DNA of 64,000 nucleotides from Candidatus Omnitrophota bacterium (GTDB lineage: Bacteria > Omnitrophota > Gorgyraeia > 2-01-FULL-45-10). The position numbers were made by a program, and so were the translations under genes. The DNA lies in assembly GCA_041650935.1 (NCBI GenBank), contig JBAZKH010000008.1, forward strand, positions 8,825 through 72,824, read 5' to 3'. Numbering within the stretch: position 1 is the first letter of the stretch; each line of letters starts with the position of its first letter. Below the pieces are notes generated by a model. The model searched no databases. It had not been told where the DNA came from and saw only the letters and a program-made list of their open reading frames with translations. Below, piece by piece: positions 1 to 64,000 of this stretch.

Positions 1-407
1 AACCGGTCCCGCGCTTACCAGGGCTTCTTTATTGGCAAGGGCGATACGCACCTTCTTTTTTGCGGCTTCCGCCAGCGGGACCAGCGCCGCCATGCCGGAG
101 ATCGCAAGCACGAGAACGTCAACGTCGCCCCTAGAGACAATCTCTTTCAAACCGTCCCGGCCCGAGACTATACGTATCCCCGACGGCAATGACCGCTTGA
201 GGTTTAAATTCTGTCTGCCGCGCCCTACGCATACGATTTTTGGCCTGAAACGCTGTGCCTGCCCGGCAAGGAGCCGGACATTCGACTCACAGGATAGCGC
301 CGTCACCTCAAATTCACCGTCCAACCGCGAAATAACATCGAGAGTGCTTGTGCCTATAGATCCCGTAGAACCGAGTATCGCTATTCGTTTCTTCACCCCG
401 TTAGACC
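1..407 (-). CDS. dxr: 1-deoxy-D-xylulose 5-phosphate reductoisomerase, N-terminal part; the gene continues past the window start
   Basis: The minus-strand translation from a GTG near 405-407 reads VKKRIAILGSTGSIGTSTLDV..., the canonical Dxr N-terminus (NADPH-binding GSTGSIG). A GGAGG Shine-Dalgarno sequence sits upstream. No stop codon is reached before coordinate 1. Confidence 0.85.
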
Positions 408-445
408 TCCAATAATCCCCGTTGACTCGAAAAGTCTAACGTGGT

Positions 446-1273
446 TCATCGTTTCATCAGCACCACAATATAAAAATAGAATATCGGGGTGGTAAAAAGA
501 AGGGAATCTATCAGGTCCAGCATCCCCCCGAACCCGGAAAGCGCCGAACCCGAATCCTTTACGCCGGAGTCCCTCTTAAGAAGCGACTCGGCAAGATCTC
601 CCACCTGCGCAAGTATCCCGAGAAGAACACCTAACACGATAAGATGACCATAAGGAAAATCGGGCAGAAAACTTTTGCTAGCCGCGGCGCTCATTACGCT
701 AAAGACCAACCCCCCCACGGTCCCTTCCACAGTCTTGTGCGGGCTTATCCTGGGGATGAGATTGTGCCTTCCAACAGCATTGCCGACAAGATAGGCCCCC
801 ACATCACCCATCTTTGTCACTAGAATCAGAAAAGCCACAAGCAAAGCGCCGTTATGCAGGAATTTCAGCTTTATGAAGAAGGAGAAGAACCACGCTATAT
901 AGAGAAGGCCGAATAATGTCACGGCAATGCTCATAAGCGCCTGGGAGCTGTCGCGGCGTATGAACTGCAATACAAAAATAAATAAACATGCTATGACTAT
1001 AAAGAACGGTTCAAGAGTAAAGTACCCTTCCCCGCCCATTTGAAAAAATATTATCAAAGGCACGCACATACCTATAACCACACCGAAGTGTTTATAAACG
1101 ACGATGCCCTTCCGCTCCGCCAGGCTGAAAAATTCCGCCAACCCTATCCCTATCATCACCATAGCAAGCGCAGCGAATACCCAGTTCGGGAAAAAGAATA
1201 TGACGAGCGCAACTAAAGTTACGATGAGAACGCTGGTCAATATCCGCTTGGTAAGGCTAAGATTATCCGCCAA
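446..1273 (-). CDS. cdsA: phosphatidate cytidylyltransferase (CDP-diglyceride synthase)
   Basis: The protein is multi-TM and carries PHKTVEG and GGMLDLIDS motifs. The ORF track extends it to 1483, overlapping uppS. A TTG at about 1273, just after the uppS stop and preceded by GGAGG, or an ATG at 1357, is a more plausible start. The uppS-cdsA-dxr order is a conserved arrangement. Confidence 0.8.
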   Translation of the reverse strand: MADNLSLTKRILTSVLIVTLVALVIFFFPNWVFAALAMVMIGIGLAEFFSLAERKGIVVYKHFGVVIGMCVPLIIFFQMGGEGYFTLEPFFIVIACLFIFVLQFIRRDSSQALMSIAVTLFGLLYIAWFFSFFIKLKFLHNGALLVAFLILVTKMGDVGAYLVGNAVGRHNLIPRISPHKTVEGTVGGLVFSVMSAAASKSFLPDFPYGHLIVLGVLLGILAQVGDLAESLLKRDSGVKDSGSALSGFGGMLDLIDSLLFTTPIFYFYIVVLMKR

Positions 1274-1970
1274 ATCTCCTCTCCCTCCTCTGGTATTCCA
1301 TAACGGCTTTCTTGAAATCCGCTTTTTTGAAATCCGGCCAGAATTTTTTCGTAACATAAAGTTCCGCATAGGCCATCTGCCATAACAAAAAATTCGACAC
1401 CCGGTATTCACCTGAAGTTCGTATAACAAGATCGGGATCCGGCAGATGGGCGGTATAGAGATGCCCCGCAAAGACGGCCTCATCTATATTTTGGGGGTCG
1501 ATACCGCCGGCGGCGGCTTCTTTAGCAATCTCGCGGGCCGCATGCACTATCTCCAGCCTCCCGCCGTAATTGAGCGCAAGGTTCAATGTCAGGGCGGTAT
1601 TGGCCGCTGTCGATTTCTCGACCCTCTCTACCCCGGCCCGGACAGCATCGGGAAGCCCGGCCCTGTCTCCCACCATAGAAAATCTTATATTATTTTCGTT
1701 AAGCCGCCGCTCCTCCCTGGCAAGATAATCCTCCAGTATTTTGAATAGAGCGCTCACTTCGCTCTTAGGCCTCTTCCAGTTCTCCGTGGAAAATGTATAG
1801 AGCGTCAATATCTTTACGCCCAGCTCTTTGGCGGCCGCTATTGCTTGTTCGACGCTCCGCGCGCCGGCGCGGTGGCCCGCGATCTTGGGCAGCCTGCGAG
1901 CAGCCGCCCATCTGCCGTTACCGTCCATTATAATCGCTACATGCTGAGGCGTATTGTTTGGATTATCCAC
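1263..1970 (-). CDS. uppS: undecaprenyl (isoprenyl) diphosphate synthase
   Basis: The HVAIIMDGNGRWA motif and the overall cis-prenyltransferase sequence are present. The gene starts with GTG. Confidence 0.9.
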   Translation of the reverse strand: MDNPNNTPQHVAIIMDGNGRWAAARRLPKIAGHRAGARSVEQAIAAAKELGVKILTLYTFSTENWKRPKSEVSALFKILEDYLAREERRLNENNIRFSMVGDRAGLPDAVRAGVERVEKSTAANTALTLNLALNYGGRLEIVHAAREIAKEAAAGGIDPQNIDEAVFAGHLYTAHLPDPDLVIRTSGEYRVSNFLLWQMAYAELYVTKKFWPDFKKADFKKAVMEYQRRERRFGG

Positions 1971-2153
1971 GGAATTCCCGAATAATATAATCCCAAATCC
2001 AACCTTACCTGGTATTATTTGTAATATTTGAAATTGGGATTTATTTGGTAGTATTTGGATTTTGTCATTTGATATTATCGCTAAATGGCAATGGGGGACT
2101 CTAACGATCCCCCATTGCCGTATTTCACATATTCACAAGTTTCCTGTATTCGA

Positions 2154-2837
2154 CTATTTAACGGCCTCCGTATCAGCCTGCGGAAGCTTGGATTCCTCCG
2201 CAGCTTTCGCCTCTTCGGAAACTTTCGTCTGTTCCTCTTCGTAGGACTTCTTAGTTACCTCTCGGGGTAGTATTATGATCTCGACCCTGCGGTTTTTGGA
2301 CCTGCCGGCCTTCGTCTCATTGGTATCGATCGGTTTATATTCACCGTAACCTATGGAAGACAATCTCTGCGGCTTCACGCTTTTGCCTATGAGATAATGC
2401 AGGACGTTTGTGGCGCGCGCGGAAGAGAGTTCCCAGTTAGACTTCCACCCCGAATGCTTTATCGGAACCGAATCGGTATGACCTTCTACGCCGATATCCC
2501 TGTCCGGGACCTCTTCATTAAGGACATTGGCGATCTTATCGAGGACGGGATACGCGTTCTTTTTAAGCTTTGCTTTGCCGGAATCGAATAATATGTCATT
2601 GGCCATTGTTATGACAAGGCCGCGTTTGGTCTGTTCCAACAGTATCTGGTTATCGCCTATCTCTTTGGCCAGCCTCTCTTCAAGCGACCGCTTGGCCTGC
2701 TCAAGCTCCTCGAGCTGGCTCGTAAGCTGCTTTATCTTGCGCTCCTGATCGGGCTTACCTTTGTAAAAATTGAGCGCACAACCATTCAGGCTGATCGCGA
2801 ATATTCCTATTAATAAAAATGCCGCAATTCTTTTCAT
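2154..2837 (-). CDS. OmpA/MotB-domain lipoprotein (Pal-like peptidoglycan-associated lipoprotein)
   Basis: An internal start MKRIAAFLLIGIFAISLNGC carries a lipobox. A coiled-coil is followed by an OmpA-like peptidoglycan-binding domain (NRRVEI). The track ORF 2154..2894 is over-extended at the 5' end. Confidence 0.75.
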   Translation of the reverse strand: MKRIAAFLLIGIFAISLNGCALNFYKGKPDQERKIKQLTSQLEELEQAKRSLEERLAKEIGDNQILLEQTKRGLVITMANDILFDSGKAKLKKNAYPVLDKIANVLNEEVPDRDIGVEGHTDSVPIKHSGWKSNWELSSARATNVLHYLIGKSVKPQRLSSIGYGEYKPIDTNETKAGRSKNRRVEIIILPREVTKKSYEEEQTKVSEEAKAAEESKLPQADTEAVK

Positions 2838-2974
2838 ACCTCTATCCCCCGATTTGTTGTAATTTAATTTTAGACAAACCGTCCCGGGCCGCAACTATTT
2901 CACCCCCCGCAGCGAGGGACTACCTTTATTTTTAAAATATTATCACTCGCCTAATTCAAAGTCAAGTAAAACCG

Positions 2975-4249
2975 CTAAGAGTCTTTGGAAAAGGTCTGTT
3001 TCCTGTCGCATCCGACCGAAATAAGTACTATCCTGGTCTTCAGCTCGCCCTGCATCCGCTTAAGGTAATTCCGCGCGTTCCTGGGCAGTTTCAGGTACGA
3101 GGTAACTTTTGTCGTATCCGCTTTCCAGCCCGGCAGTTCTTCGTATACGGGCTCGCATCCGGCCAGCACCCTGCTATTCGTCGGGAAATCCGTATACGTC
3201 CTGCCCTCGAACCTGTATGCCGTACATATCCTGATAGAATCGAGATCGTCTAATACGTCTAATTTTGTAACCACTATCTCATCGATACCGTTGACCATTA
3301 TAGAATGCCTTACGATCACGCTGTCGAAATGGCCGCACCGCCGCGGCCTGCCCGTCGTAGCGCCAAACTCCTTGCCTTTCTGCCGTATACGCTCCATCAG
3401 GTCCTTGCCAAACTCGGTGGGAAACGGCCCTTCGCCGACCCTTGTCGTATAAGCCTTCACAACCCCTATGACCTTGCCTATAGCGGTAGGCCCGACACCT
3501 GTCCCGGTGGAAGCGCCGCCGGCCGTAGAATTCGAGGATGTAACAAAGGGATATGTGCCGTGATCGACGTCGAGAAGCGTGCCCTGCGCGCCCTCGAATA
3601 ATATTTTTTTGCGCCGCTTTATGGCATCGTTAAGGACGACGGTCGTATTACACACGTATTTTTTTATCGCTTTGGCATAGGCGCGATACTCGCTATACAA
3701 TTCATCGAAAGAGTATCCCCCGACACCGTATATCTTATCAAATATGGCATTCTTCTCATCCAGATTTGCCGTCAATTTTTCCTTTAATACGGCATCGTCG
3801 AGCAAGTCCGCTACCCTTATGCCGGAACGCGCCACCTTATCGGCATAGCACGGGCCTATGCCTTTCTTGGTAGTGCCTATCTTTTTGCGCTTCGCTTCCT
3901 TAAGCTCGTCGAGCCGTTTATGGTACGGGAATATGACGTGGGCATTTTCGCTTACGAGTAATCTGCCGTCGACATCTATGCCGCGCTTCTTGAGTACATC
4001 GATCTCGTCGAGAAGCGCCTTGGGGTCGACCACAACACCGTTAGCTATTACGCATATCTTATGTTTGTGCAGTATTCCGGAAGGAATGAGATGAAGTATG
4101 AATTCGTCGTCATCGATCACAACCGTGTGGCCGGCATTGTTACCGCCCTGGTACCTTACAACATAGTCGACCTTCCGGGTAAATATGTCTATAACTTTAC
4201 CCTTGCCTTCATCACCCCACTGCGCACCCAGGATTACCAGATTTGCCAT
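2975..4249 (-). CDS. purA: adenylosuccinate synthetase
   Basis: The true start is MANLVILGAQWGDEGKGK, the PurA P-loop. The Arg-rich 40-aa N-terminal extension in the track ORF is spurious. Confidence 0.9.
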   Translation of the reverse strand: MANLVILGAQWGDEGKGKVIDIFTRKVDYVVRYQGGNNAGHTVVIDDDEFILHLIPSGILHKHKICVIANGVVVDPKALLDEIDVLKKRGIDVDGRLLVSENAHVIFPYHKRLDELKEAKRKKIGTTKKGIGPCYADKVARSGIRVADLLDDAVLKEKLTANLDEKNAIFDKIYGVGGYSFDELYSEYRAYAKAIKKYVCNTTVVLNDAIKRRKKILFEGAQGTLLDVDHGTYPFVTSSNSTAGGASTGTGVGPTAIGKVIGVVKAYTTRVGEGPFPTEFGKDLMERIRQKGKEFGATTGRPRRCGHFDSVIVRHSIMVNGIDEIVVTKLDVLDDLDSIRICTAYRFEGRTYTDFPTNSRVLAGCEPVYEELPGWKADTTKVTSYLKLPRNARNYLKRMQGELKTRIVLISVGCDRKQTFSKDS

Positions 4250-4259
4250 ACTTTTCATC

Positions 4260-4790
4260 CTATTTTTTCGGAGGCACCGGAGGCGCCTTCGGCGGCTGTG
4301 CCGGAACAGCAGGTGGCTGCGACGGGATAGTAACGGCGGGCGGTAACGCAGGCGGCGCGGGCGGTACATTCACCGCGGCAGCCTGCCGGGAAATCTGCTC
4401 GGCCCGTCTTATGTTCTCCAATTGCTTATTAAGTTTCTCCGTCCTTATACGCACCGCTTCAGTGCCGACTCTGGAAAATAACTTTGCCAACGCTTCCGCG
4501 TCCAGGTCTTCAAGCCTCTTACCGTTATAGGTATAAATTACATTACCTGCTGCGTCGGTCTCTTTCTTAAGTCCCTGAACGAAATTAATAATTTCGCCGG
4601 CTCGGTCCAAATTTTTCTTAATGCGCCCGAGCAACTCTTCTTTCGTCAATTCCGCCCGCGTTTGAGGTTTCCGGGCCGGTGTCTTATCCGCTGCGTCAGG
4701 TTTGACGGGTTCGGCAGAAAACAAATTCGCCGCCGCTAAGGCCGCGGCTATCATTACTCCCAAGACTATACTATTTTTTATTCCATTCAT
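4260..4790 (-). CDS. secreted hypothetical protein with a coiled-coil and a proline-rich C-terminal tail
   Basis: It has a signal-peptide-like start (MNGIKNSIVLGVMIAAALAAANLFSA) and a PPAPPALPPAV...PPKAPPVPPKK tail. No family was recognised. Confidence 0.5.
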   Translation of the reverse strand: MNGIKNSIVLGVMIAAALAAANLFSAEPVKPDAADKTPARKPQTRAELTKEELLGRIKKNLDRAGEIINFVQGLKKETDAAGNVIYTYNGKRLEDLDAEALAKLFSRVGTEAVRIRTEKLNKQLENIRRAEQISRQAAAVNVPPAPPALPPAVTIPSQPPAVPAQPPKAPPVPPKK

Positions 4791-4832
4791 CTCTACCTTA
4801 CGAACAACTAACAACGCACAACGAGCAGCGAA

Positions 4833-6071
4833 CTACGGCGCCATCGTAAATATCCTACGAGCTATCTCAGGATACTTAGCGATGAACCGCAGTTCATCCT
4901 CGGTAAGAGGCTGCTGCGTGTGGACATTTGCGTACCTGACCAGTTCGAGTATCTTTGCGGCATCCTTTTCGTTCTTAAACTTCACTTCGAGCTTATCGTA
5001 AACGTTCCTGAAACCCTTTATGCCGCTATATTCGCCCGCTGTAATCTGCCTGCCGGTATCGATTATCTCCGGTTCGCCCCTGCCAAGCTCCTCGAAATCG
5101 TAGAGCTCGTAGTTGCGCCTGTCTTTAAGGGCTCCGTCGGCGTGTATACCGGATTCGTGCGCAAACGCGTTAGCGCCTACGCCCGGCTGGTTTACCGGGA
5201 TCGGCACACCAAAAGCGTAAGAGGCGTATTTGGCGATCTTCCAGGCATGCGAAAGCTTCACTCTCTCGTCCAGCACATATTTCCCGCCGAACCCGCTGGA
5301 ATATTTAACCGCAAGTATGACGCTCACCAGGTCCGCGTTACCCGCACGTTCGCCCATGCCGTTCACGGTCGTATTTATGTAGGCATCCACACCCGCATCT
5401 ATGGCGGCTTTGGCACCCGCAACGGAGCATGCCACAACCATGCCCAGGTCGTTATGACAATGCAGTTCTATGGGCAACCTCACCTCTTCGGCCAATATCT
5501 TGACGCGCGCGTATATCGTGAAAGGATCGTCGTATCCCAGCGTGTCGCAGTATCTTACCCTCTCTGCACCGGCCTTCTTCGCTGCTCTCGAGAATTTTAT
5601 GAGATAATCGAGATGCGTCCTCGACGCGTCTTCGGCGTTCACGCCGACATATTTTACGCCGAGTTTCCTGGCCGTACGCACCGCCTCGACCATCTCTTTT
5701 ATAACGTCTTCTTTTGTATACTTACCCTGGAACTTGCCGTTTATCATCTGGTCCGATGTTGAAATAGAGAGATTAAGGTTTTCGATCTTTGTCATCTTAC
5801 AGGCCTTTTCAACATCATCTTTGATGGCCCTTATCCAGCCGCTGAGCATGATGGGCTTGAGAACTCCCATTTTTGCCAGCTCAAGGTTGGCGTTCAGGTA
5901 ATTTGTCTCGTGACGGGTCACAGGGAAACCGAATTCGGACTGTGCTACACCCATATCGTTCAGATACATGTTTATCATCGTCTTCTGGAGCTTTGCCAGA
6001 CCGAGTCTCGATGTCTGGACACCGTCTCTATTGGTAACGTCGACTATATAAATCTTATTTTGCTTTGCCAC
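4833..6071 (-). CDS. DRE-TIM metallolyase, LeuA/NifV family (short homocitrate/citramalate/2-isopropylmalate synthase-like paralogue)
   Basis: It carries an HCHNDLG metal-binding motif and an RDGVQ N-terminal motif. At 412 aa it lacks the LeuA C-terminal regulatory domain. Confidence 0.7.
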   Translation of the reverse strand: MAKQNKIYIVDVTNRDGVQTSRLGLAKLQKTMINMYLNDMGVAQSEFGFPVTRHETNYLNANLELAKMGVLKPIMLSGWIRAIKDDVEKACKMTKIENLNLSISTSDQMINGKFQGKYTKEDVIKEMVEAVRTARKLGVKYVGVNAEDASRTHLDYLIKFSRAAKKAGAERVRYCDTLGYDDPFTIYARVKILAEEVRLPIELHCHNDLGMVVACSVAGAKAAIDAGVDAYINTTVNGMGERAGNADLVSVILAVKYSSGFGGKYVLDERVKLSHAWKIAKYASYAFGVPIPVNQPGVGANAFAHESGIHADGALKDRRNYELYDFEELGRGEPEIIDTGRQITAGEYSGIKGFRNVYDKLEVKFKNEKDAAKILELVRYANVHTQQPLTEDELRFIAKYPEIARRIFTMAP

Positions 6072-6094
6072 CTGCGCACCTTCTTTCCGATCTG

Positions 6095-6150
6095 TAAAAT
6101 TTGAATTTCGTATTTGTTTAGAATTTCGATATTCGTATTTCGGGTTTAAA
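6095..6150. repeat. family 2 half-element, copy F4 (reverse orientation)
   Basis: Its reverse complement reads CTTTAAACCCGAAATACGAATATCGAAATTCTAAACAAATACGAAATTCAAATTTTAC. Confidence 0.7.
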
Positions 6151-7732
6151 GTTTTACCAATTTTAACTCGTATATGTTCTTCGACCCTCTTATCTCATCC
6201 AAAACCTTCTTCGGAACATTACTATCCACATTCCAAACACTTATGGCTTTACCGCCCTTCTCTTCGCGGCCGAACGATACGCTCGCCACGTTTATCTTAT
6301 TCTCGCCTAAGATGGTACCTATGTGGCCTATTATACCGGGCACATCCTTATTGAAGACGATGAGCATCGTCCCCTCGGGAACGCAGTCCACATAAAACTC
6401 GTCGATCTTCACGATACGCGGATCGACCTTTGTGAAGAGCGTCCCGCATAAGGAGCTCTTCATCTTGTCGGTCTCGACCTCGATCACTATAAGGCTGGCA
6501 AAATCCTGCAGTTCAGCCCTCTTCGAATCTATAACGGTTATACCGCGCTCTTTTGCCAGCACCATAGAATTCACGAAGTTTACCGTATCCTGCAGTATGG
6601 GCTTAAGCATGCCTTTTATTATCGTCGCGGTAAAAGGCGACAGGTCGTACTTCAAAAGGTCTCCCACGTACGTTATCTTAACCTTCTTTATATGCCCGTC
6701 GACAAGCTGCGCCTGGATAGCGCCCATATTTTCGGCCAGACGCAGATATGGTTCAAGGACCTTATACATTTCGGGATCGACGCACGGGACGTTAACCGCG
6801 TTCTTCACTCCACAGCCGAGGAGCGCGTCACGCACCGTATTCGCCACGTCTATTGCCACATTCATCTGCGCCTCTTCCGTAGAAGCACCGAGATGCGGGG
6901 TCAACACCACTTTCTCGAGCTTCGCCAGCTTTGAGTTCGTAGGCGGTTCCTCCTCGAATACGTCCAGCGCGGCGCCGGCCACCTTACCGGACTCTATGGC
7001 CCTGACAAGCGCCTCTTCATCTATTATACCGCCCCTCGCACAGTTGACGACCCTGACATTCCGCTTCATGACGGCGAATTCTTTATCCGATATTATATGC
7101 CTAGTCTCTTCCGTAAGAGGCGTATGGACCGTTATGTAGTCGGCATTTTTGTATATCGTCTTGAGGTCGACCAGCTCTATGCCAAGCTCCTTGGCCCTAT
7201 CGGCCGAGAGGAACGGATCATAAGCCAGCACCTTCATCCCGAAAGTAATGGCGCGCTTCGCTACCTCCGTGCCTATCCTGCCCAGACCCACTATGCCGAG
7301 CGTCTTGCCGTAGAGTTCCACGCCCATGAACTTTTTGCGCTCCCATTCGCCCCGCTTCACGGAAAGATCGGCCTGTGGTATATTACGGGAGAGGGCAAGT
7401 ATCATGGAAAAAGTATGCTCCGCCGTCGAAATAGTATTACCCGCGGGCGTATTGACGACGATTATCCCCTTCTTAGAGGCCGCCGCAACATCGACGTTGT
7501 CCAAACCGACCCCGGCCCTTCCTATTATTTTAAGCCTGGCGGCGGCGCCTATGACATCCTTGGTCACCTTGGTGGCGCTGCGCACCAGCAGGGCATCGTA
7601 ATCCTTGATCACCCGCTTAAGCTCTTCGGGCGTAAGTTTCGTATTAACGTCTACTTTGAATTCTTTCTCTTTCTCCAGTATTTCGACCGCTTCTTTCGAG
7701 AGCGAATCGCTGATCAAGACTTTGAATGACAT
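6146..7732 (-). CDS. serA: D-3-phosphoglycerate dehydrogenase
   Basis: The 528-aa protein has a 2-hydroxyacid dehydrogenase Rossmann motif (GLGRIG) and C-terminal ASB and ACT domains. Confidence 0.9.
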   Translation of the reverse strand: MSFKVLISDSLSKEAVEILEKEKEFKVDVNTKLTPEELKRVIKDYDALLVRSATKVTKDVIGAAARLKIIGRAGVGLDNVDVAAASKKGIIVVNTPAGNTISTAEHTFSMILALSRNIPQADLSVKRGEWERKKFMGVELYGKTLGIVGLGRIGTEVAKRAITFGMKVLAYDPFLSADRAKELGIELVDLKTIYKNADYITVHTPLTEETRHIISDKEFAVMKRNVRVVNCARGGIIDEEALVRAIESGKVAGAALDVFEEEPPTNSKLAKLEKVVLTPHLGASTEEAQMNVAIDVANTVRDALLGCGVKNAVNVPCVDPEMYKVLEPYLRLAENMGAIQAQLVDGHIKKVKITYVGDLLKYDLSPFTATIIKGMLKPILQDTVNFVNSMVLAKERGITVIDSKRAELQDFASLIVIEVETDKMKSSLCGTLFTKVDPRIVKIDEFYVDCVPEGTMLIVFNKDVPGIIGHIGTILGENKINVASVSFGREEKGGKAISVWNVDSNVPKKVLDEIRGSKNIYELKLVKL

Positions 7733-7752
7733 TACGCTATCTCCTTGCTTTC

Positions 7753-7881
7753 TTTAAATCCGAAATCCGAATATCGAAATTCTAAACAAATAAGAAATTC
7801 AAATTTTACAATTTTGAAACACTGGAGCTTGAAAAATTAGGATTTGTTTCGAATTTCGGATTTCGCGCTTCGGATTTATCC
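7753..7881. repeat. AT-rich palindromic intergenic element, family 2, copy F1
   Basis: The left half reads TTTAAATCCGAAATCCGAATATCGAAATTCTAAACAAATAAGAAATTCAAATTTTACAATTTTGAAA, and the inverted right half ends ...GATTTGTTTCGAATTTCGGATTT...CGGATTTATCC. Confidence 0.75.
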
Positions 7882-7886
7882 TTTTC

Positions 7887-9014
7887 TTATTGTAATATTT
7901 TTTCGGCCGCGGCCACACCCTTACCTGCACTGAACTTATATCCCAATTTCACGAGCGCCTGTTCCAGCGCCTTTATAGATTCGATCGTATGTTCCCTGTC
8001 TATTCCGCCCATGTGAGCAGCCCTGAATATCTTGCCCTTCAGGGTATCCTGTCCGCCGGCGAATGTAACGCCGAACTCCGTCTTCAGGAGCTTTATGATA
8101 TCGTCGGCGTTTATCCCCTCGGGGGCATTTATGCCGGTTACTGCGGCGGACGGGTGCCTGGAAAATACCGTAAGCCCCATCGTCTTACAAGCCTGGCGAA
8201 ATGCTTCCGACTGATTCACGTGCCGGGCGATGACCTTATCTATTCCCTCGGCATTGATCGTCTCCACCGCTTTCTTCAACCCGATGACCAAAGTTATCGC
8301 GGAAGTGAACGGCGTATCCGTATTGAGATAAGACTTCTGATATTTTTTGAAGTTAAAATAGAATTTCGGGAGCCGCGACGTTTCGACGGCTTTCCACGCC
8401 TTCTGGCTGACCGAACAGAACGACAGTCCCGGCGGTATCATCAGGCCCTTCTGCGAGCCGCAGACTGCTATATCGACTCCCCAGGCGTCGTTCTCGAAAT
8501 TATCAGCACCGAGACCGCTTATCACGTCGACGACAAATAATGCATCCGCCTTATTCACCACCCGGCCTATCGCCTTAATGTCGTATACTGTAGCGGTTGA
8601 TGTTTCGCAAAGCGTGGTATATACGCCCTTAACGCCGGGATTCTTCTTTAATAGTTCTTCGATCGTCTCCGGCTTCGGCGCGTCCCCCCATTCGACATCG
8701 AGCGCAATAACCTCGACTCCGTATGCCTTGGCGATGTCGCCGAACCTTTCGCCGAACTTACCGCCGCGCACCACTATTATCTTATCGCCGGCCGAGAGGC
8801 AGTTCACAATCGACGCTTCCATCGCCCCCGTCCCGCTCGAAGTAAACGTAAATAGATCCCCCGACGTTTTAAATATTTTCTTCAGGCCCTCGGTCGCGTC
8901 TTTGAATATGGCCTGATACTCTTTAGTCCGATGGTGTATCATCGGCCTGGCCATTTCGTTTCTTATCTCCTCGGGCACCGGCGTCGGTCCCGGCGTCATC
9001 AGATATTTCTTCAT
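7887..9014 (-). CDS. class V aminotransferase, probably phosphoserine aminotransferase of the AGXT-like type
   Basis: It has the class-V fold and a PLP-lysine region (SQKGLM). It lies adjacent to serA. The start is probably MKKYLMTPGPT. Confidence 0.8.
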   Translation of the reverse strand: MKKYLMTPGPTPVPEEIRNEMARPMIHHRTKEYQAIFKDATEGLKKIFKTSGDLFTFTSSGTGAMEASIVNCLSAGDKIIVVRGGKFGERFGDIAKAYGVEVIALDVEWGDAPKPETIEELLKKNPGVKGVYTTLCETSTATVYDIKAIGRVVNKADALFVVDVISGLGADNFENDAWGVDIAVCGSQKGLMIPPGLSFCSVSQKAWKAVETSRLPKFYFNFKKYQKSYLNTDTPFTSAITLVIGLKKAVETINAEGIDKVIARHVNQSEAFRQACKTMGLTVFSRHPSAAVTGINAPEGINADDIIKLLKTEFGVTFAGGQDTLKGKIFRAAHMGGIDREHTIESIKALEQALVKLGYKFSAGKGVAAAEKILQ

Positions 9015-9090
9015 GCTCAACCCCTTGTTAGTCACCAGTTACCAGTTGCCGGTTACCAGCCCACGTAAGCGCTGGCTGCTGGCAACCGAC

Positions 9091-9687
9091 TCATTTTTTC
9101 TTCGTTATATTCTCTACCACCTCGTCGACTATACCGTATTGCCTGGCCTCCACTGCCGACATGAAATAATCCCTGTCGGTATCTTTCTGTATCTTATCAA
9201 GAGACTGTTTGGTATGTTTGACGAATATCTCCTCTATCTTCGTGCGCAGGTGAAGTATCTCTTTGGCCTGTATGCTTATATCGGCCGCCTGGCCCTGGAC
9301 CCCGCCCCACGGCTGATGGATCATGATCCGCGCATGCGGAAGCGCATAACGCTTACCCGCCGTGCCGGCGGCCAGAAGTACCGCACCCATGCTAGAAGCC
9401 TGCCCCACGCAGTATGTATTGACATCCGGTTTCACGAACTGGATGGTATCGTATATTGCCAGGCCGCTCGTGACTGAGCCGCCGGGCGTATTTATATAGA
9501 TGTTTATATCCTTCTCCGGATCTTCCATCTGCAGGAATAACAGCTGGGCTATGATCAGGTTCGAAACGATATCGTCTATAGGCGTGCCGATAAAAATTAT
9601 CCTGTCTTTCAAAAGGCGCGAGTATATATCATAAGCCCTCTCGCCCCTCCCGGTCGACTCTATTACCATAGGAACCAATACACTCAT
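9091..9687 (-). CDS. clpP: ATP-dependent Clp protease proteolytic subunit
   Basis: It has the ClpP catalytic motifs ([11 protein letters not shown]). The start [10 protein letters not shown] is preceded by AGGAGG. Confidence 0.9.
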
Positions 9688-9834
9688 GGGAACCTCCTTT
9701 TTAAATGCCAAAGCTCAAATGTCAAATAAATCTCAAATTTTCAAATATTAACTATCCAAACTGATGTTTCGAGATTTGATATTTTGATTTTGAATTTCAT
9801 TTGTCATTTGGATTTTGTCATTTGTCATTACTAT

Positions 9835-11115
9835 CTAACCCTTCTCCGTCACTTCCGCGTTCGCGAGAAGGAACTGTATCACTTTTCCTTCTCTGATCTT
9901 AGCCTTAAGGTCCTCGACCATATCCTCTTTCTCATAAAAGCCGCGTACCTCATCCTCGCTCTTTCCACTACGCGCAGAGATGGCTTTATATGCTTCGACA
10001 AGATCCTTTTCACTTGCCGCGATCTTCTCCGCCTCGGCTATCGTATCGAGTATGAATAAAAGACGCACTTTCCGGACCGCTTCGTCTTTGAATTTTCCCC
10101 TCAGTTCTTCATTCTTTTTGTCAAGATCTTCTTTTTTAAATCCCTTCCTGAACAGCTGCTCCTTCGCGTCCTCGACCATGAAGTCGAGCTGCTTTGCCGT
10201 AAAACTCGCGGGAACAACAAATACATTATCGTCTATAAGCTTATTGAGGATCTGGTTCTCGAGAGCTATCTCGACGTTGGCTTTCGCGCGGGCTTCAAGC
10301 TCCCGCAATATTTCCGCCTTCAGGTCGGAGAGCTTCTCCTTTGCAAAAATCTTCGCGAATTCGTCGTTTAGGTCGGGCAGTTCCCGCCGCTTTATCTCCT
10401 TGGCCCTGATGTGGTATTTGGCGAGTTTTCCCGCAATCGTCTTGTCCGGGTGTTTTTCGGGAACGAGCGCTTCGATATCGCGTTCCTCGCCCTTATTCAT
10501 ACCTATCATCTTTTCGATAAGCACGGGAACGAGCGAATCTTTTTCGAGGAAGAGCCAGAGGTTCTGCCTCGTCTTGTGGGCGGGCTTTCCGTCTACCGAA
10601 CAGTCCAGATCGCTCACAACATAATCACCCATCTGCGCCGGCCTGTCTTCAACGGCAATGTACTTGGCATTCAGTTCGCGCAGGTTATTGAGCATCCTTT
10701 CGACTTCGTCATCGGCAACCCTGGGCTTGTTCTTTTCCACCTTAAGGCCCTTATAACTCTTTAACTTAAAGACAGGCCTGGTATCGACCTTTGCGCTAAA
10801 CGAGAGCGCGGTCTTGCCTTCGAATTTCACATCGCTTATCTCGGGCAATGCAGCCGGCAATATCTTATGTTCGACAACAGCGTCCCTGTAGGCTTCCGGG
10901 ATGAGACGTTTCAGGGCCTCTTCACTGGCGCTCTTGCCATAGTGCTTTTCCACCAGTTCTCGAGGCGCCCTGCCTGTCCTGAACCCCGGGATATTGGCAT
11001 ATTTCGTAATCTCGTCATAGACTTCGTCGAAAGCCTTCTCGATATTTTCCTGCGATACCGTGATCTCGAGAAGTAAAGCGCATTCCCCGATAGATTTTAT
11101 CTTTGATCCCACCAT
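9835..11115 (-). CDS. tig: trigger factor
   Basis: The 426-aa protein has trigger-factor architecture and lies immediately upstream of clpP. Confidence 0.85.
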   Translation of the reverse strand: MVGSKIKSIGECALLLEITVSQENIEKAFDEVYDEITKYANIPGFRTGRAPRELVEKHYGKSASEEALKRLIPEAYRDAVVEHKILPAALPEISDVKFEGKTALSFSAKVDTRPVFKLKSYKGLKVEKNKPRVADDEVERMLNNLRELNAKYIAVEDRPAQMGDYVVSDLDCSVDGKPAHKTRQNLWLFLEKDSLVPVLIEKMIGMNKGEERDIEALVPEKHPDKTIAGKLAKYHIRAKEIKRRELPDLNDEFAKIFAKEKLSDLKAEILRELEARAKANVEIALENQILNKLIDDNVFVVPASFTAKQLDFMVEDAKEQLFRKGFKKEDLDKKNEELRGKFKDEAVRKVRLLFILDTIAEAEKIAASEKDLVEAYKAISARSGKSEDEVRGFYEKEDMVEDLKAKIREGKVIQFLLANAEVTEKG

Positions 11116-11162
11116 TACTCCTTATTTTTCAAAAAAAAGATTATAGCATAATTGTTAAAAAA

Positions 11163-11885
11163 TTACATAGTGAATTTTTCACCGAGGTATATCTCGCGGG
11201 CTCTGGGATTCGATATGAGGTCCTCTTTGGGGCCGGATATCAGTATCTTTCCGTCGGCCATGAGGTAGGAACGATCCGTTATCGTCAGCGTCTCCCTTAC
11301 GTTATGGTCGGTCAAAAGGATGCCAAGCCCTTTGTTCCTGAGCTCCTTTATTATCTCCTGGCATTCCGCTACGGCTATAGGATCTATACCGCTGAAAGGC
11401 TCGTCAAGAAGGATGAACATCGGGTTCGTCACAAGCGCGCGCGTTATCTCCACCCTCCTCTTTTCACCTCCGGAAAGCGTATAAGCCTTGTTCCTGCGCA
11501 GATGCGCTATCTTAAGCTCGTTTAAGAGTTCGTCGCATCTTCTTCTGCGCTCCCTCGGGCAAAAACCGAGCGTCTCCAGGACGGCCATTATATTCTCCTC
11601 GACCGTGAGCTTGCGGAATATCGACGGTTCCTGTGAAAGATAGCCGATCCCGCACCTGGCGCGCGCGTGAAGCGGCATAGAGGTGATATCGCGTTTATCG
11701 AAGACGATCCGCCCCATATCGGGCTTGACTATTCCGGTAATCATGTAAAATGTCGTCGTCTTGCCGGCGCCGTTCGGGCCCAACAGTCCCACGACTTCGC
11801 CGCGCTTGACGTTTATATCTACGGAATTCACGACGCGTCTGGGGCCGTAAATCTTCACAAGTCCTGTTGTCTCTAGTAAATGCAT
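11163..11885 (-). CDS. lptB: LPS export ABC transporter ATP-binding protein
   Basis: It has Walker A (GPNGAGKTT), the signature LSGGEKRRVEI and Walker B motifs. The start is MHLLETTGLVKIY. Confidence 0.8.
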   Translation of the reverse strand: MHLLETTGLVKIYGPRRVVNSVDINVKRGEVVGLLGPNGAGKTTTFYMITGIVKPDMGRIVFDKRDITSMPLHARARCGIGYLSQEPSIFRKLTVEENIMAVLETLGFCPRERRRRCDELLNELKIAHLRRNKAYTLSGGEKRRVEITRALVTNPMFILLDEPFSGIDPIAVAECQEIIKELRNKGLGILLTDHNVRETLTITDRSYLMADGKILISGPKEDLISNPRAREIYLGEKFTM

Positions 11886-11892
11886 CCTCTTC

Positions 11893-12726
11893 TCATTTTT
11901 TATCCAGGGACAGAAAGTCGTCCTGAGCCTTGCCTTCCTGGTACAGGACAAGTTTGGGCTGTCCGGCCAGGATTATCTTCTTCTCTGTGGCAAGATATGT
12001 CGCCTTTTCACTGAAGGTCATATTCTCGCCGCGCTGAATTTTTACGCTGCCTTCGCAAACTATCGTCTTCACCGTCTTAGTCTCGGGATCGAGATAGACC
12101 GTGATCTTGTCAGCATCTATCGTACCTTCATCGTTTATAACATGGACATTCTTATTGAAGTATCCTTCGCCTTTTTCATAATTAAATTCAACCTCCGCAT
12201 CGCAGGTAATAATCGTCTTTGTCATCCTGGATTTATCCGCGGCGCGCGGCGGCCTCTCGGTTTTAGGCGAGCTTTCGACTACAAGCGGGAGGGCGATGAT
12301 ATCCCCGGAACTTTTAGGGGTATTCTCTATGACCGCCTTGACATTCTGTTCCAGCCTGACATTATTTTTAGACTTTGTATACAATCCCGTATCAGCCGTT
12401 ATCGTTGCGTTGGAATCCTTGCCGTAGGTAGCAGCCGTAATATTATTAATCCTTACCTCATCCTCGGAGAGCGACTCCGCCGACTGCCCCTTGACGTCCC
12501 ACTTCTTCGAGCCGTCATCCGCCAGTCCCTCAAGGTCGAAGGCCGTAACCGCATGCTTTACCTGGTCCGTCGTCGCGGCACTTTCGCCGGGCGCTGCCGG
12601 AGAATCCGACGAAACGCCTGCCGCCGGCTTTACCGTCTCTACGGCCTGCGCAACCGCTTCTCTCTTCCCGCAACCCGTGACGGCAAAACTAAGTATCACT
12701 GCCGCAATTATAAAAATATTTTTCAT
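11893..12726 (-). CDS. OstA-like LPS transport periplasmic protein (LptC/LptA-family lipoprotein)
   Basis: It has a lipobox (VTGC) and an OstA/LptA-like beta-jellyroll C-terminal region. It lies directly upstream of lptB. Confidence 0.55.
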   Translation of the reverse strand: MKNIFIIAAVILSFAVTGCGKREAVAQAVETVKPAAGVSSDSPAAPGESAATTDQVKHAVTAFDLEGLADDGSKKWDVKGQSAESLSEDEVRINNITAATYGKDSNATITADTGLYTKSKNNVRLEQNVKAVIENTPKSSGDIIALPLVVESSPKTERPPRAADKSRMTKTIITCDAEVEFNYEKGEGYFNKNVHVINDEGTIDADKITVYLDPETKTVKTIVCEGSVKIQRGENMTFSEKATYLATEKKIILAGQPKLVLYQEGKAQDDFLSLDKK

Positions 12727-12732
12727 ATGTTT

Positions 12733-13635
12733 TTAATTTTGATTTTTACGTTTTTTTGTCTTCCACCTGCGATGCATCCATACCCACTGATCGGGATACC
12801 GCCTGACGTATGATTCTACCACATTTGACCATTTCTGGGTATTGGAAATTAGATCCGCCTCTTTATTCCCGGTATCGACAAGTTCGACCGGTTCCTCTAT
12901 CGCTATCGTATGCCGCGCGCCCTCTCTTACGATGAAGACGGGAAGGAGGGCGGCGCCGCTTGCCCTTGCAAGCACAACCGGCCCGGAAGGCGTATATGCC
13001 TGGGCGCCGAAAAAATCGACAAAGACACCGTCGACGGAATCGACGTCCTGGTCGGCCACTATGCCCACGATCCAGTTCCGCTTTAACGTCTTCAGCATCT
13101 TCCTGGGCGACTCGTCGCGGTAGATGACTTCGACATCGCGCGATTTCCGCAGCTGATTCAAGAAATCGTCGTACTTTTTGAAGTATATCCGCCTGCCTAT
13201 CGTAACGCCGGGGCAGTCGTTCTCCCTGAGGGCGGCGGCCATAAGCTCCCAGCTTCCGAAATGGGCAGTCAACACAATTACGCCCCGCCCTTTTGCGTAC
13301 GCCGCATCGAGCCGTTCGCGGTTCCTAAAACCCACGAGACGATCCATCCTCGGCTTATCGAACCGCGGCAGGTTCACAAGCTCAACGGCATTCTTGCCGA
13401 GATTCTGAAAAACGCGCCTGGCTATCGCGTTAAGCTCGGTATCCGATTTTTCGGTGCCGAATACTGTCTTCAGGTTATCTATGGTAAGGCGTCTGTAACG
13501 CGGAAGCATATGGAAGGCGATCGTCCCAAATACGGACGCGAGCGCCAACCCGGTTTGCAGAGGGATTAACGTAAAGACAAAAGCGACGGCCCGGCCGATA
13601 TAATAAAGGTAGTAACGCCTTAATTTGAATTTCAT
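12733..13635 (-). CDS. lipid A biosynthesis (Kdo2-lipid IVA) acyltransferase, LpxL/LpxM family
   Basis: It has an N-terminal TM segment and an HFGSWE (HX4E) acyltransferase motif. Confidence 0.75.
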   Translation of the reverse strand: MKFKLRRYYLYYIGRAVAFVFTLIPLQTGLALASVFGTIAFHMLPRYRRLTIDNLKTVFGTEKSDTELNAIARRVFQNLGKNAVELVNLPRFDKPRMDRLVGFRNRERLDAAYAKGRGVIVLTAHFGSWELMAAALRENDCPGVTIGRRIYFKKYDDFLNQLRKSRDVEVIYRDESPRKMLKTLKRNWIVGIVADQDVDSVDGVFVDFFGAQAYTPSGPVVLARASGAALLPVFIVREGARHTIAIEEPVELVDTGNKEADLISNTQKWSNVVESYVRRYPDQWVWMHRRWKTKKRKNQN

Positions 13636-13678
13636 GATGTACGGTTATGCTTAGAACTCGCGTGCAATCAATTATACC

Positions 13679-16600
13679 TCATCTTGTTACTGTAATAGTA
13701 ACAACTTCCTCATCGGTAGCATCCATGATATCGCTGACCCGGAACTTGACATTGTAAGTGCCTACCTGATTTTTATTAGGCTTCCACGAAAAAACTCCGC
13801 TTAAGCTCATCCGAGGCGCCCCGAACGGCGCATTAATAACGTTGAACTTCAAATTATTCAGGTCGATAGGATCAGGATCGGTGGCGCTAAGCCTGATTGA
13901 CAGCTTTTCCCCGATCAATACCGCCTTGGGCCCTATCGGATTCAACACCGGCGGAGAATTCGGCACTTTTATCGTTATCGTTTCCGAAGACTGATTATTC
14001 TTTGAGTCTTTGGCCACAAAAAGCACCTTGAAATTTCCCACTTGGTACTTTGTGGGGCACCATGAAAATGCACCTGTCTGGCTATTCATATTGGCATTCG
14101 ATGGAGCATTATACATCTGATACGACACGGCATCGCCGTCCGGATCGGTAGCTTTTACCGTAAACTTGAGCGTCTCGCCCCTGTTGACGTTTTTATCACC
14201 TATGGGCGTTATTGCGGGAGAACCGTTCACGTTATTTACGGTTAAGATAACCTTTTCGGAATCGGTAAACGTGCCGTCTGAAGCTTTAAACGTCACATTA
14301 TAAATTCCCGCCTGCGTATAGCTTGGAGTCCAACCGAACACAGCCGCGCTCGAGCCGCCGAATATCGATTGACGTATCCCCAGTAGTCTAGCTCCGGCGG
14401 GCATGTTATCCACCGAAAATTGGAGCGCAGTTCCCTCGGGATCGGTAGCCGCGATCCTGAAGGTGAGAGATTTTCCTTCATCGATACTCTTGTTACCTAT
14501 GGGGGCTAAGAATGGCGGCAGTCCTTTATAACCATACCATCCCGTTAACTGAGGATCGTGGTGGAATGAGGGCCATGGCATTGGATTGAACGTGATACCG
14601 CTTTGCGCCGTACCGGGAATAAAGATCTCACCGTTTTTATCAATGCAATAAAGTTCGCCGTCGGTTCCATATCTAGTGCCAATCAATACCTCTAAATTAC
14701 CGTCACCATCCAGATCCGCCACTGCAGGGGTAGGCATAGGCGGGTAATAAGGCTGGAGTAGCGCCGTGTCGATGGCGCGCATCCATTTCCCCTGACCGTT
14801 CTTATCGATACAGCAAAGGTATACATTGTCATTCGAAAGACCGGTAAACAGTATCTCTGAAGAGCCGTCGCCGTCCATATCCGCGATTACAGCCGATGAA
14901 AGATCGATATAGCCAATCTTATATTCCCACTTCTTGCTGCCGTCTTTATTAAGGCAGTAAAGGCTACCCTGCACACTTGTTATTATTTCCAGCGAACCGT
15001 CTCCGTCCAAGTCCGCCACCGCCGGGCAATCGGAGACGCTCTCTTCTATATGGGTAAGCTTCTGGTCGGGATACGGATCATATACCCAACGCACACTTCC
15101 ATCATTAGCAAGACAGTACAGCTTTCTGCTCATGGAACCTACTATTATCTCGATTTTACCGTCACCGTCTAAATCGGCTGCGACCGAAGGGCTGCAGGGA
15201 GCGATTGTCTGCTGCTGCCATACCAATCCGCCATCCTTATTTATACAGTAAATCCCGTTACCGTTTACGGTGCTAACACTCACTATAATTTCCAATTTGC
15301 CGTCGTCGTTTACATCCGCTACCGTAGGCAATAAGAAAAGACTCCCATCAAGCCCTACCGTATGTTTCCATACAAGCTGCCCATCCTTATTCAAGCAGTG
15401 TATATCCGAGCCCGCGCACAATATTATCTCCTTGCTTCCATTTCCATCCAAATCCGCCATTACCGGCGACGCACAGTCCGTCTGTCCTGTGCTGTATTCC
15501 CATCTTTTCTCTCCATTAGCGGTAATGCAATAGATCCGCCCTGCACTGCCGGCGACAACAAGCACATCTCTTGCCGGAGGAGTAGCTCCCCTCCCGTTTA
15601 AATCCGTAACTACCGGCGATGAGCCCATAAGGAAACAATTAGGGTTTGAGCCTATAGATACAGACGGGCCTTCGGTCTGATATTCCCATATTTTTTTTCC
15701 TGCCTTATCAAGGCAGTAAAGCTTTCCTTCGTAAAATGTGCCGAATAATACTTCGAGAGCGCCATCCACATTTAAATCGGCTATAACCGGGGACATAGCG
15801 ATACTGTCGCCGGAACGGAACGGCCATCCCCAATGCGCGTAAACCGAATCATAGGCGGTATAGTTCGAAGAGTGCACTCCAAGACGTAATATATAATCGC
15901 CCCAAAGACCTTCGGCATCCCATGTACCCAGCGTTCCTTGTTCGACCGCGGAAAAACCTTCACTAATGGGGATCCAACTACCGTATGTCGTTTGGCCGCT
16001 TATAAGAATCTTTTTCTGACGATACTCTAATTCGTAATACCCAAAAGACTCCGCCGTCGCTGTGCCTTCTATGGTAACGTTATCGGTAAGGTACGACGCG
16101 CCTGATGCCGGAAATGTTATATCGGCCGTAGCAGCGGCAGGCGGGGTTACGATATTCATCGCGGCATGGGCGTTTATTCGTCCATATCCCAGCTCGGGGA
16201 TCCCTAAATCATCCGCGGAGACCTGTATAGTCCTCCTGATAACGTTATTTGTAAATTCCGGATGCTTCGATAGTATAAGCGCGGCTAGGCCGGCTACGTG
16301 CGGACATGCCATACTTGTCCCCTTGCACCTGAAATACCCGGCGTTTGAATCTCCGCGCGGCACAAAATAAATACCGCCGCCATACATATCCGTCCCGGCG
16401 GCTCTCAAAGAAAGAATATCGATTCCCGGCGCGGAAACATCTATTTTAGACCCCCAGTTCGAAAACGAAGCTTTTTTGTCATTGACATCCGTTGCGGCAA
16501 CGGCCATTACCGTATCGATGCCGGCGGGAATAAAAGTACTTGCGTCCGCGTTGTCGTTTCCGGCCGCGACAACACATACACAACCTTTCGAATCGGCATA

Positions 16601-17713
16601 GTGAAAAGCGTCTGTTAAAATCTGGCTGGGATCCGGGCCGCCCCACGAAGCACTGATTATGCCTGCGCCGTTATTGGCCGCGTAATAGATACAATCCGCA
16701 AGACTGGTGTCGTACCCGTCTCCATTATCATCCAATCCTTTTAACGCCATAACCTTCGCTTTCGGCGCTACTCCGATTATACCTACATTATTGTTCCCGA
16801 CAGCGGCAATCGTACCCGCGCAGTGTGTCCCATGGCCATAGTTATCCAAAGGGTCATTATCATTATAAGCAAAGTCCCAGCCTCTTATATCATCGACATA
16901 ACCGTTCCCATCATCATCAACGCCTGCAGCGCCATTCAACTCCGCCTTGTTTATCCATATATTCGCGGCTAAATCCGGGTGATTATAATCCACTCCCGTA
17001 TCTATAACAGCCGCCACCGCGCCTTCTCCCTGCGATATATCCCACGCCGCTTCGCACTGCATCTTCTTCAAACCCCACAGGTCGTCATAAGACTGCCCCC
17101 AGCTTCCGCGTGATAAATAATAAAGGTCGTTAGGGACCATTTGAGCCCTACGGATATAGTTAGGCTCGGCGTATTCTACGTTAGGATCCTCTTTAAGGCT
17201 ATTACAGGTAGTCAAAACATCCGCGGTTGTCTTCAGCACGTAAACAGAAAAAAGATCTCCGGCTGCTTCCGACGACGCTGCCGAAGCGGTAGATAGGGCT
17301 GCCTTACCGCTCGCCGTAATTGCCGCGGCCTTTTCGGCCAGTTTGGCCTGGCTTAAATTACGGGGTTTTAACTGATTGTGAAGGGACTGGAACACCGGCC
17401 TTTCTTCTTTCAAATTATACTTGGCTTTCAGGCCTGAAAGAAGACTCGTATCGCCGCTCGATCTTGCGGCATAGGTCATAGTATATAGCGTTTTTGACGG
17501 CTCTTTATGTTTAAGTTTTACGATAATTTCGTTAGCGGCAAAGTTTTGGGTTTTGGCAGTAGTCTGGTTATTCTGGCTAACGCTATTCGATGCCCTTTTG
17601 GCAACCGTTCCATCTTTACCCAGCATAACCGCACCGGCGGTCCCTATAAAAGACAACAAAACTACCAGGCAAAGCTGAAAAATGACAAATTTCAGAATAT
17701 TTTTTGTTTTCAT
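13679..17713 (-). CDS. secreted S8 subtilisin-family peptidase with an 8-bladed FG-GAP beta-propeller and tandem Ig/cadherin-like domains
   Basis: It has a signal peptide and an I9-like propeptide. The catalytic residues are D (AVIDTGVD), H (HGTHCAGT) and S (GTSMACPH). Eight xADLDGDGxxE FG-GAP repeats and four or more C-terminal Ig-like repeats follow. Confidence 0.85.
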   Translation of the reverse strand: MKTKNILKFVIFQLCLVVLLSFIGTAGAVMLGKDGTVAKRASNSVSQNNQTTAKTQNFAANEIIVKLKHKEPSKTLYTMTYAARSSGDTSLLSGLKAKYNLKEERPVFQSLHNQLKPRNLSQAKLAEKAAAITASGKAALSTASAASSEAAGDLFSVYVLKTTADVLTTCNSLKEDPNVEYAEPNYIRRAQMVPNDLYYLSRGSWGQSYDDLWGLKKMQCEAAWDISQGEGAVAAVIDTGVDYNHPDLAANIWINKAELNGAAGVDDDGNGYVDDIRGWDFAYNDNDPLDNYGHGTHCAGTIAAVGNNNVGIIGVAPKAKVMALKGLDDNGDGYDTSLADCIYYAANNGAGIISASWGGPDPSQILTDAFHYADSKGCVCVVAAGNDNADASTFIPAGIDTVMAVAATDVNDKKASFSNWGSKIDVSAPGIDILSLRAAGTDMYGGGIYFVPRGDSNAGYFRCKGTSMACPHVAGLAALILSKHPEFTNNVIRRTIQVSADDLGIPELGYGRINAHAAMNIVTPPAAATADITFPASGASYLTDNVTIEGTATAESFGYYELEYRQKKILISGQTTYGSWIPISEGFSAVEQGTLGTWDAEGLWGDYILRLGVHSSNYTAYDSVYAHWGWPFRSGDSIAMSPVIADLNVDGALEVLFGTFYEGKLYCLDKAGKKIWEYQTEGPSVSIGSNPNCFLMGSSPVVTDLNGRGATPPARDVLVVAGSAGRIYCITANGEKRWEYSTGQTDCASPVMADLDGNGSKEIILCAGSDIHCLNKDGQLVWKHTVGLDGSLFLLPTVADVNDDGKLEIIVSVSTVNGNGIYCINKDGGLVWQQQTIAPCSPSVAADLDGDGKIEIIVGSMSRKLYCLANDGSVRWVYDPYPDQKLTHIEESVSDCPAVADLDGDGSLEIITSVQGSLYCLNKDGSKKWEYKIGYIDLSSAVIADMDGDGSSEILFTGLSNDNVYLCCIDKNGQGKWMRAIDTALLQPYYPPMPTPAVADLDGDGNLEVLIGTRYGTDGELYCIDKNGEIFIPGTAQSGITFNPMPWPSFHHDPQLTGWYGYKGLPPFLAPIGNKSIDEGKSLTFRIAATDPEGTALQFSVDNMPAGARLLGIRQSIFGGSSAAVFGWTPSYTQAGIYNVTFKASDGTFTDSEKVILTVNNVNGSPAITPIGDKNVNRGETLKFTVKATDPDGDAVSYQMYNAPSNANMNSQTGAFSWCPTKYQVGNFKVLFVAKDSKNNQSSETITIKVPNSPPVLNPIGPKAVLIGEKLSIRLSATDPDPIDLNNLKFNVINAPFGAPRMSLSGVFSWKPNKNQVGTYNVKFRVSDIMDATDEEVVTITVTR

Positions 17714-18036
17714 TTTACCCTCCCGGGAGACCTGCTTTAACAGACGTTAAAAACAATTTTGCATACGCAATTCAAATGAAGCTCTCCGGCCTAAAGGCCG
17801 GAGTTTCCATTAGCCTGTTGGCGGAATTCTCCGAAGCAGAAAACCCTGTAATTCGACGTTCGTCACCGCCGCGACCTCACGCATTCATCTTTGAGCTTGA
17901 AAGCTCGGGGTTTTCTGCGAAGGAGGATAGATCTAATGTCTTCTACTGTATAACAATTATATAGCATAACGAAAGAGCTGGCAAGGCCAAATAGCTTAAT
18001 TTTTTATGCCTTAACAAAAAATTAGGAATATATCTT

Positions 18037-18567
18037 TTATTGGAAATACTCCGACGTAACTTCGTCCCACTTGTTCTGGGACTTGAGGATAATATCGCAG
18101 ATCTCGCGTACGGCGCCGCGGCCGCCTTTATTGACAGTGACGTAATGCGCGCAGGACTTTACCTCTTCGACCGCGTTAGAAACCGCGACGGCAAGGCCCA
18201 CGCGTTTCAATACGGGCAAATCTATGAGATCGTCTCCCATAAAACAGACCTCCGCCGCGGTAACGTTGAAACGCTTCAAAAGATCGTTAAAAGGCGTGAG
18301 CTTGTCCAGAAAACCCTGGTAGGCCCGCGCAACCCTGAGATCACGCGCCCTGTGTTTCACGATCTTCGATTTCTTCGCGGTGATTATAATCGTCCTCACC
18401 CCGCCCGTGGCCAGGAGAGTTATGCCGAAACCGTCCTGCACGTCGAAAAACTTCAGCTCTTCGCCGTAGCCGCTATATACTATGCGGCCGTCCGTCATAA
18501 CGCCGTCTATGTCAACGACAAGCATCTTTATACATTTTGCTTTCTCTAGAACGCTCTGATCTATCAT
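18037..18567 (-). CDS. kdsC: 3-deoxy-D-manno-octulosonate 8-phosphate phosphatase (HAD family)
   Basis: It has the VVDIDGVMTDG HAD motif, a length of 176 aa, and kds-operon context. Confidence 0.8.
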   Translation of the reverse strand: MIDQSVLEKAKCIKMLVVDIDGVMTDGRIVYSGYGEELKFFDVQDGFGITLLATGGVRTIIITAKKSKIVKHRARDLRVARAYQGFLDKLTPFNDLLKRFNVTAAEVCFMGDDLIDLPVLKRVGLAVAVSNAVEEVKSCAHYVTVNKGGRGAVREICDIILKSQNKWDEVTSEYFQ

Positions 18568-18606
18568 CTTTTTCGTCTTTCACCTTTCACGATATACGAA
18601 CAAGGA

Positions 18607-19566
18607 CTATACAAGCCCTGCCTTTAAAAGATCCTGGACATCCAGCAAGCCTACGGGGCGGCCCTTGCCGTCAACGACCGGAAGCTCGTCTATCTTCTTC
18701 GACCGGAGTATGTCAAAGGCCTCTGCGGCGAGCCTCTCCGCCCGTATGGTCGAGGGATTCCGCGTCATCACGTCCCGCACTCTCTTTTCGATCAGCCGCG
18801 GCTCGGTCTCGAGATGGCGCCTCAGGTCGCCGTCGGTAAATATCCCGACGAGCCGGCCTCTGGAATCGACAACGCCCGCCGAGCCCGCGCGCGCCTTAGT
18901 TATGGCAAGCAGTACCCGCTTTACGGGCGTATTCTCTTTCACTACCGGGTTCGCGGAACCGCTTCTCATAATATCGCCGACCTTGAGTATGAGACGCTTA
19001 CCGAGTATCCCGCCGGGATGGAAAAACGCAAAGTCCCTCTCCTTAAAACCTTTCTTCTCCAGAAGCGCCACGGCCAACGCATCGCCCATTGCGAGCATAG
19101 CCGTCGTAGATGCGGTGGGCGCGAGCCCCAGCGAACAGGCCTCCTTCTTTACGGAGACATCGATGGAAAAGTCCGCGAATCTTCCCAGGCTCGACTTAAC
19201 ATTGCCCGTAATGGCAACGAGCCTGGCCCCCATCTTCTTTATAATGGGCAGAAACTTCACGATCTCTTCGGTCTCACCGCTATTAGAGAGCGCGAGTATA
19301 AGGTCGTCCTTCGTCACGCGGCCGAGGTCGCCGTGGAGCGCCTCCGCCGGATGAAGGTATAGAGACGGTGTCCCTGTGGATGAGAGCGTCGCGGATATCT
19401 TCTGCGCGATGAAACCGGGTTTGCCCATCCCTGTGACTATAACGCGTCCCCTGATCCTGCAGATAACATTTACTATCCTGTCAAAATCAGGGCCCACCCT
19501 CGACACAAGACTTGAGAGCGCATCGCGTTCTATCTTAAGCACTTCTCTCGCTATATTTTTTGACAT
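18607..19566 (-). CDS. kdsD: arabinose 5-phosphate isomerase (SIS domain plus two CBS domains)
   Basis: It has the SIS domain (VIVTGMGKPG) followed by tandem CBS domains. Confidence 0.85.
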   Translation of the reverse strand: MSKNIAREVLKIERDALSSLVSRVGPDFDRIVNVICRIRGRVIVTGMGKPGFIAQKISATLSSTGTPSLYLHPAEALHGDLGRVTKDDLILALSNSGETEEIVKFLPIIKKMGARLVAITGNVKSSLGRFADFSIDVSVKKEACSLGLAPTASTTAMLAMGDALAVALLEKKGFKERDFAFFHPGGILGKRLILKVGDIMRSGSANPVVKENTPVKRVLLAITKARAGSAGVVDSRGRLVGIFTDGDLRRHLETEPRLIEKRVRDVMTRNPSTIRAERLAAEAFDILRSKKIDELPVVDGKGRPVGLLDVQDLLKAGLV

Positions 19567-19569
19567 ATA

Positions 19570-20388
19570 TTATCTGACCGCCTTCTCTATCCGCTTCAAT
19601 TTAAGAAGCAGTTCTTCAAGATCCTTTAACCTAACCATGTTCGGCCCGTCGCTTAAGGCAGCGTCCGGGTCCTCATGAACCTCCATAAAGATACCGTCGG
19701 CCGCGCAGGCAATCGCCGCCGCCGCAAGATATGGAATAAAGCGCCTGTCTCCTGCCGACTTATCGCCGAGCCCGCCCGGCATCTGGACCGAATGAGTGGC
19801 ATCATAGACCACGGGATAGCCGAAATCTCTCATTATAGGTATGGACCGGAAGTCGCTTACGAGATTATTGTATCCGAAGCTTACACCGCGGTCGGTAAGG
19901 ATTATCTTCTTATTTCCCGTCGACTCTATCTTTTTAATGACGTTCTTCATGTCCCATGGCGCCAGGAACTGGCCCTTCTTTATATTGATGACCCTGCCAG
20001 ATTCCGCCGCCGCAACAATGAGATCGGTCTGCCGGGACAGGAAGGCCGGTATCTGGATTATATCGAGTACTTTCGCGGCGGCTTTTATATCGGCCCTGCA
20101 ATGGACATCAGAGACCACCGGCACGCGCAGTTCCGTCTTGACCCTCTCCAGTATGGCAAGCCCTTTCCTGAGTCCGGGGCCGCGAAAAGAATCTATCGAC
20201 GTCCTGTTGGCTTTATCGAAGCTCGTCTTATAAACAAACGGGATACCGAGTTTCGCGGTTATTGCCTTCAGCGATTTTGCATGGCGCAGGGCGCTAGACT
20301 CCGACTCTATCACGCAGGGCCCCGCTATCAGGACAAACGGATTATCGCCGCCTAATTTAATATTGCCTATTTGGACATCCCGCATCAT
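19570..20388 (-). CDS. kdsA: 3-deoxy-8-phosphooctulonate synthase
   Basis: The N-terminus is IAGPCVIES, typical of the KDO8P synthase family. Confidence 0.9.
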   Translation of the reverse strand: MMRDVQIGNIKLGGDNPFVLIAGPCVIESESSALRHAKSLKAITAKLGIPFVYKTSFDKANRTSIDSFRGPGLRKGLAILERVKTELRVPVVSDVHCRADIKAAAKVLDIIQIPAFLSRQTDLIVAAAESGRVINIKKGQFLAPWDMKNVIKKIESTGNKKIILTDRGVSFGYNNLVSDFRSIPIMRDFGYPVVYDATHSVQMPGGLGDKSAGDRRFIPYLAAAAIACAADGIFMEVHEDPDAALSDGPNMVRLKDLEELLLKLKRIEKAVR

Positions 20389-21137
20389 AACTGTTCCCGC
20401 TCTTTTAACAATGCGTCTTCGGCCCTCTTCAAGTCCTCGGGCCTGTCGATCCCGATCGTATCGAGCTTCGTCTCGACTATCTTTATCTTGTAACCGTTTT
20501 CGATAACTCTCAGCTGTTCGAGCTTCTCTGCGTTTTCAAGCGTAGACTTGGGAAGGTTCCTGAATGTAAAGAGAAAGTCCTTGGTAAACGCATATAGTCC
20601 TATGTGCTTATAGTAGACCGGGCGCTTCGACTCGTCAACCTCGCTGGTCCTGTTATATGGGATGGCATAACGCGAGAAATATATCGCGTAACCGTTCTTG
20701 TCGAATACCACCTTAACGACGTTCGAATTCGTAAGCTCGGCATCGTCTTCCACTTTTTTTATCACCGTCGCCATCTGGGCCGTCTTCTCGTCCTGGAGCG
20801 CTATGACAAGACTGTCGATGATAAGGGGTTTGACAAGCGGTTCGTCTCCCTGTATATTCACCGCTATATCTACCGGCAGCGGGTTAACGACCTCGGCCAG
20901 CCTATCCGTTCCCGACGGCTGGTCGGGCGAGGTGTATACGGCTTTGCCGCCGAAGCCTTCCACAACTTTCATTATGCGTTCGTCATCGCAGGCAACTATG
21001 AGATCATCCAGCGTCTTCGACTTCTTAGCATTCTCCCACACGTGCTGTATGACCGGCTTCCCCAGAAGGTTGGCCAGCACTTTTCCCTCAAACCTCGTTG
21101 CGCCCCAACGCGCCGGTATTACTCCTATTACCCTCAT
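20385..21137 (-). CDS. kdsB: 3-deoxy-manno-octulosonate cytidylyltransferase (CMP-Kdo synthetase)
   Basis: The N-terminus is MRVIGVIPARWGATRF. It overlaps kdsA by 4 nt (ATGA). Confidence 0.9.
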   Translation of the reverse strand: MRVIGVIPARWGATRFEGKVLANLLGKPVIQHVWENAKKSKTLDDLIVACDDERIMKVVEGFGGKAVYTSPDQPSGTDRLAEVVNPLPVDIAVNIQGDEPLVKPLIIDSLVIALQDEKTAQMATVIKKVEDDAELTNSNVVKVVFDKNGYAIYFSRYAIPYNRTSEVDESKRPVYYKHIGLYAFTKDFLFTFRNLPKSTLENAEKLEQLRVIENGYKIKIVETKLDTIGIDRPEDLKRAEDALLKEREQL

Positions 21138-21140
21138 TTA

Positions 21141-22187
21141 TCAGGCTCCTTCAGAGTTCGACTTTTGACGCGCGTAGTAGAACTCCCTCTTTATCCTATC
21201 TAAAAGTTCATCCGGCGTCACTACCGCTATCCCCACTTTCCCCACGACGATACCGGCCGCGCAATTAGCTATATGCGCCGACATTACCGGGTCGGCGCCC
21301 GCCGCAAGCGCCAGTGTATAGGTTGCGATAACGGTATCGCCCGCGCCGGAGACATCGAAGACCTCCTGCGCTACCGTAGGTATCTGTTCCATCGGTTTAG
21401 ATTTCTGGAAAACGGCCATGCCGTTCTCGCCCAGCGTAATGAGCACGATCTTGCAATCGAGCCTGGTCAATAATGCCGCTCCCGCCCTGCGCAGTGTAGC
21501 GCCGTCTTTGATCTCGAACCCGACTGCCCTTGAGGCCTCGTGATTGTTCGGGGTGATTACGCTTACCCCTTTATAATACTTGAAATTTTCCTCTTTGGGG
21601 TCGACCGATATGATCTTACCGTACCGCTTGGCCACGGGGACCACTTTGCTGAGGAGCTTCGATGTTATAACGCCCTTTCCGTAATCCTCTATTATGACGG
21701 CATCGACCTTCTGCATAAGACTCCCGATATATTTGACAAGCCTGGATAGTATATCGCTGCTGAGCGGCTCGATATGCTCCTTATCGATCCTCACGACCTG
21801 CTGGTGCTGGGCCACAACACGCGTTTTGAGTATCGTCGGCCTGGAATCGTCCGTCAGGATACCGTCGGTATGGATACCTTTCTGCTCGAGTTCGCTCTTC
21901 AGGATCGCCCCGCGCTCATCGTCGCCGATTACGCCGGCCAGGTAGACGTTCGCGCCGAGAGAGCGCAGGTTACTGGCGACATTCGATGCTCCTCCCGGCA
22001 TAAAGCTCTCCTTCCTGACCCAGACGACCGGCACGGGAGCTTCCGGCGATATGCGGGAGACATCGCCCCACAGGAATTCATCCAGTATCAGGTCACCGAT
22101 AACGAGAACGCGTGTCCGCGAAAAATTCCTTATCTTCTTCAGTATTTTATCGAAGTTTACTGTATGCATGGCATCATATCTTTTCAA
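21141..22187 (-). CDS. hldA: D-glycero-beta-D-manno-heptose 7-phosphate kinase (PfkB family; HldE domain I / HldA-like)
   Basis: It has ribokinase-like motifs (GGASNVA, DVSGAGDT). It lies between the kds genes and the heptosyltransferases. Confidence 0.8.
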   Translation of the reverse strand: MKRYDAMHTVNFDKILKKIRNFSRTRVLVIGDLILDEFLWGDVSRISPEAPVPVVWVRKESFMPGGASNVASNLRSLGANVYLAGVIGDDERGAILKSELEQKGIHTDGILTDDSRPTILKTRVVAQHQQVVRIDKEHIEPLSSDILSRLVKYIGSLMQKVDAVIIEDYGKGVITSKLLSKVVPVAKRYGKIISVDPKEENFKYYKGVSVITPNNHEASRAVGFEIKDGATLRRAGAALLTRLDCKIVLITLGENGMAVFQKSKPMEQIPTVAQEVFDVSGAGDTVIATYTLALAAGADPVMSAHIANCAAGIVVGKVGIAVVTPDELLDRIKREFYYARQKSNSEGA

Positions 22188-23112
22188 TAATAGAACGGTA
22201 GAGCAGCGGGAACATTATCTCGTGATGGCCGATAATATTGTAACCCTTGCCGCCGGAAGACGTAGGCCGCGAAAGTATATTCTGGTAGGGCCTGTACTGG
22301 CTTATCATGTCGAAGTTGGCGGCGGTAAAGTCGTCAAGCTTATGACCAAGGTTCCGCGCCACCGTTACCGCTTTTAAAAATACTTCGGGCAATATAACCG
22401 CCGAACCGAAATTTATAAGCACGCCTTTTTCAAGCCTGCCCACGCTATAAATAAAGTTCCTGAAATCGAGAAGCGACCCCTCGCCCAGGGCCTCGCCGTT
22501 AGCTGAAGGATGCTGGTGAATGATGTCTGTACCTATCGCTACATGAACGGTCACCGGGATATTCAGCTTGCTGCCGGTCGCCAGTATGCTTAAATCCCTG
22601 TGCGGCTGGCGCGTCTTTACTATCCTGCCGCCGACGGCCTCGCCGATGCCTATGCCTTTACCGAACCCGTCATTTATCGCGCCGTTTATGAAGCTCGCCG
22701 TCTCCTTAGCCATTCCGAAGGAGCCGTCGAGTATGCCCTCCCCGACGTCCTCGCTCGTCCTGCCTATCAGGGCTATCTCGGTATCGTGGATTACTCCGGC
22801 ACCGTTCAAGGCAACCGCCTTTATGACGCCGCGCCTCATAAGGTCGACAACAAGCGGCGAAAGGCCGCACTTTATCACATGCGCGCCCATCATCAGGATC
22901 ACCATCCGCCGGCCCTTATAAGCGCGGACTATTTTATCGACCAACGTCTGAAAATTCCGGCTGACAAGGATGTCCGGCAGCGAGGCATAAAACTCCTTAA
23001 ACGATGCCCCTTTCCGGCCCGGCCTAGCAAAATCTTTTATCGATACCTTGCATTTTCGCGCATCGAGGGATATTGTCTTTATCTTAGCGAGGTCTACCCT
23101 CTCTCTTTTCAT
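22174..23112 (-). CDS. deoxyhypusine synthase-like (DHS family) protein
   Basis: The segments GAHVIKCGLSPLVVDLMRRGVIKAVALNGAGVIHDTEIAL and NIPVTVHVAIGTDII resemble the DHS core (TTAGGVEEDLIK and NIPVF...G). The match is recalled from memory, so it is tentative. Confidence 0.45.
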   Translation of the reverse strand: MKRERVDLAKIKTISLDARKCKVSIKDFARPGRKGASFKEFYASLPDILVSRNFQTLVDKIVRAYKGRRMVILMMGAHVIKCGLSPLVVDLMRRGVIKAVALNGAGVIHDTEIALIGRTSEDVGEGILDGSFGMAKETASFINGAINDGFGKGIGIGEAVGGRIVKTRQPHRDLSILATGSKLNIPVTVHVAIGTDIIHQHPSANGEALGEGSLLDFRNFIYSVGRLEKGVLINFGSAVILPEVFLKAVTVARNLGHKLDDFTAANFDMISQYRPYQNILSRPTSSGGKGYNIIGHHEIMFPLLYRSIIEKI

Positions 23113-23172
23113 CTGCGCACCTTCCTTTCAGCATAAAAGGGATATTTTAACATGAAGAGGAAAAAGCCGCTA

Positions 23173-23637
23173 CTACTTTTTATTGCGCTTCAGCTCTCCA
23201 TGGATATCTATTTCGATAACTTCCTCCAGCTTCACCTCAAATATGACAAATTTTTCGCTGATAAGTATTTCGAACGTATCATGGGTAGGGTGACCGCGGA
23301 CCTCATCTATAATATGCTGGGTCGTAAGGCGGACTTCCTTATCCATCATCTCTTTGCGCATCTTATTGTACAGCTTCCCCCGGGACATTATCTTTACCTT
23401 GCCATTGAGCTGGTACCCTTTTAAAGTCCTTGTATCGACGATCGACATCGATACTTGCGGGTTAGCTTTGAGATTCTTCCATGTCATTCCTATGACATAG
23501 TCTACAAGGTATATGTAATTACCTTCTCTCTTCAGGATGAATTTCGGCGCTGCGCTGGGATGCCCATCAAAATCGCAGGTAGCGACGCTGATGAACTCTC
23601 TTGTCTCCAAGAGATCGGCAAGCTCTTTAGGAAGCAT
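23173..23637 (-). CDS. pyridoxamine 5'-phosphate oxidase-like FMN-binding split-barrel protein
   Basis: At 154 aa it fits the PNPOx-like family pattern, with a conserved FISVAT segment. Confidence 0.55.
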   Translation of the reverse strand: MLPKELADLLETREFISVATCDFDGHPSAAPKFILKREGNYIYLVDYVIGMTWKNLKANPQVSMSIVDTRTLKGYQLNGKVKIMSRGKLYNKMRKEMMDKEVRLTTQHIIDEVRGHPTHDTFEILISEKFVIFEVKLEEVIEIDIHGELKRNKK

Positions 23638-23735
23638 ATTCCCTCTCAGGTTGTTCGTTTAGTGGATAGCATATAGCGCACGGCAAGCAGCGTTAAACTT
23701 TCCTATACCCTATCTACTATTATATACCGCATACC

Positions 23736-24809
23736 CTACACGCTGAACCTTACGTTAATAATGTCTCCGTCTTCTACTATATAATCTTTGCCTTTCAGAT
23801 AGAATTTTCCCGCGTTCTTCACCTTATCTTCTCCGCCCAGGGCCACGAGATCTCCGTACTTCATCACCTCTGCCCTTATAAAGCCCTTCTGAAGGTCCGA
23901 GTGTATCACGCCGGCCGCTTCCGGGGCGCTAGACCCCTTCCGTACGAGCCACTGCCGCACTTCGTCTTCGCCAACGGTGAAGAATGATATTAGATTTAAT
24001 GCCCTGGTCAGGGCGCGCGTAAGCATATCTATCGCGGACTCTTCTATGCCGAGCGAGCCCATAAATTCCCGCTTCTCCTCATCCGACTCAAGACCCGCTA
24101 TCTCCGTTTCGACTTTTGCCGAGACCTGCATAATTTCTATCCTGACGGGCGCAAATTCCGCCTTCAACCCGCCGGCGAATTTAGTCTCTTTTATTTCGCC
24201 TTCGGAAACGTTCAGGACGATCACCATATCCTTAAGCGTCACGAAAGGATAGCTTGTTATCAGCTTCCGCTCATCGGCGCTTAAGCTAAGGAGCCTCAAC
24301 GGCAAGGTCTTATCGAGATGGGCCTTAAGCCGCGAAAGCAGCTCGCGCTCCTTTATCGCCGCGTCCTCTTTTGTCTGCTTTATCTTCTGGTCCAGCCGCT
24401 CCATGCGTTTCTCTACAAAGATGAGGTCGTGAAGCAAGAGCTCCGAATTCACGGAATCTATGTCTCGCCTGGGATCGACGGAACCGTCCGCATGATATAC
24501 GGAATCGTCCTTAAAGACCCTGACAACATGGCATATGGCATCGAGTTCGTTTATGTCCGTAAATATCTCACCCTGCGCGATCGTATCCTTTTCGAGTTTC
24601 GGCAGTGTCTCTATATCAATCCGCGCCCGCACCTCTTTCCGCGGTTTATACATCCCCGCGAGCCTGTCGAAACGCGGATCTTTTATCTCGGCGACACCTT
24701 TGATCGGCTTGCCGGAAATGATCTCCTTCTCCGACGGCTTGTGGTTCGTGAGCAATTCGAAGAGCGTCTTCTTTCCCACCTGCGGCAAGCCTATTATTCC
24801 TATCTTCAC
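23736..24809 (-). CDS. ychF: ribosome-binding ATPase YchF
   Basis: The N-terminus is VKIGIIGLPQVGKKTLF, the YchF/Obg-like G domain. It has a C-terminal TGS domain. The gene starts with GTG. Confidence 0.9.
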   Translation of the reverse strand: MKIGIIGLPQVGKKTLFELLTNHKPSEKEIISGKPIKGVAEIKDPRFDRLAGMYKPRKEVRARIDIETLPKLEKDTIAQGEIFTDINELDAICHVVRVFKDDSVYHADGSVDPRRDIDSVNSELLLHDLIFVEKRMERLDQKIKQTKEDAAIKERELLSRLKAHLDKTLPLRLLSLSADERKLITSYPFVTLKDMVIVLNVSEGEIKETKFAGGLKAEFAPVRIEIMQVSAKVETEIAGLESDEEKREFMGSLGIEESAIDMLTRALTRALNLISFFTVGEDEVRQWLVRKGSSAPEAAGVIHSDLQKGFIRAEVMKYGDLVALGGEDKVKNAGKFYLKGKDYIVEDGDIINVRFSV

Positions 24810-24949
24810 GCGCGCACTTTCTCCTTCCGTATTCTGTTTAACAAATGATTAAAAAAATGCTCTCCATCTATTGCCTTTTCCCGTTTCCTGTGGCATACTT
24901 GATATAGATAAAAGAGGGATACGATAGCGAAAGCCATCGAGGCCTATCA

Positions 24950-24990
24950 CCTCCAAAAGAGACCCCGCAATTGAGGTCTTTTTTGTTATC
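24950..24990. terminator. putative bidirectional intrinsic terminator
   Basis: AGACCCCGCAATTGAGGTCTTTTTTGTT has a hairpin followed by a T-run on the plus strand. On the minus strand the hairpin is followed by TCTTTTGG, downstream of the GT9 operon. Confidence 0.35.
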
Positions 24991-24994
24991 TACT

Positions 24995-25030
24995 CCGTAG
25001 TCACATCACAGTAGACTGATACGAAAAATT
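24995..25030. repeat. family 1 end fragment E plus the conserved 3' tail
   Basis: The sequence TCACATCACAGTAGACTGATACGAAAAATT matches the right inverted repeat of copy A plus its flank (TAGACTGATACGAAAAATT), and it abuts a stop codon. Confidence 0.55.
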
Positions 25031-26101
25031 TTACCTCCCTAAAATTTTCGCGGCCGCCGCAAGCACCTCATCGACCGTTACCGCCTCGAGACACTGAAAA
25101 CCTTTCGCGCAGTCATGCGCGAGACATTCTATGCAGCCGACATCCTTATGGAGCACCACATCGCGCTTGCCTGTCGGCCCCCAGCGCTGCGGCGAAAGCC
25201 CTCTGTCGTGCCTGCCGAATATCGCGATCACAGGCGTACCGACGGCGCACGCTATATGGACCGGTCCGGAATCGTTCGATATGAATAGCCGCGCGCGCCT
25301 CAATACGCTTGCCACATCCGCAACGCTCGTCCTGCCCGCGAGGTTCAGACAATTTTTCTTTAAGCGATTCGATACTCTATCGCCCAGTTCTTTATCCGCG
25401 GCGGAGGCTACAACTATTATCTTTACGCCGTATCGCTCGATCAAGGCCTGCGCGGCCCTGGCAAACTTATCGGGGCTCCACCTCTTCGAAGGGCAGCTGG
25501 CGCCGGGGTTTATTGCCACACAAAGATCGTCTTTACCGATACCCCCCTCGCGCAGCATCTCATCCACCCTCACTTCGGAATGGCCGTTCACGGGCATATA
25601 AAGAGGCTTATCTTTCGGTTCCAGGCCTGTATACCGCAATATATCGAGGGTATAATCGATCTCGTGCTTTAAGCCGTATTGCTTGGTATGCGGCAGGCGG
25701 GTGGTGAGCAAAAACCCCCATTTCCTGTTATACCCTACCGTCTCTGGGATCCCGGCCAGTGAAACCAGAAGGTGCGTCCTCTTCGTCGGGTGCAGGATAA
25801 GGGCTATGTCGAATTTTTTACGGCGTAACGAGCGGATGAAACCCAAATTTCTCAACAGCCCCTTCTCCCGCCCGTTCTTATCGTAGACTATGATTTCATC
25901 GAGGTAAGGATTGCCTTCCAGTATATCCTTGGCATATCTCCTCACCATAAAAGCGATATAGCCATCGGGGCAGACGTCGCGGACAGCCTTGATCACGGGA
26001 GTCGAGAGCAAGACATCCCCTATCCTGTCGAGCCTCACGATCAACACCCGCTTCCCTTCATGCCTTTGGATTTTGGATTTTGGATTTTGGATTTTATTCA
26101 T
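25031..26101 (-). CDS. ADP-heptose:LPS heptosyltransferase (GT9)
   Basis: It has the GT9 N-terminus (RVLIVRLDRIGDVLL) and C-terminal motifs. An alternative GTG start at about 26047 would place the GGATTTT x4 repeat in the 5' UTR. Confidence 0.8.
   Translation of the reverse strand: MNKIQNPKSKIQRHEGKRVLIVRLDRIGDVLLSTPVIKAVRDVCPDGYIAFMVRRYAKDILEGNPYLDEIIVYDKNGREKGLLRNLGFIRSLRRKKFDIALILHPTKRTHLLVSLAGIPETVGYNRKWGFLLTTRLPHTKQYGLKHEIDYTLDILRYTGLEPKDKPLYMPVNGHSEVRVDEMLREGGIGKDDLCVAINPGASCPSKRWSPDKFARAAQALIERYGVKIIVVASAADKELGDRVSNRLKKNCLNLAGRTSVADVASVLRRARLFISNDSGPVHIACAVGTPVIAIFGRHDRGLSPQRWGPTGKRDVVLHKDVGCIECLAHDCAKGFQCLEAVTVDEVLAAAAKILGR
26068..26095. repeat. heptanucleotide tandem repeat (GGATTTT) of 4 units at the 5' end of a GT9 gene
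   Basis: The sequence ggatttt x4 encodes codons 2 to 11 (KIQNPKSKIQ) if the gene starts at ATG 26101. With a GTG start at 26047 it lies in the 5' leader. Confidence 0.8.
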
Positions 26102-27071
26102 ATCCTTCGATCATCATCCTGGCGGTATCGAATACAAGATCGGGAGAGATAAGACGCATACATTCATAGTTCCGCACACATTGCGCCTTTTCGCATGGCG
26201 CGCACGAAAGTTTCTCTTTTATAACAACATCGAATTCGCCCATCGGTCCGTACTTGCGCGGATCCGTGGGACCGAACAGCGCCACCACCTTCACGCCTAC
26301 CGCCGATCCGAGATGGAGCGGCGCGCTGTCATTCGTTATTAGCAGTTTGGCGCGTTTCAGGAGTCCGGCCAGCTGTCTGACGTTGGTCCTGCCGACAAAG
26401 TCGTGGCCCTTATGTTTCATCCGCGCGGTTATCTCCTTTACTATCGCCTCATCTTCTTTAAGTCCGACGAAGACGACGCTTACGCCGCATTCCGCTATCA
26501 ACCTGTCGGCAACCTGCGCGAACCCGTCGGTCGTCCACCTTTTCAAATGACTCTTTGCGCCGGCGTTTATCACGACAACAGGGCCGGTAACACCGCTGTC
26601 TTTAAGGAGTCTGTCGATATGCGCATCGTCTTCGCTTGTAATGTGTATATAGGGAGATTCTTTAAGATTATCTATCCCTACGGATTTCAGTCTGTAGAGA
26701 TGGTGCTCTGTCTTATGCATAAGACTGCGCGGAAATTTTTGTATCGTCGCGGTCCTGAACCGCGGCCCGATGAGCAGAGGAAATACGGTATTACGTATAT
26801 CCACAACCAGGTCGTATTTCAATTTTTTAAGCTTGATCTGCAGCCGCCTCTTCTGGATAATCGGCATATGCTTATCATATATAATGACCTTGAATATATG
26901 AGGGTCCTTCTCGAATATCTCTTTACCCTGCGGACCGACCATCACATCACACCGCGCGCCCGGGAACTCGCCCGAAAGCGCCTTGATGACGGGCGTAGTA
27001 AGGATGATATCGCCTATGTTACTCAAGGTTATTACAAGCATTCTCTTTACTTGTGTTTTGTCGATTATCAT
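26094..27071 (-). CDS. ADP-heptose:LPS heptosyltransferase (GT9), second paralogue
   Basis: It has GT9 motifs (MLVITLSNIGDIILTTP). The probable start is MIIDKTQVKRM. The track ORF is over-extended to 27170. Confidence 0.8.
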   Translation of the reverse strand: MIIDKTQVKRMLVITLSNIGDIILTTPVIKALSGEFPGARCDVMVGPQGKEIFEKDPHIFKVIIYDKHMPIIQKRRLQIKLKKLKYDLVVDIRNTVFPLLIGPRFRTATIQKFPRSLMHKTEHHLYRLKSVGIDNLKESPYIHITSEDDAHIDRLLKDSGVTGPVVVINAGAKSHLKRWTTDGFAQVADRLIAECGVSVVFVGLKEDEAIVKEITARMKHKGHDFVGRTNVRQLAGLLKRAKLLITNDSAPLHLGSAVGVKVVALFGPTDPRKYGPMGEFDVVIKEKLSCAPCEKAQCVRNYECMRLISPDLVFDTARMMIEGYE

Positions 27072-28078
27072 ATCCGGAACCCCGCCGCTTCTTTTAAAAC
27101 ATCCCCGACCTTTATGGCCGCCATACAGCGGTTGTCGGTACATGTAAGATCGTAGCATGGTATGTCGCACATATCGTTCTTCGATATAACCTTATAATTC
27201 CCTTCGCCATATGGTCCCGTAAGGGCGGACGCAGTCGGCCCGAAGAGGCCTATAGTCCGTGCCCTCATGGCGATCGCAAGATGCATCGGCCCGGTATCGT
27301 TGGCTATGACGAGAGCCGCTTTCGAAAATAACGCCCCGAGTTCCTTCAGCGTCGTAGCGCCGGCAGTTACCACGGCGGGGGATTTCATTATACTTTTTAT
27401 CTCTCCGGCAAGCTTTACGTCTTTCTTGGCGCCCGATATCACAATCTTAACGCCGTACAATTCCACCAGTTTATCCGCAAGCGCCGCAAAATTCTCCTTC
27501 GGCCACCGCTTAGGATCCCAGTTGCCGCCGGGGCACAAGACGACTATCCTGTCTTTTTCCGAAATACCCGATGCCCTGAGCAAAACCTCCACATTCCGCC
27601 TGTGCGCTTCGTCTATGAAAAATTCATAGGAGATGCTTTTGGGAACCATCCCGCATGCTCTGGCAATGTTAAGAAAATATTCGACTTTATGCTCTTCTTC
27701 GAGCGGCGTTTCGACAACCTTCGTCAGAAGCGCCGCCCTCTTCTTTGTGGGATAACCTATGCGCTCCCGTATGCCGGCTAGAAACGTTATAAGCGCCTTC
27801 GTAAACGACCTGTGCAGGAGATAGGCCGTATCAAACCTCTTCTTGCGAAGCGCAATGATGAGCCGAAGTTTCCCTAAAAGGCTCCTGTGCGCGCCCTCTT
27901 CGTCATATATGATTATTTCGTCAAGCCTCGGATTGAGTTCCAGCATCTCGGCGCACCGCGGGTGGAGGAGACAGGCAATGTAGCTGTCGGGATATGCGTC
28001 CCTGACGGCGCGTATAAACGGCGTCGAAAAGAGCGTATCGCCTATCCAGTTAACGTTGACTATAAGTATACGTTTCAT
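27068..28078 (-). CDS. ADP-heptose:LPS heptosyltransferase (GT9), third paralogue
   Basis: It has GT9 motifs (MKRILIVNVNWIGDTLF). Confidence 0.8.
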   Translation of the reverse strand: MKRILIVNVNWIGDTLFSTPFIRAVRDAYPDSYIACLLHPRCAEMLELNPRLDEIIIYDEEGAHRSLLGKLRLIIALRKKRFDTAYLLHRSFTKALITFLAGIRERIGYPTKKRAALLTKVVETPLEEEHKVEYFLNIARACGMVPKSISYEFFIDEAHRRNVEVLLRASGISEKDRIVVLCPGGNWDPKRWPKENFAALADKLVELYGVKIVISGAKKDVKLAGEIKSIMKSPAVVTAGATTLKELGALFSKAALVIANDTGPMHLAIAMRARTIGLFGPTASALTGPYGEGNYKVISKNDMCDIPCYDLTCTDNRCMAAIKVGDVLKEAAGFRI

Positions 28079-28090
28079 CGTAATCTTTCT

Positions 28091-28879
28091 CTATTTGAAA
28101 AATGCGTATAATCCCGTCGTCTCCGCCCAGAATACCAGGAGATTATCCGATGAGCGGGAGATCCTGACACGTTTAAGGGCATAGACATCTTCCGCTGACG
28201 CGCTCTCCGAAGGCGTCGATACGGCACAAACGTAACCTGCCGCCGCCGCCGCGGCCTTAGCCCTTCCGTCGAATGCGCCCATCGGGTAGCAAAAGGAGCT
28301 CACCCGCCTGCCGGTCCGCTCCTCCAGGATCCGCCTGGACCACCCCAACTCCTGTTTAAGGATATCATCGCTCGAGTTCAGGAGCCAATGGTGCTCTTTC
28401 GAATGGCTGCCTATCGCAATAATGCCGGAATCGGCCATCTCCCTTATCTCGTCCCAATTCATAAAATTCGGCGAAGTGCCGACCCAGTCTACAACGATAA
28501 ACATGGTAGCCGGTAATCCGTACTTCTTCAGAACAGGATACGCATACAGGTAATTATTGCGAAATCCGTCGTCGAATGTTATCGCCACGGTCTTTCGCGG
28601 CGGCATATCCTTCCGCTTGATATAGGCGGCGGCCTTTTCTAAAGAGACGACGTTGTAATGATTCTTATATAGAAACTCCATCTGCCTGGCAAAGCTCTCT
28701 GGAGAAACGGAGAGTTTGGTATCCTTATTGCCGCTATCGATCGAATGATACATCAGTATGGGAACGACATAAGCGGACTTTACGGCTATGACGGCCGCAA
28801 CGGCTGCCGCGGCAATCATTACCGCGACACCCGCCCATAACAGCCATCGGGGAAATCTTCTACCGTTTTTTCCGGGCAT
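28091..28879 (-). CDS. polysaccharide deacetylase (CE4 / NodB homology domain), membrane-anchored
   Basis: It has an N-terminal TM segment and the CE4 motifs ITFDDG and HS..H. Confidence 0.75.
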   Translation of the reverse strand: MPGKNGRRFPRWLLWAGVAVMIAAAAVAAVIAVKSAYVVPILMYHSIDSGNKDTKLSVSPESFARQMEFLYKNHYNVVSLEKAAAYIKRKDMPPRKTVAITFDDGFRNNYLYAYPVLKKYGLPATMFIVVDWVGTSPNFMNWDEIREMADSGIIAIGSHSKEHHWLLNSSDDILKQELGWSRRILEERTGRRVSSFCYPMGAFDGRAKAAAAAAGYVCAVSTPSESASAEDVYALKRVRISRSSDNLLVFWAETTGLYAFFK

Positions 28880-29969
28880 CGGCTACCTCTTTATACAACT
28901 GTATGACACCATCTGCCATCGCGTCAAGCGAAAAGTTCCCGCTCACGATCCGCCGCGCTTTATCGCCCATATCTTCTCTTAAAGCATCGTTAAGGAGAAG
29001 TTTTGCCGTCTCATCCGCCATAGCCTTGATATCACCCACGCCGACAAGTATTCCGTACGAGGGCGCCTTGATTATGTCGCTTATTCCCCCTATATCGGAA
29101 GCCACGCACGCCTTACCTGCGGCCATCGCTTCCAATAACGCGATGCCCAGCCCTTCCTTAACCGACGGAAAGACAAAGACATCCATAATCGAAAGTATTC
29201 TCGGGGTATTGATATCCGAAGGAATTATATGGATTGCATCCGTGATGTTTAACGCCCTTGCCAGGTTCTCGAGGGCAAGGGCCTCTTCGCCGCCGCCAAC
29301 GATAATACACTGGACACCGTTAACCTTATCGGCGATATAGGCCATGGCCTGGATCAGGTACCTCTGTCCCTTCACCTGCGAAAGTCTCCCGATCGTCCCG
29401 ACGATAGGGGCATCCCCCACCCCCAGTTCCTCTCTTACCGCGTTCTTTTCAGCCTCGGAATAGCGCCGCGCGAACCTGGCAATATCCACACCGCTGTATA
29501 TGAGCTTTATCCTCTCTTCGCTTACGCCGAGATCGCGCCTTAAGTGATCCTTGACAGCAGCGCTTATTGCGATCACCTTATTCCCCCAGGTATCGAAGAG
29601 TCTCCTCGAGCGTAACTTAAAGTATCCATGGCAGGTGGTAACATACGGCACGCCCGTAAGCATCGATGCCAGACAGGCGGCAACCTGCGACACTCTCGTG
29701 TGCGCATGTATAATATCGACATTCTCCGCCCTTATGATCCCGGCCAGGTGGAAGGCCGCCATTATCACTTTGGGCCCGAACTCGAATTTCGTCCTTATAT
29801 CCAGAAACTTATGCGGTATCTTTTTTGACAGGAGTTCGTTGCACAGCGTACCGCCGCTCGACGCCACTATTACATCCGCGCCCCTTACCTTAAGCGCCTC
29901 GGACAGGTTGAGGATATAATTCGCTATACCTCCTATATTTATATGCGTCGTCACCTGCAATACTTTCAT
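28860..29969 (-). CDS. glycosyltransferase family 4 (GT-B)
   Basis: The N-terminus is MKVLQVTTHINIGG. It has the C-terminal GT4 EX7E region (FPSVKEGLGIALLEAMA). Confidence 0.8.
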   Translation of the reverse strand: MKVLQVTTHINIGGIANYILNLSEALKVRGADVIVASSGGTLCNELLSKKIPHKFLDIRTKFEFGPKVIMAAFHLAGIIRAENVDIIHAHTRVSQVAACLASMLTGVPYVTTCHGYFKLRSRRLFDTWGNKVIAISAAVKDHLRRDLGVSEERIKLIYSGVDIARFARRYSEAEKNAVREELGVGDAPIVGTIGRLSQVKGQRYLIQAMAYIADKVNGVQCIIVGGGEEALALENLARALNITDAIHIIPSDINTPRILSIMDVFVFPSVKEGLGIALLEAMAAGKACVASDIGGISDIIKAPSYGILVGVGDIKAMADETAKLLLNDALREDMGDKARRIVSGNFSLDAMADGVIQLYKEVADARKKR

Positions 29970-29982
29970 CGCGTGCACCTTC

Positions 29983-32070
29983 CTATAGATACGGCCGCAT
30001 GGCCTCAAGTACTTCGTCGACCGTTATCCGCTTCATACATATAAAATTCTTTGCGCAGTTGGGACTGTAACACGGGCTGCATTTAAGTTCATCCTTCTTC
30101 GTTATGACCACGCAGTTCCCCGACGGCGGCGCATGCCGCGCGGGATCTGTGGGGCCGAAAAGCGCTATGCACGGAGTACCCACAGCCGCGGCTATGTGCA
30201 TCGGCGCGGAGTCCGGCGTAATATAGACCTTGAAATGCCCGATGAGGCCGGCGAGTTCCAGTATACTCGTCCGCCCTGCGGCTACGAGCGGCCGCGACTT
30301 AGCAGCCCTGGCTATGGCCCGGGCAAACTCCGCATCCTCTTCGGCTCCGGTCAGGACCGTCCGCAAATTGAACTCTTTGGCGAGCCTGTCGGATAGTTCG
30401 ACGATATTCAGGCTCGGCCAATTCTTCGTCACCCATCTGGATGACGCCCTGACATTCACTCCTACTAGCCCGGCAGACGGTGTCATCCATCCTTCCGCCA
30501 GCAGCTTATCGGCATGTTCCTTTTCCGATCCGGAGGGCCACAGCTCCAGGCGTTTATCCTGCGGCTTTATGGCTGCCATCCGCAGCGTCCTGAACTGGTG
30601 CTCGATCGGGTCGAGGTACGGCGCATCGTCCCGGAGGCGTTTGTTCAGAAGAAACGACAGTTTTTTATTGTCGTATCCGTAGCGAAGCGGCGCCAGGCTC
30701 AGTGCGGCAAGTATATGGCTGCGCTTCGAGTTCTGGAGATCGATAACGATATCAAAACAATGCTGCCGCAGTTCCCTGCCAAGGCGCCATAGTCCGGCAA
30801 TGCCGTGGTTTTTGCCGTTAAAATCGCAGACTATCCTTTCGTTTATATACGGGCACCTGTCGAGCGCCTCCTGTGATTGGACGCCGACCAGGACCTTTAT
30901 ATTGGCTTTCGGGTACCTGGCGCGTATCGCCCTGAGCGACGGCACGCTCAAAATAACGTCGCCTATAGCGCTCATCTTTATGACGAGGATATTCAGCGTC
31001 GCGACCGCCTCCTCATAGACCGCGAGCGTACGCCCCATCATCCTGTCGAGATTGAAATACGTTTCGACGCGCCGCCTCGATTCTATGGCTATATTTACCC
31101 AGAGCGTCCTCGCCCCGTAAAGCTCGGATATCTTAGCGGCTATATCTTTCGGATTTTGAGGCGCGCACAAAAGGCCCGTCTTCTTATCTTCAATGATGTC
31201 GACAACGCCGCCGACCTGCGTGGCAACCACCGGCACACCCGAGGCCTGGGCTTCTATAATAACCCTGCCGAATGCTTCCGGCGTTATTGTCGCGGATACC
31301 AGGACGTCGAGCCGGCTCATCACTTTCGGCACATCGTTGGTTGCCGGCAGAAAATCGATGACACTGGTCAACCCCAGCCTTCTTATCAAAAGCTCAAGGT
31401 CTTCTCTATATTTCTCCTTAGGCGCCGCGCCGGCTATTACAACCTTCAGATTCGGTATCTGGCGGCTCAGGATCGATATCGCTTTGATAAAATCAGCATG
31501 CCCTTTAAGCGGCGTTATCCTGGAGATCATGCCTACCGTAAAATATTCCGGCGAATGTGTCGACGGGTCCCTGAACGTAAACCTGTTCAGGTCCACGCCG
31601 CGCGGTATCAGGCGTATCCTGTCATACGGGACATTGAAATTGCTCACCATGTGCTTCGCCATTATGTTCGAAGCAACGATGACGTATTTGCCCCACCCCA
31701 TCGCCTCGCTCATCAGATGTTTCTTGTAATAGCCGTGGGCCGTCGTTATAAATGTCCTATTCGTCGACTTGCACGCGATATAGGCTATTAAAGCGGGTAC
31801 ACGCGAGCGCGCGTGGACAATGTCGATATCTTCCCTGCGGATTATTTCGCAGAGCGCTTTTATCATCCGCATCATACTAAAAACGGACTTTTTCCCGACA
31901 GGCAGATTGTAATGGCGAGCGCCTACGGCATCGAGTTCCCTCACGAGCCGGCCCCCGGCAGAGACCGTAATGGCCTTATGCCCATGCGCGACAAGGTACT
32001 TCGCGAGGTCTATAGTGCCGGTCTCGACTCCGCCGACATCCAGCGATGGAAGTATCTGCAGTATATTCAT
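29983..32070 (-). CDS. bifunctional glycosyltransferase: N-terminal GT4 fused to a C-terminal GT9 heptosyltransferase-like domain
   Basis: The first roughly 340 aa are paralogous to the neighbouring GT4 (VSATITPEAFGRVIIEAQA). The last roughly 340 aa have GT9 motifs (LNILVIKMSAIGDVILSVPS). Confidence 0.75.
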   Translation of the reverse strand: MNILQILPSLDVGGVETGTIDLAKYLVAHGHKAITVSAGGRLVRELDAVGARHYNLPVGKKSVFSMMRMIKALCEIIRREDIDIVHARSRVPALIAYIACKSTNRTFITTAHGYYKKHLMSEAMGWGKYVIVASNIMAKHMVSNFNVPYDRIRLIPRGVDLNRFTFRDPSTHSPEYFTVGMISRITPLKGHADFIKAISILSRQIPNLKVVIAGAAPKEKYREDLELLIRRLGLTSVIDFLPATNDVPKVMSRLDVLVSATITPEAFGRVIIEAQASGVPVVATQVGGVVDIIEDKKTGLLCAPQNPKDIAAKISELYGARTLWVNIAIESRRRVETYFNLDRMMGRTLAVYEEAVATLNILVIKMSAIGDVILSVPSLRAIRARYPKANIKVLVGVQSQEALDRCPYINERIVCDFNGKNHGIAGLWRLGRELRQHCFDIVIDLQNSKRSHILAALSLAPLRYGYDNKKLSFLLNKRLRDDAPYLDPIEHQFRTLRMAAIKPQDKRLELWPSGSEKEHADKLLAEGWMTPSAGLVGVNVRASSRWVTKNWPSLNIVELSDRLAKEFNLRTVLTGAEEDAEFARAIARAAKSRPLVAAGRTSILELAGLIGHFKVYITPDSAPMHIAAAVGTPCIALFGPTDPARHAPPSGNCVVITKKDELKCSPCYSPNCAKNFICMKRITVDEVLEAMRPYL

Positions 32071-32201
32071 AAGTCATTCCGCAATAAATTTTTCGCCGTC
32101 AGTCCGGCGCTTTTTCCGGCGGCCTGCAATTGATATGTTTAAGATTTTATGTCCCGCCTTTTATTTCCCGTTTCCCTGGCCAAATTTTTCGAAAACTCAG
32201 G

Positions 32202-32335
32202 AATATTATTTGGCGATGTGGCGAGCTTAGGCGTAAAAATTGCGAGGCAGCGTCCGAGCAATTTTTCTCGAGCGTAAATTTTACATGGTTAAAATTTACG
32301 CGTCCTAAGCTCACCACATCGCCAAATAATATTAG
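32202..32335. repeat. structured intergenic element with terminal inverted repeats, family 1, copy A (complete)
   Basis: It has terminal inverted repeats (GAATATTATTTGGCGATGTGGCGAGC and GCTCACCACATCGCCAAATAATATT) and two internal hairpins, AAAAATTGC[GAGGCAGCGTCCGA]GCAATTTTT and GCGTAAATTTTA[CATGGT]TAAAATTTACGC. Confidence 0.8.
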
Positions 32336-32357
32336 ACTGATACGAAAAATTATCTCC

Positions 32358-34301
32358 TTATATCAATTTTCGAACTGCCTCGAAAATCTTCTCCGCATCC
32401 TGCGGAAGTTTCACCGGGATCGTATCGCGCCATGCCTTTTCCAGCGCGGACGATAAACCGAATGCCTCGACGATAGTAATGTAACCCCTGTCCGACAAAC
32501 CCTTCAACGCCCGCTCATGCTTCGTCATAGAGTCTTTTTTCTTCGCAAGCTTGAAGACTACCACCTTCTTGCCGGCGCTGATCGCTTCGGAGATCATCGA
32601 GATCGATTCTTCCGAGACTACGGCAACCTTGCTGAGCGCGAGCATCCCGCTCACCGCTCCGTCAAGGTTTCGCTCGTTCGCAATGATTAGCAGTTTGCAC
32701 GCGGGATTACCCTGCAGCCTCTTCTTCAAAATATCTTCGACTGCCGGAGAGGTGCGTCTCGATGTCGTAACCAAAAGCTCTACGCCGCGAGACCCGATAA
32801 AGGATGTTAAACCATCGAGCGCCAAATTTATATTCTCTGCCGTCAGGGAAAATTCCGGGTTGCCGCCTCCTACAAACAGGCTTACCGCTTTGTCTGTCCC
32901 GATACCGGTGCTGCCCTTCAACTTTTCGCCGTCCCTTTTAAGGGACTCGTCGTCTACAAGGTTAGGCGCGAGATCAGTAGTAATAACGTTCTTTGCCTTC
33001 AAAAGATTGTCGTGTTTTGGGATGACCGCTAGATCGAATTTCCTAAGGCTCATCGGTATACCGGGCTTCATAACGACTATATTCCGCGCGCAATTCTCCT
33101 TCGACATGAATATATTCACCGGCGCAAGGCTCGACCCGCACGAGACGACAAATTCCGAATACGTCTTCATAAGCGTATCATACGTCTCTGCGGCAAGGCA
33201 TGATCTCATTATCCCCATACGGCCGTGGCACCGCCAGGTCGCGAAGACCGATGCGGCAGCAAGAAGCGCTCGGGAAAATCCGCTCTTATATTTCACATCT
33301 ACGACGACGACCCGCGTATCCGCTATCTTATACCCCTGGGTCGCCCGGGCGCGCTTTAACTGCCGCACAACAGCCATGGACTGGTTCAGGTGGCCGGCCT
33401 TGCCGTCATTAAGCACAAGTACCGTCCTGACCGGCGTCGATTTCCACCGCTTGTGGAGCCAGAGCCACTGGTCGGGATATTTCCTTATATACGCCTCAAG
33501 AAGCCGCGCGAACTTCTGGACGTTCTCCCTTACATCGCCGGGACTTTGAGTCTTCTGAAAATCTATATACTCTTCAAGGTAAAGTTTATGGTACGGCCCG
33601 CCCGTCCGCACGATGAAATTCGGCAATATCAGGGAGCCGGAGTGCTTGGCTATCTCGAAGGCTCCCGTATGATAAGACGCGGGTCTGCCGAAAAAATCTA
33701 CGAAGATACCGTTCTTGCCGGCGTCCTGGTCGGAGAGTATACCGACTATATTTTTATCACGGAGCGCCTTCAATATATTTTTGACCTCCATCCCCTTCCT
33801 TATTACCTTACAGCCGTTCGATTCCCGCAAAAGGTTCAAGAGCTCGTTCAAACGCTTCATCTTCTGCTCTCTGACAAGGACAAGGATAGGAAAACCTTCG
33901 ACGGAACTGACCAAGCTGGAGAGTTCCCAGTCGCCGAAGTGCGCGGTAAGGAGTATCGTCCCCCTGCCGGATTTGGCGGCGTTACGGATACGCTCCATAT
34001 TCATAACCTCGACATATCTGTCGACGTACCGCCGGTTGACCTTCGTAAGGTTCAGGATCTCGATGAAGGTCTGGACCATATTGCGGTAAACGTTTTTGGT
34101 AATGCGCCTCAGTTCTGCCGGAGACTTCTCTTTTGCGAATGCACTCTTCAGATTTGCGTACGCGACGACCCGCCTCGCCTTATTAAAGAAAAATACGGCA
34201 TCCCCGATGCGCCTGCCAAACCACAGCGACGCGCTGACCGGCACAAGGCCTAGTATCTTATTAAGCGCCCTTACGGCTATATAGGCTGCGTAATCTATCA
34301 A
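32358..34301 (-). CDS. fusion protein: LpxL-like lipid A acyltransferase domain plus ELM1/DUF1022 (GT-B-like) domain
   Basis: The N-terminal roughly 300 aa form a Lip_A_acyltransferase domain (HFGDWE). The C-terminal roughly 340 aa form an ELM1-family domain. It overlaps the 3' end of lpxK by about 40 nt. Confidence 0.7.
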   Translation of the reverse strand: MIDYAAYIAVRALNKILGLVPVSASLWFGRRIGDAVFFFNKARRVVAYANLKSAFAKEKSPAELRRITKNVYRNMVQTFIEILNLTKVNRRYVDRYVEVMNMERIRNAAKSGRGTILLTAHFGDWELSSLVSSVEGFPILVLVREQKMKRLNELLNLLRESNGCKVIRKGMEVKNILKALRDKNIVGILSDQDAGKNGIFVDFFGRPASYHTGAFEIAKHSGSLILPNFIVRTGGPYHKLYLEEYIDFQKTQSPGDVRENVQKFARLLEAYIRKYPDQWLWLHKRWKSTPVRTVLVLNDGKAGHLNQSMAVVRQLKRARATQGYKIADTRVVVVDVKYKSGFSRALLAAASVFATWRCHGRMGIMRSCLAAETYDTLMKTYSEFVVSCGSSLAPVNIFMSKENCARNIVVMKPGIPMSLRKFDLAVIPKHDNLLKAKNVITTDLAPNLVDDESLKRDGEKLKGSTGIGTDKAVSLFVGGGNPEFSLTAENINLALDGLTSFIGSRGVELLVTTSRRTSPAVEDILKKRLQGNPACKLLIIANERNLDGAVSGMLALSKVAVVSEESISMISEAISAGKKVVVFKLAKKKDSMTKHERALKGLSDRGYITIVEAFGLSSALEKAWRDTIPVKLPQDAEKIFEAVRKLI

Positions 34302-35307
34302 CCAGCTGCTCCTTCCCTGAAATAATATCCATTTCTATGACAAGCGTCATCACGGGATAGTCCCCAAAAGATAACGACATCCTGCGTAATTTGACTTCGT
34401 CCTTCTCGGTCGTAAGGATAAAATCGAACGATCTCTCATCGCATCTCTTCACGATAGGTCCGGTATCGGCCTGGCTGTAATTATAGTGATCGGCGAAGAC
34501 GATCTCTTCGGCGATGTCGGCGCCCAGGCGGCGGGCAGTATCGCTAAAGTAGCCCGGATCGCCTATACTCGACAAAAGAATTACGCGCTTACCCTTAAGA
34601 AAGTTTAAAGCGAGCTCCTTCCGCGCCTTCAGGTCGTAGAGACAGACGGGCTTGTGAAGCGCTTCGAGAAAGACGAGTGCGCCATTCAGTCTCTTTAACT
34701 CATCCTTCACCTGCACCAGCGCCGGACCCGGCTTATCGACTTTTGTAAAGACTATTACCGATGCGCGCTTTACGGCCTCCACAGGCTCCCTCAATATGCC
34801 CCGAGGGAAGAGCCGGCCGTTGCCGAACGGGTTGCGGGAATCGACCAGAATTATATCGAGATTGCGCTCGAGCTCCCAGTGCTGGAAACCGTCATCCAGC
34901 ACCGCGGTATCGCTGCCATAAAGCTTTATCGCCTTGTGCGCCGACTTCGTACGGTCTTCGCCGACAAGGATGGGCGTATCGGCAAGTTTGCGCCTGAGAA
35001 GAGTCTGTTCGTCCCAGCCGTAACCGCGGATAAGAACGCTCGCCTTCTTGCCAAGCTCCTCGTCGAGCAGCTTCACCAGCCGTATCACAAATGGTGTCTT
35101 GCCGGTACCGCCCAGAGTCAGGTTCCCGACGGATATTATCTTAAGCGGCACCCGGACGGATTTGAATATATGCGTCTTGTAAGCCAACCGCCGCAGTATA
35201 AGAGCAGCCCCGTACGCAAACGACAGGATGTAGAGAAAGAATTTTATAGGCGCATATATAGCGTCGTCACGCCTATCGGTCATCAATGAATATATGAATT
35301 CACGCAT
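34261..35307 (-). CDS. lpxK: tetraacyldisaccharide 4'-kinase
   Basis: It has the LpxK P-loop (ISVGNLTLGGTGKTP). The start is probably MREFIYSLM, 2 nt after the waaA stop. Confidence 0.85.
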   Translation of the reverse strand: MREFIYSLMTDRRDDAIYAPIKFFLYILSFAYGAALILRRLAYKTHIFKSVRVPLKIISVGNLTLGGTGKTPFVIRLVKLLDEELGKKASVLIRGYGWDEQTLLRRKLADTPILVGEDRTKSAHKAIKLYGSDTAVLDDGFQHWELERNLDIILVDSRNPFGNGRLFPRGILREPVEAVKRASVIVFTKVDKPGPALVQVKDELKRLNGALVFLEALHKPVCLYDLKARKELALNFLKGKRVILLSSIGDPGYFSDTARRLGADIAEEIVFADHYNYSQADTGPIVKRCDERSFDFILTTEKDEVKLRRMSLSFGDYPVMTLVIEMDIISGKEQLVDRLRSLYSRKGA

Positions 35308-36577
35308 TGAGGAATACCGCCATTTCGCCCAAGACCCGTCCCGTAGCGCCCATATTGTCGACGACAACCTGTTTGGCGGCTCTGCCCATCTCAAGGCGCC
35401 GCTTTTCATCCGTCAGCAGGTTGTAGAGGGCGGGTACCAGGTCATCACCGCTATCGACCTGCGCGGCCGCGGATGAGGCCAGAAAGGCCTCGGCTATATC
35501 CTTAAAATTGAACATATGCTGGCCGAATATTACGGGCTTCTCATGGACAGCAGGCTCTATCGGGTTCTGTCCGCCGTGTTTTATAAGGCTGCCTCCGACG
35601 AAGACTATGGTCGCTATAGAATAGAAGTCTCCCAGGCGGCCGATGGTGTCGAGAATGTAGATCCGTCGTTCGTCGTTCGTCGTTCGTCGTTCGTCGGAGC
35701 CGGATAACCGGACCGGCTGGAAGCCGAGTTTCTTTGCGGCCTCGGCGACCTCGCCCGCTCTTTCGATATGGCGGGGAGCGATCAGCAGTTTAAGCTTCGG
35801 GAAATCTTCGATTAAATCTTTATATGCAGCGATAACGGCGCATTCTTCGCCCGGATGCGTCGACCCTGCCACTATAAGCTCGTCTCCCGTAGCCATCCCC
35901 AGCTCTTTTTTTAATACGTCGCCGCTTATCCTGCCCGCCTTGACCCGGATATCGAATTTCATATTCCCGGCGACCTTTACTCTTTCGGGCCTGGCGCCAA
36001 GAGCTATTATCCTGTCCGCGTCCATCTTCGACTGCATGCAAAGAACGTTAATGTTCCGCAATATCTTCCTTAAGAACCGGCTTACCATCTCGTACTTCCC
36101 AAAAGACCTGTCCGATATCCTGCCGTTGATGAGTATGGCCGGTATGGCGCGGCGTTCTATCTCTTTTAAAAAATTAGGCCATATCTCAGTCTCGACCATG
36201 ATGTACATATTAGGCCTCACTATACCTATAACTTTCTTCACTATAAATGAAAAATCGAGCGGAAAATATATCACAACGGCATCATCCGCAAATAACTTCT
36301 TTGCCAGGTCGCCGCCCGTCTTAGTTATCGTCGAAAAAACTATCGGCCGCGAGGGGAACTTCTCGCGCATAAGCGGGATAAGGCTCCTGCATAACGCAAC
36401 CTCCCCTACGCTCACCGCCTGAATCCATATCGCGCCGCGCGCCTTCGCAAGCGCCGCGCGCTTCGCCCTGCCGTATACGCCGAACCGCTCGAGAAAATCC
36501 CTGTGCAGTTTGCCTTTGAATATCAGCGTCGGTAGATAGAAGATCGAGAATAACGCGAATCCTATGTCGTACAACAT
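35300..36577 (-). CDS. waaA: 3-deoxy-D-manno-octulosonic acid transferase
   Basis: The 425-aa protein is of the KdtA family (GT30). It contains the GTCGTTC heptamer repeat. Confidence 0.85.
   Translation of the reverse strand: MLYDIGFALFSIFYLPTLIFKGKLHRDFLERFGVYGRAKRAALAKARGAIWIQAVSVGEVALCRSLIPLMREKFPSRPIVFSTITKTGGDLAKKLFADDAVVIYFPLDFSFIVKKVIGIVRPNMYIMVETEIWPNFLKEIERRAIPAILINGRISDRSFGKYEMVSRFLRKILRNINVLCMQSKMDADRIIALGARPERVKVAGNMKFDIRVKAGRISGDVLKKELGMATGDELIVAGSTHPGEECAVIAAYKDLIEDFPKLKLLIAPRHIERAGEVAEAAKKLGFQPVRLSGSDERRTTNDERRIYILDTIGRLGDFYSIATIVFVGGSLIKHGGQNPIEPAVHEKPVIFGQHMFNFKDIAEAFLASSAAAQVDSGDDLVPALYNLLTDEKRRLEMGRAAKQVVVDNMGATGRVLGEMAVFLNA
35665..35696. repeat. heptanucleotide tandem repeat (GTCGTTC) of about 4.6 units inside the waaA coding sequence
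   Basis: The sequence is gtcgttc gtcgttc gtcgttc gtcgttc gtcg. In the reading frame it encodes DERRTTNDERR. Confidence 0.85.
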
Positions 36578-36854
36578 CTTACTCCTAAATTTTTACGGGT
36601 CCTGCCGCAAATTTATGGGTCCTGTCCTCGGTCGCCTTTCGGTGCTCCTTCGGCCTCGCGGGTTTACAATATCGTGAGAAACTAGGCGCGTATCTAAGTG
36701 CCGCCAGAATTGCTTACGATATTTTAAGTCTTAAGCAGTGTCGCCCTGACAATGGCAATTCTAAGCGGCGGCACCCCATCCGCTTCGGCCTTGTGCGCAC
36801 CTCAAGGCTGGACCTCGGCCACCCATAAATTTGCCTAGCCTAGTTATCCATAAC

Positions 36855-36880
36855 GTAGCTACCGTTTAAACGTCAGCTAC
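36855..36880. repeat. GTAG-N6-TTTAAA-N6-CTAC palindrome P1, at the 3' end of the HNH gene
   Basis: The sequence is GTAGCTACCGTTTAAACGTCAGCTAC. Confidence 0.6.
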
Positions 36881-36883
36881 TTA

Positions 36884-37555
36884 TTACTTGCTTGCTTTGA
36901 AATGTTTTTCTAGCGGTATTTCATCAAGTATTTCGGATAACAAATTCCGTTTTTTCCTATTGCAATCAAAGCAAAGCAATCGTAAGTTATCAACAGATGT
37001 CGTACCGCCTTTCGAAAATGGAATAAGATGATCAAATTCCATCTTATTGTCAGGTACGGGCTTAAAACATTTTTGACAAATCTGCCCATCTCTTCGAACC
37101 ACTTTCAACATAACATCCCTAGGAATCTCTCGTGATAGACGCCTTATTTCTTTTGTTTCTGTGAATGGTTCGGCGTTAAAATATACGGGACAAATATGTC
37201 CAAAGATTCTACAACTAATTTCTTTTAATATTCCAGAGATTTCAACAGGGTAATCACTCGTCTTAAAATCCAAAATACATTTAATAAAAAATTTCTTACG
37301 ATTTTTATCTAATTTTTTACCACCTTGAAGTCTTCCCGTAGAAATACACTCTTTTAAGTATTCATTATGCTCAATAGCCTCACTACGTATAGGAGGAATT
37401 ATAGGGAATTGTTCAACTAAAGGTCCATAAGGACAGTATTTTATTTCCCAGCACGGTTTACAAACTAGCGATTGTTTATATCTTACTATTTTAACAATCT
37501 CTGTCGAGGGTGTTTGTATGGAGAATCCCAGAACTTTTTTTAGACACTTTTCCAT
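36884..37555 (-). CDS. HNH endonuclease with a Cys-rich N-terminal region (orphan, in an AT-rich islet)
   Basis: It has a C-terminal HNH motif (DHLIPFSKGGTTSVDNLRLLCFDCNRKK). The gene is about 35% GC, against a neighbourhood well above 50%. Confidence 0.7.
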   Translation of the reverse strand: MEKCLKKVLGFSIQTPSTEIVKIVRYKQSLVCKPCWEIKYCPYGPLVEQFPIIPPIRSEAIEHNEYLKECISTGRLQGGKKLDKNRKKFFIKCILDFKTSDYPVEISGILKEISCRIFGHICPVYFNAEPFTETKEIRRLSREIPRDVMLKVVRRDGQICQKCFKPVPDNKMEFDHLIPFSKGGTTSVDNLRLLCFDCNRKKRNLLSEILDEIPLEKHFKASK

Positions 37556-37610
37556 ATTTTACGAACGCTTTCCACTCTTGTTTTCCCAGTAAAATTTTTC
37601 GCATCCGTTG

Positions 37611-37742
37611 AAATGTGATGTGGCGATGTGGTGAGCAGGGCGTTAAAAGTTCGAGGCAGCGTACGAGAACTTTTATCGAGCGAAATTTTCACATGGCTGA
37701 AAATTTCGCGTCCTAAGCGAGCCACATTGACACAGCACATTT
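37611..37742. repeat. structured intergenic element, family 1, copy B
   Basis: It has the same architecture as copy A, with hairpins TAAAAGTTC[GAGGCAGCGTACGA]GAACTTTTA and GCGAAATTTTCA[CATGGC]TGAAAATTTCGC, and compensatory stem changes relative to copy A. Confidence 0.8.
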
Positions 37743-37772
37743 ACTGCTACATCGAAAAATTTTACGCACTCC

Positions 37773-38645
37773 TTACGCCCGCGGATGAGCTTTGTCGTAT
37801 ACCGTCTTCAGGCGGTCCATCGTCACGTGCGTATATATCTGCGTCGTCGACAAATTCGCGTGCCCCAGAAGCTCCTGAACGCTGCGCAAGTCCGCGCCGC
37901 GGTCGAGCATATGCGTCGCAAACGAATGGCGCAAGCTATGCGGCGATATGTGCTCCGACATACTGCATAGTTTTATATACTTATCGAGTATGCGCCGCAC
38001 ACTCCTGTCCCAGAGGCGCGTCCCGTTCTTCCCGAGAAAGACCGCTTCCTTATCCTTAACCTTCATCCCTTCGCGTTTATCGATATACCGCCTGAGCGCC
38101 GAAACGGCGGGTGAACCTATCGGCACCATCCGCTCCTTCGAGCCCTTACCGAAGACCTTTATGACCTCGCCGATCAGATCGACATTCCTCATATTCAGCC
38201 CTACAAGCTCGCTCACCCGGATGCCGCCCGAGTATATTGTTTCGAGGATAGCCGTGTCCCTGAGGGCGAAGACGTCATCCCCTCCGGGGCATTGGAGCAG
38301 TCTCGCCACCGCTTTTTCGTCCAGGACCACGGGCAGCCTCTTATCCAGTTTGGGAGTAGAGACGGCGGTAATCGGATTCGCCTTGATATGCCCTTCGCGG
38401 TACAGGAACCTGAAGAAGCTCCGTAAACTCGCGAGTTTGCGCGCTATCGTCCTCTTCGCGTAGTTCCGCCCGCGCAATTCCGCAAGAAATTTGCGCAATA
38501 GAAGATGGTCGATCGCCGAGACGTCCTTATCGCCGAGAAACCGGCTGAAAGATTCCAGATCTATCCGGTAATTCAGGATAGTATGCGGCGACGAATTTCT
38601 CTCGACATCGAGATAATTTATGAACTTTTCGATAAATCTCTGCAT
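37773..38645 (-). CDS. xerC: tyrosine site-specific recombinase XerC/XerD family
   Basis: It has the catalytic region (HSLRHSFATHMLDRGADLRSVQELLGHANLSTTQIYTHV). It lies immediately downstream of topA, as in dprA-topA-codV neighbourhoods. Confidence 0.8.
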   Translation of the reverse strand: MQRFIEKFINYLDVERNSSPHTILNYRIDLESFSRFLGDKDVSAIDHLLLRKFLAELRGRNYAKRTIARKLASLRSFFRFLYREGHIKANPITAVSTPKLDKRLPVVLDEKAVARLLQCPGGDDVFALRDTAILETIYSGGIRVSELVGLNMRNVDLIGEVIKVFGKGSKERMVPIGSPAVSALRRYIDKREGMKVKDKEAVFLGKNGTRLWDRSVRRILDKYIKLCSMSEHISPHSLRHSFATHMLDRGADLRSVQELLGHANLSTTQIYTHVTMDRLKTVYDKAHPRA

Positions 38646-40655
38646 CTATAGTACGACTTCGCCTTCCTTCTCTTTTTCGGGGAGCTTCTTTGAGGTGAAT
38701 GTGCATTTGGGATATTTGGTGCATCCGAAGAACATACCCCGCGTCGAGCGCCTCTGGACAAGCTCACCGCCGCAGCCCGTCGGGCACTTCACGCCGGAAG
38801 TTATCGATTTCGCATTTTTACATTCGGGGTAACCGGAACAGCTCAAGAACTTGCCGCGCCTGCCCCATTTGATGATCATGGGCCTGCCGCACAGCTCACA
38901 TACCTGGTCGGTGGCTTCTATCTCCTTCTTCACGTCCTTCATCTCAAGTTTCGCGGCCTCGACCGAGTGCATAAACGGCGAATAGAACGCTTTTAGGACC
39001 GTGAGCCAGTCCGCCTCCCCCTCTTCTATCCCGTCGAGTTCGTCTTCCATCCTCGCCGTAAATTCGACGTCGAGTATCTTGGGAAAATGCTTCATCAGGA
39101 GCTCGATGACTATGGTGCCGAGCTCCGTCGGATAGAAATAGCCCGATTCGCGCCTGACGTAGTCCCTGGCCGTTATCGTTTGGATGATCGGTGCGTATGT
39201 CGACGGGCGGCCGATACCCAGTTCTTCGAGCGTCTTAACAAGGCTCGCGTCCGAATATCTCGGAGGAGCCTTGGTAAAATGCTGCGCCGGTATCAGGTTG
39301 AGGAGGTCGAGCGCTAATCCTATCGAAAGTGCCGGTAATTTCGTCTTCGCCTCGCCGCCGTCTTCTTTTTCTTTCTCCTTTTCGGCTTCATATACCGCAG
39401 TATAGCCGTCGAAGACCACGGTCGCGGCGCCCGCTTTAAAGAGATAATCCCCGGCCTTTATATCGACCGTCGTCTGCGAATAGATAGCAGGAGACATCTG
39501 GCTGGCGACGAACCGGTTCCATATAAGCTGGTAAAGCTTTAGCTGCTCTCCCGAGAGATACTGTTTTATAGAATCAGGGCTTCGCAGAGGAAGCGTAGGC
39601 CTTATCGCCTCGTGCGCCTCCTGCGCGCTCTTTCTCGCTTTATAGAAATTCGGCGTATCCGGGTAATACTTATTACCGTAGGTCGCCAGTATATAATCTT
39701 TGACCGCGGCCTGCGCGTCCTTGGAGATGCGCACCGAATCCGTCCTCATGTACGTTATAAGACCGACTGAACCTTCGTCTCCGATCTCGACGCCTTCGTA
39801 AAGGACCTGCGCGACATGCATCGTCTTGGCTCCGGAAAATCTCAATTTATTGAACGCCTCCTGCTGGAGTTTGCTCGTTGTAAACGGCGGGTAAGGGTTT
39901 TTCCGCTTCCGCGACTCGCGCAGGTCGCTTACCACGAAGGACTCTTTCTTCAGGTGTTCCACGATCCTGTCCGCGTCATGTTTATGTTTTACCTCTATAT
40001 CCGCGTTTTTATACTTATCCAGCTTGGCCGTAAACTTATCTTTGGGGTGGTCGGCTTTGCGTTTAAGCTCCGCCTCTACGCTCCAGTATTCCTGCGGGAC
40101 GAATTTATTTATCTCCTTCTCGCGCTCGACTATCAGACGTACCGCCACCGACTGTACGCGTCCGGCAGAGAGTCCCCGCGCTACCTTCTTCCAGAGTATC
40201 GGGCTTATCGAATAACCGACGATGCGGTCAAGGATACGGCGCGCCTGCTGGGCGTTTACAAGGCTCATATTTATGTCGCGCGGATGTTTGAACGCGGCGA
40301 CGACCGCGTCTTTGGTTATCTCATCGAATTCTACCCTGTAACATTTCTTATTCTCGCCGCTCAACTGGTTCTTAAGGTGCCAGCTTATCGCTTCGCCTTC
40401 ACGATCAGGGTCGGCGGCCAGGTATATGGTCGTCTTTGTTTTGGCCTCTTTCTTAAGCATCGACAGGTTCTTCTTCCTGTCTGACATAACGATATATTGC
40501 GGAGTAAAGTCATTCTCCACATCGACACCAAGCTTCGATTTGGGCAGGTCTATGATATGGCCCATGCTCGCGACGACTTTATAGTGTGAGCCAAGGAACT
40601 TATTTATCGTCTTTGCTTTGGCCGGCGACTCGACTATTACCAGATTTTTTGCCAT
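38646..40655 (-). CDS. topA: DNA topoisomerase I
   Basis: It has a Toprim N-terminus (LVIVESPAKAKTINKFLG) and C-terminal C4 zinc ribbons. Confidence 0.85.
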   Translation of the reverse strand: MAKNLVIVESPAKAKTINKFLGSHYKVVASMGHIIDLPKSKLGVDVENDFTPQYIVMSDRKKNLSMLKKEAKTKTTIYLAADPDREGEAISWHLKNQLSGENKKCYRVEFDEITKDAVVAAFKHPRDINMSLVNAQQARRILDRIVGYSISPILWKKVARGLSAGRVQSVAVRLIVEREKEINKFVPQEYWSVEAELKRKADHPKDKFTAKLDKYKNADIEVKHKHDADRIVEHLKKESFVVSDLRESRKRKNPYPPFTTSKLQQEAFNKLRFSGAKTMHVAQVLYEGVEIGDEGSVGLITYMRTDSVRISKDAQAAVKDYILATYGNKYYPDTPNFYKARKSAQEAHEAIRPTLPLRSPDSIKQYLSGEQLKLYQLIWNRFVASQMSPAIYSQTTVDIKAGDYLFKAGAATVVFDGYTAVYEAEKEKEKEDGGEAKTKLPALSIGLALDLLNLIPAQHFTKAPPRYSDASLVKTLEELGIGRPSTYAPIIQTITARDYVRRESGYFYPTELGTIVIELLMKHFPKILDVEFTARMEDELDGIEEGEADWLTVLKAFYSPFMHSVEAAKLEMKDVKKEIEATDQVCELCGRPMIIKWGRRGKFLSCSGYPECKNAKSITSGVKCPTGCGGELVQRRSTRGMFFGCTKYPKCTFTSKKLPEKEKEGEVVL

Positions 40656-40678
40656 TAAACTCTCCTAAGTTTTTGATG

Positions 40679-41584
40679 CTAATCTTCCGTTCTTATATAC
40701 TGCTTCCCGGGTAACTGTTTAACCAGCTTCTTCAACTCCAGGCTCAAAAGCATCTGCGATACCTTCGCATGCTCCATGCCGGATATCCTCAGGATCTCGT
40801 CTATGTAAAGAGGCGTTTCGGATAAGCTCTTATAAATTTTCCGCTCGTCTTCGGTCAGCGAATTATAGACATACGCTTTCGTCTGCCGGAATATCTTCGC
40901 ATCCAGGAGCTCCCTCTCATCCGCCGAGGCAGGTTCTGTCTTTATAGCCAGCTCCTCCAGTATGTCGTCGACAGACTGTATCAGGCACGCACCGTCCTTT
41001 ATGAGCTCGTTGGCGCCGGAACTCCTGCTTGACGATACTTTGCCGGGGACCGCGAATACGGTGCGCCCCTGTTCGGCCGCGAAGTTCGCGGTGATGAGCG
41101 CGCCCGAATTGCGCGCGGCCTCGACCACAACGACGCCGAGAGAAAGCCCGCTTATGATGCGGTTGCGGGCCGGGAAATGCTGCGCAAGCGGCGGCGCGTC
41201 ATCACCGTATTCCGTAATAACCGCGCCCGACCTTGCGATTTCTCCGTACATATCCTTGTTCTGCGGCGGGTAGATGATATTATGACCGCTGCCCATAACC
41301 GCGATCGTCCTGCCCCGCGCCTTAAGCGCTCCGCGGTGCGCCGCCGAATCTATACCCACAGCCATTCCGCTTACGACCGTCACGCCGCGCGCGGCAAGCT
41401 CGAAGCCGAACCGTTCGCTCGTCTCAAGCCCGTATTGCGTCGCCCGCCGGGAGCCCACTATCGCCACCGCCATCTCATCACGCTCGAGCAGCGCGCCGTT
41501 GACATATAATGCCTTCGGCGGCGTGTGGATATTCTTCAGATTCTTCGGATACTCCGCATCCGTCAGTTCAATTTTACGTATCAT
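40679..41584 (-). CDS. dprA: DNA processing protein A (Smf)
   Basis: The 301-aa protein has a Rossmann-like DprA core (GSRRATQYG, GMAVGIDSAAH). Confidence 0.85.
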   Translation of the reverse strand: MIRKIELTDAEYPKNLKNIHTPPKALYVNGALLERDEMAVAIVGSRRATQYGLETSERFGFELAARGVTVVSGMAVGIDSAAHRGALKARGRTIAVMGSGHNIIYPPQNKDMYGEIARSGAVITEYGDDAPPLAQHFPARNRIISGLSLGVVVVEAARNSGALITANFAAEQGRTVFAVPGKVSSSRSSGANELIKDGACLIQSVDDILEELAIKTEPASADERELLDAKIFRQTKAYVYNSLTEDERKIYKSLSETPLYIDEILRISGMEHAKVSQMLLSLELKKLVKQLPGKQYIRTED

Positions 41585-41632
41585 ATCTTTCTGTATCGAA
41601 ATTTATTAGTCCTGTCCCCTTCTATCATCTCC

Positions 41633-41700
41633 CGAGCGCAATTTTCACATGGCTGAAAATTACGCATCCCTGCGAGATGCCAACCCCGAGAGGGGATTCC
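41633..41700. repeat. family 1 partial copy D plus an adjacent GC-rich hairpin
   Basis: The partial copy reads GCGCAATTTTCACATGGCTGAAAATTACGC and is followed by CCCCGAGAGGGGATTCCCCTCGGG. Confidence 0.6.
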
Positions 41701-41717
41701 CCTCGGGATCGAAAAAA

Positions 41718-42035
41718 TTATTTCCTCTTTATGCCGATAAGGCCGAACAGGGTCCAACTGCCTATTATTATAAGCGCCGTCAGGCTGACCGCATTCAGAA
41801 CTATGATCTTCCGCGTTATAGTCTCTTTTTCGCGCCTGAATATATCGAGTATATAATCTTCTTCCGATGAGTTTCTCAGCGCGTTACCGGACTTTATCTT
41901 CGTCATCATCATCGTCGTCGCCTTATCGTTAAGCGACATCGCTTTCCTGATGAGCGGCATACCGATAACGCCGTAATTGAATGCGAGAATAAGTACGAGC
42001 GTCGCCCCGATCCAGATTCTGGCTTTTAAAGTCAT
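41718..42035 (-). CDS. small two-TM membrane protein, hypothetical
   Basis: The ORF has two hydrophobic helices and no recognisable family. The start is uncertain. Confidence 0.4.
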   Translation of the reverse strand: MTLKARIWIGATLVLILAFNYGVIGMPLIRKAMSLNDKATTMMMTKIKSGNALRNSSEEDYILDIFRREKETITRKIIVLNAVSLTALIIIGSWTLFGLIGIKRK

Positions 42036-42111
42036 ATATAGCCTTTCCGCAATTTCAAATTTCAAATACTGCAAATACTACCAGGGAAGGTTGGGATTTG
42101 GAATTTTGAAT

Positions 42112-42624
42112 TTATTTGTCATTACACTTCGCTATCTTTATTATCTCTTCGACAGCCTGCCGCGCCGTAAGTTTGCCCGTGTCTATAGAATGATCTGCTT
42201 TTGCATATAGAGGCGCCCTTTTAGCAAGGAGCGTCCGTATCTTCAGCTTCGGATCCTCGACGTTAAGGAGCGGCCTGTGCTTATATTTCTTCGTCCGCGC
42301 CATTATCGCTTCTTCATCGGCCGTGAGGCATATAACGATACCGCCGGACTTCAAGCTCTCCATATTCTCCGGCCTTATAACCACCCCTCCGCCCGTATCG
42401 ATTACGAGGTTATCCTGGACGGAAAGATCGCGCACAACCGCGCTTTCGACATCGCGGAAATAATCTTCACCCTCTTTGGTAAATATCTCATTTATCGTCC
42501 GCCGTTCCCTCTTTTCGATAAGGTCATCGATCGAGACGTAGCGAAGCCCGAGCTCATTTGCGATCTTTATCGCGATCGTCGTCTTGCCCGTGCCCATAAA
42601 ACCGATCAGAACAATGTTACGCAT
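42112..42624 (-). CDS. aroK: shikimate kinase
   Basis: It has the motif MRNIVLIGFMGTGKTT. Confidence 0.85.
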   Translation of the reverse strand: MRNIVLIGFMGTGKTTIAIKIANELGLRYVSIDDLIEKRERRTINEIFTKEGEDYFRDVESAVVRDLSVQDNLVIDTGGGVVIRPENMESLKSGGIVICLTADEEAIMARTKKYKHRPLLNVEDPKLKIRTLLAKRAPLYAKADHSIDTGKLTARQAVEEIIKIAKCNDK

Positions 42625-42771
42625 AAATTTCTTGAAGGTTAAGGTTACTACACTTAAATAAGCTTAAGGTTACAGGCACAAACCGACTTAAGTTAAGGCC
42701 CTAGCCTCAACCTTACCTATATCTCACTCGGCAGCCTAAACCTTAACTCCGCCTCACTCTGCAACCTCGTC

Positions 42772-43896
42772 TCAGAATTTCCTAATTTGGCTCAGGTACC
42801 CGTCGAAATTACGGCGCATCTCGGATACGGAATCGCCGCCGAACTTCCCGATCATGGCGTTCGCGATCTCTATGGCGGTAACGGCCTCGGCTATTACGCC
42901 GGCGGCCGGCACTGCGCACGTATCCGATCGCTCAACCGCCGCCTTAAACGCCTTTCGCGTCTTTATGTTAACGCTGGCGAGCGGCTTACGCAGTGTCGCT
43001 ATCGGTTTCATATACGCGCGTATCCTTATATCCTCACCGTTCGTCATCCCGCCTTCTATACCGCCCGCGTTATTCGTCCGCCTGTAATACCCCTTTTTCT
43101 TCGAGTAAAATATCTCATCATGAGCGCCGGAGCCGCGCATACCGGCGAGCCCCTGTCCTGCTCCGAACCCAACCGCCTTTACCGCCTGTATCGACATGAC
43201 AGCCTGCGCGAGTATACCGCCTATGCGCCTGTCCCACTGCGTGTAACTGCCGAGCCCGGCCGGAACACCGCCTACGATCACTTCGAACGCGCCGCCAAGA
43301 GTATCGCCTTCCGCCTGCGCCCTGGCTATCTCTCTGCACATGAGTACCGACGCGGCGCTGTCGGCGCATCTTACCGGAGATTTTTCCGAAAACGTAATTA
43401 TCTGTTTATATCCGAGGTTGTTTGACCGCGATTCCACCTTACCGATCGCCGTTACGTGGCTGGTTATGCGAATACCGAATTCCGACAGGAGTATCTTACA
43501 GACTGCCCCTACGCCGACCCTGGCGGCGGTCTCCCTGGCGCTCGCGCGCTCAAGGACGTCCCTGACATCATCGAGGCCGTACTTCATCGCGCCCGCAAGG
43601 TCCGCGTGCCCGGGCCTGGGCTGGAGGACAACCGGCAGCCTGTCTATAGACTGGTCGACATTTTTGATCATGATGGTTATCGGACTGCCTATCGTGCGCA
43701 GGCGGCGCAACCCGGAGAGGATCTCGGCGCTATCGCGCTCTATCTTCATGCGGCCGCCGCGGCCGTAGCCGGCCATCCGCCTGCAAAGCTCTTCGTTAAT
43801 GAGCGAGCTCTCCACCTTCAGTCCTGCCGGCATACCGTCGAGTATCGCGAGCATGCACTTTCCGTGCGACTCACCGCTGGTCAAATACCTGAGCAT
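42772..43896 (-). CDS. aroC: chorismate synthase
   Basis: The N-terminus is MLRYLTSGESHGK. Confidence 0.9.
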   Translation of the reverse strand: MLRYLTSGESHGKCMLAILDGMPAGLKVESSLINEELCRRMAGYGRGGRMKIERDSAEILSGLRRLRTIGSPITIMIKNVDQSIDRLPVVLQPRPGHADLAGAMKYGLDDVRDVLERASARETAARVGVGAVCKILLSEFGIRITSHVTAIGKVESRSNNLGYKQIITFSEKSPVRCADSAASVLMCREIARAQAEGDTLGGAFEVIVGGVPAGLGSYTQWDRRIGGILAQAVMSIQAVKAVGFGAGQGLAGMRGSGAHDEIFYSKKKGYYRRTNNAGGIEGGMTNGEDIRIRAYMKPIATLRKPLASVNIKTRKAFKAAVERSDTCAVPAAGVIAEAVTAIEIANAMIGKFGGDSVSEMRRNFDGYLSQIRKF

Positions 43897-43932
43897 AAAT
43901 GCCTCCTGGTTAAATCGAATTTCGATTTAAAT

Positions 43933-44709
43933 TCAAAACAATCCTCCAAACAAAAGACTTATAATCTTATTTCCGAAAAATATCGAAACCAAAGCCGCCG
44001 CCGAAAGGAACGGGCCGTAAGGAATGATCTCCGCGCCTTTTCTCAATTTTAAGATTATGCCGGGCACTGCGCCCAGGAAAGGCGCAATGAAGAATGTCAA
44101 AATGACCAGCTTCAACCCTATAAAAGAACCGATCATAGCCATCAGCTTGACGTCCCCGCCGCCCATCGCCTCTTTTTTGAATGCCGCCTTTCCTATCGCT
44201 CCCATAAAGTATATACTCCCTGCCCCGGCGAGCGCACCCGCAGCCGAGCCTATTATGGCGCGGGAGCGCATCGTCTCATTGAGGATAGACGGAAAGATAA
44301 AAGCGAGTAAAAACCCCGCCGCGAGCCCGCCAAGCGATATCTCGTCGGGTATCTCCTGTATCTCGAAATCGACAAAGGTCGCGACTATCAGGCCGCAGGT
44401 CATTATAGAGTATGTAAAAAATTTCGGTGTAATACAGAACTTTAAAAAGAGCGCTGTAAGCACAAGGGCCGTCAACGCCTCGACTACCGGATACCTTAAC
44501 CGTATCCGCGCTTTACACGACCTGCATTTGCCGCCCAGCGCGGCGTAGCTAAAAACAGGGATATTGTCATACCAGGCGATGGCCTTCTTGCACTTCGGAC
44601 AATGGGACGCGGGAACGACTATGGATTCCCCTTTAGGCATCCTGTAGATGCATACGTTAAGGAAACTGCCGAGAACCAGTCCGAACAGAAAAACCGCCAT
44701 TACTGCCAT
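43933..44709 (-). CDS. prepilin (type IV leader) peptidase, A24 family
   Basis: It has an N-terminal C4 zinc site (CPKC...CRSC) and multiple TM segments with the A24 architecture. Confidence 0.8.
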   Translation of the reverse strand: MAVMAVFLFGLVLGSFLNVCIYRMPKGESIVVPASHCPKCKKAIAWYDNIPVFSYAALGGKCRSCKARIRLRYPVVEALTALVLTALFLKFCITPKFFTYSIMTCGLIVATFVDFEIQEIPDEISLGGLAAGFLLAFIFPSILNETMRSRAIIGSAAGALAGAGSIYFMGAIGKAAFKKEAMGGGDVKLMAMIGSFIGLKLVILTFFIAPFLGAVPGIILKLRKGAEIIPYGPFLSAAALVSIFFGNKIISLLFGGLF

Positions 44710-44714
44710 AGATT

Positions 44715-44807
44715 ATTAAATCCGAAATTCGAATATCGAAATTCTAAACAAATACGAAATCCTAAATTCCAATTTGGAAAATTCAGATTTCGCGATTCGG
44801 ATTTATC
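44715..44807. repeat. family 2, copy F2
   Basis: It reads TTAAATCCGAAATTCGAATATCGAAATTCTAAACAAATACGAAATCCTAAATTCCAATTTGGAAAATTCAGATTTCGCGATTCGGATTTATCC. Confidence 0.75.
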
Positions 44808-44821
44808 CTCCCTTTTCCAGT

Positions 44822-44848
44822 TTGTAGGGCAGGTTTAAACCTGCCCTA
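44822..44848. repeat. GTAG-N6-TTTAAA-N6-CTAC palindrome P2, overlapping the aroE stop codon
   Basis: The sequence GTAGGGCAGGTTTAAACCTGCCCTAC is a perfect palindrome. Confidence 0.65.
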
Positions 44849-45709
44849 CTGCTGCGCACTACTCTTTAGCGCCTCTTTCAGCGCCTTCTTCATTACGCTC
44901 ACAGGTGAGCGCGCGCCCGTCCATATCTCAAAAGCCATCGCGCCCTGGTATAAGAGCATACCCATACCTGTCACTGCGTGGAGTTTAAGCGCGGACGCCG
45001 CCCTCACAAGCTCCGTCCACGGCCTGTTATAGACGCAATCGTAAATATATAGCCCGTAATGCAGGAGCGCCGGGTCGACAGGCGATGGATCGCCCTGCTT
45101 CATCCCTATCGGCGTAGCGTTTATTAAAAGCTCGGATCCCTTTAAAGCGCTTTTGAAATCCCCGGTATGGATTACCGCGAGCCGCTTATCATCAAAGTAC
45201 TTCTTGTAGTGCTCTTTCAAATCATCCGTCTTTGCGGTATCGATATCGAAAACGGATATCCTCCTCGGTGAATTGCCCAGATACATTATAACCGCCCTGG
45301 CGGCGCCGCCCGCGCCCAGGACGAAGATATTCTTTCCTTCAGGCTCGAACTTCATGTCCTCTACAAGGGAACGGTAGAAGCCGGGTCCGTCCGTATTGTA
45401 CCCGCAGAGCAAGCCGTCCTCGGCAAATTTTATAGTGTTGACCGCGCCGAGGCGCCGCGCATTCTCATCAATGGTGCCTTTACGCTCCAGAAGCTCCTTA
45501 GCTTTTATCTTGTGCGGGATCGTAACGTTAAGGCCGGAGATATTATTGGCCCTGGCGTTCTTCAAAAAGTCATCCAGCTTTCCGGGCTCGACGTCGTATA
45601 GAAGATATTCCGCATCGATGCCAAGCGCGGAGAAAGCCGCATTTTGCATCGCGGGTGAAAGCGAATGCTTCACTGGATGGCCGATAAGTCCGTATTTAAG
45701 TCTTGCCAT
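44846..45709 (-). CDS. aroE: shikimate dehydrogenase
   Basis: It has the AroE fold motifs (GAGGAARA). Confidence 0.85.
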   Translation of the reverse strand: MARLKYGLIGHPVKHSLSPAMQNAAFSALGIDAEYLLYDVEPGKLDDFLKNARANNISGLNVTIPHKIKAKELLERKGTIDENARRLGAVNTIKFAEDGLLCGYNTDGPGFYRSLVEDMKFEPEGKNIFVLGAGGAARAVIMYLGNSPRRISVFDIDTAKTDDLKEHYKKYFDDKRLAVIHTGDFKSALKGSELLINATPIGMKQGDPSPVDPALLHYGLYIYDCVYNRPWTELVRAASALKLHAVTGMGMLLYQGAMAFEIWTGARSPVSVMKKALKEALKSSAQQ

Positions 45710-45757
45710 AGTTATTACGCGATCAGGCGATCTTACTTAATCGCCAAATCGCTTCCG

Positions 45758-47272
45758 TTATCTACGCTTATAGACTAGCTTATTCGCGGCGTTCAGATAC
45801 GCCTTGACGCTCGCTTCTATAATATCGGTCGACGCGCCGCGGCCCGAAACAATGCCGCCTTTGGAGGCGATCTTTACAGAGACCTCTCCAAGCGCATCTT
45901 TGCCGCTTGTAACGGATCTTATCTGGTAATCTATAAGCTTGCCGGTCTGCCCGGTAATCTTATCGATCGCTTTGTAGCAGGCATCGACAGGCCCGTCGCC
46001 GGCAGAGGTTGCCGCCAGGACCCTGCCGTTAAATTTAAGTTTTATCGTCGCGGTAGGCTTAACTTCGTCCCCGGAGGCGGTGTAAAAATGGGCCAGATGG
46101 AACTTTTCCGGGATCCTCGATATCTCTTCATCGACTATCGTCTCGAGATCCTCGTCGAAGATCTCCTTCTTCTTATCCGCCAGTTTCTTGAAACGGTCAA
46201 AGGCAATATCGATCTGTTCCTTCGTCAAATCGAATCCCATCTTCTTCAGCCGCTCCGCGAACGCGTGACGGCCGGAATGCTTGCCCAGCACCAGGCGTGT
46301 CTCTTCGAAACCGACATCCTCAGGTTTCATTATTTCGTATGTGATACGCTCCTTCAAGACCCCGTCCTGATGGATGCCGGCTTCATGGCTGAAGGCGTTC
46401 GATCCGATGATCGCCTTGTTCGGCTGCACTATCATGCCTGTCAGCTTCGATACGAGCCGGCTCGTCTTATACAGCTCTTTTGTATTTACTCCTGTAGAAA
46501 TGCCCCTGAAGATGTCGTTCCTCGTCCTGATCGCCATCACTATCTCCTCCAGCGAGGCATTGCCGGCCCTCTCTCCCAGGCCGTTTACCGTACATTCTAC
46601 CTGGCGCGCGCCGTTTAGCACGGCGGCAAGAGAATTCGACACGCCCAACCCCAGATCATTATGGCAATGGACGGATATGACACACTTACCGATATTGGGC
46701 ACGTTATCTTTTATGCCCTTTATGATACCGGCGAATTCGAACGGCGTCGTATACCCGACCGTATCCGGAATGTTGACGGTTGAGGCGCCGGCCGCGATTA
46801 CGGATTCGACCACCTTATAAAGAAAGTCCATATCCGTCCTCGATGCATCCTCAGGCGAAAACTCTATATCGCCGCACCTGGCCCTGGCGTACTTTACACT
46901 TGCAACGGCCAGCTTCAATATCTCGTCTTCGGCTTTTTTCAGCTTATACTTCATATGTATCTTCGACGTAGCCAGGAAGACGTGTATTCGCGGCCGCGCG
47001 GCGTTCTTTAAGGCATCGTGGGCAGCGTCTATATCCTTCTCGATCGCCCTCGCCAGGCCGCAGATAATGGGCCGCCTGACGGCCTTTGCGACGCTCTTCA
47101 CGGCCTCGAAGTCACCCGGGCTCGATATGGGAAATCCCGCCTCAATAACGTCCACACCCAGGACGGCCAGCTGTCTGGCTATCTCGAGTTTCTCGTTGAT
47201 ATTGAGGCTCGCTCCCGGCGATTGTTCCCCGTCGCGCAGTGTTGTGTCGAATATTATAATTTTCCCGTCCAT
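45758..47272 (-). CDS. leuA: 2-isopropylmalate synthase
   Basis: It has the N-terminal TLRDGEQ motif, an HCHND motif and a C-terminal LeuA dimerisation/regulatory domain. It lies downstream of the ilv genes. Confidence 0.85.
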   Translation of the reverse strand: MDGKIIIFDTTLRDGEQSPGASLNINEKLEIARQLAVLGVDVIEAGFPISSPGDFEAVKSVAKAVRRPIICGLARAIEKDIDAAHDALKNAARPRIHVFLATSKIHMKYKLKKAEDEILKLAVASVKYARARCGDIEFSPEDASRTDMDFLYKVVESVIAAGASTVNIPDTVGYTTPFEFAGIIKGIKDNVPNIGKCVISVHCHNDLGLGVSNSLAAVLNGARQVECTVNGLGERAGNASLEEIVMAIRTRNDIFRGISTGVNTKELYKTSRLVSKLTGMIVQPNKAIIGSNAFSHEAGIHQDGVLKERITYEIMKPEDVGFEETRLVLGKHSGRHAFAERLKKMGFDLTKEQIDIAFDRFKKLADKKKEIFDEDLETIVDEEISRIPEKFHLAHFYTASGDEVKPTATIKLKFNGRVLAATSAGDGPVDACYKAIDKITGQTGKLIDYQIRSVTSGKDALGEVSVKIASKGGIVSGRGASTDIIEASVKAYLNAANKLVYKRR

Positions 47273-47305
47273 AGTCTCACCTCAAAATAAATTTTTCGCT
47301 GTAAC

Positions 47306-47440
47306 AATAATATGATATGTCAATGTGGTTCGTTCAGGACGCACAATTTTCAGCCATGTGAAAATTGTGCTCCGTAAAAGTTCTCGTACGCTGCCTCGAA
47401 CTTTTAAGGCCTGCGCTCACCACATCGCCATATCACATTC
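47306..47440. repeat. structured intergenic element, family 1, copy C (core inverted)
   Basis: It is the reverse complement of copy B over about 125 bp. Its second hairpin is GCACAATTTTCA[GCCATG]TGAAAATTGTGC. Confidence 0.8.
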
Positions 47441-47457
47441 CTGACTTGTAGAAAAAT

Positions 47458-48450
47458 TTATTTTTCCATCCAAGGCATCATCTTCCTCAAGTCCGAGCCG
47501 ACCTTCTCGATCTGGTGAGCGCACTCTTTGTCCAGTATCGCTTTATAGTTGGGCCTGCCCGCCTCATTCTCCTTGATCCATTCGCGCGCGAACTTACCCG
47601 ACTTTATCTCTTTGAGAATCTTCTGCATCACTTTACGCGTCCTGTCGGTTATTATCTTCTTGCCGCGGGTGATATCGCCGTAACACGCGGTATTCGAAAC
47701 CCTGCATCTCATCCCGCTTATGCCGTACTGCTGGATAAGGTCCGTGATGAGTTTGAGCTCATGCAGCACCTCGAAGTACGCGATCTCCGGCTGGTAACCG
47801 GCCGCGATCAGCGTATCGAATCCCGCCTTGATAAGTTCCGACGCGCCGCCGCAGAGGACCGCCTGTTCGCCGAAAAGATCTGTCTCCGTCTCCTCGTCGA
47901 ATGTCGTCTCGATAACGCCTGCTCTCGTCCCGCCGATGCCTTTGGCATACGCAAGCGCTATATTCCGCGCGTTGCCGGTAGCATCCTGATAGACCGCTAC
48001 CAGGCACGGGACACCTTTACCTTCCTCGTACATCCTGCGCACAAGCGCGCCCGGGCCTTTTGGAGCGACCATGATGACGTCGATCTTCTTCGAAGGTTTA
48101 ATCTGTTTGAATCTTATATTGAACCCGTGCGAAAAGAGGAGCGCCTTGCCCTTCGTCATATTTTCGGCGATCTCGTCCTTGTAGACCTTCGCCTGGACAT
48201 GGTCCTCAGTCAGCACCTGGATAATATCAGCCTGCGCCGAGGCCTCTTTAGCGGAAACAGGGTTAAAGCCGTCCTTCTTCGCCTGCTCATAATTTTTCGT
48301 ACCGGGAAGTTCGCTCACGATAACACTGCACCCCGAGTCGCGTAAATTCAGGCTCTGGCTCCGGCCCTGTATGCCGTATCCGATAACGGCGATCTTTTTG
48401 CCCTTCAACAAATTCAAATCCGCATCCTTTTCATAATAGATCTTTGCCAT
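47458..48450 (-). CDS. ilvC: ketol-acid reductoisomerase
   Basis: It has the class I KARI motif (GYGIQG). Confidence 0.9.
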
Positions 48451-48475
48451 TTCTTTTAACCCCTTTCTTTGTTTT

Positions 48476-48580
48476 GACTTTAAATTCGAAACTCTAAATC
48501 CGAAATCCTAAACAAATACCAATTTTCAAAATTCGAATTTGTGATTTGTTTCGAATTTCGATATTTGAATTTCGTGCTTA
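48476..48580. repeat. family 2, copy F3
   Basis: It contains CTAAATCCGAAATCCTAAACAAATACCAATTTTCAAAATTCGAATTTGTGATTTGTTTCGAATTTCGATATTTGAATTTCG. Confidence 0.7.
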
Positions 48581-49093
48581 TTCATTTACTTCCGGTTTTC
48601 CCTCAACCTTCAGTCCTTTATCCTCCGTGCTCATCGCAACCCTGCCGGTCCTCACCACCTCCAATATCCCGAAAGGACGCAGGAGTTCGAGAAGCCCATG
48701 GATCTTTGTCTGGTCGCCTACGACCACGATACTGATCGACTTAGCCCCGGCGTTCTCTATCCCTGCCCCGGCCGATTCTATGGCCTCCAGGACCTCTTTC
48801 CTGTTCTTTGCCGTCACGGAGACCTTTAAAAGAATGAGCTCCCTGTCTATAAATTCGCCGTCCTTGAAATCGACGACCTTTATGACATCGATAAGCTTAT
48901 TGAGCTGTTTCTTTATCTGTTCGAGCGTCCGGTCGTCGCCCTCGACGACTATCGTCATCCTGGAGACGGTCGGATCCTCTGTCTCGCCGACAGCGAGCGA
49001 GCTGATATTGAATCCGCGCGCGCTGAATAGCCCGGATATACGCGCCAGGACGCCGAACTTGTTCTCGACTAAGACTGATATTGTATGCTTCAT
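48578..49093 (-). CDS. ilvN: acetolactate synthase small (regulatory) subunit
   Basis: It has an ACT domain. The start MKHTISVLVENKFGVL is preceded by GAGGG. Confidence 0.85.
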   Translation of the reverse strand: MKHTISVLVENKFGVLARISGLFSARGFNISSLAVGETEDPTVSRMTIVVEGDDRTLEQIKKQLNKLIDVIKVVDFKDGEFIDRELILLKVSVTAKNRKEVLEAIESAGAGIENAGAKSISIVVVGDQTKIHGLLELLRPFGILEVVRTGRVAMSTEDKGLKVEGKPEVNE

Positions 49094-49195
49094 ATCCCTC
49101 GCTAACTGGGTTTTAGGTCTTAGCTCATAGGTCATAGCTCATAGGCGTTGGGAAACGCGGCCCTATGACCTAAGAGCTATGAACTAAGAGCTAAC

Positions 49196-50878
49196 TTACG
49201 CCAGCCCTCCGTCCATCATCTTATTTATCGCCTGTCCCGCAGGCACCATCGGGAAGACATTCTCCTCTTCCTCAACGTGAAAATCGATAAAAACACAATT
49301 ATCAATCTTGAGCGCGCGTTCGATGGCCGGACGCACCTCTTCGGTCTTCGTGACCCTTATACCTGCCGCACCGTAGCTCTCCGCCAGCTTTACAAAGTCG
49401 GGGCATGTTCCTCCCAGGCACGTGTAAGAATAACGTTTGCCGTAGAATAACTCCTGCCACTGCCTGACCATTCCGAGATAAGAGTTATTCAGTATCGCAA
49501 CTTTGACGGGCAGTTTATTGATAACCGCCGTCGCGAGTTCCTGGATATTCATCTGTATCGAACCGTCACCTGCGATGTCGAAGACCACCGCCTTGGGCTT
49601 GCCTATCTGGGCGCCGATTGCCGCGGGGAAACCATAGCCCATCGTCCCCAACCCGCCGGATGAAAGCATCGTCCTGGGTTTAAGGAACTTGTAGAATTGC
49701 GCGGCCCACATCTGGTGCTGGCCAACTTCCGTACAGATTATCGCCTCACCCTTCGTGGCGCGCCATATCTCTTCCAGGACATACTGCGGCTTGATCTTAC
49801 CGCCGGTCTTATATTTCAGCGGATGTTTCGCCTTCCAATCCTCGACCCGCTTTATCCAATCTTTCGTATCCGGCCTCTTGACGGCTTTATTAAGACGCTT
49901 CAACACCATTTTAGCATCACCGACTATCGGGATATCGACTTCGACCGACTTCGAAACGCTGGCAGGGTCGATATCTATGTGGATGACCTTGGCATGCGGG
50001 GCAAATTCATCGACTTTACCGGTAACCCTGTCGTCGAATCTCGCGCCCACGGAAATTATCAGGTCCGACTCCATTATCGAATGGTTCGCATAGGCCGTGC
50101 CGTGCATGCCGAGCATGCCGAGTGACAATTCATGGTCCTGCGGGAAAACGCCCAGCCCAAGGAGCGTCATCGTCACCGGTATCTCGTTCTTTATCGCGAG
50201 CTCACGCACCTCTTCCGACGCGCCGGATATGACAGCGCCGCCGCCTACGTAAAGTATCGGCCGCCTCGATTCGGAGATAGCTTTCGCCGCCCGTTTTATC
50301 TGGCCCGGGTGACCCTCATAAGTGGGCTTGTACCCGCGGATATTAACGCTATCGGGGTAGATAAATTCGGTCTCCTGCATCTGGATATCGGAGGGCAGGT
50401 CTATCAATACCGGGCCCGGCCGGCCTGTGGACGCTATATGAAACGCCTCTTTTATGATCCGGGCAAGGCCCTTTATGTCTTCGATAAGATAATTATGCTT
50501 CGTTATCGGCCTGGTTATGCCGGTTATATCGGCTTCCTGGAACGCATCGTTGCCTATTAAGAACGACTTTACCTGGCCGGTTATCGCAACCATCGGGACC
50601 GAATCCATATAAGCCGTGGCAATGCCTGTGACGAGGTTAGTCGCTCCCGGTCCGGAAGTTGCCAGGCAGACGCCGACCTTACCGGTCGCTCGGGCATAAC
50701 CGTCCGCAGCATGAGCGGCGGCCTGCTCGTGACGCGTCAGTATCAGCTTTATCGGCGCGTTATAAAGCGCGTCGAAAATAGGCAGTACCTGACCGCCGGG
50801 ATAGCCGAATATGACGTCGACACCCTCTTTCCTCAAGCATTCGATCAGTATGCGCGCACCAGTCATTTTCATAGTCAA
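49196..50878 (-). CDS. ilvB: acetolactate synthase large subunit
   Basis: The 560-aa protein has thiamine-diphosphate enzyme motifs. Confidence 0.9.
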
Positions 50879-50931
50879 ACCACCATTTCGTCATTCGTGA
50901 AACGTGAAGCGATAAAATCCTACAGCTTCTT

Positions 50932-51020
50932 TATTTGGTGTTTTTATAGACGTCGACAACTAATTCTTTTCCTAGTTTCCATACATCAAGATCTCTGAAG
51001 TTTACTATTTTCCCGTCCAT
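50932..51020 (-). pseudogene. 29-aa remnant matching the N-terminus of four-helix-bundle proteins of the 23S rRNA intervening-sequence protein family
   Basis: The short ORF MDGKIVNFRDLDVWKLGKELVVDVYKNTK* resembles the family N-terminus (FEDLEVWQKA.EL...IYK.T). It lies in the ilvD-ilvB spacer. Confidence 0.35.
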
Positions 51021-51047
51021 AACGCTTCACTCTTCACGTACGACGCT

Positions 51048-52703
51048 TCACGCCTTCAGCACAGCTCCTCCGCTCGCCGACAAAACCATCTTCGCATAAC
51101 GCGCTAAATACCCTTCGCGCTCTTTCGGCTCCGGAGCCCTCCACGTAGACATCCGTTTCTTTATCTCATCATTGCTGACTAAAAGTTCCAGCTTCCTGGC
51201 CGGGATGTCTATCTCTATTTCATCGCCATCACGCACGATCGCTATGACGCCTCCGGCTTGTGCCTCTGGCGCAATGTGTCCTATGCACGGCCCCTGTGTA
51301 CCACCCGAGAACCGTCCGTCCGTAATCAAAGCAACATCATCGGCTAAGCCCATCCCCACTATAGCGGCGGTCGGTGAGAGCATCTCCCTCATGCCGGGGC
51401 CGCCCTTCGGCCCTTCGTAACGGATAACAACGCAGTCGCCCTTCTTTATCTTACCTTCCATAATCGCCTGCATCGAAGCCTCTTCGGAATCGAAGACACG
51501 CGCTTTTCCTTTAAACTTCATCATCGCGTCGGAGACGGCCGTCTGTTTTACGACGGCGCCTTCGGGCGCAAGATTGCCCTTTAAAACCGCAATACCGCCC
51601 TCTTTGTGATAAGCATTTTTGTAATCCCTAATAACGTTCTCGTCCAGGATCTGCGCGTCATTGGCTATCTGGCTTATCATCTTGGAGCTACAGGTCATGA
51701 CGTCGTTAAGCTGATTCCTCATCCGCTTGATTATCGCCGGTATCCCGCCTGCTGAATCCAGGTCTTCCATGAAATGTTCGCCTCCGGGAAGAATATTTGC
51801 GATGTGCGGCGTATGTTTCGAGATCTCATCGAACATCTCGATCGGGACATCGACGCCGAACTCTTTTGCGACCGCTATGATGTGCAGGACCGTATTCGTC
51901 GAGCCGCCGAGCGCCATATCTACCTTAATAGCGTTCTCGAACGCCTCTTTCCTGCAGATCGTCCGCGGCAGGATGTTACGGCGGACGAGATTGACGATCC
52001 TCTCTCCGGATTCCTGCGCGATCCTATCCTTCTTTGCCGAAACCGCCAGAGCCGTCGCGCATCCCGGAACGCTCATCCCGAGCGCCTCGGTCACGCACGC
52101 CATCGAGTTTGCCGTGTAGAGCCCCTGGCAGGCGCCCGCGCCCGGGCATGCGCACATCTCTAGGGCACTCAACTCGTCCTGTGAAATGTCACCCTTCTTA
52201 AATCGTCCGACCGCTTCAAACGTATCCTTGACCAGAGAAAGCCTCCGACCCCTCAAATTCCCGCTCATCATGGGCCCTGCCGTAACGACGACCGTCGGTA
52301 CGTTCAGTCGCCCCGAAGCCATGAGCATACCGGGGGTAATCTTATCGCAGTTCGTCAGGCAGACAAGGCCATCGAATTGATGCGCCTTCATGATGCATTC
52401 GATCATATCTGCAATGAGCTCACGCGTAGCAAGCGAATACTTCATACCCGTATGCCCCATAGCTATACCATCGCACACACCAGGTATACCAAAGAAGAAC
52501 GGCACCCCGCCCGCGGCGGCTATCCCGCGTTCTATAAAGCGCTCGAGCCTGGCCATGTGTATGTGGCCGGGTATGATATCGGTCCTGGACGTAGCAACGG
52601 CTATAAAGGGCTTAGCCATATCCTCTTTGGATATGCCTGTTGCGTACAAAAGACTCCGCGCCCCTGCGCGTTCAACACCTTTTTTAATCTTATCGCTTCT
52701 CAT
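51048..52703 (-). CDS. ilvD: dihydroxy-acid dehydratase
   Basis: The 551-aa protein is of the IlvD/EDD family (CDKITPG). Confidence 0.9.
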
Positions 52704-52793
52704 ATAGAGGTACCTCCAAATAGAGTAAGATTATATAATAATATAAGCTATATTGTCAAAAGAATTACGGTAATAGGTAGTATACTCTATTGT

Positions 52794-52819
52794 GTAGCCG
52801 ACATTTAAATGTCGGCTAC
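52794..52819. repeat. GTAG-N6-TTTAAA-N6-CTAC palindrome P3, about 90 nt 3' of the giant gene
   Basis: The sequence GTAGCCGACATTTAAATGTCGGCTAC is a perfect palindrome. Confidence 0.65.
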
Positions 52820-52909
52820 GACGGAGAGCTTCTTTTGGCTAAACTGTTGCGAATTACGCAGATCTGAGGAGGGTTTCCTGTAGGACACGCTGACAGATAT
52901 CTTGCCGGT

Positions 52910-55900
52910 TTACGCAGCCCTTAGAAGAACTTCCTGTAAATGCTTAAGGCGGATTTGTTCGCCGGTATCGGCCGGTATGATAGGTTTGAGGATAAAGTTC
53001 AGCTTATTTATGAAGTCGACGGGGTTCTCTTTAAGCTCTCTTAATGGGATATACCTGCTTGCGCAACGCTGGGTCAAAAGACTATATAACCTGTAGAAAG
53101 ATTCGTTGTCATCGTTCAGGTAGGCCCTGCCCACCCCTATCAATCCTTCCAGATTGGTCAGGTTCCCCGCCTTAACCCTCTGACCATCAAGATTGATATA
53201 AATAACCCTGGCCTTTAATCTGTTAAGTTCTTTTATCTGGGCTTCGTTCAAACGCTCCAGGGGCAGGATCGTAACGGTGTTGTCGTCTATATTCTCACGG
53301 GCAAAAGATACAAGTTCGTCTATATTATCCTCGAAACTCACCCTGTCTTTTGTCAGCTTCGATATCTCCGTAAGGAATGGCTCCTGGCCGGGCGCGGCAT
53401 ACCCCGACCATGCTTTAATCGTGTAATCCTTTTCCGAGAGGCTCGCCTTTCCATATAGATAATCGACTATATGAAGCTTGATTGCTTCTCCGGCAAACGG
53501 GCATATCGCCGGAGGGATATTGCCCTGGCGCAATAACGGCTTATCATCTCCTTTGCCGGTCTTCAGTTTTACGCTGATCGCCACGTTAATTAAATTACGG
53601 GCATGTTCCCGCGTCTTATTATTAAGGTCTATCATCATATCGGAAAATTTATACTTTCCGTTTACATTCACAAATATACCGAGTTCCACCAAAGGCTTGA
53701 CCGCCTGATTATAAACCCTGGCCGCAAAATGTCGCTTGCCGCGGGGCTCGGTCATGCCGGGGCAGATATCGCTTTTAATGCTGAATCCTTCGCCCAGCGC
53801 CTTCTCAAGCAGCCCCCCGGGCCCGTTATCATATTTTATCATCATCAAAAACTCCGCCGGGTTACCCATTAGCCATCGGGAAACCGCGGGATCTTGAGTT
53901 GCGGAATCTTTCGCGGGATCTTGCCGGGTTATGTCATGTGGTCTTCCCGGAATCTTACCCGGCAAGGGCACGCTGCCCGGAATCTTACCCGGCAAAGGCA
54001 TGAGTTGCGGAATCTTGCCGGGTAAGGTCATGTGGTCTTCCCGGATCTTACCCGGCAAGGGCATGTCACCCGGCGCAGGCGCATCTGTGGACTTTTCACC
54101 AAAACGATCTAAGCGTATATACATTTCATCGATCAAACCCTCAGACTCTTTGATATCGACTGCGCCGGGATACATTGCCGCAAACTGCCGGTGAAATTTC
54201 TGAGCATCGCCGGTCGACGCCGGATGAGTGCGGTAATATTTCCCATCTCCGTTTTTCTTCATCTCTAAAATAGCCGCGCTCATAAGTGAATAGGCAACCC
54301 ACCGGTATTGTCTTCTTACATACATACCGTTCGACTCAAAATGATCGCCAATTAGTTTATAATCATAAAGCCCGACCGGCTCATCACCGTAATATCCGAT
54401 GACCGCAATATATTCTCCGATATCCCATTCCCGCTTTGTTTCGCTCGGCTTCTGCGCAGCCTCATGCGAAAGAGCGGCAAACCAGGCATTGCATTCTTCG
54501 ATCAACGAATCCAACCGCACGTCAGATTTTTGTTCGTCTGACAGGTTTTTATACAAGCGGAATGTTACTGATGGAAGAACCTTTTTAGAGGTATCCGAGA
54601 TTAGTCCATTCTGCTGCGCCTGCCCACCGCTCGCAAAATACGGTTCGCCGCCGGCTTGCTTGATTACAGACATCTGACGCTCATCTGCCAGCGTCTTGCC
54701 GGGTACCGGCATGAGTGTAGCTTCGGCATCCGCGGAATCTTTCGCGGAATCTTGCTGTGCGGAATCTTGCCGGGTAAGGTCATGTTGCCTTCCCGGAATC
54801 TTACCCGGCAAGGGCACGCTGCCCGGAATCTTGCCGGGTAAGGTCATGTTGTCTTCCCGGATCTTACCCGGCAAGGGCATGTTGGTATCCAGAGCGTCAC
54901 GTTTTGCGTCCCCATCTTCCTGCGGGCATTCTCCTGCAAGCGTTGCTAACCTTGCTTCAAAAGAAGATTCACTTAAGTTTTCCAATAGATAGGTCAGCTG
55001 TAAATTGTTCGGATGCCGCACAAGCTCTTTTCTGATTGCCGTTTCGACTTCGCGAGGAAATATCTTAGCGATCTCGACAAGGGCCGAATACGCACAACTG
55101 CTCGCATGATCTGGAGGATAACCTACGGCAAATATTAAATCATCTATCGCAGATCTGCCGAGAGCTATTATCTGCTTTTTCAGGCCTAATCTCTTATCTG
55201 CATCAGCATTATCCAACTTACTAAGTAGATCTTCCGTTTTCAGGGACGTGCCACTTTGGGACATTTCGCTATCCGCGTCGGCCGCACCTTCATCTAGCGC
55301 AACCTTTGTCCCATCGGATTGGACGGCACCCACTGCAGAAATCAGCTCCCATTTATACTCGTTTTTCCTTACTTCCTTAAAATCAAATGCCGCGGCAATT
55401 TTGCCGATCCATCCTCCATCCGAAGTATCTATAGCTTCCACAGATCGCAATTCCGGCAATGCTCTTAACCACGATAAAGCAGCAGCAAATAGCTTTGTGC
55501 CTACGCCCGCCTTTTGATAAGATCCCCGCACCGTCATTTCATCTATAAACCCTTCCCCCGCGTCATCTGTATGGCTTACTATCGCATATCCTATAACCTC
55601 ATTATTATTTCTCGCCACAAAAACTTTCCCCGGCCTCATCCACTTGCCATCCATTATCGACCTAAGGTAACGATTAGAAGATTCTGCGTAGGAAGGATGC
55701 ATATTACCGCCCGTAAGATAACCTTCTTCCCAAATTTTAGTAATTGCACCTATGTCGCCCGGATTTGCCGGTTCTATAATAGGCTCTGCGGGTCCTAGGG
55801 ACGGCTCTACCGGTCGCGCGCCTTGCTGTACGGCTGGGATGGCACCTTCTGGACCGTCCTTGTATTCCGCACCGCTCGCAAAATGTGGCTGGCCGCCGGC

Positions 55901-58900
55901 TTGCTTGATTACAGACATCTGACGCTCATCTGCCAGCGTCTTGCCGGGTACCGGCATGAGTGTAGCTTCGGCATCCGCGGAATCTTTCGCGGAATCTTGC
56001 TGTGCGGAATCTTGCCGGGTAAGGTCATGTTGCCTTCCCGGAATCTTACCCGGCAAGGGCATGTCACCCGGCGCGTCCATTTTTGACACGTCCCCTTTGT
56101 CAGCAACCCCGTCGTTTCTAACCTGGTTAGATTTGTCAGGTTGCGCGGGTTGCTGCGCCATCCTCTTATTTCTCTCGTTAAGATATTTCCACCGTTTAAG
56201 CATTTCGGTATCGACATGGGGGATAATTCCATTTATACTATACCGTATATCAGGATAGGGGCGGAATATGTCCGATTTCACTCTAAAAATATCAAACTTA
56301 GAGATGCTTTTCAAAACATCGGGCGAGGCATTTTTTATAAAAAATTTCAGGCTCATGCCCGAATCGCCATATAACATAAGCATTGCCAGGGACACAAATG
56401 TCATCCCATAACCATGCTGCCGGGGCAGATTTGGATATATTTGGTTAATTTTCACAACGCAGCCTTGTGGTGTTATTATTCTAAGCGGACAAGATAATCT
56501 TCCGCCGTCCCGGAATTTATTTTTATCAGAATTATGTACAAAAACGGCAAACTTTGTATTCTTATCATATTTAATCCTATCTCTTTCATCTTCCGATAGA
56601 GGCAAATCGTCATCATCTTCCCATCTCGCAAAACTTATATAATAACCCTGGGCAAAAAATTCTTCTATCCTTTGATTTAAGAGTGCTCTTTGTACTAGAT
56701 ACAAATCTGAAGGTGAAACTGTCCCTATTCCTGAGATTAAACCTGTCCCCCGGGCCGGATATAACAGCGGTTCCGAACTACGCGGAATGGTTTCGCCTTC
56801 GTCCTTCGGCGCTACGATGCTCTGCTTAGGCTGATTGGACCTGGCATCCGTACGATCACAACGGCTACCCACAATTCCCGAATAACGATATTCCTTAAGA
56901 GGCTCGGCGCTAAAGTATTTCTTCATAACATATGGAATAAAATGGAATCCGTCCGGCGCATACACCTCTTCGGTGGCAATCGCTTCTACACTCCATCCCG
57001 TATAATTCCGCTCGAGCGTATTTGCCAAATTCCCGAAAAATTTCGATACCAGACGGGATCCCTGCATACCTTCATCGATGGAAAGCCTGTCGATTTCCAT
57101 CATCTCCATGTCGGCATGCACCCTGAGAGCAAATACGAACTTAAGGCTTTCGTTAGCCGGGCGATAATGCCATATAAAATCTGCCCTGGGGTCAATGCGT
57201 TCGGCTTTGTCTATGACTATCTTATAGTCGATGACAGCGCCTCCCTCCGAAACGGTGGAAATGGCCGCTGCTACATACTCACCGGCAGGCACTTCGGCCA
57301 ATGCCTTCTTAAACTCCGGCAGACCCTGGCCTATCTTTTCCTGGATGCTGATGATTCGCACCTCTCTGCCATCGTTAAGATCGCTAAATCGTTTTAACAA
57401 CTCTGTTCCGGCAAGAAGCGATGTCAGGTTTATGCCTTCCTCCGGAGGCACGATGCTCTGCTTCCGCTGGTTAAACCTGGCACTCGACTGGCTCCGGCCA
57501 TGGCGGCCGCCTCCGAACTGCCTCTGCCACGGCTCCGGCGAAACATTCCGCGCACCCGCTATCTCTAAGTCCAGCGGTTCGATTTCCGGAGTAACGCCTC
57601 GTTGTACGGGCGGTGTCGCAAGAGTCTTCTGCGCAGGCGCATCGGCCGCATTTGTAGCAACATCCTTATTTCTAACCTGGTTAGATTCGCCGGGTTGCGC
57701 GGGTTGACCCGGAACATTGCCGGGCAAGGGCATGTCGGCATCCGCGGAATCTTGCCGGGTTATGTCATGCTGTCTTCCCGAAATCTTACCCGGCAAGGGC
57801 ATGTCACCCGGCGCGTCCCTTTTTGACACGTCCCCGCTAACTATGCGCTCTCCTTGCTCAAAAACGCAACCTGTTTCAGCGAATGATTTTAACAATGATC
57901 TGGTTATCTTGTTTTTTGTCTTTGGAATCAAATATTTCGGAATAGGCCTAGTCTCGGAGTATGTAAAATTGATAGCAACGGGTTCTATTCCAAAGTTAAA
58001 AAGCATGCCAACAAGTTCAACAACCCTGCGATTAATAGCCGGATCGGTAACCTCCCCCTCCTCAATAGGCGCGATAGCGTCATAGTCGATCGTAATTACC
58101 GCCGGCCCGGTTACCCTGCCCCTTAACGCTTTTATCGAATCAAAGATATTGGTTTTGCCGTAACATTCTATATCTTCCGGATTGGGGCGATATAACAGGG
58201 TCGTTCCGTCATCAACAGCCCTGACCCATATTCGGCGACCCGTGCTAAATCCGCCTTTCCAAAGCCTGCGCATCCAGTTACCGCAACTCAAAAGCTTAAC
58301 ACTCGGAGCATTTGCAGAATCCGGATGATGGTCAATATTTATTATAGTGGTATTTTTATCGGCAATGCCTTGTTTCTGCAGTTTCTTAACCCATCCAAAC
58401 ATCTCACGGTGGTTATTACACACCTTTACCGGTATAGTAACATCACCACGCCTTAACCACTTGACCTTCCCAAATTCTTTCACCTGCATAGCGGAATCTT
58501 TCGCGGAATCTTGCCGGGTTATGTCATGTGGTCTTTCCGGAATCTTGCCCGGCAAAGGCATGAGTTGCGGAATCTTGCCGGGTAAGGTCATGTTGTCTTC
58601 CCGGATCTTACCCGGCAAGGGCATGTCACCCGGCGCGTCCATTTTTGGCACGTCCCCATCACCCCTTTTATTCCCGCTGTTCTGCCTCTTCCATGCCTCG
58701 AGAGTATCTTTATCTACGGGAGGAAGCGCGCAATGGATATCATGCGTATTATCAAAATCCTCCCGGCTGTTGATCTCGATAGCATCCATTTCGGATAAAC
58801 TCTGGTACAATTTCGGCCTTGCGCAATAGATCGAAAATCTCTGTCTCACGTTCTCTTTGCCGGTAAGCAGGAATAACGCTACAGCCAGTGCGATTCGGCC

Positions 58901-61900
58901 GAATTGTTTGCCGTCCCGCAGCATTTGCGGAGAAAAACCTTTCAGCACTACGCTTCCGTCGCGCCTTACAAGCAGGTCAAAGCTTCCTTCCCAAGAGGTA
59001 TCCCTGAAATATTTCCCCGCTTCCGACTTTGACGATCTATAGTGCCTGACATATACCGGATTCCATACTCCGGGCTTCTGGATAGCGCCCCCTTCCGTTT
59101 CGATATAATAGCCGCTGCCTAAAAATGCCTCGACCTTGCTTCGCAGTGGTACAGGCGGAGGTGCCGCCGTTTTGCGCTCGTCAACAGGGGATAAGCTCAA
59201 AATACCTCTGCGGTTTTTTCCTTTCCGTCTATCTTTGACACTTCGCGCTTCAGATATAACCTTTACCCTATCGATCGCAAGATTGACAAAATCATTATGG
59301 TTAGCATAAAGGATAGGCCTGTTTCCATGAAAATCGACCATTAGCCACCTGGCGTTTTCGACATATTTCCCTGCCGGCCGCGGTTCCGGCAATTTCTGAT
59401 ACTCTTTCCTGGTAAGATGAATGTGCCTCACCACAGTTTCTATCCATGCATTGTCCGTATTCCTGGCGTCATCTACATACCCGCGGTATAATTCGACCGC
59501 CTTACCGGCATCGATCTTTATGCCGGTCTTCTTCTCGAGTTGTGCGGAGAGCGCCGCTACTATATCATTTTCAGCCGCCATCATTCCTCCGGGTATCGCC
59601 CATTGGCCGCAGTCGGCGCGTTTTATAGAGAGCATCTGCACCCTGCCGGGCTCGCCGTATGTCACGATCAGATCGACTGCAAAATTCGCACCCCATTTCC
59701 CGAGGACACCCCGGCCTCTAAGACCCGTCCTCCCGCGCGGATTGAGCGGACGTTTTTTATCATCCTCACGCACCGGCCCTTCATAGCTGGTAAGCACGCG
59801 CCCTATCTTAGTAATATCCTCAGGGTCGGCGTAACCGTCCGGATTACGGGTCACGTCATTCGCTAACACTTCCCTATCTACATAATATTCAGGGTTATAT
59901 TCCTTAAACGGGAAATCCCACGACACCGCATGCGAAGGGACAGGATAGCGGAAAGGATAGATAAAAGGGTTTTCACGCGCTTCCTTTAGCATTAATGCGG
60001 CAGACCTGCGTACATCTTTAAGGAATTCCCTGCGCCCGGTGTCGCGTTCCAACGTATCAAGCACGCCAAGTGTGCAATTTACCTCTCTCACAATATATGC
60101 AAGCGTTTCGTTCGCCAATCGCCTCATGTAACGCACCTGGTATTCCTGGTCCTCGGCGCTGACATGCCGGCATACGGGCATGCTGGATCCCGTAAGGTAT
60201 CTGCAAAGATTTTCGATAAACATGTACGGATCTCCGCGCCATAGTTCCATCAGGACCAGCTTCCGCTGGAGATGGACCGGCAGGACCCCTGTCTCGCTAT
60301 GTTGAACGGCAATTACGCACTCTTCGGTCCGCGAAAAACAGTCTTTAGCCTCCTGGGGACTATTATTTATATTGAACCAGATGCCGAGCAGTTCAAATAT
60401 TTCGGCAGTTTCTCTAAAAGCAGCCTGCGCATTAACATCTCCGGGCGGATAGGCGGACGGGTATCGCTTCCTTAATTCATCATAGCTTCTTTTAGTTTCC
60501 GCATATTTTTTGTTCAATATCATACGAAGCGCTCCGCTTCTTCCAAGCATGCCAACAACTTTTTTAGCCCGCCGGGGCGGGATAATCTCTTCTATCGCCT
60601 TAACCCTGTTCAGGTCGCCGGCATCAAGCCCCAGGTCTTTCTTCAGTGTCTCAAATAGGCGGGCGCCGGGAACTTCACCTCTATGCTCTAGCGAATACGG
60701 CTTGACGTAACTCCAGAGTTCCGATATCCTTTCTTCCCGCGTCTGTTTTCTATGCGCAGCTTCAGGTTTTTTCGTTACAGAGCCGGAAAGTATTGCGCTG
60801 GGGGCGTCGAGCGGCTTCACACTATGAGACGCGTCTTTTTTGGCCTCACTTTTCGCGGAATCCTGCTGCGCGGAATCTTTCGCGGAATCTTGCCGGGTTA
60901 TGTCATGTGGTCTTTCCGAGATATTACCAGGCAAGGGCACGGTGCCCGGAATCTTGCCGGGTAAGGTCATGTTGTCTTCCCGGATCTTACCCGGCAAGGG
61001 CATGTCACCCGGCGTGTCCATTTTTGGCACGTCCTTCTCATCGCTGCCATCACGTTTATAATGCACCACGAGCGGCGCCCAAAACGCGAACATGTTGTAA
61101 AAACCGTGGGTAATAATATTCGCTAGAAGGTGTATCCTGAAGGCGTATACGGCACTACCCGCGGCCGCCGCCAGCATGATTATATTGGGAGCGTCAAAAT
61201 AGATAAAAACAAGATACGGTATTCCCGCCAGGACAGCGGGCATCGATAACCATATAACACATATCCCCGTAAAACGGGTCAGCCAGTGATACCATCTCTC
61301 GTTCTTATGTTTTTTAAAAAGGCTCGGTAGATTGAAGATATTGGCCAATTCATCGCACTCGACAACCGCCGCGTACCAGCTAACCAGGAACCTCTTGGTT
61401 AGCTTCGAGCGATCTTGCCATCTCCAGGATGGGTAAGTCCTAAAGAATCGTACGACACGCCTTAGAGGAGATTGTAAAACCGGGCTGGCAGCGCCTTTCG
61501 CTTTAATCAAACCTTCTTGAGTTCTTCTTTCTTCGTCATACCTGCCGGGATGGAGAACTATCTCCGTAAGGTCCCGCATAAACTTCCGGCATTCCAGGCG
61601 GTTCGATACGCCATCCAATTTATAGTTATCGAAATGTTTCAATATTTCGGGCTCTGGGACACTGTCGCCTATGAGAGCCTCCAGGCCTTCTACAAAATGC
61701 TTCTCGAACGATTTCCTGCCGTCACCGCCATTACGCGACAAGATAAGATTACTTATAAGCTGGCAGCGTCTATATGGGTCGCTGCTGCTGCGCGCGATCT
61801 TAAGGTAAACATTCATAAGGCCTTCATTCTTTATATCGTAGTCTATATCCGAGATCCGTTCGTAGAGACTGAATGCCATCCTTAGGGTAAACGGGTCGTC

Positions 61901-64000
61901 CGAGGTATCCAGTATCCTCTCCAAGGCTGCGACATAATCTTTCCCGCAGCCGCCCAGTTTCGAATCGAAGGTATCGACGGGGTAAGGGTCTTCGCTTTTG
62001 ATACCTGCGCGCTCCAGCTTTCGCGCCAATACGTTCAACGCTACAAAAGCTTCTTCGTCATTGCCATCCAGCCCGGCAATAAGCATATCGGACGACATAC
62101 CGTACATTTTTCTTTGCCTATTATACAAAGAAAAATCAGCAATCTCTCCCGCGAACGAATTAAATAGAGTCGGCCCATAGCTAAACTCGGGCCTGTCGCG
62201 CCTATGGCTGTATATGAGCCTTAATAATAGCGACCTCCTTGCTCCTCTTATAGCAGAGCTAACCCGCTGCGCGAGATCTGCCTCCGGATCATTTTCCAGC
62301 TCCAGCATACTGAGAAATTCTATAACCGAATCCTCGTTCATATCCAACAGGTATTCTACGACTCTCATCTCCAGTATTCTCATATGGCGGCTTAACGACC
62401 AATCTTTGCCGCGCTGTTTGGAGTCTGGTATAGTGTAATATACGGCTTTAATGACATCTTCTTCGTATTTTTTCGGCAAATTGTCCAGGAAGAAAAGATC
62501 GCCTACGCGGTGTTTAACCATTTTCCTCCATCCTATCCCGCTAAAATTCCGTTCGATTTCGTCCAAGAAATAAAAATATTTGAATGTAGCCCGGGCAACA
62601 ACGCGGCTGTCGCAGTGGACCAAGAAATTATTTATCGGATCCCCTCGCGTATCCGGGCCGGCGGTTGAGGAAAGAGCGGCATGCCTGGTAACTTCGATAA
62701 GCGCTTCGAAGACCTGGTCCTCCAGACGAGCTTCGAGGTCTTCTTCAGTTTCGCTATTCGTGTCGCCGCCTGCCGGAACGCTACCGCCGGAGACGTCCCA
62801 GAGCCTTACAAACATCCTTGCGAGAGGACTCAACACCGCCGCGAGATACGTCGCGGCCGGGATACCGCTCCACGCATACCGGCCGAGCGGCGCGAATGCG
62901 CTGCCGCCCAGAAGCGGGCCGCCGGAAGAAAGATTAGCGCTACGTTTATCGCCCCGATTACGATAATCATAGTATTTCCTTATTACTTCTGCCGCCTTTT
63001 TATAAAGATCGGATGTTATCCCTGCTTCGAAGGTCTCCAGTCCGTGCATTAAATCGATAATGCTTTTCATGGCTTCACTGAACTTGTTGTAACGAAATGG
63101 TTTTAGGATAAACCAACCCCGCTGGACATCCAGTATATACGCCATAGCATCAAGCGCTTCATCAACTGCAATTACCTTTTCCGCCGCTTTTAAAAAACGT
63201 TCGATAGCGCCGTTTTTGAAATCGATGCCGGAAGATAATATCGCTTTGCTGATCGCTTTATCAATGTTGGAAAATTCTTTCGTAAGCGCACTACCCAGGC
63301 CAGTCTTCACCTGATGAGATTCAACTATAACTATGAATGAGCATAATATTACATCCCAAATTATGCCGAAGGGAAAAACCCAGGCCAGGTGCGCTATGTA
63401 AACAATTAAAACGAGCGACAGGATCGATAGCGACATATTAAACAATGCGGCTGAAAAAGATAACCATATTTGCGCACGCACCCATCTTTTGTTTAAATAA
63501 GCCGGTTCATAGTCTTCAAGACCCGGCTCATCGCCTTCAAGACCTGTAGGACCTGCCGCGATATTGACGTCACCCGTGTCTTCGCTGTCGAAGATCGAGC
63601 CGGATTCGATATAGGCCTTATGAAGCTCTTCCCAATTCAGGAGGTATTTATACTTTTTGAAAAGATGCGTCAAGTCGCGGGAATTTGTGTGGTAATCGTA
63701 CGCAAGTTCTTTGGCTTCGGGGTTACCTTTGACCCAGACATCTTTGAAGACCTTGGGATCCGGAGGAATAACCGAGCTCTGGAGAAGTTCCAGCCGCTTG
63801 GCTTCCCACTTACCTATCTCGTCCTTTTCGTGGGAAATTATTTCTTTCGAGGCCTTATAGTCCGCAGCTGCATAACGGCCGGCATCGTCCAGCTTATCCT
63901 GGTCATAATAAAATTTTTCATCGATAAATATGACGGGCAAATCGTTCCATTTCCACAGGCCAACTTTCGCAAACTGCCCCCTATTCGCGAACATGCCCGG
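52910..64000 (-). CDS. giant modular protein of at least 3694 aa: an N-terminal multi-TM region, then a NUDT9-like degenerate Nudix domain, an arginase/deacetylase-fold domain, four to five GNAT-like domains, a HEAT-like region and a C-terminal domain of unknown family, joined by six near-identical PLPGKIP linkers
   Basis: A single ORF runs from 63994, or from beyond the window, to 52910. See the findings for the individual domains and linkers. Confidence 0.8.
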   Translation of the reverse strand, partial: PGMFANRGQFAKVGLWKWNDLPVIFIDEKFYYDQDKLDDAGRYAAADYKASKEIISHEKDEIGKWEAKRLELLQSSVIPPDPKVFKDVWVKGNPEAKELAYDYHTNSRDLTHLFKKYKYLLNWEELHKAYIESGSIFDSEDTGDVNIAAGPTGLEGDEPGLEDYEPAYLNKRWVRAQIWLSFSAALFNMSLSILSLVLIVYIAHLAWVFPFGIIWDVILCSFIVIVESHQVKTGLGSALTKEFSNIDKAISKAILSSGIDFKNGAIERFLKAAEKVIAVDEALDAMAYILDVQRGWFILKPFRYNKFSEAMKSIIDLMHGLETFEAGITSDLYKKAAEVIRKYYDYRNRGDKRSANLSSGGPLLGGSAFAPLGRYAWSGIPAATYLAAVLSPLARMFVRLWDVSGGSVPAGGDTNSETEEDLEARLEDQVFEALIEVTRHAALSSTAGPDTRGDPINNFLVHCDSRVVARATFKYFYFLDEIERNFSGIGWRKMVKHRVGDLFFLDNLPKKYEEDVIKAVYYTIPDSKQRGKDWSLSRHMRILEMRVVEYLLDMNEDSVIEFLSMLELENDPEADLAQRVSSAIRGARRSLLLRLIYSHRRDRPEFSYGPTLFNSFAGEIADFSLYNRQRKMYGMSSDMLIAGLDGNDEEAFVALNVLARKLERAGIKSEDPYPVDTFDSKLGGCGKDYVAALERILDTSDDPFTLRMAFSLYERISDIDYDIKNEGLMNVYLKIARSSSDPYRRCQLISNLILSRNGGDGRKSFEKHFVEGLEALIGDSVPEPEILKHFDNYKLDGVSNRLECRKFMRDLTEIVLHPGRYDEERRTQEGLIKAKGAASPVLQSPLRRVVRFFRTYPSWRWQDRSKLTKRFLVSWYAAVVECDELANIFNLPSLFKKHKNERWYHWLTRFTGICVIWLSMPAVLAGIPYLVFIYFDAPNIIMLAAAAGSAVYAFRIHLLANIITHGFYNMFAFWAPLVVHYKRDGSDEKDVPKMDTPGDMPLPGKIREDNMTLPGKIPGTVPLPGNISERPHDITRQDSAKDSAQQDSAKSEAKKDASHSVKPLDAPSAILSGSVTKKPEAAHRKQTREERISELWSYVKPYSLEHRGEVPGARLFETLKKDLGLDAGDLNRVKAIEEIIPPRRAKKVVGMLGRSGALRMILNKKYAETKRSYDELRKRYPSAYPPGDVNAQAAFRETAEIFELLGIWFNINNSPQEAKDCFSRTEECVIAVQHSETGVLPVHLQRKLVLMELWRGDPYMFIENLCRYLTGSSMPVCRHVSAEDQEYQVRYMRRLANETLAYIVREVNCTLGVLDTLERDTGRREFLKDVRRSAALMLKEARENPFIYPFRYPVPSHAVSWDFPFKEYNPEYYVDREVLANDVTRNPDGYADPEDITKIGRVLTSYEGPVREDDKKRPLNPRGRTGLRGRGVLGKWGANFAVDLIVTYGEPGRVQMLSIKRADCGQWAIPGGMMAAENDIVAALSAQLEKKTGIKIDAGKAVELYRGYVDDARNTDNAWIETVVRHIHLTRKEYQKLPEPRPAGKYVENARWLMVDFHGNRPILYANHNDFVNLAIDRVKVISEARSVKDRRKGKNRRGILSLSPVDERKTAAPPPVPLRSKVEAFLGSGYYIETEGGAIQKPGVWNPVYVRHYRSSKSEAGKYFRDTSWEGSFDLLVRRDGSVVLKGFSPQMLRDGKQFGRIALAVALFLLTGKENVRQRFSIYCARPKLYQSLSEMDAIEINSREDFDNTHDIHCALPPVDKDTLEAWKRQNSGNKRGDGDVPKMDAPGDMPLPGKIREDNMTLPGKIPQLMPLPGKIPERPHDITRQDSAKDSAMQVKEFGKVKWLRRGDVTIPVKVCNNHREMFGWVKKLQKQGIADKNTTIINIDHHPDSANAPSVKLLSCGNWMRRLWKGGFSTGRRIWVRAVDDGTTLLYRPNPEDIECYGKTNIFDSIKALRGRVTGPAVITIDYDAIAPIEEGEVTDPAINRRVVELVGMLFNFGIEPVAINFTYSETRPIPKYLIPKTKNKITRSLLKSFAETGCVFEQGERIVSGDVSKRDAPGDMPLPGKISGRQHDITRQDSADADMPLPGNVPGQPAQPGESNQVRNKDVATNAADAPAQKTLATPPVQRGVTPEIEPLDLEIAGARNVSPEPWQRQFGGGRHGRSQSSARFNQRKQSIVPPEEGINLTSLLAGTELLKRFSDLNDGREVRIISIQEKIGQGLPEFKKALAEVPAGEYVAAAISTVSEGGAVIDYKIVIDKAERIDPRADFIWHYRPANESLKFVFALRVHADMEMMEIDRLSIDEGMQGSRLVSKFFGNLANTLERNYTGWSVEAIATEEVYAPDGFHFIPYVMKKYFSAEPLKEYRYSGIVGSRCDRTDARSNQPKQSIVAPKDEGETIPRSSEPLLYPARGTGLISGIGTVSPSDLYLVQRALLNQRIEEFFAQGYYISFARWEDDDDLPLSEDERDRIKYDKNTKFAVFVHNSDKNKFRDGGRLSCPLRIITPQGCVVKINQIYPNLPRQHGYGMTFVSLAMLMLYGDSGMSLKFFIKNASPDVLKSISKFDIFRVKSDIFRPYPDIRYSINGIIPHVDTEMLKRWKYLNERNKRMAQQPAQPDKSNQVRNDGVADKGDVSKMDAPGDMPLPGKIPGRQHDLTRQDSAQQDSAKDSADAEATLMPVPGKTLADERQMSVIKQAGGQPHFASGAEYKDGPEGAIPAVQQGARPVEPSLGPAEPIIEPANPGDIGAITKIWEEGYLTGGNMHPSYAESSNRYLRSIMDGKWMRPGKVFVARNNNEVIGYAIVSHTDDAGEGFIDEMTVRGSYQKAGVGTKLFAAALSWLRALPELRSVEAIDTSDGGWIGKIAAAFDFKEVRKNEYKWELISAVGAVQSDGTKVALDEGAADADSEMSQSGTSLKTEDLLSKLDNADADKRLGLKKQIIALGRSAIDDLIFAVGYPPDHASSCAYSALVEIAKIFPREVETAIRKELVRHPNNLQLTYLLENLSESSFEARLATLAGECPQEDGDAKRDALDTNMPLPGKIREDNMTLPGKIPGSVPLPGKIPGRQHDLTRQDSAQQDSAKDSADAEATLMPVPGKTLADERQMSVIKQAGGEPYFASGGQAQQNGLISDTSKKVLPSVTFRLYKNLSDEQKSDVRLDSLIEECNAWFAALSHEAAQKPSETKREWDIGEYIAVIGYYGDEPVGLYDYKLIGDHFESNGMYVRRQYRWVAYSLMSAAILEMKKNGDGKYYRTHPASTGDAQKFHRQFAAMYPGAVDIKESEGLIDEMYIRLDRFGEKSTDAPAPGDMPLPGKIREDHMTLPGKIPQLMPLPGKIPGSVPLPGKIPGRPHDITRQDPAKDSATQDPAVSRWLMGNPAEFLMMIKYDNGPGGLLEKALGEGFSIKSDICPGMTEPRGKRHFAARVYNQAVKPLVELGIFVNVNGKYKFSDMMIDLNNKTREHARNLINVAISVKLKTGKGDDKPLLRQGNIPPAICPFAGEAIKLHIVDYLYGKASLSEKDYTIKAWSGYAAPGQEPFLTEISKLTKDRVSFEDNIDELVSFARENIDDNTVTILPLERLNEAQIKELNRLKARVIYINLDGQRVKAGNLTNLEGLIGVGRAYLNDDNESFYRLYSLLTQRCASRYIPLRELKENPVDFINKLNFILKPIIPADTGEQIRLKHLQEVLLRAA

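Follow-up and report, generated by a model that had tools for sequence, protein, structure and literature searches.

A stand-alone HNH nuclease gene as probable horizontally acquired cargo of the xerC-waaA gap in an Omnitrophota bacterium

The stretch of Omnitrophota DNA considered here (64,000 nucleotides, hereafter the window) carries an intact open reading frame between the xerC and waaA genes (ORF 36884-37555), encoding a protein with a Cys-rich N-terminus and a C-terminal HNH nuclease domain. The ORF, the Pfam match and an alignment of 30 homologues all agree with the initial annotation on this architecture, and the 223-residue product is matched at 100% by a protein from an Omnitrophota MAG at NCBI. 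The gene, its domains and the surrounding features are listed in Table 1. In base composition the gene stands well apart from its neighbours: its GC content is 0.339 and its GC3 0.259 (over 672 nt), against 0.52 to 0.57 and 0.64 to 0.70, respectively, for waaA, xerC, topA, lpxK, and dprA. Among all 672-nt segments of the 64 kb it has the lowest GC content (z = -4.8), a value matched by only 0.06% of them. The AT-rich islet recognized at the outset is thus the deepest trough in the window. The promoter scan found no sigma-70-like promoter upstream of the ATG; the matches obtained lie only within the ORF, at chance frequency, and the gene is probably expressed through transcription that continues from the xerC operon, which has the same orientation.

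Table 1. Features of the xerC-waaA locus, with positions counted from the first nucleotide of the window.
Feature	Position	Strand	Basis
Stand-alone HNH nuclease gene	36884..37555	(-)	Complete ORF, ATG start, 223 aa
N-terminal module, aa 1-128	37172..37555	(-)	Invariant columns in homologues
HNH (beta-beta-alpha-metal) catalytic domain, aa 160-204	36944..37078	(-)	Pfam, alignment, correspondence to Gme HNH
Small hairpin directly after the HNH stop codon, GTAGCTGACGTTTAAACGGTAGCTAC	36855..36880	(-)	Palindrome search, fold
Low-GC inserted DNA, ~750 bp (approximate)	36828..37582		Shared flank elements, GC profile
Dispersed structured repeat ('family 1'), resident, directly after the xerC stop	37583..37771		Repeat copies here and in relatives
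Element A, conserved structured element of ~235 nt just upstream of waaA	36590..36827	(-)	Identity to L014, RNAalifold
xerC-like tyrosine recombinase, left hotspot flank	37773..38645	(-)	Pfam Phage_integrase and SAM_1; dprA-topA-xerC synteny in 11 relatives
waaA (Kdo transferase), right hotspot flank	35300..36577	(-)	Pfam Glycos_transf_N, E = 3.8e-60; synteny

Besides the HNH ORF, the inserted DNA comprises ca. 25 nt ahead of the ORF and ca. 55 nt behind it. It was delimited on the left where the repeat found also in relatives ends, and on the right where the element in common with the relative L014 begins. The hairpin behind the HNH stop codon may be a terminator that came in with the insert; it has no U-tract and was not called by the terminator scan. 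The repeat on the xerC side (fold z = -2.6) has further copies in the window at 32182-32351, 47289-47439, and 41633-41669, and is found at the same position after xerC in four relatives (L012, L013, L014, and L017). In every relative the cargo begins right past its closing stem, CGAAAAATTTT, and the repeat forms the left boundary of the hotspot described below. The non-coding region on the waaA side is highly structured (MFE -115 kcal/mol, z = -4.8). Its element A is 79% identical at the nucleotide level to positions 5740-5954 of L014, where it has the same position, whereas the flanking genes are merely 64 to 72% identical; RNAalifold supports 49 pairs, three of them with compensatory changes and none broken. 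We found no other copy of element A in the sequence searched, and it is absent from all of the ca. 80 other loci of the gene family. Rfam returned nothing relevant for either flank, whether the whole window was searched at the gathering threshold or the 1.5-kb locus at E <= 10. L014 carries element A with other cargo and without the HNH gene. Since both structured flanks thus occur in relatives that have no HNH gene, they are resident features lying outside the insert: the gene is indeed bordered by a repeat and a structured non-coding region, as first described, but these are not part of the element.

The gene order dprA-topA-xerC-waaA-lpxK-lpxL is kept in 11 Omnitrophota relatives, none of which (0/11) has the HNH gene at the syntenic xerC-waaA site. 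Across the 12 genomes the gap between xerC and waaA is between 29 bp and 2.4 kb long and holds five different cargo sets: it measures 29 to 37 bp in three relatives, 149 to 451 bp in five, and 1.1 to 2.4 kb in four. The long gaps are of lower GC content (0.35 to 0.44) and contain unrelated, co-oriented cargo, with genes of nuclease or toxin type in three of the four. This cargo includes an ATPase resembling OLD, GajA, and AriA (AriA, 7.9e-23; GajA, 6e-19); a NYN nuclease; and a pair of HTH and Fic/Doc genes (PDC-S23, 1.5e-20). Three further cargo ORFs, and two of the cargoes as a whole, are without a functional assignment. L014 and the present locus share the same two border elements and differ in cargo. 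In these 12 genomes, then, variable cargo is flanked by one and the same pair of core genes, which is the mark of a core hotspot. Around the insert we found no convincing terminal direct or inverted repeats and no target-site duplication, and the 64-kb window contains no tRNA gene, which argues against a tRNA integration site. An integron cassette was considered and rejected: the recombinase is of the XerC type (290 aa) and lies in dprA-topA-xerC synteny, and each site holds a single cargo, with no repeated attC-like unit behind each ORF.

The arrangement resembles the core defence hotspots of Pseudomonas aeruginosa (PMC10250203) in its fixed core flanks, its variable cargo of lower GC content (0.34 to 0.44), and the empty sites in distant relatives. 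It differs from them in its tiny scale (one to three genes, 0.7 to 2.4 kb); in borders made of structured intergenic repeats instead of tRNA or att sites; in cargo that is always co-oriented with the operon in the 12 genomes; and in belonging to an uncultured phylum. The alien composition of the gene, its absence from the site in 11 of 11 syntenic relatives, and the different context of its closest homologue (P0002, 80% identical), which has another upstream neighbour, all bear out the horizontal acquisition first proposed from composition. Very probably, then, the xerC-waaA gap is an insertion hotspot and the HNH gene is horizontally acquired cargo that encodes an intact HNH nuclease.

The catalytic domain is complete. 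Pfam HNH (PF01844) covers residues 160 to 204 from model position 1 to 46 of 47 (E = 7.5e-14) and scores 52 bits against a curated cut-off of 21.4, which places the 223-residue protein in the HNH superfamily. The predicted catalytic residues D175, H176, N190, and N199 are invariant in the 30 aligned homologues, and on strict classification the predicted catalytic motif is the H-N-N variant of HNH. A putative structural zinc site (C160-x2-C163 with C195-x2-C198) assigns the protein to the zinc-containing subclass, with Cys or His at family position 195. The full domain and all residues invariant in the family are kept, and the motif is not disrupted. The AF2 model of this part is poor (pLDDT 36 to 56). 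Among solved structures, the nearest in sequence to residues 132 to 208 is Gme HNH (Gmet_0936, PDB 4H9D; E = 1e-6, improving to 4e-9 when a profile is used). This enzyme is a weak, Mn-dependent nickase with a preference for AP-site DNA, and a role in repair was proposed for it (PMC3765158). The two proteins share the D-H...N...N catalytic set and the [CxxC]2 structural zinc site: D175, H176, N190, and N199 align with residues D53, H54, N68, and N77 of Gme HNH, and C160, C163, C195, and C198 correspond to C38, C41, C73, and C76 of the solved structure (PMC3765158).

The N-terminal module is of another kind. It holds two Cys knuckles, C32-x2-C35-x5-C41-P and C115-x4-H120-x-C122-P, whose five cysteines and one histidine are invariant in the 30 homologues (a Cys5His set). 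They are separated by a helical insert (residues ca. 55 to 112); in short relatives only about 20 residues lie between them. The module is predicted to be all-alpha, with an AF2 pLDDT of 85 to 96 over most of residues 1 to 120 and 66 to 72 for residues 31 to 50. It has no match in Pfam, NCBIfam, PADLOC, or PHROGs, no sequence match in the PDB, and no Foldseek match in the PDB or BFVD. In the members of the family it is always joined to an HNH domain and always precedes it. C32xxC35 and C115xxxxH120 fit zinc-ribbon patterns by sequence, with no sequence or fold match to the zinc-ribbon HNH nickases. The module is likewise invariant across hosts whose flanking GC content runs from 0.26 to 0.67, a constancy that favours the recognition of a structure or modification over that of a sequence. 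From its sequence features we infer that it may be a metal-binding part serving in DNA recognition or as a sensor.

The protein belongs to a large family. A protein search returned more than 1300 full-length homologues, about 45 to 61% identical, from Omnitrophota, Patescibacteria, and other uncultured bacteria; the best 120 are full length and 51 to 61% identical, with one at 80%. Clustered at 90% identity the family comprises over 1300 clusters, and at 50% it reduces to 425 representatives; its alignment has 46 invariant columns. We found no description of it in the literature, and PADLOC has no model for it: its matches to the protein, REase_II among them, are confined to the HNH domain. 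The term orphan used in the initial annotation therefore applies solely in the sense that a partner gene is lacking, and in that sense it holds well. All-versus-all clustering of 544 flanking ORFs, together with Pfam and PADLOC scans of 112 immediate neighbours, gave no conserved partner gene across ca. 70 family loci. The islet has neither a methyltransferase nor a plausible immunity ORF, and its small ORFs proved to be out-of-frame overlaps of the HNH gene or of the repeat. The defence and mobile genes among the immediate neighbours include, in raw counts, PARIS AriAB (twice), RT-TIR (twice), RT-Toprim, GajB, TIR, and integrases, so that some family members adjoin PARIS, DRT, or Gabija genes. 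The resolved loci have transposase, integrase, resolvase, Mrr_cat, PDDEXK_5, and HicA/HicB genes nearby. The majority of the immediate neighbours at ca. 60 loci, however, are housekeeping genes (ArgJ, CTP synthase, Hsp70, aminotransferases), and at two Patescibacteria-like loci the family gene lies near dnaG-rpoD. At 79 loci the GC content of the family gene tracks that of its flanks (r = 0.83, with a mean deficit of only 0.04); this tracking indicates an old resident in most genomes, and a cellular function would fit it as well. Full-length copies were found neither in 2.9 M viral contigs (IMG/VR), nor in 50,697 phage genomes (INPHARED), nor in 72,556 plasmids (PLSDB), all of which gave matches to the HNH domain only. 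The family loci share no conserved non-coding element, apart from short flanks at the level of subfamilies.

Several known groups of HNH proteins come close in part. Like the zinc-ribbon HNH nickases of phages and prophages (the N.phiGamma group), the protein has additional Cys/His knuckles beside its HNH domain, of the CxxC and CxxxxH kind (PMC3592412). Unlike these and unlike Gme HNH, it has a Cys5His module of ca. 128 residues with a helical insert and without sequence or fold match to either, and unlike the phage nickases its gene is flanked by xerC and waaA, with no terminase, cos site, or prophage. The Type IV enzymes McrA and ScoMcrA share with it an N-terminal recognition domain ahead of a C-terminal HNH domain and a solitary gene without methyltransferase. 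The islet lacks a methyltransferase and none recurs at the ca. 60 loci, which accords with the solitary nucleases of Type IV, and several family members bear the label 'McrA' at JGI. The HNH domain aligns with that of E. coli McrA (6GHC, E = 4e-5), and the similarity is limited to this domain. The N-terminal domain of McrA and the SRA, EVE, and SBD readers of modified DNA have folds that differ from an all-alpha, Cys-rich module, and searches of Pfam, NCBIfam, PADLOC, and the PDB, with Foldseek, returned none of them for the N-terminus. A Type II restriction-modification system was rejected: no methyltransferase is adjacent, and the REase_II matches cover the HNH region alone.

From these data, we consider the gene to be a recently acquired, single-gene cargo of the hotspot that encodes a stand-alone HNH nuclease with a role in defence, for which DNA modification or structure would be the recognized feature; we give this reading an even chance of being right. 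The N-terminal module would recognize a general property of the target DNA, not its sequence; the DNA could be modified, damaged, or unusual in structure. The module would then position the HNH domain for nicking or cutting, and the protein would act as a solitary defence nuclease of a Type IV-like kind, independent of a methyltransferase and sparing the DNA of its host. Metal binding, target recognition, and defence are all putative roles here, read from sequence and context. The minimal defence or toxin nuclease first suggested is plausible to this extent: defence- or toxin-like cargo occupies the same gap in relatives, and some family members adjoin PARIS, DRT, or Gabija genes.

As the main alternative, the protein may be an accessory nickase for DNA repair or damage processing, acquired horizontally and serving genome maintenance, in which the Cys-rich module, possibly with an Fe-S cluster, senses damage and the HNH domain nicks; we hold this to be possible though rather unlikely. 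The preference of Gme HNH for AP-site DNA (PMC3765158) points this way, given that this enzyme is the best solved relative of residues 132 to 208 (E = 1e-6 to 4e-9) and has the same D-H-N-N set and Cys4 zinc site. So do the extreme conservation of the family, the tracking of host GC content by its genes, and the many housekeeping neighbours, including dnaG-rpoD at the two Patescibacteria-like loci. Enzymes of the EndoIII/MutY type contain Fe-S clusters, the motif in EndoIII being C-x6-C-x2-C-x5-C. The spacings C-x2-C-x5-C and C-x6-C of the module resemble this motif, a likeness of use as a lead only. Against a repair role stand the patchy distribution of the gene, which 11 relatives lack at the syntenic site; its foreign composition here; the defence- or toxin-like nature of the other cargo at the site; the mobile or defence contexts of several family members; and the module itself, for which searches found no solved repair enzyme similar in sequence or fold.

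HNH is a classical fold of homing endonucleases, and a free-standing homing enzyme, whose gene would spread by cleavage of the unoccupied xerC-waaA site and repair-driven copying, would account for a solitary gene whose flanks are very short and whose presence at one site varies among relatives, as well as for the short conserved flanks that accompany the gene in some subfamilies. Yet the gene is intergenic in a bacterial chromosome and lies outside any intron, intein, or phage; the IMG/VR, INPHARED, and PLSDB sets contain no full-length copy; the ca. 70 family loci have wholly different contexts and no common target gene; the same gap takes unrelated cargo in relatives; and Pfam detects no DNA-binding modules of the NUMOD, IENR1, or AP2 type. 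An invariant recognition domain is moreover the opposite of what diverse target sites would call for. The selfish, homing-like element of the initial annotation thus finds little footing, and we consider it improbable. About equally hard to credit, if not slightly more so, is a toxin of an addiction or abortive-infection module, with an unrecognized small ORF, an RNA, or a structured flank as its antitoxin. The HTH and Fic/Doc pair at the same site in another relative, HicA/HicB near some family members, and the RNA-like structured elements on both sides would suit it, but no conserved small ORF or adjoining gene accompanies the gene at the ca. 70 loci, the family has no shared non-coding element, both structured flanks exist in relatives without it, and the small ORFs of the islet are overlaps out of frame. 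The least credible proposal by far is a miniature RNA-guided nuclease of the IscB/OMEGA kind with element A (ca. 235 nt) as guide RNA. Its appeal lies in the best NCBIfam match, to the HNH part of IscB (E = 3.7e-10), and in the long, conserved element with compensatory changes that adjoins the gene. The D-H...N...N type is that of the IscB and Cas9 HNH domains, but the protein lacks their RuvC domain, bridge helix, PLMP domain, and guide RNA: the IscB match scores 39 bits where the cut-off is 175 and is confined to the HNH region, and the 223 residues contain no RuvC or PLMP domain. We rejected this reading on the grounds that L014, which has no HNH gene, keeps element A, and that none of the ca. 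80 other family loci has it.

Beyond the defence nuclease preferred here, a bolder version can be put forward as a speculation that we regard as doubtful: a new class of single-gene nuclease immunity restricted for the most part to uncultured ultra-small bacteria (Omnitrophota, Patescibacteria), in which a Cys5His sensor, possibly with a [4Fe-4S] cluster, would license an HNH nickase and would be a novel domain for reading or sensing non-self or abnormal DNA, and in which the xerC-waaA gap would be a miniature cassette-exchange hotspot bordered by structured repeats.

The catalytic part of the protein is ordinary; it is the N-terminal module that defines a large family, one without a Pfam or NCBIfam model and without a solved or fold-matched relative. 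If the protein were a mere zinc-ribbon nickase, the finding would be routine. Should the module prove to be a sensor of the Fe-S or redox type, or a reader of modified DNA of a new kind, it would be relevant to the fields of restriction, defence, and DNA repair. Here a well-conserved domain of no known kind is coupled to a nuclease, and it is directly testable for metal, substrate, and phage defence. To our knowledge, the Omnitrophota have almost no experimental genetics. The locus offers a clean, small case of a hotspot flanked by core genes in this phylum, and a place for finding new defence genes. Omnitrophota and Patescibacteria are documented to exchange genes in groundwater (PMC12455944), and the present case exemplifies gene flow between such co-occurring ultra-small bacteria.

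The ORF between waaA and a xerC-like recombinase gene encodes an intact, stand-alone, zinc-type HNH nuclease that was acquired recently here and occupies a hotspot; the other cargo found at this site in relatives is nuclease- or toxin-like. Its frame of 223 aa, opening with ATG on the minus strand, is exactly the one given by the initial annotation. The lpxL-Elm1 fusion, lpxK, waaA, the HNH gene, the xerC-like recombinase, topA and dprA follow one another in this order on the same strand. The low GC content noted initially (about 35%, against well over 50% around it) was borne out by measurement: GC is 0.339 and GC3 0.259, against 0.52-0.57 and 0.64-0.70 in six neighbours, and no 672-nt window anywhere in the 64 kb is lower in GC (z = -4.8). 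The C-terminal HNH motif reported there was likewise found: aa 160-204 give an end-to-end match to the Pfam HNH model, scoring 52 bits where the cut-off is 21.4. The catalytic set (D175, H176, N190 and N199) and the zinc ligands (C160, C163, C195 and C198) are complete and align with D53/H54/N68/N77 and C38/C41/C73/C76 of the solved protein Gme HNH (Gmet_0936, PDB 4H9D), so the motif is intact and of the H-N-N type. All three defining features of the HNH superfamily are present in the catalytic domain. Membership in the McrA, Type II, homing, IscB and phage ZR-HNH (zinc-ribbon HNH) groups was rejected, each failing on at least one tested defining feature. Inspection of the islet's ORFs revealed neither a methyltransferase nor a credible small ORF, and no neighbour family recurs across the family's loci, in agreement with the earlier view that a partner methyltransferase or immunity gene is absent. 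We found no recognisable promoter for the gene, and its expression is likely due to read-through from xerC.

With waaA as a probe we retrieved 11 Omnitrophota relatives that keep the dprA-topA-xerC-waaA-lpxK-lpxL order (L012 is without the upstream part, at a contig end), and none of the 11 has an HNH match at the syntenic site. The xerC-waaA gap, 1195 bp in the window, amounts to 29-37 bp in L019, L020 and L040, 149-159 bp in L026 and L036, 253-451 bp in L015, L018 and L016, 1127 bp in L017, 2199 bp in L014, 2410 bp in L013 and at least 1690 bp in L012. The four long gaps (L012, L013, L014 and L017) have a GC content of 0.35-0.44, against about 0.46-0.51 for their loci, and their cargo is mutually unrelated and always oriented like the flanking genes. 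Although L013 is the closest relative (amino-acid identity 89% for xerC and 90% for topA), it holds other cargo, which implies that the HNH gene arrived after the lineages split. The sole close homologue, P0002 (80% identity), sits behind a different gene, of at least 489 aa. The alien GC, the lack of an HNH match at the syntenic site in the 11 relatives and the different setting of P0002 uphold the horizontal acquisition proposed initially, and the gene is very probably acquired hotspot cargo. Gene exchange between Omnitrophota and Patescibacteria has been reported from groundwater (PMC12455944).

The structured borders described initially are both resident, as they occur in relatives with other cargo. 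The dispersed palindromic repeat behind xerC is also found in L012, L013, L014 and L017, including the same post-xerC position, and in every relative the cargo starts just past its closing stem ...CGAAAAATTTT. The repeat family consists of long palindromic intergenic units with AAATTTT-rich closing stems, with syntenic copies after xerC and after lpxL. In the cargo-free L015 and L018, most or all of the gap forms a single long hairpin whose stems are likewise of the AAATTTT type. The element of about 235 nt next to waaA is 79% identical to its counterpart at the same place in L014, whereas the flanking genes share just 64-72%; RNAalifold gives 49 pairs, 3 with compensatory double changes and 0 broken, while the apical region varies. 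Rfam returned no match for the element, and the sequences compared hold no further copy. Because it is conserved beside different cargo in L014 and absent from other HNH loci, it stands outside the HNH gene's system; it might serve the LPS operon as a leader or sRNA of no established class, or else act as a structured site of recombination. With both flanks resident, the insert shrinks to the ORF and its short margins, around which no terminal repeats were found.

Elsewhere in the window, a 29-nt unit (CCCGGAATCTTACCCGGCAAGGGCATGTC) is present in 22 copies, in six clusters of 2-5 head-to-tail units spaced by 30-35 nt, with larger repeats of 92-202 nt around them; it is not CRISPR-like, spacers being absent. 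Another family of AT-rich repeats (AAATTTGAATTTCG...GAATTTCGATATTCG) occupies four sites in both orientations. The Lip_A_acyltrans-ELM1 fusion is kept in relatives at 67-75% identity.

Coordinates of the features discussed (window positions unless a comparison locus is named)
Feature	Position	Strand	Remarks
HNH gene	36884-37555	-	ORF, ATG start, 223 aa
waaA	35300-36577	-	neighbour of HNH gene
xerC-like recombinase gene	37773-38645	-	neighbour of HNH gene
Insert	~36828-37582		ORF, ~25 nt upstream, ~55 nt downstream with small hairpin
Structured element, ~235 nt	36590-36827	-	directly upstream of waaA; counterpart L014 5738-5990
Palindromic repeat, post-xerC copy	~37583-37771
Palindromic repeat, other window copies	32182-32351, 47289-47439, 41633-41669, 25019-25055
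Palindromic repeat family, L013	3645-3726, 10225-10427
Upstream motif-like sequence	37556-37580		GTGGAAAGCGTTCGTAA
Lipid A acyltransferase fusion	32358-34301	-	647 aa; Lip_A_acyltrans + ELM1-like glycosyltransferase-type domain
29-nt unit clusters	53912-54067, 54758-54883, 56003-56065, 57708-57805, 58502-58627, 60881-61006
AT-rich repeat family	6084-6157, 7752-7819, 44709-44768, 48477-48589
L014 cargo	3953-5662		570-aa AAA_15/AAA_21 ATPase; PADLOC AriA, GajA and Old models matched
L013 cargo	3798-4580, 4817-5524		NYN nuclease; ORF without family assignment
L012 cargo	140-835, 988-1263, 1260-1688		unassigned ORF; HTH_17; Fic/Doc protein (PADLOC PDC-S23)
L017 cargo	5224-5973		250-aa ORF without family assignment; secreted-looking by eye
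tRNA-Ser upstream of HNH gene	L184 5726-5814; L186 5995-6079; L110 4850-4940		same strand

Across the family, at the 79 of 91 loci with usable flanks, gene GC (0.30-0.61) tracks flanking GC (r = 0.83) with a mean deficit of 0.04; few loci show a deficit as large as the 0.17 measured in the window. The gene is therefore an old resident in most genomes and recent in the window. Mobile or defence genes are frequent at resolved loci, namely HTH_3, PDDEXK_5 and a transposase fragment (L001), a DDE transposase, Mrr_cat and HicA (L004), Transposase_20 (L008), and an integrase and resolvase (L011); other loci are without them. The 112 immediate neighbours include AriAB (two), RT-TIR (two), RT-Toprim, GajB and PDC-S68/S02 (one each), and many of the others are housekeeping genes. 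Full-length copies are absent from IMG/VR, the INPHARED phages and the PLSDB plasmids. At three Patescibacteria-like loci a tRNA-Ser lies directly upstream of the HNH gene; in L186 the public gene call extends through it, and L184 and L186 have dnaG-rpoD no more than a few kb away. L004, L094, L095 and L105, though their contexts differ, share a short conserved motif, GTGAAATGTTCGTCA, that lies 20-50 nt before the ATG, and the window sequence just upstream of the gene resembles it; the motif may act as an operator or promoter that travels with the gene.

An identical protein is annotated on an 89-kb contig of an NCBI Candidatus Omnitrophota MAG, and with more than 1300 homologues the protein is no orphan, as it was first called. 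Each of the top 120 spans the full length (201-273 aa) and, P0002 apart, they are 51-61% identical; Omnitrophota, Roizmanbacteria and 'Patescibacteria group' are among the names of their sources. Among the 46 invariant columns of a 30-member alignment, conservation is strongest N-terminally, in [ILV]CKPCWE[LI]KYCPYGPLVE.FP and, further on, C.[VI]FGH.CPV. Searched alone against 1.84 billion representatives, aa 1-150 gave 425 hits, and all ten scanned hits longer than 240 aa also carry the HNH domain; in a short subfamily only some 20 residues separate the two Cys knuckles. C32, C35, C41, C115, H120 and C122 thus form a single module (aa 1-128), with aa ~55-112 as a variable helical insert. The module has no match in Pfam, NCBIfam, PADLOC or PHROGs, nor among PDB sequences, profile search included. 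AlphaFold2 models aa 1-120 as all-alpha, mostly at pLDDT 85-96 (66-72 for aa 31-50), and the HNH part poorly; Foldseek with the module returned nothing from PDB or BFVD. Judging by its Cys/His pattern, the module probably binds metal. An Fe-S cluster would presumably also suit the pattern, given its two Cys-Pro pairs and its C-x2-C-x5-C spacing; we take this as a lead only. The pattern is compatible with the CxxC + CxxxxH zinc ribbon known in ZR-HNH nickases (PMC3592412).

For the function of the protein we tentatively propose defence, at close to an even chance. The metal module would recognise a general feature of DNA, since a reader of specific sequences would not remain invariant in hosts with flanking GC of 0.26-0.67; the HNH domain would then nick or cut the target, giving methyltransferase-independent, Type IV-like protection. 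In its working the protein would most resemble the restriction enzymes that stand alone and join a recognition domain to HNH. The chief rival is a nickase that processes damaged DNA, for which Gme HNH, with its weak, Mn-dependent nicking and preference for AP-site DNA (PMC3765158), provides a precedent and with which the strong conservation of this protein family agrees. The case is weak for a homing endonuclease, for the toxin of a toxin-antitoxin system and for an RNA-guided nuclease.

The novelty lies in the N-terminal module, together with the family defined by it. The three unassigned cargo ORFs of L012, L013 and L017 could be new defence candidates.

Follow-up and report, generated by a model that had tools for sequence, protein, structure and literature searches.

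A multicopy, hairpin-forming repeat family of uncultivated Omnitrophota, anchored at stop codons and present at a variable xerC-waaA junction

INTRODUCTION

A nested palindrome of 132 bases (positions 37611 to 37742), in which an outer stem encloses two inner hairpins, lies between xerC and a gene for an HNH endonuclease in a genome of Candidatus Omnitrophota. A preliminary description of this DNA, whose quoted sequence agrees with the actual one, treated the palindrome as copy B of a repeat family (family 1) and proposed that it may mark a recombination hotspot at which the HNH cassette was acquired. The locus raises two questions: what kind of element is copy B, and did it have a part in the arrival of its neighbor? 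We addressed both in the window (the whole stretch of 64,000 nucleotides in which copy B lies) and in related genomes.

RESULTS

Copy B in its genomic setting

The genes of the window all lie on the minus strand and are housekeeping genes (among them ilvD-B-N-C-leuA, aro genes, LPS, Kdo, and lipid A genes, and dprA-topA-xerC), with the AT-rich HNH gene as the one exception. Read in the direction of the genes, the order is xerC, copy B, HNH, a noncoding stretch of 306 nt, and waaA (Table 1). Copy B does form one border of the HNH gene (34% GC), as first described. The xerC product passed the TIGR02224 XerC model (356 bits against a cutoff of 335) and failed the integron-integrase model (130 against 265 bits), and xerC orthologues at 44 to 89% identity are followed by waaA.

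The HNH protein has more than 1,300 homologues at 50 to 60% identity, several of them from metagenome-assembled genomes (MAGs) that NCBI names as Patescibacteria group or Omnitrophota; its closest relative (P0002) is 80% identical. In the eight homologous loci examined for context (L059 to L066), the gene lies in defense-like islets with Mrr, HicA, PDDEXK, transposase fragments, or a tRNA gene, and without family 1. A search of phage proteins matched only the nuclease domain of about 100 residues, at 34 to 37% identity, so that a phage origin of the HNH gene is not established.

The true element is longer than the 132 bases of the palindrome: inverted termini (GTAAAATTTTTCG and CGAAAAATTTTAC in copy B) bracket nearly all copies, and in copy B a spacer of about 10 nt separates each terminus from its arm. 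The outer stem of 21 nt (AAATGTGATGTGGCGATGTGG with CCACATTGACACAGCACATTT) has 18 Watson-Crick pairs, one G.T pair, and two mismatches. These mismatches are what had been seen as partial degeneracy of the terminal repeats, but decay is not their cause: because the same two recur in other copies, one being kept in 14 of 21 and the other in 17 of 21, they are a trait of the family. Folded as RNA, the plus strand of copy B reached −60.6 kcal/mol (z = −6.8; none of 200 shuffles was as good) and the minus strand −45.8 kcal/mol (z = −4.7); no shuffle equaled either strand.

Table 1. Features in and around the element, with positions counted from the first base of the window
Feature	Coordinates	Strand	Remarks
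Family-1 element, copy B, full, with termini and spacers	37589..37765	+	177 nt; termini found by exact match
Left terminus GTAAAATTTTTCG	37589..37601	+	Exact match; conserved at ends of family-1, family-2, and family-3 elements
Right terminus CGAAAAATTTTAC	37753..37765	+	8 nt from xerC stop codon (37773-37775)
Outer stem, 5′ arm AAATGTGATGTGGCGATGTGG	37611..37631	+	
Outer stem, 3′ arm CCACATTGACACAGCACATTT	37722..37742	+	
Inner closing stem, 5′ strand GAGCAGGGCG	37633..37642	+	Partner 37710-37721; encloses both hairpins
Hairpin 1	37643..37676	+	14-nt loop GAGGCAGCGTACGA
Hairpin 2	37680..37709	+	Loop CATGGC
xerC, housekeeping tyrosine recombinase	37773..38645	−	Pfam Phage_integrase and SAM_1; upstream of element
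HNH endonuclease gene, single-gene islet	36884..37555	−	Pfam HNH, E = 7.5e-14; 34% GC versus 51% for window
Family-2 repeat	36587..36832	−	Other border of HNH islet; directly upstream of waaA ribosome-binding site
waaA (Kdo transferase)	35300..36577	−	Pfam Glycos_transf_N; conserved downstream neighbor of xerC
Family-1 copy A	32179..32354 (core 32202-32333)	+	98.8 bits; between lpxL-ELM1 fusion gene and GT4-GT9 gene
Family-1 copy C	47288..47460 (core 47309-47439)	−	109.2 bits; occupies ilvC-leuA gap
Family-1 copy D, truncated	41585..41717	+	25.8 bits, model positions 51-81
Remnant E, solo right end CACATCACAGTAGACTGATACGAAAAATTTTAC	24990..25034	+	Abuts stop codon of gene 25031-26101

Repeat finding, motif searches, and a covariance model together gave three full and two partial family-1 copies in the window, where the core motifs were counted 3 times, compared with 0.06 expected by chance. 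Both other full copies, A and C, carry the canonical loops. The preliminary description had stated that B shares the architecture of A with other stem sequences kept in pairing by compensatory changes, and this is borne out for both hairpin stems: AAAAATTGC/GCAATTTTT in A corresponds to AAAAGTTC/GAACTTTT in B in hairpin 1, and GCGTAAATTTTA/TAAAATTTACGC to GCGAAATTTTCA/TGAAAATTTCGC in hairpin 2. The terminus of copy C, TAAATTTTTC, begins with the ilvC stop codon. Copy D consists only of hairpin 2 (about 41633 to 41669), a type-B 3′ arm, and the termini, and the junction orthologous to that of remnant E holds a full composite copy in another genome (L025).

Family 1 in Omnitrophota genomes

A search pattern made from the two loops was run against one genome per GTDB species and matched 57 stretches. 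About 45 of these lie in six Candidatus Omnitrophota MAGs (fen_1320, fen_1322, STD1_81 with about 25 copies, STD1_87, RA.bin12, and SO_2016_LW1_45), and about 48 copies were found in all; the remaining 12 or so matches, in GC-rich genomes of other phyla, were judged by eye to be chance. A covariance model (R1) made from the family-1 alignment, when used to search for further copies, added a few with other loops (CCGG..CCGG for GAGG..CCGA, and ACGCTG for CATGG). Its weak matches near three of the HNH homologues (L063 to L065; 24.5 bits) proved to be a different, GC-rich pair of hairpins in a lineage of 38% GC and were rejected.

The 47 aligned cores have a mean column identity of 81%, and the RNAalifold consensus comprises 31 pairs, 17 of which show changes on both sides. 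Standard pairs account for 96.5% of core cells, compared with 85.2% in shuffled alignments; 138 cells are changed on both sides, compared with 39.7 expected, a count that none of 500 shuffles reached. Sliding the partner columns by 1 to 3 positions lowered pairing to 24 to 54%. Compensatory changes occur at all eight pairs of helix 1, the inner closing stem (45 distinct copies), and the stem of hairpin 1 appears as GTTC/GAAC, TTTC/GAAA, TTGC/GCAA, or CTTGC/GCAAG around an unchanged loop. Helix 3 (hairpin 2) is 99% paired, with compensatory changes at 6 of 12 pairs (CA/TG, GG/CC, A/T, and G/C beside the loop), and the outer stem is 88% paired over 21 copies, with 7 of 20 pairs changed on both sides. 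Both loops are conserved far better than the stems, an invariance that is partly circular in the 47 aligned copies because the search pattern demanded those loops. In many copies, the distal 3′ arm, including the mismatched bases, has an alternative pairing partner in the spacer that precedes the right terminus; the hairpin so formed is 69% paired across copies and register specific, and it is weak in copy B.

The family is built of modules. Certain copies have another outer arm (GGAATTCCC...GGGATTCGTGCCGAGC), others contain the two arm types in a nested arrangement, and still others have an additional GC hairpin. The whole is about 175 nt long and noncoding, with no conserved open reading frame (ORF); a small ORF that starts at the ATG in the loop of hairpin 2 (7 codons) was discarded, its frame and length differing between copies. 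The consensus termini are (T)AAAATTTTTCG ... CGAAAAATTT(TA), in inverted orientation. Across the entire window, no Rfam 15 family reached its gathering score; with the threshold relaxed to E ≤ 10, the region from 36500 to 37800 gave only matches at the level of chance snoRNA hits. A search of plasmid DNA with the element found no match, and a full-text literature search found no paper on repeats of Omnitrophota (Omnitrophica) and none matching family 1. We conclude that family 1 is a previously undescribed, clade-specific, multicopy, hairpin-forming repeat of uncultivated Omnitrophota.

Anchoring at stop codons and the question of an RNA function

How copies lie relative to genes was determined from our own heuristic ORF calls, on which the orientation, gap, and stop codon statistics are based. 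Copies are almost exclusively intergenic and also occur inside operons, such as ilvC-leuA. About 80% of them occupy tight gaps between housekeeping genes with no foreign neighbor (for example, ilvC-leuA and lpxL-GT). Of 31 copies between codirectional genes, 25 are antisense and 6 sense in the displayed orientation. The end of the element that is proximal to the upstream gene lies at a near-constant distance from the stop codon, and the spacing toward the downstream gene is variable. The terminus TAAAATTTTTCG has the upstream TAA stop codon as its opening three bases in 24 of about 38 usable cases; in the window, such overlap is seen in C, D, and E, and B begins 8 nt past the xerC stop. Where terminus and stop do not overlap, a Shine-Dalgarno-like GGAG often stands between them, and beyond the far terminus comes a new ribosome-binding site; from this layout, it looks as though insertion of the element had separated an old ribosome-binding site from its start codon. 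Anchoring at the stop codon could be explained equally well by selection for an RNA function and by a preference in insertion.

Family 1 might above all be a functional structured RNA: a cis-acting module in 3′ UTRs or between cistrons, or else a small RNA transcribed from the element's own strand, with each copy serving its neighbor gene. The proposed roles are in termination or read-through, mRNA decay, and translation termination or coupling, with the loops as sites for protein or RNA binding. The strong covariation in all three helices with the loops kept, the exact anchoring at stop codons, and the 25:6 orientation bias are consistent with such a role, and the two mutually exclusive folds at one end are reminiscent of riboswitches and attenuators. 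In 38 of 39 copies, moreover, the displayed strand gives the better fold of the two; however, the copies inherited the same loops and purine-purine mismatches, so that these 38 cannot be counted as independent. In the stems, G.U (about 19 cells) is about as common as A.C (about 14), and wobble intermediates are few compared with double changes, so that the signature of one functional, transcribed RNA strand is missing. The better-folding strand is mostly antisense to the flanking genes, and a scan around the element for promoters and terminators placed no site, and no consensus promoter, at the element, with counts not above those in shuffles. Copies in opposite orientations are found at one orthologous junction; selfish repeats typically show the truncation, nesting, tandem arrangement, and contig breaks seen here; and no Rfam family matches. 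We consider it unlikely that family 1 is above all a functional structured RNA.

Turnover and mobility of the repeat

In the MAG STD1_81, a copy at an unrelated locus (L014) matches copy B at 94% identity, but the one that occupies the orthologous site 3′ of xerC (L030) matches it at only 72% and has another arm type and another variant of hairpin 1. Genome-specific subtypes are visible in the alignment. At ilvC-leuA, the copy is inverted relative to the window in L053 (RA.bin12). At lpxL-GT, the site of copy A, one relative (L070) has an ATGA gene overlap, another (L071) an unrelated palindrome, and a third (L009) family 1 in tandem with a family-3 element. Two copies stand head to head with one terminus in common in L006, and a truncated copy abuts a full one in L076. 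Several contigs end inside the element, and a short-read assembly of the same xerC stops 68 nt beyond the gene, within the element.

The termini are not confined to family 1. At least two other structured interiors, families 2 and 3, have closely similar ones. The family-2 repeat on the far side of the HNH gene is 75 to 92% identical to three loci of fen_1320 (L018, L020, and L057), has a relative in L030, and ends in AAATTT(TT)A(C/T)GGGT ... ACCC(G/A)TAAA(AA)TTT, which resembles the family-1 termini. Family 3 was found at six loci (L071, L067, L029, L045, L058, and L009). In most copies, TA stands before and after the A/T core of the termini, where it is suggestive of the TA target-site duplication of IS630/Tc1-mariner elements but indistinguishable from the inverted repeat itself; where no stop codon overlaps the terminus, about half of the copies are flanked by TA. 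No pair of filled and empty sites with alignable flanks was found among the junctions compared, and the 64-kb window encodes no transposase and no RAYT.

The genome-specific subtypes, filled and empty junctions, flipped orientation, arrays, contig breaks, and common termini are the habits of MITE- and REP-like repeats and, as judged from sequence comparison, strongly suggest that family 1 is mobile or duplicative.

The xerC-waaA junction is variable with and without the element

To place the HNH gene in context, we collected xerC neighborhoods from assemblies and JGI metagenomes (about 45 relatives) and measured the gap wherever both xerC and waaA were present. The two genes remain adjacent down to 44% XerC identity. 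The empty site that the preliminary description had suggested looking for, with xerC followed directly by waaA, is common: the gap is usually 3 to 60 nt (L070, L073, L078, L082, L083, L131, L096, L106, and others). Elsewhere it holds family 1 (L075 and L088) or a family-1-like copy (L085), family 3 (L071, L110, and L087), a family-2-like repeat (L091, L084, and L092), or unrelated hairpins (L093, L095, L107, L114, L077, and L090).

Wherever XerC identity is 80% or more, an insert of 1 to 2.4 kb lies between the two genes, and its contents differ from genome to genome. In the window, it consists of family 1, HNH, and family 2; in L030, of family 1, an NYN gene, an orphan of 234 amino acids (aa), and a family-2-like repeat; in L021, L068, and L072, of family 1, an orphan of 272 aa, and an inverted family-1 copy; in L067, of family 3, an ORF of 67 aa, and a GIY-YIG gene; and in L069, of a serpin gene with no element. 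A more distant relative (L076; 74% XerC identity) has an insert of about 1.1 kb that starts with family-1 copies. No other xerC-waaA junction among the loci measured contains HNH. At two loci of fen_1320 (L020 and L057), 12 nt and no gene separate a family-1 from a family-2 repeat; in the window, the HNH gene seems to have entered at exactly this position, together with a short hairpin of its own.

AT-rich ORFs (less than 40% GC) lie on the 5′ side of the element in 8 of 43 cases, compared with 6 of 266 other ORFs (Fisher P = 1e-4), an enrichment that is weaker than the P value implies since 3 of the 8 represent one orthologous locus. On the 3′ side, which by construction is the conserved upstream gene, there are none in 45.

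These data divide the hotspot claim in two. The junction is variable and takes differing AT-rich cargo, as proposed; the element as the cause of this variability is not upheld. The element without an insertion nearby at high frequency, named in advance as one of two observations that would speak against the claim, is largely what was found (about 80% of copies). The other, the HNH gene without the element, was likewise seen: its homologues at L059 to L066 stand without one, and none of the other junctions has HNH. With most copies lacking cargo, cargo present without an element, and HNH found elsewhere without an element, the hotspot is a property of the junction. We conclude that (i) the xerC-waaA junction is a genuine variable insertion hotspot; (ii) the element predates the HNH gene, has a much wider distribution, and can occur apart from it; and (iii) the link between element and hotspot is, for that reason, at best a weak statistical association.

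The same observations bear on whether family 1 is itself a recombination site, either attC-like or Xer-like and recognized as folded single-stranded DNA, or a portable block of homology that captures cassettes. Such a site would fit the enrichment of AT-rich ORFs on the 5′ side only, the cargo enclosed between two elements in L021 and L068 and between family 1 and family 2 in the window and L030, and the differences in cargo among close relatives. The mismatches conserved in the outer stem are reminiscent of extrahelical bases in attC sites, and a tyrosine recombinase gene is adjacent. That recombinase, however, is an ordinary XerC in conserved synteny rather than an integron integrase, and inspection of the aligned copies revealed no core sites of the GTTRRRY type and no cassette arrays. 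The prevalence of copies without cargo, the serpin gene of L069 as cargo without an element, the HNH homologues without an element, the weight of one locus among the AT-rich cases (3 of 8), and the presence of elements in both orientations and inside operons all argue against it as well. We regard a recombination site as quite improbable.

A broader proposal would join all three families. The clamps AAATTTTT ... AAAAATTT with their differing interiors (families 1, 2, and 3) could constitute an Omnitrophota system of "intergenic punctuation" and cassette capture unrelated to integrons. The elements would then be stop-codon-anchored RNA or single-stranded DNA modules whose conserved loops are recognized by a dedicated factor of the host or of a mobile element; pairs of modules would delimit a replaceable gene slot, and the same machinery would both spread the modules and capture genes such as HNH, NYN, and GIY-YIG. 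We consider this very improbable.

DISCUSSION

The explanation that best accommodates these observations, to which we assign a probability of roughly 0.6, is a joint one: copy B is a copy of a MITE/REP-like duplicative element, and the HNH gene is a separate, later arrival. A reading of copy B as no more than an intrinsic terminator of the usual type or a palindrome formed by chance, belonging to no family, would account for a hairpin downstream of a gene with A/T runs on its flanks but is ruled out by the family census (about 48 related copies in six genomes with common loops, arms, and termini), and it is further opposed by the fold (z = −6.8), by a terminator scan that is blank at the element, by a stem followed by CGAAAAATTTTAC with no direct T-run, and by copies within operons such as ilvC-leuA.

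Under the duplicative-element explanation, the repeat would settle at, or be retained only at, the position right after a stop codon. Co-transcription with the upstream gene is to be expected, given that copies lie between codirectional genes, in operons, and right after stops, and would yield a very stable three-way hairpin just past the stop codon. If the comparison with REP, ERIC, and Correia sequences holds, this hairpin may act as a 3′-end or intercistronic stabilizer or as a signal for processing or ribosome stalling; an RNA-level role of family 1 is plausible. The xerC-waaA junction would ancestrally have been tight and has, in this clade, repeatedly taken in palindromic elements and unrelated small genes. 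The HNH gene is probably a foreign, AT-rich, single-gene islet that landed later in the slot between family 1 and family 2; more speculatively, the repeats may at most have provided permissive spacing or portable homology for insertions.

The family is of practical consequence for the study of Omnitrophota, which are uncultivated. It accounts for assembly breaks at such sites, and together with its covariance model it provides a marker for a clade within the phylum. It also carries a warning for annotation: long conserved hairpins past stop codons in these genomes are repeats, not unique regulatory RNAs. Stop codon anchoring and common termini make family 1 a tractable case for separating an mRNA-level function from tolerance at the only harmless point of insertion. 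The xerC-waaA junction, finally, offers a natural series (empty, element only, and element plus cargo) and could serve as a model for the entry of single foreign genes into a compact core genome.

Comparison with known systems

Integron attC sites are imperfect palindromes of 60 to 140 nt with conserved unpaired bases that act as folded single strands. Family 1 resembles them in being an imperfect palindrome with conserved unpaired bases that is found beside promoterless foreign genes. It differs in that the window locus has no integron integrase, no R/L core consensus, and no cassette array, and in that most copies lie between housekeeping genes without a cassette, the cargo being single genes at most. 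We rejected an attC identity because the neighboring recombinase is XerC and the termini (AAAATTTTTCG / CGAAAAATTTT), as inspected in the aligned copies, do not contain a GTTRRRY/RYYYAAC pair.

BOX elements of Streptococcus pneumoniae are composed of the linear modules boxA, boxB, and boxC and are not anchored at stop codons. Like BOX, family 1 is intergenic and multicopy, has a stable predicted structure, and arranges swappable or optional modules around a core; unlike BOX, to which it has no sequence relationship, it consists of nested palindromes and is anchored at stop codons.

REP, BIME, and REPIN sequences of Escherichia coli and Pseudomonas are built of units of 20 to 40 nt with a 5′ GTAG-type tetranucleotide that is recognized by RAYT. 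They lie past stop codons and inside operons, show an orientation bias, form mosaic clusters, and have been proposed to stabilize mRNA or stall ribosomes. Family 1 likewise comprises extragenic palindromes at the 3′ ends of genes near stop codons and in operons, with an orientation bias, and like REP and BIME it forms mosaic clusters of different modules and has hairpins with conserved imperfections. Each copy forms one unit of about 175 nt around a defined core of three helices, in contrast to the 20 to 40 nt of a REP unit, and the alignments of the family contain no GTAG-type motif at the feet of the hairpins.

Close parallels also exist with the TA-flanked bacterial MITEs, which include the Correia elements of Neisseria (CREE/NEMIS), ERIC/IRU of enterobacteria, and RUP of Streptococcus pneumoniae. 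These are noncoding elements of 100 to 200 nt with terminal inverted repeats, present in tens to hundreds of intergenic copies; they are often flanked by TA, are co-transcribed with adjacent genes into long hairpins, may be present or absent at orthologous sites, and include subfamilies and truncated copies. Family 1 agrees with them in size, terminal inverted repeats, intergenic multicopy distribution, frequent TA, presence and absence, and truncation, and probably in co-transcription. It also shows general features of a MITE, being a short (less than about 300 bp), noncoding sequence with terminal inverted repeats (about 175 nt, with GTAAAATTTTTCG and CGAAAAATTTTAC in copy B) that occurs in dispersed copies and is variably present (about 48 copies in six genomes, variable at lpxL-GT and xerC-waaA). 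It departs from the Correia type in its three-way interior with two covarying hairpins whose loops are kept, in the frequent overlap of its terminus with the upstream stop codon, and in the association of the same termini with unrelated interiors. Family 1 is, in sum, a new family within a known kind of bacterial repeat, and what is unusual about it is its anchoring at stop codons and the possession of termini that are common to several structured interiors.

The dprA-topA-xerC block has a variable junction on either side

The junction upstream of dprA differs between the window and its relatives, as tabulated below for the loci L021/L068, L030, L069, L070 and L071. Because this junction is variable, as is that between xerC and waaA, the dprA-topA-xerC block is flanked by variable junctions on both sides.

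Families 2 and 3 are further structured repeats

The GC-rich noncoding stretch between the HNH gene and waaA constitutes a family 2 repeat, bounded by AAATTTTTACGGGT on one side and ACCCGTAAAAATTT on the other. This repeat was 75 to 92% identical to three loci of the Omnitrophota MAG fen_1320, and family 2-like copies were present in L030, L084, L091, and L092. It appears to be strongly structured; no matching family was found in Rfam.

Family 3, a third structured repeat of ~230 nt, is marked by the motifs GGCGG..ACTTTTG..CCGCC and ATCGAAATTTT and by a CATGCC hairpin. Its termini (AAATTTTTCG / CGAAAAATTT) are common to family 1, the ~175-nt nested-palindrome repeat, and the two families occur in tandem at some sites. 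A second short remnant with the terminal sequence GGCGAAAAATTT was observed downstream of family 1 copy A, ahead of the GT4-GT9 gene. At the orthologous junction in L009, a full family 3 element occupies the place of this remnant, which looks like a decayed tandem partner of copy A.

Features of the window and related loci
Feature	Locus	Position (nt)	Strand	Content
dprA-upstream junction	window	41585-42074		truncated family 1 copy D
dprA-upstream junction	L021/L068			empty, genes overlap
dprA-upstream junction	L030			~1 kb of sequence
dprA-upstream junction	L069			DUF4139 protein
dprA-upstream junction	L070			GIY-YIG
dprA-upstream junction	L071			GalT
Family 2 repeat	window	36587-36832	-	
Family 3	L009	4180-4400		
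Family 3	L029	957-1070		
Family 3	L045	4165-4262		
Family 3	L058	2303-2407		
Family 3	L067	4110-4350		
Family 3	L071	5875-6115		
Family 3	L087, L110			xerC-waaA gaps
Remnant	window	32071-32180		
AT-rich palindromes	window	6072-6145, 7733-7886, 44710-44845, 48451-48577		repeat families D6, D10, I3-I9
Intergenic region	window	17714-18036		~70-nt motif
Giant ORF	window	52910-63994, past window end	-	>3,694 aa
Intron-split putative tRNA gene	L063	4310-4700		group I intron

Other repeats and an HNH homologue islet

AT-rich palindromes (AAATCCGAAATTCGAATATCGAAATTCTAAACAAATACGAAATTC...) form a further intergenic repeat family in the window, and they start directly at stop codons, as in family 1. Separately, a 323-nt intergenic region has a ~70-nt motif (GGGTTTTCTGCTTCGGAG..TTCCGCC..CAACAGGC.AATGGAAACTCCGG.CTTTAG.CCGGAGAGCTTCATTT) in common with the xerC-waaA gap of the metagenome locus L092; Rfam returned no family for this region at E ≤ 1. 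Within the coding sequence of a giant open reading frame (ORF), whose sole Pfam match was a GNAT acetyltransferase domain, lie 22 clustered copies of a 29-nt unit (CCCGGAATCTTACCCGGCAAGGGCATGTC; spacing, 30 to 34 nt) as well as larger repeats (92 to 202 nt).

In L063 (GCA_043807505.1, an Omnitrophota MAG with 38% GC), a group I intron, which scored 65.7 bits against Rfam RF00028 (over threshold), splits a putative tRNA gene read by eye. Directly downstream of this gene lies an islet encoding an HTH protein, an HNH homologue, PDDEXK_5, and a transposase fragment; the HNH homologue is 55% identical to that of the window.

What the first reader, a model, noticed from the sequence alone, without database searches (positions are those of the whole stretch)
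52910..64000. Giant membrane-anchored multi-enzyme protein (at least 3694 aa) of unrecognised overall family
One continuous minus-strand ORF fills the last 11 kb and is still open at the window edge. Its N-terminal 980 aa or so contain several hydrophobic helices. After that the protein is a string of distinct globular modules separated by six copies of a Pro/Gly linker, (D)APGDMPLPGKIREDNMTLPGKIPGSVPLPGKIPGRQHDLTRQDSAQQDSAKDSA. The modules I can assign are a NUDT9-type Nudix domain with a degenerate Nudix box, an arginase/deacetylase-fold domain, and four to five GNAT acetyltransferase-like domains (for example VRGSYQKAGVGTKLFAAAL and VRRQYRWVAYSLMSAAI). There is also a HEAT-like stretch and a C-terminal domain of about 340 aa that I could not place. 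NUDT9-like, deacetylase-like and GNAT domains all act on acetyl and ADP-ribose chemistry, so the protein may be a modular ADP-ribose or acetyl-group toolkit. This functional reading is speculative. It is the best candidate in the window for an undescribed system.
Basis: partly seen in the sequence, partly recalled or inferred. Interest (0 to 1): 0.85.

Follow-up and report, generated by a model that had tools for sequence, protein, structure and literature searches.

The report
Omnitrophota bookended variable-cargo giant protein
This is a real 3,817-residue gene of an uncultured Omnitrophota bacterium, and it belongs to an unnamed protein family in which a constant head and a constant tail domain bracket a freely exchanged string of enzyme modules; it is one more case of that phylum's known habit of building very long multi-enzyme proteins.

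Summary
There is one uninterrupted minus-strand ORF, six repeated Pro/Gly linkers, two hydrophobic clusters and a NUDT9-type Nudix domain with a dead Nudix box. The full protein is GenBank MFA5144223.1, 3,817 aa, from a Candidatus Omnitrophota MAG. The window lacks only its first 121 residues, which include a Sec-type signal peptide.

Only one GNAT domain is supported, not four or five. The arginase-fold call is weak but seen repeatedly. The HEAT call is unsupported.

The new result concerns the two ends. The first ~270 aa and the "unplaced" last ~320 aa are conserved domains of a family of about 30 or more Omnitrophota protein clusters, 0.9-4.3 kAA long. Everything between these ends is exchangeable.

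At the same alr-X-ilvD locus in a relative, the flanking genes are 71-92% identical. The head is 52% identical, the tail 63.5%, and the ~2,400-aa middle consists of unrelated methyltransferase, HTH and P-loop modules. The arginase-like module recurs in another family member beside a PRTase-like module.

My best reading is a constant export/anchor chassis that carries a fast-changing payload. A coherent ADP-ribose/acetyl pathway is less likely. Topology and function remain inferred. Multi-enzyme SP+TM giants are already described in Omnitrophota, so this is a new variant of a known kind.

The parts
52910..64000 (-). Giant ORF. These are window aa 1-3696 of the 3,817-aa protein P0002 / MFA5144223.1. 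The stop codon is at 52910-52912, and the first 121 codons lie beyond the window edge.
63548..64000 (-). C-terminal 151 aa of the family-defining N-domain (P0002 aa ~25-272). It holds the invariant residues G129, Q130, G135, P143, D148, H178, E182 and N267, with motifs GQFAxVGLG..PVIYxD and H-[ED]-x-x-E on a long helix. The signal peptide MKRAIAAILAAVFLFNDIAFA|GD lies outside the window.
63314..63469 (-). Hydrophobic hairpin of about two transmembrane helices (window aa 178-229).
   Evidence: Kyte-Doolittle scan
61286..63313 (-). Region B, a ~675-aa unassigned module (window aa 230-905). Part of it is shared at 27-33% identity with other family members (P0004, P0019, P0012, P0032, P0035).
61055..61285 (-). 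Second hydrophobic cluster of 2-3 helices (window aa 906-982). The module recurs in P0031 and occurs three times in P0029.
60815..61048 (-). Linker 1 (PKMDTPGDMPLPGKIREDNMTLPGKIPGTVPLPGNISERPHDITRQDSAKDSA...).
59981..60814 (-). Module M1a, unassigned (window aa 1063-1340).
   Evidence: no Pfam hit
59267..59953 (-). NUDT9-homology domain, cap plus Nudix core, with the catalytic Nudix box residues lost (window aa 1350-1578).
58646..59143 (-). Module M1c (window aa 1620-1785). It is a paralogue of M3b (30-37% identity) and its fold is unassigned.
58475..58669 (-). Linker 2.
57815..58483 (-). Module M2, a putative arginase/UPF0489-fold metallohydrolase. The motifs NNH, DHHPD (DxHxD) and IDYD (DxD) are conserved in the 59%-identical copy in P0036.
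57665..57847 (-). Linker 3 (short form).
56801..57433 (-). Module M3a, unassigned (window aa 2190-2400).
56105..56653 (-). Module M3b, unassigned, paralogue of M1c (window aa 2450-2632).
55841..56107 (-). Linker 4. Its 3' part is 96% identical in DNA to the corresponding part of linker 5 over 202 nt.
55433..55777 (-). The only supported GNAT acetyltransferase domain (motif A is QKAGVG).
54881..55348 (-). No repeat family was detected.
54596..54913 (-). Linker 5.
54071..54628 (-). Module M5, unassigned.
53876..54103 (-). Linker 6. The same MPLPGK.P...TRQDS motif precedes the C-domain in the L006 orthologue.
52913..53875 (-). Family-defining C-domain (321 aa). The AF2 model has pLDDT 88 and shows an N-terminal winged helix followed by a flavodoxin-like alpha/beta domain. 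The C-terminal tail LLxxA is conserved.
51048..52703 (-). ilvD, the conserved downstream neighbour. Together with alr upstream in relatives, it defines the syntenic locus.

Best explanation
The ORF is an intact gene of a Candidatus Omnitrophota bacterium and encodes a 3,817-aa protein. It belongs to an unnamed 'bookend' family.

SHOWN. Each member has a Sec-type signal peptide, a conserved ~250-aa N-domain and a conserved ~320-aa C-domain (winged helix plus flavodoxin-like alpha/beta). These frame a central payload that differs almost completely from member to member.

SHOWN. At the conserved alr-X-ilvD locus the payload is replaced wholesale between close relatives. Individual modules, such as the arginase-like M2, turn up in other members in other company.

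INFERRED. The two constant ends form the working chassis for export across the cytoplasmic membrane, tethering, or recognition/processing. The central modules are an interchangeable payload that acts independently, not as one pathway.

In this member the payload is: two membrane-hairpin modules; a catalytically dead NUDT9-homology domain, most likely an ADP-ribose or nucleotide-binding sensor, as in TRPM2 and NrtR; an arginase-fold metallohydrolase with its metal-ligand motifs intact; one GNAT acetyltransferase; and at least five modules of unknown fold.

INFERRED. The repeated MPLPGK...TRQDSA linkers arose by copying the segment that precedes the C-domain. They are the joints at which modules were added.

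INFERRED. Three things suggest the payload serves the cell-surface or partner-cell interaction of these putatively episymbiotic or predatory bacteria, like the larger Omnitrophota multi-enzyme giants: the fast turnover beside slowly evolving neighbours, the signal peptide, and the cytoplasm-type chemistry of the cargo across the family (SAM methyltransferases, kinases, HTH domains, deaminases, PRTase, GNAT).
For: - Gene reality.
- Taxon: Omnitrophota record titles and protein names.
- Family: 34 representative proteins at E<=1e-3, most matching only window aa 1-150.
- Local phmmer shows the N-domain together with the C-domain in at least 12 members of 931-3,960 aa.
- N-domain alignment has invariant G129/Q130/G135/P143/D148/H178/E182/N267. 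AF2 model has pLDDT 83.
- Synteny and turnover: L004 has alr, a 2,993-aa gene, then ilvD-ilvB-ilvC-leuA-aroE-pilD-aroC. Flanking genes are 71-92% identical. The big gene matches only at window aa 1-150 (52%) and 3379-3696 (63.5%).
- L004 payload is methyltransferases, HTH and sigma70_r4 domains.
- Module sharing: P0036 has the N-domain, M2 (59% identity over 212 aa), a PRTase-like module and the C-domain.
- Census: 80 different Pfam families in 19 members, nearly all found in a single member (examples).
- Most members have only the N-terminal hydrophobic segment.
- Linker origin.
- Dead Nudix box, with NrtR and TRPM2-type best matches.
- Published background on SP+TM multi-enzyme Omnitrophota giants with NUDIX/GNAT/HEAT modules.
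Against: - No experiment or expression data exist for any member.
- Topology comes from a hydropathy scan and the positive-inside rule only. No SignalP or DeepTMHMM was available. The number of helices in the second cluster (2 or 3) decides whether the payload is inside or outside the cell.
- The C-domain looks like a wHTH-plus-sensor regulator, which would fit a cytoplasmic location better than export.
- This exact module order is known from one assembly only, a singleton cluster.
- Half of the payload modules remain unassigned.
Confidence: 0.6

Rival explanations
1. The modules cooperate as one ADP-ribose/acetyl-group pathway, for example O-acetyl-ADP-ribose or protein acetylation/deacetylation control. 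They are tethered to the bacterium's own inner membrane with the enzymes facing its cytoplasm, and the N-domain and region B act as periplasmic sensors.
For: A NUDT9-type ADPR-binding domain, an arginase/deacetylase-superfamily candidate and a GNAT lie on one chain. Internal TM clusters could return the chain to the cytoplasm if the second cluster has three helices. All the cofactors involved are cytoplasmic.
Against: Only one GNAT is supported. The Nudix domain cannot hydrolyse ADPR. No relative keeps this set of modules. The orthologous locus carries methyltransferases and HTH domains. M2 is paired with a PRTase-like module elsewhere. Most family members have no internal TM segments, so the family as a whole cannot work this way.
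Confidence: 0.15
2. The protein is a polyprotein or multi-effector toxin, analogous to MARTX. It is exported, and the N-domain (a divergent H-[ED]-x-x-E metallopeptidase) or another protease cuts at the conserved linkers. This releases individual enzymes that act in a partner or prey cell.
Confidence: 0.15
3. The ORF is an artefact. It could be an assembly chimera joined through the repeated linker DNA, or a decaying fusion of unrelated genes with no function.
For: Linker DNA repeats reach up to 202 nt at 96% identity. The sequence is known from a single assembly.
Against: There are 3,817 in-frame codons without a stop. The head and tail domains sit at the same syntenic locus in independent metagenomes, including a complete 2,993-aa orthologue on an 830-kb contig. 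The domains are intact (NUDT9 E=1e-26, GNAT, confident AF2 models). The repeats are not identical and are shorter than typical paired-read spans.
Confidence: 0.04

Closest known systems
Omnitrophota giant multi-enzyme proteins. These are the 'Archaeovorins' of West-Roberts et al. 2023 (bioRxiv 10.1101/2023.11.21.568195) and the class 1 'multi-enzyme metabolic clusters' with SP+TM topology of Nielsen & Lui 2026 (bioRxiv 10.64898/2026.06.07.730766).
   Same: They come from the same phylum. They have a signal peptide plus TM helices, and many unrelated enzyme domains tiled on one chain. NUDIX, GNAT, methyltransferase and HEAT modules are explicitly listed. Most are sequence-unique and poorly covered by Pfam.
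   Different: This protein is 3.8 kAA, well below the lengths those surveys describe (>=10 kAA catalogue; >30 kAA giants). No SecA DEAD-like, C39, S8, dockerin or glycoside-hydrolase domain was found. The conserved N-domain/C-domain pair and the payload replacement at a syntenic locus were not described in the passages of those two papers that I read, nor in two full-text searches of the held library.
MARTX toxins and polymorphic toxin systems (comparison from established knowledge, not tested here).
   Same: They have conserved terminal regions and a variable, shuffled set of central or terminal enzyme modules joined by linkers, with rapid turnover between strains.
   Different: There are no RTX repeats, no cysteine protease domain and no type I secretion signal. 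This family has a Sec signal peptide instead. Its conserved ends are globular domains of unknown function. The cargo is mostly housekeeping-type enzymes rather than recognised toxins; only a cytidine/MafB19-like deaminase appears, in 2 of 19 members.
NUDT9 and the NUDT9-homology (NUDT9H) domain of TRPM2; the NrtR Nudix-like ADPR sensor.
   Same: Sequence similarity to NUDT9/NUDT9H covers both the cap and the Nudix core (E=1e-26 to 1e-15). NrtR is the best NCBIfam hit. The catalytic box is lost, as in human TRPM2 NUDT9H and NrtR. That comparison rests on established knowledge.
   Different: The domain is embedded in a bacterial giant protein. The box is more degraded still: REFGEE is replaced by AQ plus a gap. 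Ligand binding is untested.
Arginase/ureohydrolase-HDAC superfamily, including UPF0489 (C5orf22-like) and the peptide arginases FlmR/OhkR.
   Same: Three independent profiles hit the same region in two homologues at E 0.003-0.07. The DxHxD and DxD metal-ligand motifs are conserved.
   Different: All scores are below the curated cut-offs. There is no PDB sequence hit. The module is ~225 aa against ~300 for arginases. The fold was not modelled here.

Membership tests
Bookend family (defined here; no public name) | Signal peptide plus N-domain with the GQFAxVGLG..PVIYxD..H[ED]xxE..DVNIAA motifs. | tested here: met
   An HMM built from alignment A5 matches window aa 1-153 at E=1.2e-55. The full-length P0002 aligns from residue 1.
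Bookend family (defined here; no public name) | C-terminal ~320-aa domain (wHTH plus alpha/beta) ending in LLxxA. | tested here: met
   An HMM built from alignment A4 matches window aa 3378-3696 at E=4.8e-127. The domain is 63.5% identical to the L004 orthologue.
   1q33 E=1e-26, query aa 301-529 of module M1. PF00293 scores 24.9 bits against a cut-off of 21.1.
NUDT9 / ADP-ribose pyrophosphatase (active Nudix hydrolase) | Nudix box GX5EX7REUXEEXGU with its catalytic Glu residues. | tested here: not met
   The alignment shows GGMMAAENDIVAALSAQ----LEKK. The first E is replaced by N, RE by AQ, and the EE positions fall in a gap. I therefore file it as a NUDT9-homology (binding-type) domain, not a hydrolase.
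GNAT acetyltransferase | Profile score above the gathering threshold, plus motif A (Q/R-x-x-G-x-G/A). | tested here: met
   This applies to module M4 only. PF00583 scores 40.6 bits against 20.7, PF13508 scores 32.6 against 27, and the motif is QKAGVG.
   There is no Pfam hit at E<=10. hhalign against the M4/P0001 GNAT gives probability <2%. A profile search of PDB finds nothing. The folds were not modelled, so a very divergent GNAT fold is not excluded.
Arginase/ureohydrolase - UPF0489 superfamily | Profile score at or above the curated cut-off. | tested here: not met
   PF00491 scores 17.6 against 22. PF12640 scores 18.6 against 27. NF052474 scores 16.4 against 350.
Arginase/ureohydrolase - UPF0489 superfamily | Binuclear-metal ligand motifs (H..., DxHxD, DxD). 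| tested here: inconclusive
   NNH, DHHPD and IDYD are present and invariant between the window copy and P0036. Their assignment to ligand positions comes from inspection and the Pfam register, not from a structure.
Omnitrophota giant multi-enzyme proteins (Archaeovorin / class 1) | Omnitrophota origin, signal peptide and/or TM helices, and several unrelated enzyme domains on one chain. | tested here: met
Omnitrophota giant multi-enzyme proteins (Archaeovorin / class 1) | Length >=10 kAA (Nielsen & Lui catalogue) or >30 kAA (the giants described by West-Roberts et al.), with a SecA DEAD-like domain in most of the latter. | tested here: not met
   The protein is 3,817 aa and has no SecA-like Pfam hit.
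HEAT repeat proteins | Match to a HEAT-family profile. | tested here: not met
   There is no Pfam hit at E<=10 for window aa 2885-3040.
Anti-phage defence proteins (PADLOC) | Match to any PADLOC model. | tested here: not met
   There are no hits at E<=0.01 for any of the seven segments.
Zincin-type metallopeptidase (candidate for the N-domain) | HExxH-type metal site on an active-site helix packed against a beta-sheet, plus a significant fold match. | tested here: inconclusive

The most novel reading that the evidence does not exclude
The bookend family is a dedicated delivery system of episymbiotic or predatory Omnitrophota. The signal peptide and N-domain (a new H-[ED]-x-x-E metallohydrolase) together with the wHTH/flavodoxin-like C-domain export and process a swappable multi-effector polyprotein. 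Its cytoplasm-type enzymes are released at the conserved linkers and act inside the partner cell. These include an ADPR sensor, an acetyltransferase, an arginase-fold hydrolase, methyltransferases, kinases, deaminases and HTH proteins. Payload exchange at linker repeats would drive host-range adaptation.
Probability: 0.12. Interest if true: 0.85.

Novelty: new variant of a known kind. Interest (0 to 1): 0.55.

Why it matters
Very long multi-enzyme proteins are a recognised but unexplained hallmark of Omnitrophota. The published giants are 10-147 kAA, mostly sequence-unique, and hard to compare with one another.

This family offers a small and tractable version of the same phenomenon. It has two alignable constant domains, confident structure models for both, a fixed chromosomal locus (alr-X-ilvD), and payloads that differ completely between genomes whose neighbouring genes are 71-92% identical.

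Three questions therefore become testable by comparative genomics and simple biochemistry: how modules are gained and lost (probably at the linker repeats), where the protein sits, and whether it is processed. This is a useful handle on the problem, not a discovery of a new principle.

Tried and rejected
- A homologue search with the whole 3,696 aa timed out.
- The word-indexed search with the N-terminal 990 aa found nothing. The exhaustive HMMER search later found the family.
- Exact look-ups of ilvD and of P0002 found no record, so the upstream flank of this contig could not be read.
- The first metagenome scan chose poor patterns and found nothing. A trimmed alignment worked.
- The genome-contig scan returned only two short Omnitrophota contigs.
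- Sequence or profile searches of PDB gave nothing for M2, M3, M5, the C-domain, the N-domain or M1c/M3b.
- hhalign of the putative extra GNATs against the real one aligned the motif-A register but without significance. I therefore dropped the multi-GNAT claim.
- The AFDB fold library was unavailable. Foldseek against PDB for the N-domain was empty.
- PADLOC gave no hit, so I rejected a defence-system reading.
- Counting synonymous and non-synonymous differences between linker copies showed no special pattern.
- I considered a C-terminal sorting-signal analogy (T9SS CTD, T1SS) and an ssrA-like LAA tail for the conserved LLxxA end. Neither could be tested.
- I considered a phage or mobile-element origin and rejected it. 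The context is housekeeping genes (ilv/leu/aro, topA, dprA, LPS, purA, serA, tig), there are no tRNAs, and composition is uniform.
Full report
OBSERVATION

The minus-strand ORF at 52910..64000 is real. It translates without a stop for 3,696 codons and is still open at the window edge. The other frames contain nothing longer than 160 aa.

An exhaustive HMMER search recovered the complete protein from public data as P0002, 3,817 aa. It is identical to the window translation over residues 122-3817. It is GenBank MFA5144223.1, auto-named 'GNAT family N-acetyltransferase', from a Candidatus Omnitrophota MAG on an 89-kb contig, and it forms a singleton 90% cluster. The window therefore lacks only 121 residues. 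These begin MKRAIAAILAAVFLFNDIAFA|GDFQNLAP, a classic positive-N, hydrophobic, AxA signal peptide (reading by inspection).

The rest of the window is ordinary bacterial chromosome. It holds ilvD-ilvB-ilvN-ilvC-leuA-aroE-pilD-aroC-dprA-topA, LPS genes, purA, serA and tig. There are no tRNAs, and GC content and skew are uniform.

ANATOMY

Six linker units are present. Their consensus is roughly (K/R)(M/R)DAPGDMPLPGKI(R/P)EDNMTLPGKIPxxxPLPGKIPGRxHD(I/L)TRQDSA(K/Q)xDSA. At the DNA level they form repeat families of up to 202 nt at 96% identity. The copies differ by both synonymous and non-synonymous changes.

Hydrophobic clusters lie at window aa 178-229 (about two helices) and 906-982 (two or three helices).

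Between the linkers the modules are as follows.
- A NUDT9-homology domain. Human NUDT9 (1q33) matches at E=1e-26 and the TRPM2 NUDT9H domains at 1e-15 to 1e-24, covering both cap and core. Its Nudix box has lost the REFGEE catalytic residues. Its best NCBIfam match is the ADPR-sensing repressor NrtR. It should bind a nucleotide but not hydrolyse it.
- A ~225-aa module, M2, that weakly hits Arginase, UPF0489 and peptide-arginase profiles. A 59%-identical copy in another protein gives the same weak hits. The DxHxD and DxD motifs are conserved. This is suggestive but below every cut-off, and there is no PDB sequence hit.
- One genuine GNAT.
- Modules M1a, M1c, M3a, M3b, M5 and the 'HEAT-like' stretch, all without any profile signal. 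M1c and M3b are paralogues of each other. Neither hhalign nor a PDB profile search links them to GNATs.

THE ENDS DEFINE A FAMILY

The exhaustive search with the first 990 window residues returned 34 representative proteins at E<=1e-3. Almost all match only window residues 1-150. Local phmmer with the full protein shows that at least 12 of them also end in the 'unplaced' C-terminal domain. Members range from 931 to 4,308 aa. Those with names or contig titles are all Omnitrophota.

THE MIDDLE IS EXCHANGEABLE

A metagenome scan found the orthologous locus on an 830-kb contig (L004). It reads alanine racemase, then a complete 2,993-aa gene, then ilvD-ilvB-ilvC-leuA-aroE-pilD-aroC. Flanking proteins are 71-92% identical to those in the window.

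The big protein aligns only at its head (52%) and tail (63.5%). Its middle carries at least three SAM methyltransferase domains, CI-repressor/sigma70_r4 HTH domains and a P-loop-like motif seen by eye, joined by a different Pro-rich linker, LPSPLPDExGxANPT.

L006/L005 and L003 show the same synteny with still other middles.

P0036 (about 1,020 aa, beside LemA) has the N-domain, an M2 copy, a PRTase-like module and the C-domain.

A census of 19 members found 80 different Pfam families, nearly all in a single member. They include HTH_3, cytidine/MafB19-like deaminase, WD40, PCMT, ABC1 kinase, AAA_5, LMW phosphatase, glucosamine-6-P isomerase-like, M48, HPr and HATPase_c.

Most members have no hydrophobic segment other than the N-terminal one. 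The TM hairpins here are therefore themselves cargo, shared with P0029 and P0031.

PLP-type linkers occur only in the alr-ilvD lineage. In L006 a single MPLPGKMPELPQALTRQDS sits directly before the C-domain. This suggests that the six window linkers are copies of that pre-C-domain segment, made as modules were added.

INTERPRETATION

Shown: this is a constant head and tail with a rapidly replaced, shuffled payload at a fixed locus.

Inferred: the ends are the functional chassis (export, tethering or processing), and the payload modules act independently.

The signal peptide follows the positive-inside rule, so the chain should start outside. Whether the payload of this member ends up inside or outside depends on the unresolved helix count of the second cluster.

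Family-wide, the cargo needs SAM, ATP, acetyl-CoA, PRPP or DNA, yet it follows a secretion signal. This is the logic of effectors delivered to another cell, and it fits the proposed predatory or episymbiotic lifestyle of Omnitrophota. However, a wHTH-plus-sensor-like C-domain would equally suit a cytoplasmic role.

I put 0.6 on the chassis-plus-independent-payload reading. I put 0.15 on a coherent ADPR/acetyl pathway, 0.15 on a processed polyprotein or effector carrier, and 0.04 on an artefact.

COMPARISON WITH WHAT IS KNOWN

West-Roberts et al. 2023 and Nielsen & Lui 2026 describe Omnitrophota giants of 10-147 kAA that are overwhelmingly SP and/or TM proteins. One class tiles many unrelated enzyme domains, including NUDIX, GNAT, methyltransferases and HEAT. 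They note sequence uniqueness and suggest possible self-cleavage by N-terminal C39/S8 peptidases.

The present protein is a small relative of that phenomenon. It is not a member of their catalogues: it is 3.8 kAA and has no SecA-like, C39, S8 or dockerin domain.

The bookend N/C-domain pair and the locus-fixed payload swapping were not found in the passages I read of those two papers or in two full-text searches of the held library. I therefore rate it a new variant of a known kind, with moderate interest.

Noticed in passing
window 13679-17713 (-): A 1,344-aa ORF combines a subtilase S8 domain (with a fervidolysin-like prodomain) with beta-propeller/FG-GAP repeats and several bacterial Ig domains. 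It is probably a large secreted or surface protease. West-Roberts et al. mention S8 peptidases in the context of the Omnitrophota giants.
   Followed up: partly
window 1-64000: Every plausible gene in the 64 kb lies on the minus strand. GC skew is negative in every 2-kb bin (-0.07 to -0.17). This fits a single replichore with complete co-orientation of genes.
   Followed up: no
window 29983-32070 (-) and 32358-34301 (-): Two fused LPS-related genes. One 695-aa ORF joins a GT4 glycosyltransferase to a GT9 heptosyltransferase. One 647-aa ORF joins a lipid A acyltransferase to an ELM1-like domain. They lie next to lpxK and kdtA.
   Followed up: no
window 36001-38000: GC content drops locally to 0.444, against ~0.50-0.53 elsewhere.
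   Followed up: no
window 52913-52930 (-) and the C-termini of P0001, P0004, P0006, P0021, P0024, P0026 and others: The extreme C-terminus of the family is conserved as ...LL(R/E/Q/F/I)(A/S)A-COOH. It resembles the non-polar LAA-type tails recognised by tail-specific or Clp proteases. It could be a degron or a sorting signal.
   Followed up: no
L007 3710-7660 (+) and L002/L007 upstream: A second genomic context exists for family members, directly downstream of a LemA gene. In L007 the family member is followed by another large signal-peptide protein (more than 1,317 aa) with no similarity to the family.
   Followed up: partly
P0029 (2,869 aa), aa 1370-1488, 2175-2323 and 2766-2864: The TM-cluster module of the window protein (window aa ~873-990) occurs three times in one unrelated long protein and once at the start of P0031. 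It behaves as a mobile membrane-hairpin cassette.
   Followed up: no
window 56802-56846 and 57438-57482 (-): A second, shorter linker type (…N/SQ(R/P)KQSIV(P/A)P(E/K)(E/D)EG…) precedes both halves of module M3 (repeat family D5, 80% DNA identity).
   Followed up: no
window 54625-54826 vs 55870-56071: A 202-nt direct repeat at 96% identity encodes an almost identical 58-aa extension of linkers 4 and 5 (…DAEATLMPVPGKTLADERQMSVIKQAGG…). This indicates a recent duplication or gene conversion within the gene.
   Followed up: partly
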